Of a stretch of DNA of 32,474 bases, positions 1 to 32,474 are shown one piece after another; the stretch's first letter is position 1; every line of letters starts with the position of its first letter. A program made the position numbers and the translations under genes. Source of the DNA: a virus (lineage: Duplodnaviria > Heunggongvirae > Uroviricota > Caudoviricetes). The stretch lies in IMG/VR virus record IMGVR_UViG_2554235297_000015, one strand, 5' to 3'. Below the pieces are notes generated by a model that did no database searches, was not told the origin of the DNA, and saw only the letters and a list, made by a program, of their open reading frames with translations.

Positions 1-237
1 ATGATGGTTAGAAATGAAGTAATGAACAAAGACTGGCACCGCGAGTACATCGTTGCCGCTGTGCACACCAAAGGTTTTACATTGCGTGAACTTTCTGAAC
101 GCGCTGGTCTAAAAAAAGACTCTTTAAAAAATGCACTGTATCGCTCATGCCCTAAATATGAACGCATCATAGCCGATGCTATTGGTGTGGAACCTGCGGA
201 GATCTGGCCAAGCCGGTATGCCAGTAAGGCGGCGTAA
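1..237 (+). CDS. ner: Ner-like DNA-binding protein (Ner/Nlp family)
   Basis: 78 aa; conserved DWHR near the N-terminus and IWPSRY near the C-terminus, as in Mu Ner and E. coli Nlp. Lies immediately upstream of the transposase, overlapping it by 1 nt (TAATG). Confidence 0.8.
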   Translation: MMVRNEVMNKDWHREYIVAAVHTKGFTLRELSERAGLKKDSLKNALYRSCPKYERIIADAIGVEPAEIWPSRYASKAA

Positions 238-2279
238 TGTTTTATTCAGCCAATGAGCTGGCCGGTCTTCCTGGTTTGCCCGGTACAGTTCAGGGGGTGC
301 GCTGGACGCTCAATCGGATCACAGAGACGCACCCAGAATGGAAGCGCAAGCGCGAAGGCACCAAAGCATTCGAGTATCACATCGACTGCCTGCCCGCTGA
401 AGCGCAGAAAGTTTTACGTAAGCGCCTGACTCATCAGGTCCTGGAAGATGCACAACTGCCCGCCGTAGTTGAGCAGAAAGCAGTTAAAAACGTCGCCGTT
501 CGCGATGAACTGGAGGTGATGGTCAAATGCCCGGAGCTGGCATTACGCGAAGTCCAGTCACTGACCGACAAGCAAAAGGCCATCGCTGATGCGCGGATAT
601 TGCTGGCTACTGAAGTGCATAAGCTGCGCGAGTATGCCGGAATGACCAGGAAGGCCGCTTTAAAGCACATCGTTGATGGTGTGCGCATGGGGGCGTTACC
701 TGACCGCATTATCGAAGCAGCGAATACTGCAAATGCACGTCAGGGAAAGCGAACCGGTGTCAGCACCGGCAGCCTGGATAGCTGGTACTCCAGCTGGGTG
801 ATGGCGCGCGGTGATGCCAATCAGTTACTGGCGTTACTGGCTCCCGGTCATCATAAGGGAACACCGTGGGAGCAGGTCTGGTGGTTGAGCGATTTCTTTA
901 TGTTCTATCGCTCATGGAAGCGCCCGACTGTTGAATATGCGTATCGTGAGTTTTCAGCCTGGTGGCATGAAAAACACGCGAATGATGCGGGAATGCTGGC
1001 GGCACTGCCTTCAGTTCACGCAGTAAGACGGGTGTTAAGCAGCGTCCCGGTGATTGTTAAAGAGCGTTTCCGCTCCACCGGTTCAGCCTGGCGTTCGCTC
1101 AATCCCTTTGTGCGGCGCGACTGGACATCATTACCGGTTAATGCGGTATGGGTCGGGGATGGTCACTGTATGAAAATGACCGCGTTTAACCCCCTGACCG
1201 GCAATATTTTCCGGCCAGAAGTGACGCTGGTTATGGATGCGGGGCAACGCTTTGTTGTGGGCTGGTCACTGTCCCTGTCGGAGAACGTGATAGCCGTTGC
1301 TGATGCGTTACGTTACGGCATGGCGCAGCACGGGATACCGCTGATTTATTACTCCGATAACGGGGGCGGTGAAAAAAACCGGGTGCTTGATGCCGATATT
1401 ACCGGGATTCTGCCCCGGCTGGGTGTGGAACATCACACGGGGATACCAGGTAACCCGCAGGGGCGCGGGGTGATTGAACGGGCAAACAAAGGAATACCCA
1501 AAGACGTGGCTCTGAGTTTCCAGACGTACTGCGCAAGGGATGCAGACAAGGAAACCGTAATGATGCAGCAACGGATTATGCAGTCAGCCATTAAGGCCAC
1601 CCACAAAGGGAAAGAACTGACAAAACGGCAGGTTAAGGCGAGGGATGAAATCCCCACCTTTGAGCAACTGCTGGCAGCCATAGAGCTGGAGGTCAGACGC
1701 TATAACAACCGGCCACACAGCAGCCTACCCCGCAAAGAGGATGGCGAATATTACAGCCCGGCAGCGTATCGCCGGAAACTGATAAAAGAGCAGAATGTTG
1801 AAATTGATTTCCTGTCGCCGGAAGAACTGCATGAAATGTTCAGACCGGAAGTGACGCGCAAAACATTTCGCGGGGAAATTCAGTTATTCAACAATATTTA
1901 TTACTCATATGATCTGGCCGCAGAGCACGGGAATGAAGTCAGGGTCAGTTACGATATTCATGATGCAAACAGCGTCATTGTCCGGCGGGCTGATGGCTCT
2001 TATATCTGCGATGCCATCTGGAACGGTAACAAGGTTGATGCCTTCGCTAAACCAGTTATCGAACAAAAACTGGAGAAACGCGTCAGGGGCCGCATTGCAC
2101 GGGCTACGCAGAAAATCGAAGAGGCTAAACGCGAGCTTACCCCGGCTATTACGCAGAAGCCTGACTTTAATCTGGGATATGGACTGGAGCGCCCGGAGAA
2201 AAAGGAAAAAGAAGAACTTTATTTATTCGCATCTGAACGCGAGCGCAATTTAAAGAAAAACGGCACAAACAACCGTTAA
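237..2279 (+). CDS. MuA-like DDE transposase
   Basis: 680 aa. N-terminal region resembles the MuA DNA-binding domain (NELAGLPGLP...). Central integrase-core-like region (WVGDGH...SDNGGGEKN). Size and position match Mu A. Confidence 0.9.
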   Translation: MFYSANELAGLPGLPGTVQGVRWTLNRITETHPEWKRKREGTKAFEYHIDCLPAEAQKVLRKRLTHQVLEDAQLPAVVEQKAVKNVAVRDELEVMVKCPELALREVQSLTDKQKAIADARILLATEVHKLREYAGMTRKAALKHIVDGVRMGALPDRIIEAANTANARQGKRTGVSTGSLDSWYSSWVMARGDANQLLALLAPGHHKGTPWEQVWWLSDFFMFYRSWKRPTVEYAYREFSAWWHEKHANDAGMLAALPSVHAVRRVLSSVPVIVKERFRSTGSAWRSLNPFVRRDWTSLPVNAVWVGDGHCMKMTAFNPLTGNIFRPEVTLVMDAGQRFVVGWSLSLSENVIAVADALRYGMAQHGIPLIYYSDNGGGEKNRVLDADITGILPRLGVEHHTGIPGNPQGRGVIERANKGIPKDVALSFQTYCARDADKETVMMQQRIMQSAIKATHKGKELTKRQVKARDEIPTFEQLLAAIELEVRRYNNRPHSSLPRKEDGEYYSPAAYRRKLIKEQNVEIDFLSPEELHEMFRPEVTRKTFRGEIQLFNNIYYSYDLAAEHGNEVRVSYDIHDANSVIVRRADGSYICDAIWNGNKVDAFAKPVIEQKLEKRVRGRIARATQKIEEAKRELTPAITQKPDFNLGYGLERPEKKEKEELYLFASERERNLKKNGTNNR

Positions 2280-2297
2280 TTTAAAAGGTATTTAATT

Positions 2298-3191
2298 ATG
2301 AGTTTAATTACGCAATTAAATGACGTAATGGCCCGTCGCGGCTATACGCAGACCCACGTCGCCCGTGCTATTGGTCGTAGCAGCGCCGTTATCAACCAGT
2401 ATTTACAGGGTAAATATCAGGGCGATATGGCTGATATTGAAGAACGCATTTCTGCCTTTGTGACCCGTGAGCGGGAAAAGGAAAACAGCCGCCGTATTAA
2501 AGCGAAATTTGTTGCCACCGGTATGGCTGCCAAAGGACTGGAAGTGCTGGCCTATGCTCACCTGGAATGTGAAATCTGCGTACTGTATGGCGCGGCAGGT
2601 CTTGGCAAAACAATGATTCTGCGTGAATACGCCGCCAGAAACCGGGATGCGGTCCTGATTGAAGCTGACCCGGGCTATACAGCCAGAACACTGCTTGAGG
2701 AGCTGTGCCGCCAGCTGGGGGTAAAAGTTCGCGGCAATATCCACGAACTGATTGATGCATGTGTGCGAGAACTGCGTGATTCCGGTCGCCTGCTGATGGT
2801 GGACGAGGCTGAACTGCTCCCCTATCGCGCACTGGAGGTTCTGCGCCGTCTGCATGACAAAGCGGGTATCGGGATTGTCCTGGCGGGTATGCCACGCCTT
2901 CTGATTAACCTCAAGGGACGTCGCGGTGAGTTCGCCCAGTTATACAGCCGTGTGGCGCTGGCGCTTAACCTGGGCGATACGCTGTCGCAGGAAGATTTTA
3001 ACCAGATAGCCACCGGGCTGATGCCGGAAGCAGTAGAACCGGAAATCAGCGAGGCGCTTTACGAACGCTCGCTGGGTAATGCCCGCCGCCTCTTCAAACT
3101 GGCGCGCGGTGTGTACCGGATTTGTGATATCAGCGATGCACCGGTCAGTGTGCAGGCCATTGATAAATTCGCAGAAATGTTAATTCACTGA
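2298..3191 (+). CDS. MuB-like AAA+ ATPase, transposition target-DNA activator
   Basis: 297 aa. Walker A GAAGLGKT, Walker B-like LLMVDEAE, N-terminal HTH-like segment. Sits directly after the transposase as in Mu. Confidence 0.85.
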   Translation: MSLITQLNDVMARRGYTQTHVARAIGRSSAVINQYLQGKYQGDMADIEERISAFVTREREKENSRRIKAKFVATGMAAKGLEVLAYAHLECEICVLYGAAGLGKTMILREYAARNRDAVLIEADPGYTARTLLEELCRQLGVKVRGNIHELIDACVRELRDSGRLLMVDEAELLPYRALEVLRRLHDKAGIGIVLAGMPRLLINLKGRRGEFAQLYSRVALALNLGDTLSQEDFNQIATGLMPEAVEPEISEALYERSLGNARRLFKLARGVYRICDISDAPVSVQAIDKFAEMLIH

Positions 3192-3430
3192 TGGAGAACA
3201 AGACGATGGACAAGCAGACCATTAACGCCGTCCGTTCCCGTGCCCGTGTGGCCATCCACACCACTGGTGGTCGTGTAACGGGACAACATCACCGTTTACC
3301 TGTGGTTTATGCCTGCCCGCCCGTGGGTGGTCCTGTATGGCCGGTAACGGAAATCATCCAGACATTCAGCGGCCTGCGCCGCGTGGTGAAAACATCCTGT
3401 ATCGACGGCTGCACCGTCGTATGGCAATGA
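3191..3430 (+). CDS. hypothetical early protein with several Cys residues
   Basis: ORF overlaps the B stop. The more likely start is ATG 3206, preceded by GGAGAA with a 7 nt spacer. No recognisable family. Confidence 0.4.
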   Translation: MENKTMDKQTINAVRSRARVAIHTTGGRVTGQHHRLPVVYACPPVGGPVWPVTEIIQTFSGLRRVVKTSCIDGCTVVWQ

Positions 3431-3686
3431 GAGGAAATCAGAATGGCGGTCAAGTTAGAAGTAATTATCTACACCGATGAAAATGGCACGCTTCGTGTCA
3501 GGAGTATGGGGGCTATTGATAAAAAGGATTTACGGATGAAGAGGTCGGTGTAAGACAACGGTTATGGGAGGTAATGAATCAAACTCTTAATAAAGAATTT
3601 AACGGCGTTGATTTATTTTCTGTTGGCGTGGAACCCTGCGCGCATAACACACATTAATCTGTAAATATCACTGAGGTAATTTAATT

Positions 3687-4331
3687 ATGACGACTGAAAA
3701 TAAAGTTAAGCAATACACGAAAACTCAAGCGCCTGAAGGTTACTGGGTGGATGCCCGTGGCGTAATGACACCTGAAAGCCTTATCAAAGATATTGACCGC
3801 GACCGCGAGCAGCTGGTCGGTGAGCTTGTGGAGATGGTGATTGCTGCCTCCGCCTCACTGCGGGAACTGAAACTGCGTGCGTTTGGTGATATTCAGGCGT
3901 TTATTGACCTGTCGGCGGAGAAATACGGCGCTGTGAAAGGCGGTAAAAAAGGGAATATCACGCTTTACAGCTTTGACGGGCGTTACAAGATTCAGCGCGC
4001 CATGCAGGACCGTATCGCGTTTGATGAACGCATTCAGACCGCGAAGTCGCTGATTGATGATTGCCTGGCTGACTGGACGGAAGATGCACGCCCTGAAATT
4101 AAGGCCATCATCAGTGAGGCATTCAGCACGGACAAGGAAGGCAACATCAACACCGGTCGCGTTCTGGCCCTGCGTCGCCTCGAGATTGAGGACGAACGCT
4201 GGAATAACGCCATGTCGCTGATTGGTGAAGCCGTCCAGGTAATTGGCAGCAAAAGCTATATCCGCGTGTATGAGCGCGTCGGTGATTCTGCTGAATACCG
4301 CGCAATCCCGCTTGATATTGCAGGGGTTTAA
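3687..4331 (+). CDS. hypothetical early protein, 214 aa (possibly a DUF3164-type Mu-like prophage protein)
   Basis: Long clean ORF with GAGGT upstream of the ATG. The family assignment is from memory only. Confidence 0.6.
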   Translation: MTTENKVKQYTKTQAPEGYWVDARGVMTPESLIKDIDRDREQLVGELVEMVIAASASLRELKLRAFGDIQAFIDLSAEKYGAVKGGKKGNITLYSFDGRYKIQRAMQDRIAFDERIQTAKSLIDDCLADWTEDARPEIKAIISEAFSTDKEGNINTGRVLALRRLEIEDERWNNAMSLIGEAVQVIGSKSYIRVYERVGDSAEYRAIPLDIAGV

Positions 4332-4332
4332 C

Positions 4333-4566
4333 ATGCATCAGGATATCAAAGAGTACAGGGCTGGGAACCGTTGCGCAGCGTATTCGCTGGGCGCGTCCAG
4401 AGCAGAACAACGCGGCGATTATGCCGAAGCTGAAAAACTGTGGCGTAAGGCAGCACAAAGCCCGTGTAGTACCCTGCGCCGCATCTGGGCGGAACACCGG
4501 GCAGAGTTCTGTGCCAATGCTCACCTGAAAGGATGGAAGCCGCCTCATGAACGCGAAACGCTTTAA
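4333..4566 (+). CDS. hypothetical early protein, 77 aa
   Basis: ATG 4333 preceded by AGGGG with a 6 nt spacer, two bases after the upstream stop. The ORF-track start at 4243 overlaps the upstream gene and is less likely. Confidence 0.5.
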   Translation: MHQDIKEYRAGNRCAAYSLGASRAEQRGDYAEAEKLWRKAAQSPCSTLRRIWAEHRAEFCANAHLKGWKPPHERETL

Positions 4567-4738
4567 TCAGCTATATCCGCCAGGGACTCGCTTCATGCAC
4601 ATTGCACATCGGGCAGTGCGTGGTGGTCGGGTGGTAAAAACTGTTGCACCTGCCAGAGATTTTAAATGTGGTTGTGTGGTTGAAATTAATGTCGAGCCTT
4701 ATTTCGTTAAAGTCGAAACACTGAAAGCACCGCATTAA
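4547..4738 (+). CDS. hypothetical early protein, 63 aa
   Basis: Start overlaps the end of the upstream gene. No family recognised. Confidence 0.4.
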   Translation: MNAKRFNQLYPPGTRFMHIAHRAVRGGRVVKTVAPARDFKCGCVVEINVEPYFVKVETLKAPH

Positions 4739-4768
4739 TTTAATTTGTTTTTAATTGTTATTTAAAAC

Positions 4769-4800
4769 AGGCGTAAACCCGCAGGGGCTGGCTTACGCCT
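4769..4800 (-). terminator. stem-loop downstream of the reverse-oriented gene, putative terminator
   Basis: AGGCGTAA ... TTACGCCT inverted repeat (8 bp stem). On the - strand it is followed by an A/T-rich tract. On the + strand no T-run follows. Confidence 0.4.
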
Positions 4801-4878
4801 GAATCTGAGGAAGTTTATTTATGAATATTGCTAAGCAAAAAAAATTCGCCCGCGAAATTAATCTGACAATCGTTTGTT

Positions 4879-5097
4879 TTAATCGTCTTGCGACCAGTTC
4901 TCAATCGACAGCAGATGTTCATCCAGCGCCGCAGCCAGAACGAACTCCCCACGTTCCTGAAGGCCGTGCTGGAAGTTGCGTAATTCAGAATCCAGGGCGC
5001 TGAGGTTCAGACAGCCATTTTCTGAAAGCTGTTTAACCAGAAAGCTCCACGCAGCTTTGTTAGCAGTAATTGCTGCCGCAATTTCATCATCAATCAT
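4879..5097 (-). CDS. hypothetical acidic protein, 72 aa, reverse-oriented relative to the early operon
   Basis: The - strand ATG is preceded by AGGAG with a 7 nt spacer. A stem-loop follows the stop. It is the only convincing - strand gene in the window. Confidence 0.6.
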   Translation of the reverse strand: MIDDEIAAAITANKAAWSFLVKQLSENGCLNLSALDSELRNFQHGLQERGEFVLAAALDEHLLSIENWSQDD

Positions 5098-5131
5098 TTT
5101 TTAACTCCTGATTGGGTATGTTGGGGCAGCG

Positions 5132-5140
5132 ATTATGACA
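5132..5140 (-). promoter_or_regulatory. candidate extended -10 element (TGTCATAAT) for the reverse-oriented gene
   Basis: The - strand reads TGTCATAAT about 35 nt upstream of the - strand ATG, inside an 88 bp divergent intergenic region. Confidence 0.3.
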
Positions 5141-5185
5141 AGTGTTTTGTGGTTATAAGTTGATCAAAAACAATGAGTTACAACC

Positions 5186-5896
5186 ATGAAAGATAAATAC
5201 ATTGCCAAAATCAAAAAACTGTTACGCCTTGCCAAAGGAACATCAAGCCCGGAAGAAGCCGCTAACGCTATTGCAAAAGCCCAGGCTTATATGCGCCAGC
5301 ATGGTATCAGCGAAAACGACGCGGAATTGTTCGACATTCAGGAAGCTGCCAGCGCGGGTGCGCCGAGTGACGCCAGTACGCCGCCGCGTTATATGCACAT
5401 CCTGTGTGACCTGGTCTGTAAAGCCTTCGGTGTCGAGTGTTACATCTCCGGCGAATACCGGGCTTCTGGTTCACTTAAACGTTACGTGCGTTTTTATGGT
5501 CCTGACAGCCGCCCGGAAATCGCGGCTTACGCGTTTGATGTGCTTTCCCGTCAGATGATGGCAGAGCGCAAGAAATATCAGGATAAACACTGCAAACGTT
5601 GTGGTCCGTCCACGCGGGTAGCCCGTGGCGACCAGTTCTGCGAAGGCTGGGTCTTTGGTGCCCGTGATGTCATTGCGGTGTATGACGTCTCCCCGGAAGA
5701 AAAAAGCCGCCTTGAGCTTTACAGAAAGAACCTGCACAGCACTAAGGGACTGCGCGACGGGGATATGCGCACAGCTAAAGCGTGTCGGGGTGCAGAGTTT
5801 GCCGCTACTGCCGGTTTTATCGCCGGGAAGAACGCCAGGCTGCATCAGGGGGTTAATGGTCAGAGCAACAGACCGCTGGCACTGGGGAGGGTGTAA
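5186..5896 (+). CDS. hypothetical protein with a DUF2786-like N-terminus
   Basis: 236 aa. N-terminus KIKKLLRLAKGTSSPEEAANAIAKAQAYM resembles the DUF2786 signature common in phage proteins. Cys-rich C-terminal part (CKRCG). Confidence 0.6.
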   Translation: MKDKYIAKIKKLLRLAKGTSSPEEAANAIAKAQAYMRQHGISENDAELFDIQEAASAGAPSDASTPPRYMHILCDLVCKAFGVECYISGEYRASGSLKRYVRFYGPDSRPEIAAYAFDVLSRQMMAERKKYQDKHCKRCGPSTRVARGDQFCEGWVFGARDVIAVYDVSPEEKSRLELYRKNLHSTKGLRDGDMRTAKACRGAEFAATAGFIAGKNARLHQGVNGQSNRPLALGRV

Positions 5897-5898
5897 CG

Positions 5899-6126
5899 AT
5901 GGCTTTTAAACTTCTTAGTGTTACCGAAGCAATATACCAGCCGCCCGGAGAACGCCACGAATACAGGATGAATGACGGTAGCGCGGTGGTTGAGTTCCCC
6001 GGATATCCGGGGGCTTCCCGGTGGCGGTTCTATGACAGTGTGGGACGTCGGATTATTAAAAGAACCGTGCACAACAATATGAAGGCTGCCGTAGAACGTC
6101 ATAAGAGAAGGTTTAACTGCAAATGA
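5899..6126 (+). CDS. hypothetical early protein, 75 aa
   Basis: Strong RBS GGGGAGGG 5 nt upstream of the ATG. Confidence 0.55.
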   Translation: MAFKLLSVTEAIYQPPGERHEYRMNDGSAVVEFPGYPGASRWRFYDSVGRRIIKRTVHNNMKAAVERHKRRFNCK

Positions 6127-6353
6127 AAATTGAATTTTATGACCATGGGGTCACCGCAACTATCACTATTTCTTGTTGGTTCTGGGAGTTCCACCGTTAC
6201 TTCAGAGTTGTAGATGCTGCGCTGTTTGTTGCACCGGGAGCGTTACATCACAGTGGAATCGGTATTGTTATGAACACTGTCATCAGCGGTAAAACGGTCC
6301 CGATGTTGCGGGCGTTTAAAGTGGCAAAACAGGAGGCTGGCAATGGTCATTGA
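6123..6353 (+). CDS. hypothetical early protein, 76 aa
   Basis: ATGA start/stop overlap with the upstream gene. Weak RBS. Confidence 0.35.
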   Translation: MKIEFYDHGVTATITISCWFWEFHRYFRVVDAALFVAPGALHHSGIGIVMNTVISGKTVPMLRAFKVAKQEAGNGH

Positions 6354-6657
6354 TAAAACGATAACGATAGATGTAGCCATGAATACAGGTCTGGCGCTTA
6401 TCGGTTATGGCTATATCACTTTTATGTCATTCAGGTGGTTGATTTCTTCGCTCTTTAAGCAGCGTGAAAAACATCGTTGTAAAGACAAGCGCGCGAAGGC
6501 GCTAAATGCGTTTAATGACGCTTTTGATATTGACCATATGCAACAGGGCGACCCCGCACGCGTAATTACCCGGGGAGATATTGTAATTCTTGTGTACCGG
6601 AATGAAAAAAATGAACAGGAGACAACCAGTGAGTCAGCAAACCAGAATAAGCGATAA
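6343..6657 (+). CDS. small membrane protein, 104 aa
   Basis: AGGAGG 6 nt upstream of the ATG. Hydrophobic segment GLALIGYGYITFMSFRWLISSLF followed by a charged tail. AT-rich coding sequence. Confidence 0.55.
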   Translation: MVIDKTITIDVAMNTGLALIGYGYITFMSFRWLISSLFKQREKHRCKDKRAKALNAFNDAFDIDHMQQGDPARVITRGDIVILVYRNEKNEQETTSESANQNKR

Positions 6658-6793
6658 GAGTCTGACCAGACTGATTGCCGATGCGGACAAGGTGCTGGAG
6701 CGGAACTCCCCCGTTGCCGATGAGGAATGGTGGCAGGATTTCCGGGCTGCAATGCTGGAACTTCAGGAACGTCGTCGGGAGGTGTTGAAGTGA
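6629..6793 (+). CDS. hypothetical early protein, about 54 aa
   Basis: GTG 6629 preceded by AGGAGA with a 6 nt spacer. The ORF track opens at 6590 in the same frame. Confidence 0.4.
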   Translation: MSQQTRISDKSLTRLIADADKVLERNSPVADEEWWQDFRAAMLELQERRREVLK

Positions 6794-7059
6794 GTGAATT
6801 AAAGTGTCGAATTAATGGCAATCAGATAGAACCGTGTGCGGTACTGGCAAAAGCACTCGAATATGGAAATCCAGCCTTTAAGAGTAAAGGCATATTTATC
6901 CCGGAACGCGTGAATATAAACACCGGCGAGCCAGGCTTAGACATTGCTCAAATTCACTCCGGCCAATATGTCGGTCGTGGTGTTGCCATGTGTTTTTGCC
7001 CGTTCTGTGGTGAAAGTCTGAAAACATGGAAAAAGGAGGCAACCAGTGAGCGAGATTAA
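6790..7059 (+). CDS. hypothetical Cys-rich protein, possible zinc ribbon, about 89 aa
   Basis: GTG 6790 preceded by GGGAGG with a 7 nt spacer, GTGA overlap with the upstream stop. Contains CxxxxxxxxxC and CPFCG. Confidence 0.45.
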   Translation: MSELKCRINGNQIEPCAVLAKALEYGNPAFKSKGIFIPERVNINTGEPGLDIAQIHSGQYVGRGVAMCFCPFCGESLKTWKKEATSERD

Positions 7060-7543
7060 CTATCAGGCACTGCGTGAGGTGGCAGAGGCCGCGAAGGGGG
7101 ATACGACGTGGCAGAACCTACAGGCTTTTCATGCTGCGGCTACGCCGGAGGTTGTGCAGGCGTTGCTGGATGAAAACGAAAGACTGTGTCGCGATCTGAT
7201 AGCTCGTAATGGTGAGATTGAAGGGCTTCGGGAGTGGGCAGAAGAACTGGAGGCACGGGAGGTGGCTTTGCCAGTAGCGTCATGCATTGTTGAAGATGGA
7301 TGCATGTGTGTTGATGGGTTCAGTGAGTATGTAGGTCACTCGCTACCTGATGGAATGCATGAGCTTTATGCTGCCCCGCCAGCGTCGGTAGTGCCGGAAG
7401 GACTAGTTAAAGCAGTGCGTTTCTATGAACAGGTAAAGTGTGAGAATCCGCCAGTCGAAACCGGAGCATGGAAAGACGCGGTTGACTGGGTACTCAACGA
7501 GGCTTGCCAGGCTGTAAATATTGACGCCAAAGGAGGTGCGTAA
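7046..7543 (+). CDS. hypothetical protein, possibly Ead/Ea22-like
   Basis: GTG start preceded by AAGGAGG. N-terminus ALREVAEAAKGDTTWQ...AATPEVVQALLDENERL resembles the Ead/Ea22 prophage family. The family call is from memory. Confidence 0.5.
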   Translation: MSEINYQALREVAEAAKGDTTWQNLQAFHAAATPEVVQALLDENERLCRDLIARNGEIEGLREWAEELEAREVALPVASCIVEDGCMCVDGFSEYVGHSLPDGMHELYAAPPASVVPEGLVKAVRFYEQVKCENPPVETGAWKDAVDWVLNEACQAVNIDAKGGA

Positions 7544-7712
7544 TGCGTGTAGCGTTTATCGGTTTATTACCATACCCGACTCGTTTTTGGGCTTCTGCGC
7601 TAATTGCAAAGCCACATGCCCTGATGGCTGACAGCATCATCCCGGCACAAAAGCGCCATACCGGTATTGCTGCTGCACGACGCGAAGCAAAGAAACGCAG
7701 GAGAGCAAAATG
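7544..7712 (+). CDS. small basic protein, 56 aa
   Basis: Not in the ORF track (below its size cutoff). TAATG overlap with the upstream stop, ATGA overlap with the downstream start. Confidence 0.3.
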
Positions 7713-7898
7713 ATGAAAAACCGTAAGGCAAGACTGCTGATAGCAAAGCCAGGGCAACTTATCCGTATCTCAAATCGACTTGTTGTTCACTATAGATATC
7801 TTGGTTTTAGGGAGTGGTCCTCTATTCGTTTTTACGGTGTCTGGCGAAACAGAAGCGCGACACAAAACCGCTGGAAGAATCACACTAACGCAAAGTAA
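7710..7898 (+). CDS. hypothetical early protein, 62 aa
   Basis: AGGAGA upstream of the ATG. Confidence 0.4.
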   Translation: MMKNRKARLLIAKPGQLIRISNRLVVHYRYLGFREWSSIRFYGVWRNRSATQNRWKNHTNAK

Positions 7899-7915
7899 TT
7901 AAATAATAACCAATA

Positions 7916-7943
7916 GCAGACCAAAAAGTATTTTTTGGTCTGC
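7916..7943. promoter_or_regulatory. perfect 12 bp-stem palindrome (GCAGACCAAAAA gtat TTTTTGGTCTGC)
   Basis: Seen directly in sequence, followed by a second short inverted repeat CCAAAA-N6-TTTTGG (7943..7960). Lies in a 60 bp gap after the run of small early ORFs. Confidence 0.45.
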
Positions 7944-7956
7944 CAAAAGTGATGTT

Positions 7957-8244
7957 TTGGTCATTATGAAGATTGAACAAATCGGAATGGCAGCTTTCAG
8001 GCAACAGGCTGAAAGCGGTGGCGTGGATGAGTTCGTCGTGCAGCGGTTCGGTGGTGTGTATCATCTATTCGCTGTGAATCGCCGCGCCGGGGTGTCCTAT
8101 TTTCTACAGGAACGTCGTGGCGATTACAAGACATGGCTGTCTCTTGACCGTGCCGCTGCGTTCTTGTCAGGGATTGGCGTTTCACGTTTTACCGTGCGTT
8201 TTGAGGATAACAAACATGCTGAAAAAGATGATCGGGGCCATTAA
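7957..8244 (+). CDS. hypothetical protein, 95 aa
   Basis: ORF whose 3' end overlaps the gemA start. Alternative start ATG 7966. Confidence 0.4.
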   Translation: MVIMKIEQIGMAAFRQQAESGGVDEFVVQRFGGVYHLFAVNRRAGVSYFLQERRGDYKTWLSLDRAAAFLSGIGVSRFTVRFEDNKHAEKDDRGH

Positions 8245-8614
8245 AGCCGGTCAGGCGTATCTGGGGTGGGATGATGCCCTTTATCGCCAGACGCTGGCCC
8301 GCCTGACCGGTAAAACCAGCACCACACGCTGCAATCTCGATGAACTGCGCATCATCCGGGAATACATGCACGAACAGGGATTCCCGCGCAAGGCACCCGC
8401 TGGTAAAGGTCGCCGCCCTCGTGTTGCAATGAGCAGAAAATCAGTATTATCCAAAATTGAAGCGTTGCTGGCTGATGCCGGTCGTTCCTGGGCGTATGCA
8501 GAAGGACTGGCATCTCACATGTATAAGCAACATGTGATCGAATGGCTGACGGATGAACAGCTTTTTGGAGTGATGGTGGCGCTGGTTAAAGATTCAAGAA
8601 GGAGAAATCAATGA
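8216..8614 (+). CDS. gemA: GemA-like protein (Mu gp16 family)
   Basis: N-terminus MLKKMIGAIKAGQAYLGWDDALYRQTLARLTGK resembles Mu GemA. GAGGAT 7 nt upstream of ATG 8216. The ORF track opens the same frame earlier at 8117. Confidence 0.75.
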   Translation: MLKKMIGAIKAGQAYLGWDDALYRQTLARLTGKTSTTRCNLDELRIIREYMHEQGFPRKAPAGKGRRPRVAMSRKSVLSKIEALLADAGRSWAYAEGLASHMYKQHVIEWLTDEQLFGVMVALVKDSRRRNQ

Positions 8615-9087
8615 TGAAAAAATGGTTGTTTTGTTTAGTAGGGGTTATTTTCTCTTGTTCTGTGCTGGCACAGACAGAGGAACAGGCGCAAAAGGAACTG
8701 AAACGTTATCAGGATATGAAGCCATTGGCTGAACAGATGCTTCGGGAAAGTGGAAAACTTTATTACGCTATGCCAGAAGCTGCATCGCAGTATCAGCAGG
8801 GAAATATTGAAGAGTGGAAGAATATCAAAAAAGGACTAAAACAACTGGATGAACAGGCCAGTAAACTGGGGGACGACCCGCTTGATCCTGTGTATGGTTC
8901 CTGCATAAAAATGAAAAACCAGCTACAGGATTACTGGTCTAACGTTATCAGGGATGACAGGCAGTTTCTGGAGCGTTCAAGAAATCAGTTTAAAGAATAT
9001 CGTATGGATTGTTTTGATTCGTTTGTTTTTGGTAAAGAGCAAATAGAATCAAGAAAAGGCCTGGTTATTCTAGACCTGACTAAATAA
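8611..9087 (+). CDS. secreted or periplasmic protein of unknown function, 158 aa (AT-rich moron)
   Basis: AAGGAG RBS. N-terminal signal peptide MMKKWLFCLVGVIFSCSVLA with an AxA-like cleavage site before QTEE. Coding sequence is clearly more AT-rich than the flanking genes. Its own terminator follows. Confidence 0.7.
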   Translation: MMKKWLFCLVGVIFSCSVLAQTEEQAQKELKRYQDMKPLAEQMLRESGKLYYAMPEAASQYQQGNIEEWKNIKKGLKQLDEQASKLGDDPLDPVYGSCIKMKNQLQDYWSNVIRDDRQFLERSRNQFKEYRMDCFDSFVFGKEQIESRKGLVILDLTK

Positions 9088-9098
9088 GACTTAGTTTA

Positions 9099-9125
9099 GC
9101 CCCTGCCATGCAGGGGCTTTTTTTG
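9099..9125 (+). terminator. rho-independent terminator
   Basis: GCCCCTGC catg CAGGGGC stem-loop followed by TTTTTTTG. Confidence 0.8.
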
Positions 9126-9130
9126 TGGTC

Positions 9131-9158
9131 TGTACAGGCGATCATGTATGGCTATAAT
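9131..9158 (+). promoter_or_regulatory. candidate sigma70-type promoter for the Mor/C gene
   Basis: TGTACA (9131..9136), 16 bp spacer, perfect TATAAT (9153..9158), about 30 nt upstream of the ATG at 9188. Confidence 0.35.
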
Positions 9159-9187
9159 AACAGTAAGTTACTACCGGAGACGCCATC

Positions 9188-9655
9188 ATGCAGACCTTCA
9201 GTGAAACAGATCTTCGCGATGCGCAGGCACTGCTGCCCGATTCCGTGCAGCAACTGATTAGCGTGATTGGCTTCCCCGCCCTGACCCGGTTGATTCGTTC
9301 TTTTGGTGGCGTGACGTTAAGCGGTAAAACCGGCGTACACGCCGAACGCACCGGCGGTGTCCATGCCCTGTTACATGACGTGCTCACCGAAGACGAAATC
9401 AACAAACTGATCCGCTTTCTTGGCGGTGCTCCGTTTTACATTCCCCGTTGCGATCATGCGTTACGTGCCCTGCGTAACACCCGTTTTATGGCTGATTTAC
9501 AGCAGCATGTAAAAGACGGATGCTCACACCGGCAGGCGCTGGCACTGCTCTGTCCCCGTTACGGCATTTCAGACCGGTACGCATGGCAGCTGATACACCG
9601 ACGACAAAAACAGACTTCGCTGAAAAGCCCCACCCAGGTGGGGCTTTTTGATTAA
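9188..9655 (+). CDS. Mor/C-family transcriptional activator (Mu middle/late activator family)
   Basis: 155 aa. C-terminal HTH-like segment ...RQALALLCPRYGISDRYAWQLIHRR typical of Mor/C proteins. Located between gemA and the lysis genes as in Mu. GGAGA RBS. Confidence 0.7.
   Translation: MQTFSETDLRDAQALLPDSVQQLISVIGFPALTRLIRSFGGVTLSGKTGVHAERTGGVHALLHDVLTEDEINKLIRFLGGAPFYIPRCDHALRALRNTRFMADLQQHVKDGCSHRQALALLCPRYGISDRYAWQLIHRRQKQTSLKSPTQVGLFD
9627..9649 (+). terminator. rho-independent terminator overlapping the last codons of the Mor/C gene
   Basis: GCCCCAC ccag GTGGGGC stem followed by TTTTT. Confidence 0.6.
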
Positions 9656-9681
9656 TGGGCCTCAGAAAAAAGGAGACACTT

Positions 9682-9960
9682 ATGACCAACTATATGGCAC
9701 TTGGCGAGTATACGGCCTACTCAGAGCAGGCCCGGGATGCTGCCGGACGTCGCTTTGCTTATATGAAAAATTTGGCCAGTCAGTTAAACCGAATGGCCGA
9801 ACAACCGGATATGGTTGTTCAGGAAGAAGCGTTGCAGTGTGCCATTGCTGACATCATCGCCAGCGAAAACGAGATGCGCGCAGCGATGGAAAAGGCGAAC
9901 GCCTCTGCTCCGCTTTGTAATAAACCTCTTATTACGCCGGATTCTCTTTCCCGCTTCTGA
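9682..9960 (+). CDS. hypothetical protein, 92 aa
   Basis: ATG 9682 preceded by AGGAGA with a 5 nt spacer. The ORF track opens at 9655. No family recognised. Confidence 0.5.
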   Translation: MTNYMALGEYTAYSEQARDAAGRRFAYMKNLASQLNRMAEQPDMVVQEEALQCAIADIIASENEMRAAMEKANASAPLCNKPLITPDSLSRF

Positions 9961-9979
9961 TTTATCACCCCGCCGCCGC

Positions 9980-9997
9980 GGGGTGCTGAACTCCCCC
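9980..9997 (+). promoter_or_regulatory. dyad element copy A (GGGGTG ctgaa CTCCCC), upstream of the lysis cassette
   Basis: Imperfect copy of the GGGTG-CTGAA-CACCC dyad also found at 18138 and 30056. Overlaps an 8 bp GC hairpin at 9966..9985. Confidence 0.4.
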
Positions 9998-10142
9998 AGC
10001 AGTACCCACCACACCAGACCGTTTACCCTGTCCACTCAGACCACAAGGCACCTTAAGGGATAGCGCCCTGCAAAAGGCTTTTGTGCCTTTGACAGGGTGT
10101 TATTTACGGGCCGTCAGTGGCTCAGATTTACAGGAGAAACTC

Positions 10143-10535
10143 ATGTCTGAACCCTTATCAGGCGGCGGAGCTGTGGCAGTCACCATCGGTGGTGCCAGTG
10201 TGTTTGGCCTTCTCACCAATACCGATTTCGGGGTCGTGGTGGGCGCGTTTGCCGGGGCGCTTTTTGTTGTCACTCAGCAGAAAGAAATCCCGGTATGGCG
10301 AATGGCTATTCACCTGCTCGTCGCGTTTGTGGTTGGCGTTCTGGGGGCTGGCGTGGCTGCGTCACTGATGCAGTGGCTGACCCACTACAACGACAAACCG
10401 CTTGATGCATTGTGTGCGGTCGGTGTCTCGGCGTTATCCATCAAGATACTGACCTTTCTTTATCAACAGGAAATTTCATCGCTGTTCGGCCTGTTTTCCA
10501 GACTGCGCGGCGGAGGGGGTGGAAATGGAAAGTAG
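10143..10535 (+). CDS. holin-like membrane protein, 131 aa
   Basis: AGGAG with a 6 nt spacer before ATG 10143. Three to four hydrophobic helices. Immediately upstream of the endolysin. Confidence 0.6.
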   Translation: MSEPLSGGGAVAVTIGGASVFGLLTNTDFGVVVGAFAGALFVVTQQKEIPVWRMAIHLLVAFVVGVLGAGVAASLMQWLTHYNDKPLDALCAVGVSALSIKILTFLYQQEISSLFGLFSRLRGGGGGNGK

Positions 10536-10821
10536 CCTTGCCGGTATCGTGAACGTCTGGCTGTGTCTCGCCATTGTGCTGGGGTTGTTTGTGTATCGCC
10601 GCCACGGTGCGGCGCATAAACCGATGATTACCTGGCTGGCGTACTGGCTGATGCTCGGCTACATCATCATCCCGTTCCGCTGGCTGTCCGGTACATACAC
10701 GCACTCCAGCTGGCTGGTTGTGGCGCTGAATCTGGTTTTCTGTGCGCTTATCGTGTGGGCGCACGGGAATTTGTCAAAAATCCTTTCGTTACTGAGGCAT
10801 CCACATGAAATCAAAAGATGA
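10525..10821 (+). CDS. second small membrane protein, holin- or antiholin-like
   Basis: GGAGGGGG upstream. Three hydrophobic segments. The ORF track start is GTG 10519. Confidence 0.55.
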   Translation: MESSLAGIVNVWLCLAIVLGLFVYRRHGAAHKPMITWLAYWLMLGYIIIPFRWLSGTYTHSSWLVVALNLVFCALIVWAHGNLSKILSLLRHPHEIKR

Positions 10822-11350
10822 CATTTTTGATGAAGTCCTGGGCAAAGAAGGCGGTTACGTCAATCACCCGGACGATAAGGGCGGTCCGACCAAATGGGGC
10901 ATTACGGAAAAAGTCGCCCGCGCCCACGGATATCGTGGCGATATGCGCGATTTAACCCGCGAACAGGCGCTGGACATCCTTGAAGCCGATTACTGGTATG
11001 GCCCGCGATTTGACCAGATCGCCGCATTATCCCCTGATATTGCCGCAGAGCTGTGTGATACCGGTGTGAATATGGGGCCAACCGTGGCGTCCAGAATGCT
11101 TCAGCGCTGGCTGAATGTGTTCAATCTGCGCGGCAGGCTGTACCCGGATATGGACGCAGACGGACGCATCGGGCCTCGTACCATCAGTGCATTGCGCGCC
11201 TTCCTGAATAATCGCGGTCAGGACGGTGAACGGGTGATGCTGACGGCCCTGAACTGTACGCAGGGGGACCGCTATCTGGAACTGGCAGAGAAACGCGAGG
11301 CTAACGAATCGTTTGTTTATGGCTGGCTGAAGGAGCGCGTGGCGGTATGA
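10805..11350 (+). CDS. endolysin, GH108-type N-terminal domain with a peptidoglycan-binding C-terminal domain
   Basis: N-terminus DDIFDEVLGKEGGYVNHPDDKGGPTKWGIT matches the glycoside hydrolase family 108 signature. No N-terminal transmembrane or SAR segment. Confidence 0.8.
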   Translation: MKSKDDIFDEVLGKEGGYVNHPDDKGGPTKWGITEKVARAHGYRGDMRDLTREQALDILEADYWYGPRFDQIAALSPDIAAELCDTGVNMGPTVASRMLQRWLNVFNLRGRLYPDMDADGRIGPRTISALRAFLNNRGQDGERVMLTALNCTQGDRYLELAEKREANESFVYGWLKERVAV

Positions 11351-11529
11351 CGCGTCAGCACTGGACCCACAGAACGCCACGTAAAGCCGCGCGCTGTGTT
11401 CTGGCCCTGTTTCTGGTGATGTTGCTTCCGGTGGGATGCACAGACATTAACAGAGCGGGCCAGCTGTTTGACGCGGCGGCGCAGGTCTGCCGGATTATCG
11501 ATGGTATCCGGCAGTGTTCACAGAACTGA
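11347..11529 (+). CDS. small protein with signal-anchor and Cys (possible spanin or lipoprotein lysis accessory)
   Basis: 60 aa. Hydrophobic LALFLVMLLPVGC followed by a polar tail with two more Cys. The lipobox is not canonical. Position is right after the endolysin. Confidence 0.35.
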   Translation: MTRQHWTHRTPRKAARCVLALFLVMLLPVGCTDINRAGQLFDAAAQVCRIIDGIRQCSQN

Positions 11530-11549
11530 TTTTTTGAAGGTCTGACACA

Positions 11550-11756
11550 GTGAGCATTATCAGATTTACAGAATACAGAGGTTCAGGAGGTGCTGGCGCT
11601 GTCATGGTGCTCGCTGAACGCATCACCCATTTTTACCGTCAGTACGGTACACATGATGGCACGGTCATTGAACTGGATACCGGGAAAAACGTGTTTGTTC
11701 TTGAAAATCCCGACGAAGTTCAGCGCAGGATTGAACAGGCTCAGAAGGACACTTAA
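11550..11756 (+). CDS. hypothetical protein, 68 aa
   Basis: GTG start. Alternative start ATG 11604. No family recognised. Confidence 0.4.
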   Translation: MSIIRFTEYRGSGGAGAVMVLAERITHFYRQYGTHDGTVIELDTGKNVFVLENPDEVQRRIEQAQKDT

Positions 11757-12256
11757 TGGCGTGGTCACAGGATATCAGGGACAAAGTCCGTAACGGGTAC
11801 ATCTTTGACCAGCTTCCGCTGGATATCGTCGCCATGAAGTACGCCGTGCCGCACGATACCGCGCGGCGCTGGAAAACGCAGGCGATGAAGAACGGCGACG
11901 ACTGGGACAAGCTGCGGGCCGCTCACGCGCTCGCCGGTGACGGGCTGGAAAGTGTCGCCCGCACCGTACTTATCAGTCTGGTGGTGAAGTGTCAGACGAC
12001 GCTTGAACGGCTGAACCAGAACCCGGACATCCCGCCGCAGGAGTCCGTCGAACTGCTGGCGAGTCTGTCTGACAGTCTCAGTAAGGCGGTGTCCAGCAGT
12101 AAAAAAATCCTGCCGGAAACCGACCGGCTGGCCACGGCACTGGAAGTGGTGCAGCGGCTCGGCGCGTTCATCAAGGAGCGTCACCCGGCACAGTATGCCC
12201 CGTTTCTTGAGGTGCTCGAAGGCTTCGCTAAAGAGCTTGAGGATAATTTCAGTTAA
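11756..12256 (+). CDS. terminase small subunit, Mu gp27-like (DUF1804)
   Basis: 166 aa. Position immediately upstream of the large terminase. N-terminal DNA-binding-like region. Confidence 0.65.
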   Translation: MAWSQDIRDKVRNGYIFDQLPLDIVAMKYAVPHDTARRWKTQAMKNGDDWDKLRAAHALAGDGLESVARTVLISLVVKCQTTLERLNQNPDIPPQESVELLASLSDSLSKAVSSSKKILPETDRLATALEVVQRLGAFIKERHPAQYAPFLEVLEGFAKELEDNFS

Positions 12257-12262
12257 CCACAG

Positions 12263-12282
12263 CGGCCCGGTTTTCCGGGCCG
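12263..12282 (+). other. GC-rich hairpin between the small terminase gene and the methyltransferase gene
   Basis: CGGCCCGG tttt CCGGGCCG (8 bp stem). Only a weak U-tract follows. Confidence 0.35.
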
Positions 12283-12302
12283 TCTGATATTCGGGATTTG
12301 TA

Positions 12303-13043
12303 ATGCAAAAACAGATTATTGGTAACGCAACGTTGTATTGCGGTGATGTTCTTGATGTGCTGCCGGCGTTATCCGAACGTTTTGATGCCGTCATTACCGA
12401 CCCGCCTTACAGCAGTGGTGGCACACATAAATCAGACCGCAGCATGGCCCCTTCGGACAAGTATGTCGGTCACACCCAGTATGCCGAGTTCAGCGGGGAT
12501 AACCGCGACCAGCGCAGCTGGGCATACTGGAGCACCCTGTGGATGTCCGGGGCTGCCCGCCTTGTGCGCCCCGGTGGTTATGTCATGGTGTTCAGTGACT
12601 GGCGACAGCTTCCCACCATGACCGACGTTTTTCAGGCCGGTGGTGTGCTGTGGCGTGGTCTTGTTGTCTGGGATAAAACGCAGGCTTCCCGTGCGCCACA
12701 CACCGGCTATTTCCGGCATCAGGCCGAGTATGTGGTCTGGGGCAGCAACGGAAAACTCGACAAATGCCCGCACGGTGGCCCGTTCCCGGGTGTGATTACG
12801 CAGCGCGTTGTCCCGTCCGAAAAACTGCATATGACGGCAAAGCCAGTTCAGTTGATGGCCGAGCTGGTTAAACCGCTGGCACCGGATGCGCACGTTCTCG
12901 ATCCGTTTATGGGAAGCGGCACCACCGCCATCCCTGTACTGGCCCGTGGCGGACGGTTTACCGGCATTGAAATGACTAACCAGTATTTTGATATCGCCTG
13001 CGCACGTCTCGAAAAAGCGCAGGCAGAAGCAGCGCAGGTGTGA
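12303..13043 (+). CDS. orphan DNA methyltransferase, beta class (motif IV DPPY before motif I FMGSGTT), probably N6-adenine
   Basis: 246 aa. DPPY at about residue 33, DPFMGSGTT at about residue 200. No restriction endonuclease gene adjacent. Confidence 0.85.
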   Translation: MQKQIIGNATLYCGDVLDVLPALSERFDAVITDPPYSSGGTHKSDRSMAPSDKYVGHTQYAEFSGDNRDQRSWAYWSTLWMSGAARLVRPGGYVMVFSDWRQLPTMTDVFQAGGVLWRGLVVWDKTQASRAPHTGYFRHQAEYVVWGSNGKLDKCPHGGPFPGVITQRVVPSEKLHMTAKPVQLMAELVKPLAPDAHVLDPFMGSGTTAIPVLARGGRFTGIEMTNQYFDIACARLEKAQAEAAQV

Positions 13044-13044
13044 C

Positions 13045-14685
13045 GTGGCAAAACGTAAACTTTCCATTAAAGAGTTTCAGAGAAGCTTACAGGAGTACAT
13101 CGCCAACCTCCGCCAGACCATTGAGGCTGAATGTCTGGGGTTCGATGTAAACCCGCAGGCCACACAGGCCCGCCGGGCGGCAGTCTGTGACCCGGTGACG
13201 GGCTACGATTATTTTGTCGAAAACTATTTCCCGCACTACGTCCGCAACCCGGCAAAAAGCGAGCTGCATAAATACCTGTTCAGCCGTCTGCCACAGGTTG
13301 TGGCAAGCCCGGACCCGGAGAACGACGCCATCGCCGCGCCCCGTGGTGAAGCAAAATCCACGCTGGTGACTCAGCTGTTTACCCTGTGGAACATTATCCG
13401 GGCCATTAAACATTATCCGGTCATCATTATGGACAGTATCGACCAGGCTTATCCGATGCTGGAAGCCATCAAGGCTGAACTGGAATTTAACCCCCGTTTA
13501 AAAAACGATTTCCCGGAAGTGTGCGGACAGGGGCGCGTCTGGCGTATGGGGACCATCGTCACGGCCAACAATATCAAGGTGACCGTTGCTGGTAGTGGTA
13601 AAAAACTGCGTGGGCTGCGCCACGGTCCGTACCGTCCTGACCTGGTTATCCTCGACGACATCGAGAACGACGAGATGGTGCGTAGCCCGGAGCAGCGCGA
13701 CAAGCTGCATGACTGGCTTACCAAAACCGTGATGCCGCTGGGCGAGGCTGGCGGTAAAACCGATATTATTTATATCGGAACCATCCTGCATTACGACTCC
13801 GTGCTGTCGCGCACACTCAATAACCCGATGTGGAAAACAGCCCGCTTTAAGGCTGTTATTCAGTGGCCTGCCAACATGAAACTGTGGGACGAGTGGGAAG
13901 AACTCATCCGCAACAAACAGCCGGAAGCAGCGGAGGCACTTTACCGACAGAACGAAGCCGACATGCTCGCCGGGTCGGTGGTGTCATGGGCGGCGCGTCC
14001 CCTGCTGGCGCTGATGAAAATCCGTGTCCGTGACGGTCATGACACCTTTGATTCTGAATACCAGAACGACCCGGTCAGCGGTGAAGATGCGCTGTTTGCG
14101 GGCTGCATTAAGTTCTGGGTTAACCGTCTTGATGAATGGGTGTTTTATGGTGCTGTTGACCCCAGTCTCGGGAAGAAGAATAAAAACCGCGACCCGTCGG
14201 CCATTCTCGTGGGGGGCTTTAACCGTTTTACCGGCATTCTGGATGTGGTTGAAGCCGATATCCGCCGACGCCTGCCAAATAAACTTATCGAAGACGTGAT
14301 TAAGTATCAGCGGGAATACCACTGTCTGTGCTGGTCGTTTGAGTCCGTCCAGTTTCAGGAGTTTCTGCGCACCGTGCTGGTTGAGCGTTCGGCGGCGCTG
14401 GGCGTTCCGGTTCCGGCGCTGCCGGTCATCCCGCTGGAGGATAAAGCGCTGCGTATCGAATCCCTTCAGCCGCATATGGCCAACGGCCTGATCCGCATCA
14501 GTCCGGCACATCAGACGCTGATTGACCAGCTGCGCCACTACCCCAAAGCCGACCACGATGATGGCCCGGACTGTCTGCACATGCTGTGGACGCTGGCGGT
14601 ATCGCGTAGCGCAAAATTTCAGATACACACCCCACGCAGCACCGGGCGTGACCGTGGCGGGCGTTTTGGTTCAGGAGGATGGTAA
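13045..14685 (+). CDS. terminase large subunit, Mu gp28-like
   Basis: About 546 aa from GTG 13045, two bases after the methyltransferase stop. The ORF-track frame opens at 12988 inside the methyltransferase gene. Size and position match the Mu large terminase. Confidence 0.8.
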   Translation: MAKRKLSIKEFQRSLQEYIANLRQTIEAECLGFDVNPQATQARRAAVCDPVTGYDYFVENYFPHYVRNPAKSELHKYLFSRLPQVVASPDPENDAIAAPRGEAKSTLVTQLFTLWNIIRAIKHYPVIIMDSIDQAYPMLEAIKAELEFNPRLKNDFPEVCGQGRVWRMGTIVTANNIKVTVAGSGKKLRGLRHGPYRPDLVILDDIENDEMVRSPEQRDKLHDWLTKTVMPLGEAGGKTDIIYIGTILHYDSVLSRTLNNPMWKTARFKAVIQWPANMKLWDEWEELIRNKQPEAAEALYRQNEADMLAGSVVSWAARPLLALMKIRVRDGHDTFDSEYQNDPVSGEDALFAGCIKFWVNRLDEWVFYGAVDPSLGKKNKNRDPSAILVGGFNRFTGILDVVEADIRRRLPNKLIEDVIKYQREYHCLCWSFESVQFQEFLRTVLVERSAALGVPVPALPVIPLEDKALRIESLQPHMANGLIRISPAHQTLIDQLRHYPKADHDDGPDCLHMLWTLAVSRSAKFQIHTPRSTGRDRGGRFGSGGW

Positions 14686-14688
14686 TTA

Positions 14689-16284
14689 ATGGCACAGCTT
14701 GTTGATATTTACGGACGCCCGCTGAAATGTGAGGCACTCAAAACCACGCAGTCGGTCAGAGTGGCGGAACGGCTGCGCATTTATCCAGACCACCCGTCGC
14801 GTGGTCTGAACATCAGAAAACTGCCGCGCATTCTGGAAGCTGCCGAACGCGGCTATCTTCCGGCGCAGGCGATGCTGTTTGCGGACATGGAAGAACGTGA
14901 TGGCCATCTGTTCGCCGAGATGGAAAAGCGCAAAAAAGCCTTGCTGACACTGGACTGGTCGGTGGAGCCGCCCCGCAATGCCTCGAAGGCAGAAAAGGAG
15001 CTGACTGCCGCCGTGGATGAGTGGCTGCACGGCATCCCGGACATGGAGGACATCATCCTCAACGGGATGACCAGTGTCGGTTATGGCTTCAGTTGTCAGG
15101 AAATCAGCTGGGCGTTCGTGGATAAAACGTGGTTACCGGATGCGGTGACGCTGCGCCCGCATAACTGGTTTATTACCCTGCCGGAACACAATGACGAACT
15201 CCGGCTGGATGACGGCAACCGTGGGGAAGACGGTAAGGACGGTTCCGCATTGTGGCCATTCGGCTGGCTGGTTCACCGTTACAACGCCCGGTCGGGGTTC
15301 CTGGGGTCATCCGGCCTGTTCCGCGTACTGGTCTGGCCGTATCTGTTTAAAAACTTTGCGCTGCGTGATATGGCGGAATTTCTGGAGATTTACGGCCTTC
15401 CGGCGCGCATTGCCTACTATGCACAGGGCACCAGTGACGAAGACCGGGATAACATTCTTGAGGCGCTGGTCAATCTGGGGCATGAAGCGGTGGCAGCCCT
15501 GCCGCAGGGTAACGAGATTGAGTTCAAGGAAGCCGCATCCGGCGGACCGGAGGCGTTCATGTCGATGGTGGAATGGGCGGAGCGTACCACCTCAAAAGTG
15601 ATTCTGGGCAGTACGCTGACCAGCCAGGCCGACGGTAAAACCTCCACCAACGCACTGGGTAATGTCCATAACGAGGTCCGGCACGACATTCTGACCGCTG
15701 ATGCACGCCAGCTGTCCGGCATGTTCAGCAGTCTGATACAGATGATGGCCAGTCTCAACGGCTGGCAGGATATCCCGTCACGCCGTCTTCCGCGCCTGGT
15801 GTTTGATGTGCAGCAGGAAGCTGACATTAAGGGCGTGGCGGAAGCCGTCAGCGTGTTGCTCAACAATGTGGGGATGAAGGATATCCCGGCGTCGTGGGTG
15901 CGCAAAAAAACCGGCATCCCCACCCCGAAAGACGGCGAAGAGGTGCTGGTGCCGGTGGCACAGTCTCTCCCTGTGCAGGCCGGACTCAGCCAGCTGCGTG
16001 AGCGGCTGAATGTTGCCGCGCTCAGTCAGCAGGATAACGGGGAGGACGACCCGGCACAGAACGCCATCGACCGGGCAGAACTTCCGGCAGAGGTCATCGC
16101 GCAGGGGATGAACGAACTGGTGGCCCCACTGGTGCAGGCCATACAGGAAGGCCGGGATGCAGACGAGGCCATGAACGTACTGGCGGAAGCCTGGCCGGAG
16201 CTGCCGGATGACACACTGCGGCAGTTGCTGACGCAGGCATTCTTTGTGGCGGATATCTGGGGGCGACTGAATGCCGACAACTGA
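14689..16284 (+). CDS. portal protein, Mu gp29-like (DUF935)
   Basis: 531 aa, directly after the large terminase. Confidence 0.85.
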   Translation: MAQLVDIYGRPLKCEALKTTQSVRVAERLRIYPDHPSRGLNIRKLPRILEAAERGYLPAQAMLFADMEERDGHLFAEMEKRKKALLTLDWSVEPPRNASKAEKELTAAVDEWLHGIPDMEDIILNGMTSVGYGFSCQEISWAFVDKTWLPDAVTLRPHNWFITLPEHNDELRLDDGNRGEDGKDGSALWPFGWLVHRYNARSGFLGSSGLFRVLVWPYLFKNFALRDMAEFLEIYGLPARIAYYAQGTSDEDRDNILEALVNLGHEAVAALPQGNEIEFKEAASGGPEAFMSMVEWAERTTSKVILGSTLTSQADGKTSTNALGNVHNEVRHDILTADARQLSGMFSSLIQMMASLNGWQDIPSRRLPRLVFDVQQEADIKGVAEAVSVLLNNVGMKDIPASWVRKKTGIPTPKDGEEVLVPVAQSLPVQAGLSQLRERLNVAALSQQDNGEDDPAQNAIDRAELPAEVIAQGMNELVAPLVQAIQEGRDADEAMNVLAEAWPELPDDTLRQLLTQAFFVADIWGRLNADN

Positions 16285-24599: not shown

Positions 24600-26862
24600 T
24601 TTCAAAGTTGGCATGACCCTGACTGCGAAGGACGAAGCCTCGCAGGTTCTGGAAAAGGGACAAAAACAGGTTATCAAAGCCACCGAAGGTGTAACAAAGG
24701 CAACCCGGAAGGCAGGCGCAGAGCAGACGCGTACCGGGCAGGAAAGCGTTAACAGCACGAAAAAGGCGGCAAAAGAGATACAGCGTGCCGCCCGTGCCCG
24801 GGAAACGCTCGGTATTCGTGCAGAACGTGAAATCCGGCGTGAAATTTATCAGACGGTTGCCAGCTATAACCGTCTGGCCCGCGCCGGTTTTGAATCTGCG
24901 CAGGAGCAGGAGCGCGCCATGCAGGCCACCCGGGAAAAAGCCCGGGCACTCAAGCGTGAACTGGATGGCGTTACTCAGGCTCAGATGAAGATGGCGAAAA
25001 CGCCTGTTATCCCTGAACCGGGGCGTTTTGCGCGTGCGGCTGCATTTGGCGGGAATGCCATGACAATAGGCGGCGGAATTATGGCAGGAGCCGCCATTAT
25101 GACGCAACCAGTCAGAAATCAAATGAGTTATGAACGTCAGCTCAGCATGATGGCGAACACGGCGTTCAGTGATGGTGGTCTGGAAGGCAGGCAGTTTGGG
25201 CGTGAAAAGCTGAAAAACAGTATCCGCGCGGCGGTAACGTATGGTGGCGGAACGAAAGAGGATGCAGCTGAAGCAATGAATGAGATGTTGGCCAGCGGCG
25301 CTTTTTCCTGGGATACCGCGAATAATCTCTTACCGCAGATTATGAAATTTGCTACTGCATCCGGCGCATCTCCACGCGATCTGGTCACTATGGCGGCCAA
25401 AGCTAAACAAACATTTGGACTGACAGATGACGACCTCCCGGCCATGTTTAATATGGCTGTCGCAGCAGGTAAAGCGGGTAATTTTGAGCTACGGGATATG
25501 GCGGAATATCTTGGACCTCAGATGGCATTAGCTGGTAACGCCGGAATGAAAGGACTGGATGGACTCCAGAAATTACTGGCATTTAATGAGGTCGCAGGGA
25601 TTGCCGCAGGCAGCAGCAGTGAAGCAGGTAATAACGTTGTAAACCTGCTGGCCAAACTTTTCAGTAGTGAATCAGCAACAAGGGCGAAAAGCATCACGAT
25701 TGATGGCAAAGGTATTGATCTACCTGGTACGTTGACCCGAGCTATGGAAAACGGCATTGATCCGATAGAAGCATTTTCACGCCTCACTGATAAAGTCACC
25801 GCGAACAACAAACAATATCAGGAGCTTCAGAAGCGTCTGGCAGCAACAAAAGACAAAGGCCAGCAGGACAAAATCCTAGAGTCTATGGCGAAAATTCTTG
25901 AGGGGTTCGGTGTTGGTGAGCTTGTTGGTGATATGCAGGCACTGAAGGCAATCCTGGCTTACAGGAATAACCCGGAATACCGAAAGCAGGTCGAAACTGA
26001 AATCAGTCAGCAACGCACCCTGCCGGAAGGTCAGCGCGCCGGAGATCTGGATTTTAAATTCATGTCAGGTACGAATGATTTTAAAACCGAACAGGCTAAA
26101 AACACGCTTGAATTTTCACAAATGGACAGCGTGAAAAAGCTGGCTGATGCGTCCGGTGCTGTGGCCGATGCCATAAGCTGGGCGGGTGAAAAGTTCCCGG
26201 GACTGACCACGGCAGTGGTGGGTGCCACGACCGCCATTGAAGCGATGACCGCAGCGGCCCTGACATGGGCCGGGATCAAAATCCTGACCGGGGGTAAACC
26301 CGGTGGCAAGGCTGGCGAGGTTGTCGGTGATGTCATTGAAAACACGGTCAAAAAAGGCAAAGGATTTAAATTCCCCGGCATCGCCGGTAGCCTGCTTTCT
26401 TTCGGTGGCACCGTTACGGCACTGGCCACCGCAACCAGCCCGGAGGAAGACGCCGCCGTCGAAGGAAGCGAAGAACGCTGGAAACGCATCCGCGCCCGAT
26501 ACACCCAGGAAGAAATCGACGCCGCCCGCAAAAAATACCAGCCATGGTGGCAGTTTGGGGAAGGCTATTCCACCGAAAACGAAGAATGGTTGAGGCGCTG
26601 GGAGGAAGACAGGAAAAAAGCCGCAGCTGATGCCCTGCCATCACCGGCGCAGGTTAACAAAGCCGCAGGAAACACAAAGCCTGAACCGGCATCAACTCAA
26701 CCCGGACGCATCACCCAGCCGGAATACCTCACGCACTGGGGACCACCTGCCAGTCCCATTAATTTCACCACACAACTGGTGCTCGATGGTCAGGTTGTGG
26801 CGGAGGCAGTGAACAAATACAACCTTCAGGACGGTAACAGAGGTACGGGAGGAACTTACTGA
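24589..26862 (+). CDS. tail tape measure protein, Mu gp42-like
   Basis: 757 aa, Ala/Gly-rich, hydrophobic stretch near the C-terminal third. Confidence 0.85.
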   Translation: MAGNFKVGMTLTAKDEASQVLEKGQKQVIKATEGVTKATRKAGAEQTRTGQESVNSTKKAAKEIQRAARARETLGIRAEREIRREIYQTVASYNRLARAGFESAQEQERAMQATREKARALKRELDGVTQAQMKMAKTPVIPEPGRFARAAAFGGNAMTIGGGIMAGAAIMTQPVRNQMSYERQLSMMANTAFSDGGLEGRQFGREKLKNSIRAAVTYGGGTKEDAAEAMNEMLASGAFSWDTANNLLPQIMKFATASGASPRDLVTMAAKAKQTFGLTDDDLPAMFNMAVAAGKAGNFELRDMAEYLGPQMALAGNAGMKGLDGLQKLLAFNEVAGIAAGSSSEAGNNVVNLLAKLFSSESATRAKSITIDGKGIDLPGTLTRAMENGIDPIEAFSRLTDKVTANNKQYQELQKRLAATKDKGQQDKILESMAKILEGFGVGELVGDMQALKAILAYRNNPEYRKQVETEISQQRTLPEGQRAGDLDFKFMSGTNDFKTEQAKNTLEFSQMDSVKKLADASGAVADAISWAGEKFPGLTTAVVGATTAIEAMTAAALTWAGIKILTGGKPGGKAGEVVGDVIENTVKKGKGFKFPGIAGSLLSFGGTVTALATATSPEEDAAVEGSEERWKRIRARYTQEEIDAARKKYQPWWQFGEGYSTENEEWLRRWEEDRKKAAADALPSPAQVNKAAGNTKPEPASTQPGRITQPEYLTHWGPPASPINFTTQLVLDGQVVAEAVNKYNLQDGNRGTGGTY

Positions 26863-28211
26863 TGGGCTGGGCTGAAAACCTGCAAAACGCTTCCTTTCGT
26901 GGCGTGCAGTTTGAGGTGCTGAATACTGACGAACAAATCAGCCGCGACCATGCGGTCTATGAATACCCGTTTGTTGACGGGGCGGATTTGCACGACCTCG
27001 GACGCAAGGCGCGACCGTTCCGCATGACGGCGTTCCTGTGGGGCGATGACTATGAATATAAACTCGGGAAACTGACCGCCGCCCTGGATGAAGGCGGCGA
27101 TGGTGAACTGATTCATCCGGTTTATGGCTCTGTGCCGTCGGTGATTGTGACCGGCTACAGCATCCGCCATGACGCAGAAAGCCCGGACAGCTGCACCATT
27201 GACATGAGTTTTCTGGAAAACCGCACCGGTAGCGCGTTGTTCAGCACCCCGTTACCGGAGCTGTTCGCGCAACAGTTGTTTGATGAACTGGACACTTTAC
27301 AGGCGCGGTTAAGTGATTTTTTTGATGCCGTTACTGCACCTTTAAATACCGTTAACAGCATGATTAAAAAAGCCCAGACAGTGCGTGCCACACTGGTGAA
27401 TACCCTGCTGTCGTTCAAAAGTGATTTTGTCTCCACTGTCGATAATATCGTGTCACTGGCAGGCGAACCCGGAAAATTTATCAATGAACTGGCAGAGGTG
27501 CTGGAAATCCACACATCAGATGTCGGGCAACCGGTGCAGGTTCTGCAACGTGTTGATTCTGCCACCCGGACCGGGTTGGCAGGAGAGACGACCGTCGCCA
27601 GTTCTGCGACAGTGATGAACTGCTGGAATAAGGTCATCACTGATATGGATGAATTTGTTGCGTTGCCTGTTACCCTGGTCAGTGGCGATAAAGTAGCGGA
27701 GGTGGCACTTCCTGTGGATGCCTCGCCAGACGATGTGCAGGATGTGAAAGCAGTTTACGCAACACAGGCCGCATCTGAACTGGCCAGTGTTGCAATGGCG
27801 ATACTGGTTGATGATGCGCAGTCAGAACAGCTTATACCGGCGGATATCGGGCGACTGGTCGGGGATGTGCGCACCCGCTTACAGGCTGTCATCACGCTGT
27901 TCCGTGAACGCTATGAAGGCGAACGCGAACGGATAACCGAAACCGCATCACCACTGGGGCTGATGTACCCAGAAATCATTCAGAGCATGAAGAACGTGGC
28001 GGCATCCGTGCAGGATGTCGGCCTGCTGGTTCTGTCACGCCGCCCACCGCTGACGCAGAAACAGGTGCAGGCGGACAGCTGTCTGCTGTTGCTGGCGTGT
28101 CAGTGGTACGGTGATTACAGCCGTGCGGCAGAGCTGCAACGTCTGAACCCGCAGCTGCGTGACCCGAACAACATAACCGCCGGGATGGTGATTAATGCCT
28201 ACGCAAAATAA
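26862..28211 (+). CDS. DNA circularization protein, Mu N (gp43)-like
   Basis: 449 aa. N-terminal region resembles the Mu N DNA-circularisation domain. Follows the tape measure gene. Confidence 0.8.
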   Translation: MGWAENLQNASFRGVQFEVLNTDEQISRDHAVYEYPFVDGADLHDLGRKARPFRMTAFLWGDDYEYKLGKLTAALDEGGDGELIHPVYGSVPSVIVTGYSIRHDAESPDSCTIDMSFLENRTGSALFSTPLPELFAQQLFDELDTLQARLSDFFDAVTAPLNTVNSMIKKAQTVRATLVNTLLSFKSDFVSTVDNIVSLAGEPGKFINELAEVLEIHTSDVGQPVQVLQRVDSATRTGLAGETTVASSATVMNCWNKVITDMDEFVALPVTLVSGDKVAEVALPVDASPDDVQDVKAVYATQAASELASVAMAILVDDAQSEQLIPADIGRLVGDVRTRLQAVITLFRERYEGERERITETASPLGLMYPEIIQSMKNVAASVQDVGLLVLSRRPPLTQKQVQADSCLLLLACQWYGDYSRAAELQRLNPQLRDPNNITAGMVINAYAK

Positions 28212-29406
28212 CGACGACAAAATCAGCCTGGTCATTGCCGGAAGGTCGCATTCTGACTGGAGCAGTTATCGTATTGACAGCGATTTCCTGAAAGCCGCCG
28301 ACGGCTGGCAGCTTCAGCTGGGACTGCCTGAAAAGGTGTTCCCGGCGGATATCGTCCGGGGCGCGCCGGTCCGGTTGCAGGTGGGAGACGAGACGGTGCT
28401 CAGTGGTCGCGTGGACAGCGTGCGCCGCAGTGTATCCCGTCAGAGCTGCACGCTGGCCCTGTCCGGGCGTGATGATGCTGCCATTCTGGTGGACTGTGCC
28501 GCGCCGGTGTTCAGCGCCAATCAGCTGACGCTGGACGAGGTCATCGACAGGATAGTCAGACCACTGGGGATACAGCGCATCCGTATACAGGCGTCCGGCG
28601 TGTCACGTAATGACAAAGTTGTTATTGAGCCTGGGATGCGTGCGTGGGATGCACTGGCCAAAGCTGCCGCCGGTCGCGGCTTATGGCCGTGGTTTGAGCC
28701 TGACGGGACGCTGGTTGTGGGTGGCCCTGACTACACCACCACGCCGGTGGATACGCTGATTCTGAAGCTGAACGGCACCGGGAACAACGTGATGGAGCTG
28801 GACGATACCCGGTCCATTAACGGCTGTTTCTCCGAACTTACTGTGCTGGCCCAGAGCCACGCCCGCCGCGCAGACAGCAAGAAACAGGTGGCCGTGGTGC
28901 CGCTGGATATCTGGAACGAGGACGGCAGCGTGCGCACATTGTCCGGGCAGGACAGCGGTAATACGGACAGTGGCCAGACAGGCATTCATAACATGAAAGC
29001 CGTTGCCACCGACCCCACCGTGGATTATTACCGCCCGCAGATAATCACCCAGGGCGACACCAGCAATCTGGAGCAGGTGAACTGGCGCGCAAAAAAAATG
29101 ATGAGTGATGCCCGCCTGTCGGGGCTGGATATCGTCGCGCTGGTTGCAGGTCATCGCACGGCAGATGGTGTTCTGTGGCAGCCCGGCCAGCGGGTGCGGA
29201 TTGTCAGCGAACTCCACGGCATTGATGCCATCTTTTTCCTGATGGGGCGTGAGTTCAGCGGAGGCCGGAACGGGCAGACAACCCGGCTCCGCTTTAAGGA
29301 GGACGGCGTGTGGATACCTGATGCCTTCCCGCGCGAGAAGAAACGCCATCACCGCAGGGGCAAAAAGAAAAAAGAGGTCGCCATTGTTAAGGTCTGGGAG
29401 AAATGA
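28195..29406 (+). CDS. baseplate hub/tail protein, Mu P (gp44)-like
   Basis: 403 aa, conserved position. Confidence 0.8.
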   Translation: MPTQNNDDKISLVIAGRSHSDWSSYRIDSDFLKAADGWQLQLGLPEKVFPADIVRGAPVRLQVGDETVLSGRVDSVRRSVSRQSCTLALSGRDDAAILVDCAAPVFSANQLTLDEVIDRIVRPLGIQRIRIQASGVSRNDKVVIEPGMRAWDALAKAAAGRGLWPWFEPDGTLVVGGPDYTTTPVDTLILKLNGTGNNVMELDDTRSINGCFSELTVLAQSHARRADSKKQVAVVPLDIWNEDGSVRTLSGQDSGNTDSGQTGIHNMKAVATDPTVDYYRPQIITQGDTSNLEQVNWRAKKMMSDARLSGLDIVALVAGHRTADGVLWQPGQRVRIVSELHGIDAIFFLMGREFSGGRNGQTTRLRFKEDGVWIPDAFPREKKRHHRRGKKKKEVAIVKVWEK

Positions 29407-30056
29407 TGTGGGACAAAGTTAATCAACGCGTACAGCAGGCACTGGCCGCCGTTCGCCAGGCATTCAGGGTGGTGACCGGTACGGTGGACAGTTCGACCAA
29501 AGTACAGCTGCTTCAGCTTAACGGGCTGGCTGGCGAACAGCTGGACGGTGCGGAGTATTTTCAGCATTACGGCCTCACCACATCCCCGCCGCCCGGCTCA
29601 ATGGGTATTGCCGTTCCGCTGAACGGCAATACCTCCCATACTGTCGTGGTGGCCACAGAGCACGGCGCATATCGTCTGACGGAACTGAAACCCGGGGAAG
29701 TGGCCCTGTATACCGATGAAGGCGCGAAAATCGTACTGAAGCGCGGACGGGTTATTGAAACCGAATGTGACGTTTATCGCGTGAAATGCAAACGCTACGA
29801 GGTTGAGGCAGAGGAGAACGCCACATTCACGACACCGTTACTGACAGCCAGTGACAGGCTGACGGTGGAAGGCAAAATCACCGGCAACGGTGGCATGGCC
29901 ATCAGTGGAGGCAAGGGATACACTGCCACCTTTGAAGGCAATATCAACCATGTGGGTGGAGTGATTACCTCCGTTGACGTCACCATTAATGGCGTTAAAA
30001 TCGGAACGCACAAACATCCAACCCCACACGGCATGTCTGACACGCCGGTTAATTAA
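29403..30056 (+). CDS. baseplate assembly/spike protein, Mu gp45-like
   Basis: 217 aa, ATGA overlap with P. Confidence 0.75.
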   Translation: MMWDKVNQRVQQALAAVRQAFRVVTGTVDSSTKVQLLQLNGLAGEQLDGAEYFQHYGLTTSPPPGSMGIAVPLNGNTSHTVVVATEHGAYRLTELKPGEVALYTDEGAKIVLKRGRVIETECDVYRVKCKRYEVEAEENATFTTPLLTASDRLTVEGKITGNGGMAISGGKGYTATFEGNINHVGGVITSVDVTINGVKIGTHKHPTPHGMSDTPVN

Positions 30057-30070
30057 GTGCTGAACACCCT
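30056..30070 (+). promoter_or_regulatory. dyad element copy C (AGTG ctgaa CACCCT), between gp45 and gp46
   Basis: Starts at the last base of the gp45 stop codon. About 40 nt upstream of the gp46 ATG. Confidence 0.4.
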
Positions 30071-30109
30071 CACCTGATTCTGACCTGTCCATGCTGCCAG
30101 ACTGGCGGC

Positions 30110-30460
30110 ATGGACCAGACGATTTCACCTGCAACCGGCGACTACGAACGCCGTCGGATTTATACCCTTCATAACGCGGTTTATCTGCGACTGGCGACGC
30201 CGCTTGGCAGTTACTGGGCGGATGCGTTGCTGGGGTCACGCCTGCACGAGCTGAAGCGGGAAAAAGACGTTTCCCGTGTTCATAAGCTTGCGGCGCAGTA
30301 TGCCAGCCAGGCACTTCAGCCCCTGCTCGATGACGGGCGGGCAAAATCCATTACCGTTGACACAAAACCGGGGCAGCGCGGCTGGTTGTTGCTGTTAATC
30401 ACCGTCACGGATAACGCGGGCACACCGCAGACGTTTGAACACCCTGTGAGGATTATGTAA
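30110..30460 (+). CDS. baseplate protein, Mu gp46-like
   Basis: 116 aa, precedes the baseplate J-like gene. Confidence 0.7.
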   Translation: MDQTISPATGDYERRRIYTLHNAVYLRLATPLGSYWADALLGSRLHELKREKDVSRVHKLAAQYASQALQPLLDDGRAKSITVDTKPGQRGWLLLLITVTDNAGTPQTFEHPVRIM

Positions 30461-31539
30461 TGCCGTTTCCTGTTCCGGGCGTTGCTGAAAACACAGAACG
30501 CCAGCTACGTGATATCGCTAACGCCCTGCCGGGCGAAACCATCGACACCGGCGCTGACAGCGATTACCGCATTCGTGCAAATGCCGTATCCGGCGTGGCG
30601 GACGGACTGTATATGCATCAGGGGTGGATACTCCGTCAGGTGTTTCCTGATACGGCAGACCCTGAATATCTGGAGTTGCACTGCCGCACGCGCAATGTTT
30701 TTCGTAAAAAAGCAACGGCCTCATCCGGTCCGGCAGTGATTACCGGCACACCCGGTAAGACGCTGCCAGCCGGTGCGGAAATTCGTGGTGAAGGTGTCAG
30801 CGTGGCCACCGCAGCAGACTGCACCGTCGGTGATGAAGGCAGCGCAGAGGTGACGGTAAAAAGCACTGCCACGGGTGCACAGACGAATGCATCCACGACG
30901 CAGACGGCAACGCTGGTCAGCCCACCTGAAGGCATCAACAGCACGGTGACGATTAAATCCCTGACCGGCGGAACGGACAGGGAAAGCGACGCCGACCTGC
31001 TGGCGCGTTATCTGGATATTCTGCGCAGGCCGCCCGCTGGCGGTAATAAATATGATTACAAACGCTGGGCGCTGGAAGTGGATGGCGTTACGTCTGCGTA
31101 TGTGGAGCCGTTGCGTCGTGGACTGGGGACGGTTGATGTGGCCATTACGTCAGCCAATGACCTCCCTTCGCAGGAACTGATTAATGCCGTGCTGGCACAT
31201 ATTGAGGAAGTCCGCCCGGTGACAGCGAAGGACACGATGGTGCTGGCCCCGACGAAAAAAGCCGTTGATTTCGTTGTCCGGGTAAAAACCAGTGGTCTTA
31301 CTGTTGAACAGATAAAACCACAGATAACTGAAGTTATCACGGATTTTATGAACCGGCTGGAGCCGGGGCAGGAATTAATTATTTCACAACTGGAAACTCA
31401 GATTTCATTAATTTCTGGCATCAGTGACCGGCGAATTATTATGCCGTCAGATAATGTAAAAGCAGTTGTCAATGAATCCACATGGGAGTGGCTGCGTCCG
31501 GGGAATATTGATATCCAGCCATTTCCCCGGGAGAGTTAA
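30460..31539 (+). CDS. baseplate J-like protein, Mu gp47-like
   Basis: 359 aa, ATGA overlap with gp46. Confidence 0.8.
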   Translation: MPFPVPGVAENTERQLRDIANALPGETIDTGADSDYRIRANAVSGVADGLYMHQGWILRQVFPDTADPEYLELHCRTRNVFRKKATASSGPAVITGTPGKTLPAGAEIRGEGVSVATAADCTVGDEGSAEVTVKSTATGAQTNASTTQTATLVSPPEGINSTVTIKSLTGGTDRESDADLLARYLDILRRPPAGGNKYDYKRWALEVDGVTSAYVEPLRRGLGTVDVAITSANDLPSQELINAVLAHIEEVRPVTAKDTMVLAPTKKAVDFVVRVKTSGLTVEQIKPQITEVITDFMNRLEPGQELIISQLETQISLISGISDRRIIMPSDNVKAVVNESTWEWLRPGNIDIQPFPRES

Positions 31540-31542
31540 TAC

Positions 31543-32115
31543 ATGAATACGGTTGATTTATTTCGTGCCATGTTACCACCGGTCAGCTATGACCCGAACG
31601 GGAAATATATTTCAGCAGAACTGAACGCAGAAGCAGCCATTATGGATGAAGTAAAAGCGTCAGCTGCACGAGTGCTTGCATCTGTCACACCATTTTACGC
31701 ATCCATGACGCTGTCTGACTGGGAACGAGTGTATGGAGTAATACCCCGCGACGGTGCCACACAGCAGGAACGCCGAGAAAATATTCTTATAAAGATGGCT
31801 GCAACTGGTGGGTTATCTATCCCTTATTTTAAACAACTTGCAGCCAGCCTCGGGTACACCATAACAATTACTGAACTTCATCCATTCAGAGCGGGGATAA
31901 ACCGATGTGGTGATCGTCTCTATATAACAGATGCCCGATGGATTTGGCAGGTTAATGTCACAGGAAGCAGAACGCCAGCCTACAGATTCAGAACCGGAGT
32001 ATCTGCTGCCGGGGAGCCGTTACTTTCCTTTGGTGCCCCTGTACTGGAAGAAACATTTAAAGACCTTAAACCCGCTTTTACTTATTGCCATTTCACATAT
32101 AAGGAGGAGCAGTAA
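31543..32115 (+). CDS. tail protein, Mu gp48-like (DUF2313)
   Basis: 190 aa, AT-richer than upstream tail genes. Confidence 0.7.
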
Positions 32116-32474
32116 TGCAAAATCTGATGCCCCCGATAAATACACCGGATCAATTGTTTCATGATGGTGACCCCACTCAGGGGATAGAAGGAACCCTCGT
32201 GACTGCTGGTTATTTAAACAATCAGCAGGGGGCAACCCGTGATTTACAGCAGGAACTCCTTAATGTTCTTGGTGGTGCACATATTCAACCTGACCCCAAA
32301 AAAACGGATCAGCTACTTACCGCGCTTCGCGCGTTGCTGTTAAGCCGCAAGAATCCGTTTGGCGATATCAAATTGGACGGCACGGTGCAAAAGGCTCTCG
32401 AAAACCTTGGTTTGGGAGAAACGATAGATAAAGCCTCCGGAGCTATGCAGAAATCGGCTAATGGATCTGATATT
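32115..32474 (+). CDS. tail fibre protein, N-terminal part (truncated by the window end)
   Basis: Open frame from ATG 32115 (TAATG overlap with gp48) to the last base of the window, 120 codons without a stop. Position matches the Mu tail fibre gene. Confidence 0.55.

Follow-up and report, generated by a model that had tools for sequence, protein, structure and literature searches.

A probable recombinational exchange of the tail-fibre arm, beginning inside gp47, in a Mu-like prophage of Escherichia coli

The right arm of a Mu-like prophage of E. coli, comprising the 3' end of gp47, the gp48/YmfQ gene and the tail fibre, is best explained as a module that was swapped in by recombination from a related, AT-richer Mu-like lineage (probability about 0.85). 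The window, i.e. the whole stretch of DNA that was analysed (32,474 nucleotides; IMG/VR record IMGVR_UViG_2554235297_000015), had been described before from its letters alone. This preliminary description proposed that a host-range module had been acquired by recombination from a different lineage. Recombination is supported by a jump in synonymous divergence and by incongruent trees. The source lineage, however, is a related Mu-like one and not another type of phage.

The element in the window is a Mu-like transposable prophage of the E2348/69 type. Positions 1-32420 are 100% identical to E. coli E2348/69. The window codes for a MuA-like DDE transposase (237-2279; Pfam Mu-transpos_C, 1.4e-16; HTH_Tnp_Mu_1, 1.1e-10; rve) and a MuB-like ATPase (2298-3191; Pfam matches to AAA_22/TniB). 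In every genome examined, the insertion sites are unrelated between hosts (eut (eutC/eutA), mel (melA), phn, scpC, ypdE, a TonB-receptor gene and others). The baseplate genes have the Mu-type order gp43(N)-gp44(P)-gp45-gp46-gp47-gp48-fibre, and the products of the relatives carry the corresponding domains in the order DNA_circ_N, GpP-like, Phage_Mu_Gp45, GP46, Baseplate_J and Phage_Mu_Gp48. In E2348/69 and in a second genome, tcmA_3, the prophage ends with ...GAAGTTACA, where the two genomes diverge (right end only). No specific earlier account of the E2348/69 Mu-like prophage emerged from a literature search. The gene calls of the preliminary description are correct (Baseplate_J/gp47 at 30460-31539, Mu gp48/YmfQ at 31543-32115, tail fibre from 32115). 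The features around the left edge of the arm are the following:

30460..31539, plus strand: gp47 baseplate wedge gene, Baseplate J family (Pfam Baseplate_J, E=5e-67; Mu gp47 in PDB 9ki1 (9ki1_H), E=6.5e-44)
31243..31292, plus strand: probable left recombination junction, at its most likely position (flanking polymorphisms 31242/31293; GC and GC3 changepoints 31255 and 31257)
31293..31415, plus strand: transition zone (window-specific A/T substitutions at 31293-31332; 31333-31415 nearly identical in both alleles)
31416..31539, plus strand: gp47 3' end, strongly divergent, type A (mismatch changepoint 31416; dS 1.1-1.6)
31543..32115, plus strand: gp48/YmfQ baseplate wedge protein (fibre adaptor), AT-rich type A allele (Pfam Phage_Mu_Gp48, E=2e-30; gp48 in PDB 9ki1 (9ki1_a), E=1.5e-7)

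Two alternative right arms occur on one and the same backbone. In the backbone region 30110-31249, all 59-60 complete-genome relatives are at least 94% identical to the window. In 31250-32120, the same relatives fall into 23 with at least 90% identity, which carry the AT-rich allele (type A), and 36 with 77-78% identity (type B). Thus, about 36 complete E. coli genomes have a backbone that is 94-97% identical up to about 31250, then a GC-normal gp47 3' end and gp48/YmfQ at 72-78%, and then an unrelated fibre set. In the type B prophages of UMNF18, C5 and STEC306-308, the high identity extends through gp44, gp45, gp46 and the first 795 nt of gp47, with the same gene order, and conservation is about 80% in the ~75 bp at the right end. 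The gp47 gene of the window is accordingly split into 795 nt of backbone type at the 5' side and a 3' end of the presumably imported type. Downstream, type A has the constant fibre part (Sc) and an invertible Sv/U-U'/Sv' cassette. Type B has a fibre, a chaperone, a second fibre and a DUF4376 protein but no invertible segment, and shows its own GC3 drop at about 32031, near the ymfQ end. The first 156 nt of the fibre gene are 73-79% identical between the window and its relatives; beyond them, there is no DNA similarity to the type B fibres. The alternative alleles are unlikely to be assembly artefacts because four E2348/69 assemblies and several unrelated strains have identical sequence.

Synonymous divergence changes abruptly along this region. 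From gp44 to the gp47 5' part, dS is 0.10-0.25. It rises to 1.1-1.6 at the 3' end of gp47 and to 1.9-2.5 in ymfQ, and it is 1.3-2.1 over codons 1-52 of the fibre gene. In contrast, dN is low throughout (0.10-0.15, with dN/dS about 0.06-0.08), which argues for purifying selection and not for diversification in place. Trees from eight taxa, computed with a simple JC/NJ method, are incongruent across the junction with 100% bootstrap on both sides, in line with the exchange that had been proposed. The backbone tree (gp44 to the gp47 5' part) joins the window to E. coli C5 and UMNF18 (100%; 94-97% identity). For ymfQ, C5 and UMNF18 group with a third E. coli prophage (GCA_017019575) to the exclusion of the window (100%). 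The identity matrices agree with this incongruence. By neighbour-joining, the window ymfQ is the long-branched sister of the clade of type B and GCA_017019575 (86%) and is still inside the Citrobacter split (95%), so that the source would be a fairly close relative. Compared with the alleles of type B, GCA_017019575 and Citrobacter, the window ymfQ shows 72-73.5% identity in each case, a distance that AT-biased change may inflate. A truncated remnant from Citrobacter braakii (L011) was left out of the comparisons.

For the direction of the event, it is relevant that the type B ymfQ keeps the relatedness order of the backbone, with 92% identity between two type B prophages, 84-85% to GCA_017019575 and 78-80% to Citrobacter, and that its GC3 (0.60-0.62) is backbone-like. 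Because this allele tracks the backbone tree, we infer that the AT-rich allele is the import. Among five outgroup prophages examined (from other Enterobacteriaceae, with 80-90% backbone identity), none carries the AT-rich allele. The polarity might be the reverse, the AT-rich arm being the original partner of the backbone and the GC-normal type B allele the import. This would agree with the AT-rich allele being known on this backbone only and with both alleles being common (23 versus 36 complete genomes), and the direction is provable only with the donor at hand. Such a reversal is nevertheless improbable, given the relatedness order and the GC3 of the type B ymfQ, and given that at the variant sites in 31293-31332 it is the window that departs from nearly all other taxa.

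The exchange coincides with a compositional break. The sequence had been perceived as AT-richer from about 31250 through gp48 into the fibre gene, and this holds up quantitatively: the shift is significant and sits at synonymous third positions. GC is 0.460 in 31250-32474 versus 0.565 in the late region 10000-31249 (z = -4.6 relative to same-length windows of that region). An equally low GC is reached in only 0.08% of all upstream windows, all of them in the early region near 7.8-8.5 kb. When 28000-32474 was scanned, the maximum-likelihood changepoint was 31255 for GC (2-log-likelihood interval 31228-31299) and 31257 for GC3 (interval 31245-31296), where GC3 falls from 0.652 to 0.407 (LLR 35.3; none of 500 permutations as high). 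By segment, GC3 is 0.59 in the gp47 5' part (30460-31248), 0.41 in its 3' part (31249-31539), 0.39 in ymfQ and 0.44 in the fibre N-terminus.

Without any transfer, the AT-richness would have to stem from amino-acid composition or from codon preferences peculiar to the genes in question (gp47 C-terminal domain, gp48 and fibre). Some dip in the last ~290 nt of gp47 is indeed present in all relatives (an Intestinirhabdus-like prophage goes from 0.586 to 0.522 with GC3 unchanged), and the fibre genes of Mu itself are AT-richer than its baseplate genes. Carriers of the type B allele also dip, to a GC of about 0.44 in 31255-31415, mostly via codon positions 1+2. Therefore, a small part of the GC dip is intrinsic to the gp47 C-terminal domain. 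The compositional changepoint (31255-31257) also precedes the first allele-specific site (31293) by 36-38 nt, so that the edge seen in the composition is partly intrinsic as well. As an account of the whole shift, however, this explanation is already largely refuted and very unlikely. In the window, it is the third positions that shift, while positions 1+2 barely move (LLR 4.4); seven relatives with the same protein family have a ymfQ GC of 0.51-0.59 and GC3 of 0.54-0.68 (window: 0.464 and 0.387); and the dS jump and the tree incongruence would be left unexplained.

That the junction lies inside gp47, as the preliminary description had stated, is confirmed, but it is a zone (31243-31416) rather than a point. 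The Pfam model on gp47 treats residues 69-313 as a single domain. Compared with type B, ordinary backbone polymorphism ends at 31242, and sites specific to the window begin at 31293. The mismatch rate has its changepoint at 31416, rising from 0.04-0.05 to 0.26 (LLR 126-142; none of 1000 permutations as high). A single sharp junction at 31416, 160 nt from the GC changepoint, was considered and dropped, as 31333-31415 is nearly identical in both alleles (dS 0.06-0.12, against 0.65-0.97 in 31294-31332). The window-specific A/T sites at 31293-31332 place the junction further back, most likely at 31243-31292. In the transition zone, eight of eight differences from UMNF18 have A/T in the window and G/C in the other sequence (binomial p=0.008); in the backbone, the corresponding counts are 65:63. 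Elsewhere among the carriers of the AT-rich allele, the switch falls at different points within 31293-31415. Altogether, there are five different left junctions among these carriers, that of the window and at least four others, which range from 31299 to about 31590. In gp47 residue numbers, the junctions correspond to ~262-278, ~284-287, ~321-326 and ~353 onward.

Rapid evolution in place without recombination, by diversifying selection on host range or local AT-biased mutation, would fit the long branch of the window ymfQ, the frequent diversifying selection on host-range proteins and the A/T skew of the window relative to type B (ymfQ, 84:40; 31255-31415, 8:0), but it can practically be dismissed in view of saturated synonymous sites (dS 1.9-2.5) beside a backbone at 0.1-0.25 with dN/dS of about 0.06-0.08, the sharp boundary, the joining of the same allele to type B sequence at five different points, the fibre without any similarity to type B fibres past codon 52, and the gap in protein identity described below.

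The donor is a related yet unsampled Mu-like lineage. Among 5.8 billion sequences, no protein is 80%-97% identical to the YmfQ of the window; the nearest non-A proteins are at most 80% identical (next-closest 74-80%). In the complete E. coli genomes, in eight IMG/VR contigs (all carriers found in an IMG/VR scan) and in 10 contexts sampled from 4,470 assembly blocks via exact-protein look-up, the AT-rich ymfQ always stands beside the same backbone, and no donor was found. Megablast and blastn searches of isolated phages with 28000-32474 and 29400-32474 yielded no donor either, only a ~114-bp fibre block (see below) and a 68.5% match to a Klebsiella phage. A YmfQ scan of species-representative genomes returned only two distant matches (45-49%), a Burkholderiaceae MAG and Snodgrassella. 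For gp47, the best isolated-phage matches belong to the SuMu group: Klebsiella phage ST405-OXA48phi1.1 (49%), Haemophilus SuMu (43%) and Mannheimia vB_MhM_3927AP2 (44%). These phages are distant, and their DNA similarity is confined to about 300 nt of gp47, ending near 31268. The three also give the best matches for YmfQ, at 50.5%, 40% and 37%, respectively. Because isolated phages rank in the same order with either protein, the source is assigned to a related Mu-like lineage and not to another phage type.

The right end of the window reaches into an invertible fibre segment, with these features:

32115..32474, plus strand: tail-fibre gene, with its constant N-terminal part (Sc) and 18 codons from the start of the variable part; continues beyond the window
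32307..32423, plus strand: ~114 bp block common to the tail-fibre genes of many unrelated E. coli prophages
32395..32420, unstranded: gix-like crossover site at the left of the invertible fibre segment, CTCTCGAAAACC TT GGTTTGGGAGAA; inverted repeat with a second site
32421..32474, plus strand: initial 54 nt of the invertible segment, inverted relative to the E2348/69 reference

The fibre ORF continues in tcmA_3 to a 253-aa fibre with a Gp53-like_C domain. The common block is found with 89-96.5% identity in about 1,900 of 5,426 complete E. coli genomes, K-12 and e14 stfP included, and is 93% identical to the fibres of SfV/SfI/SfII. The left crossover site is located inside the fibre gene and pairs with a site 1,883 nt downstream in E2348/69 (19-nt arm, 95% complementary). 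Its core matches that of Mu gixL, TTATCCAAAACC TC GGTTTACAGGAA. Identity to E2348/69 stops exactly at 32420; the remaining 54 nt match the inner right end of the E2348/69 segment at 100% after reverse complementation, and tcmA_3, read directly, at 98%. Relative to four E2348/69 assemblies, which match the window at 100% everywhere else, the segment in the window is thus inverted. Both orientations exist, since the segment interiors of E2348/69 and tcmA_3 are 99.8% identical as reverse complements. The fibre tips and their cognate chaperones are oppositely oriented, and each tip is in frame with the constant part after inversion, so that intact fibres of 249 aa and 253 aa are formed, one per orientation, each followed by a Caudo_TAP protein. 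The invertible segment and the invertase to which the preliminary description had pointed have fared differently: the segment exists, but an adjacent functional serine invertase is absent from the downstream region. Only a stub of 31 codons is left (MFIGYVRASTNDQDTDLQRNALNCAGYELIF and a stop), annotated as a 93-nt invertase pseudogene in four further genomes. Its homology to Mu gin ends at about codon 35, and the prophage ends ~95 nt further on.

This organization resembles the host-range region of phage Mu (gp47-gp48-S-U / G segment / gin). The gene order gp44-gp45-gp46-gp47-gp48-fibre is shared, gp47 and gp48 have homologues among the Mu proteins of solved structure, and behind a constant fibre N-terminus lies an invertible segment that codes for two oppositely oriented pairs of fibre tip and chaperone. 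Its crossover site has the AAAACC-NN-GGTTT core of gixL. In Mu too, the fibre region is AT-richer than the baseplate genes, but the drop begins there at the fibre gene S (gp48 0.527, Sc 0.473), while here it begins ~860 nt earlier, inside gp47. Further differences are the low protein identity to Mu (32-33% for gp47, about 27% for gp48), the short fibres, the invertase reduced to a stub and the lack of mom. Exchange of tail-fibre modules among unrelated coliphages has been known since the early 1990s (P2 H, P1 S, Mu S, lambda stf, and the e14 and p15B invertible regions). The present case shares with those the mosaic fibre genes with sharp junctions, the interchangeable tips with cognate chaperones, and the conserved block beside the crossover site that is common to many unrelated prophages. 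It differs in that the unit reaches past the fibre into the wedge (gp48 and the gp47 C-terminal part), and in that the exchange documented here is between closely related Mu-like prophages.

In the preferred scenario, a right arm of other history, consisting of the last ~250-290 nt of gp47, then gp48/YmfQ and the beginning of the tail fibre, would have reached the backbone through homologous recombination, the partner being a Mu-like lineage that is related but AT-richer and about 25-28% divergent. The crossover in the window would have occurred inside gp47, probably within 31243-31292, leaving a patchy transition up to 31416. According to the Mu cryo-EM structure, the wedge consists of gp46, two gp47 and gp48, and the fibre N-terminus is anchored on loop 133-155 of gp48 (PMC11915804). 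By analogy, the imported piece may keep together parts that must fit together, which would be the functional reason for the co-transfer of the gp47 3' end, gp48 and fibre. The imported gp48 would have come with its own fibre N-terminus and the downstream Gin-type invertible cassette with its two alternative tips and chaperones. One gp48 allele is linked to many different fibres, ranging from 221 to 791 aa. It is tempting to speculate, although this is less likely than not, that the exchangeable unit is an "adaptor cassette" (gp47 C-terminal part, whole gp48, fibre N-terminus) that recombines repeatedly in a ~350-nt zone (31243 to about 31590) and plugs the backbone into a separate fibre pool, here a Gin-type cassette without an invertase of its own, which might be flipped by the invertase of another resident element.

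Horizontal exchange of AT-rich, mosaic fibre modules and inversion of the Gin type belong to textbook knowledge, and swapping such modules is a well-known phage route to new host range. Current understanding is thus unchanged by this case of ordinary, well-documented tail-fibre-module mosaicism. It provides a clean, quantitative example of how host range would change in temperate myophages, with one backbone, two alternative right arms and several joining points; the swap in the window may have altered host range accordingly. Because the left edge of the exchangeable unit sits inside gp47, upstream of gp48, the interface to preserve when engineering chimeric tails or tailocins would be that formed by the gp47 C-terminus, gp48 and the fibre N-terminus.

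The element is, judging from its sequence, a Mu-like transposable prophage, because it encodes a MuA-type transposase and a MuB-like ATPase, has the Mu gene order (tape measure, gp43 (DNA circularisation), gp44, gp45, gp46, gp47, gp48, fibre), and has relatives inserted in a different chromosomal gene in each genome examined. Bases 1-32420 match the chromosome of E. coli O127:H6 E2348/69, an enteropathogenic strain, at 100% identity in four independent assemblies. The relevant features of the window are:

237-2279, MuA-type transposase
2298-3191, MuB-like ATPase
30460-31539, gp47, the Baseplate_J wedge gene; its 3' end is the start of the AT-rich tract
31543-32115, gp48/YmfQ, the fibre adaptor, inside the AT-rich tract
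from 32115, tail fibre (start only), inside the AT-rich tract
32395-32420, gix-like crossover site

The AT-rich shift noticed from about 31250 holds up quantitatively: GC is 0.460 in 31250-32474 versus 0.565 in 10000-31249 (z = -4.6 relative to late-region windows of equal length). GC as low as this occurs elsewhere only in the early region, at about 7.7-8.5 kb. The early region as a whole (1-9999) is AT-richer on average (GC 0.506), with patchy values between 0.42 and 0.56 in 500-nt steps. When 28000-32474 was scanned, the maximum-likelihood changepoint fell at 31255 (interval 31228-31299). For GC3, it is at 31257 (31245-31296), with a drop from 0.65 to 0.41 (LLR 35, reached in 0/500 permutations). 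Codon positions 1+2 give an LLR of only 4.4; the composition shift is located at synonymous sites.

This prophage type is carried by about 60 complete E. coli genomes. In 30110-31249, every one of these matches the window at 94% identity or more, and 31250-32120 divides them into 23 with at least 90% identity (type A, the AT-rich allele of the window) and 36 with 77-78% (type B, the GC-normal alternative, e.g., UMNF18 and C5). Compared to UMNF18 and C5, the window shows 91-100% identity per 200 nt in 28000-31399, dropping to 0.81 and then 0.70-0.76 beyond. The mismatch changepoint against type B is at 31416 (LLR 126-142, reached in 0/1000 permutations). The window's ymfQ is an outlier (GC 0.464, GC3 0.387) versus the normal composition of type B ymfQ (GC 0.54, GC3 0.60-0.62) and that of five further relatives (GC 0.51-0.59 in E. 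coli, Citrobacter, Enterobacter, an Intestinirhabdus-like source and Aeromonas). In 31255-31415, GC is also low in type B relatives (~0.44, chiefly via positions 1+2), and therefore a minor share of the visible dip is a property of this gp47 segment itself. Further mosaic patches occur in the tape-measure and gp43 genes. In 25000-26000, identity of the window is 59-64% with UMNF18 and tcmA_3 (a type A carrier), yet 93-99% with C5; against UMNF18 and C5, 26400-26800 and 27200-27800 reach 74-85%. In 27400-27800, it again has the lower-GC allele (0.52-0.53 vs. 0.59-0.62).

Incongruent phylogenies across the junction, which the preliminary description led us to expect, were obtained with 100% bootstrap on each side. 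The tree for gp44 through the 5' part of gp47 puts the window together with C5 and UMNF18; GCA_017019575 (an E. coli prophage relative), Citrobacter and then the others follow in closeness. For ymfQ, a cluster of C5, UMNF18 and GCA_017019575 excludes the window, which is near-equidistant (72-73.5%) from these three and from Citrobacter, while the mutual order of the four is the same as in the backbone. Between the window and type B, synonymous divergence amounts to 0.10-0.25 in gp44, gp45, gp46 and gp47 codons 1-265, but 1.1-1.6 in 31416-31536, 1.9-2.5 in ymfQ and 1.3-2.1 in fibre codons 1-52; dN is only 0.10-0.15. Such a pattern is the outcome to be expected of recombination with a diverged relative; neither amino-acid composition nor local selection yields it. 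Type B follows the backbone in tree and composition, so that the AT-rich type A arm is, as we infer the polarity, more likely the import.

The breaks in composition (31255-31257) and in mismatches (31416) appear 160 nt apart, a gap that the sites around it account for. No difference separates the window from type B in 31247-31292, and hardly any does in 31333-31415. In between (31293-31332), there are 7-8 differences, in all of which the window has A/T where type B has G/C (p = 0.008; backbone ratio 65:63), and at nearly all of these the window is unlike all other taxa too. Because of this allele-site pattern, the junction, already suspected inside gp47, is most likely at 31243-31292 (codons ~262-278). 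The left junctions of other type A carriers were read from 214 allele-diagnostic sites. Those of tcmA_3 and TUM1881 are the same as in the window, F163 has type B sites at 31299-31320, and the allele switch is at 31309-31319 in AZ146 and AVS0151, at 31421-31436 in 47-1826 and, in patchy form, at ~31516-31587 in Ec55. These differing junctions show that the exchange took place repeatedly. All type A carriers scored have the same backbone.

As an exact protein match, the window's YmfQ occurs in 4,470 assembly blocks. In ten of its contexts, which have differing neighbours, the upstream backbone is always the same, but the fibres that follow range from 221 to 791 aa. The next-closest YmfQ proteins among 5.8 billion proteins have 74-80% identity. 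The search gave no donor lineage; eight IMG/VR contigs with the AT-rich allele likewise share the window's backbone. For both gp47 and YmfQ, the top isolated phages are the same distant relatives: Klebsiella phage ST405-OXA48phi1.1 (~50%), then SuMu and a Mannheimia phage. This makes a related Mu-like lineage the source: the module appears recombined from another lineage, as had been proposed, but not from another type of phage.

The first 156 nt of the fibre gene are 73-79% identical to relatives; past these, it has no similarity to type B fibres, and the prophage is alignable with type B again only in its last ~75 bp (~80%). A block of ~114 bp (32307-32423), which ends with the crossover site, is found at 89-96.5% identity in ~1,900 of the 5,426 complete E. 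coli genomes, K-12 and e14 stfP included, as well as in SfV-type phages. It may be a common recombination handle for fibre-tip swaps between unrelated prophages. In some type A gp48 carriers (L013 (Ec55), L014 (AZ146), L017 (AVS0151) and L039), a long fibre (672-791 aa, with a Peptidase_S74 chaperone domain in L039) replaces the invertible cassette; they part from the window at ~32374-32393, just ahead of the crossover site.

The search for an invertible segment downstream was successful. The partner crossover site is 1,883 nt downstream in E2348/69, and the segment interior is 99.8% identical between E2348/69 and tcmA_3 as reverse complement. The last 54 nt of the window are the reverse complement of the inner right end in E2348/69, so the segment is flipped relative to the four assemblies otherwise identical to the window. 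Either orientation gives an intact fibre, of 249 or 253 aa, accompanied by a chaperone of its own. Of the invertase looked for alongside, only a remnant is present, a stub of 31 codons (MFIGYVRASTNDQDTDLQRNALNCAGYELIF*; 12985-13182 in L001, the E2348/69 locus, equivalent to just past the window's end). Its homology to Mu gin ends near codon 35, and the prophage ends ~95 nt beyond; annotations of other carriers show this stub too. Since both orientations nevertheless exist in otherwise identical sequences, the flip was presumably made by an invertase encoded on another element.

Two relatives appear rearranged or decayed. In L034 (GCA_949766195.1, 3.68 Mb; 5573-10573), the invertible segment adjoins, inversely oriented, baseplate genes of another phage (Phage_Wedge1, Baseplate_J, Sheath_initiator), which suggests inversion or recombination between two prophages via fibre or crossover sequences; this genome also has a second, decayed prophage copy (L033). 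L011 (Citrobacter braakii CP099379.1, 5655-9499), apparently a decayed or rearranged relative of this prophage type, is a short remnant reduced to a truncated gp47, gp48 and a fibre, with a CI-like repressor gene alongside.

In the Mu cryo-EM structure, the wedge consists of gp46, two gp47 and gp48, and a loop of gp48 holds the fibre N-terminus (PMC11915804). The window's gp47 and gp48 match the solved Mu chains. A recombinant acquiring gp48 plus its matching fibre N-terminus would preserve the gp48-fibre interface, which may be the reason for the joint transfer of these genes. Crossovers in the gp47 3' end or the ymfQ start are evidently tolerated. Mu has the same theme, with GC of 0.53-0.555 in baseplate genes and 0.44-0.47 in the fibre, chaperone and gin genes. 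In Mu, however, the GC drop begins at the fibre gene, whereas the window's AT-rich tract starts ~860 nt earlier, inside gp47; in type B prophages, GC3 drops at ~32031. Horizontal exchange of fibre modules and inversion of the Gin/Pin/Cin type are long established. The feature is a fresh, well-resolved case of this known phenomenon, with the observation confirmed and the interpretation supported.
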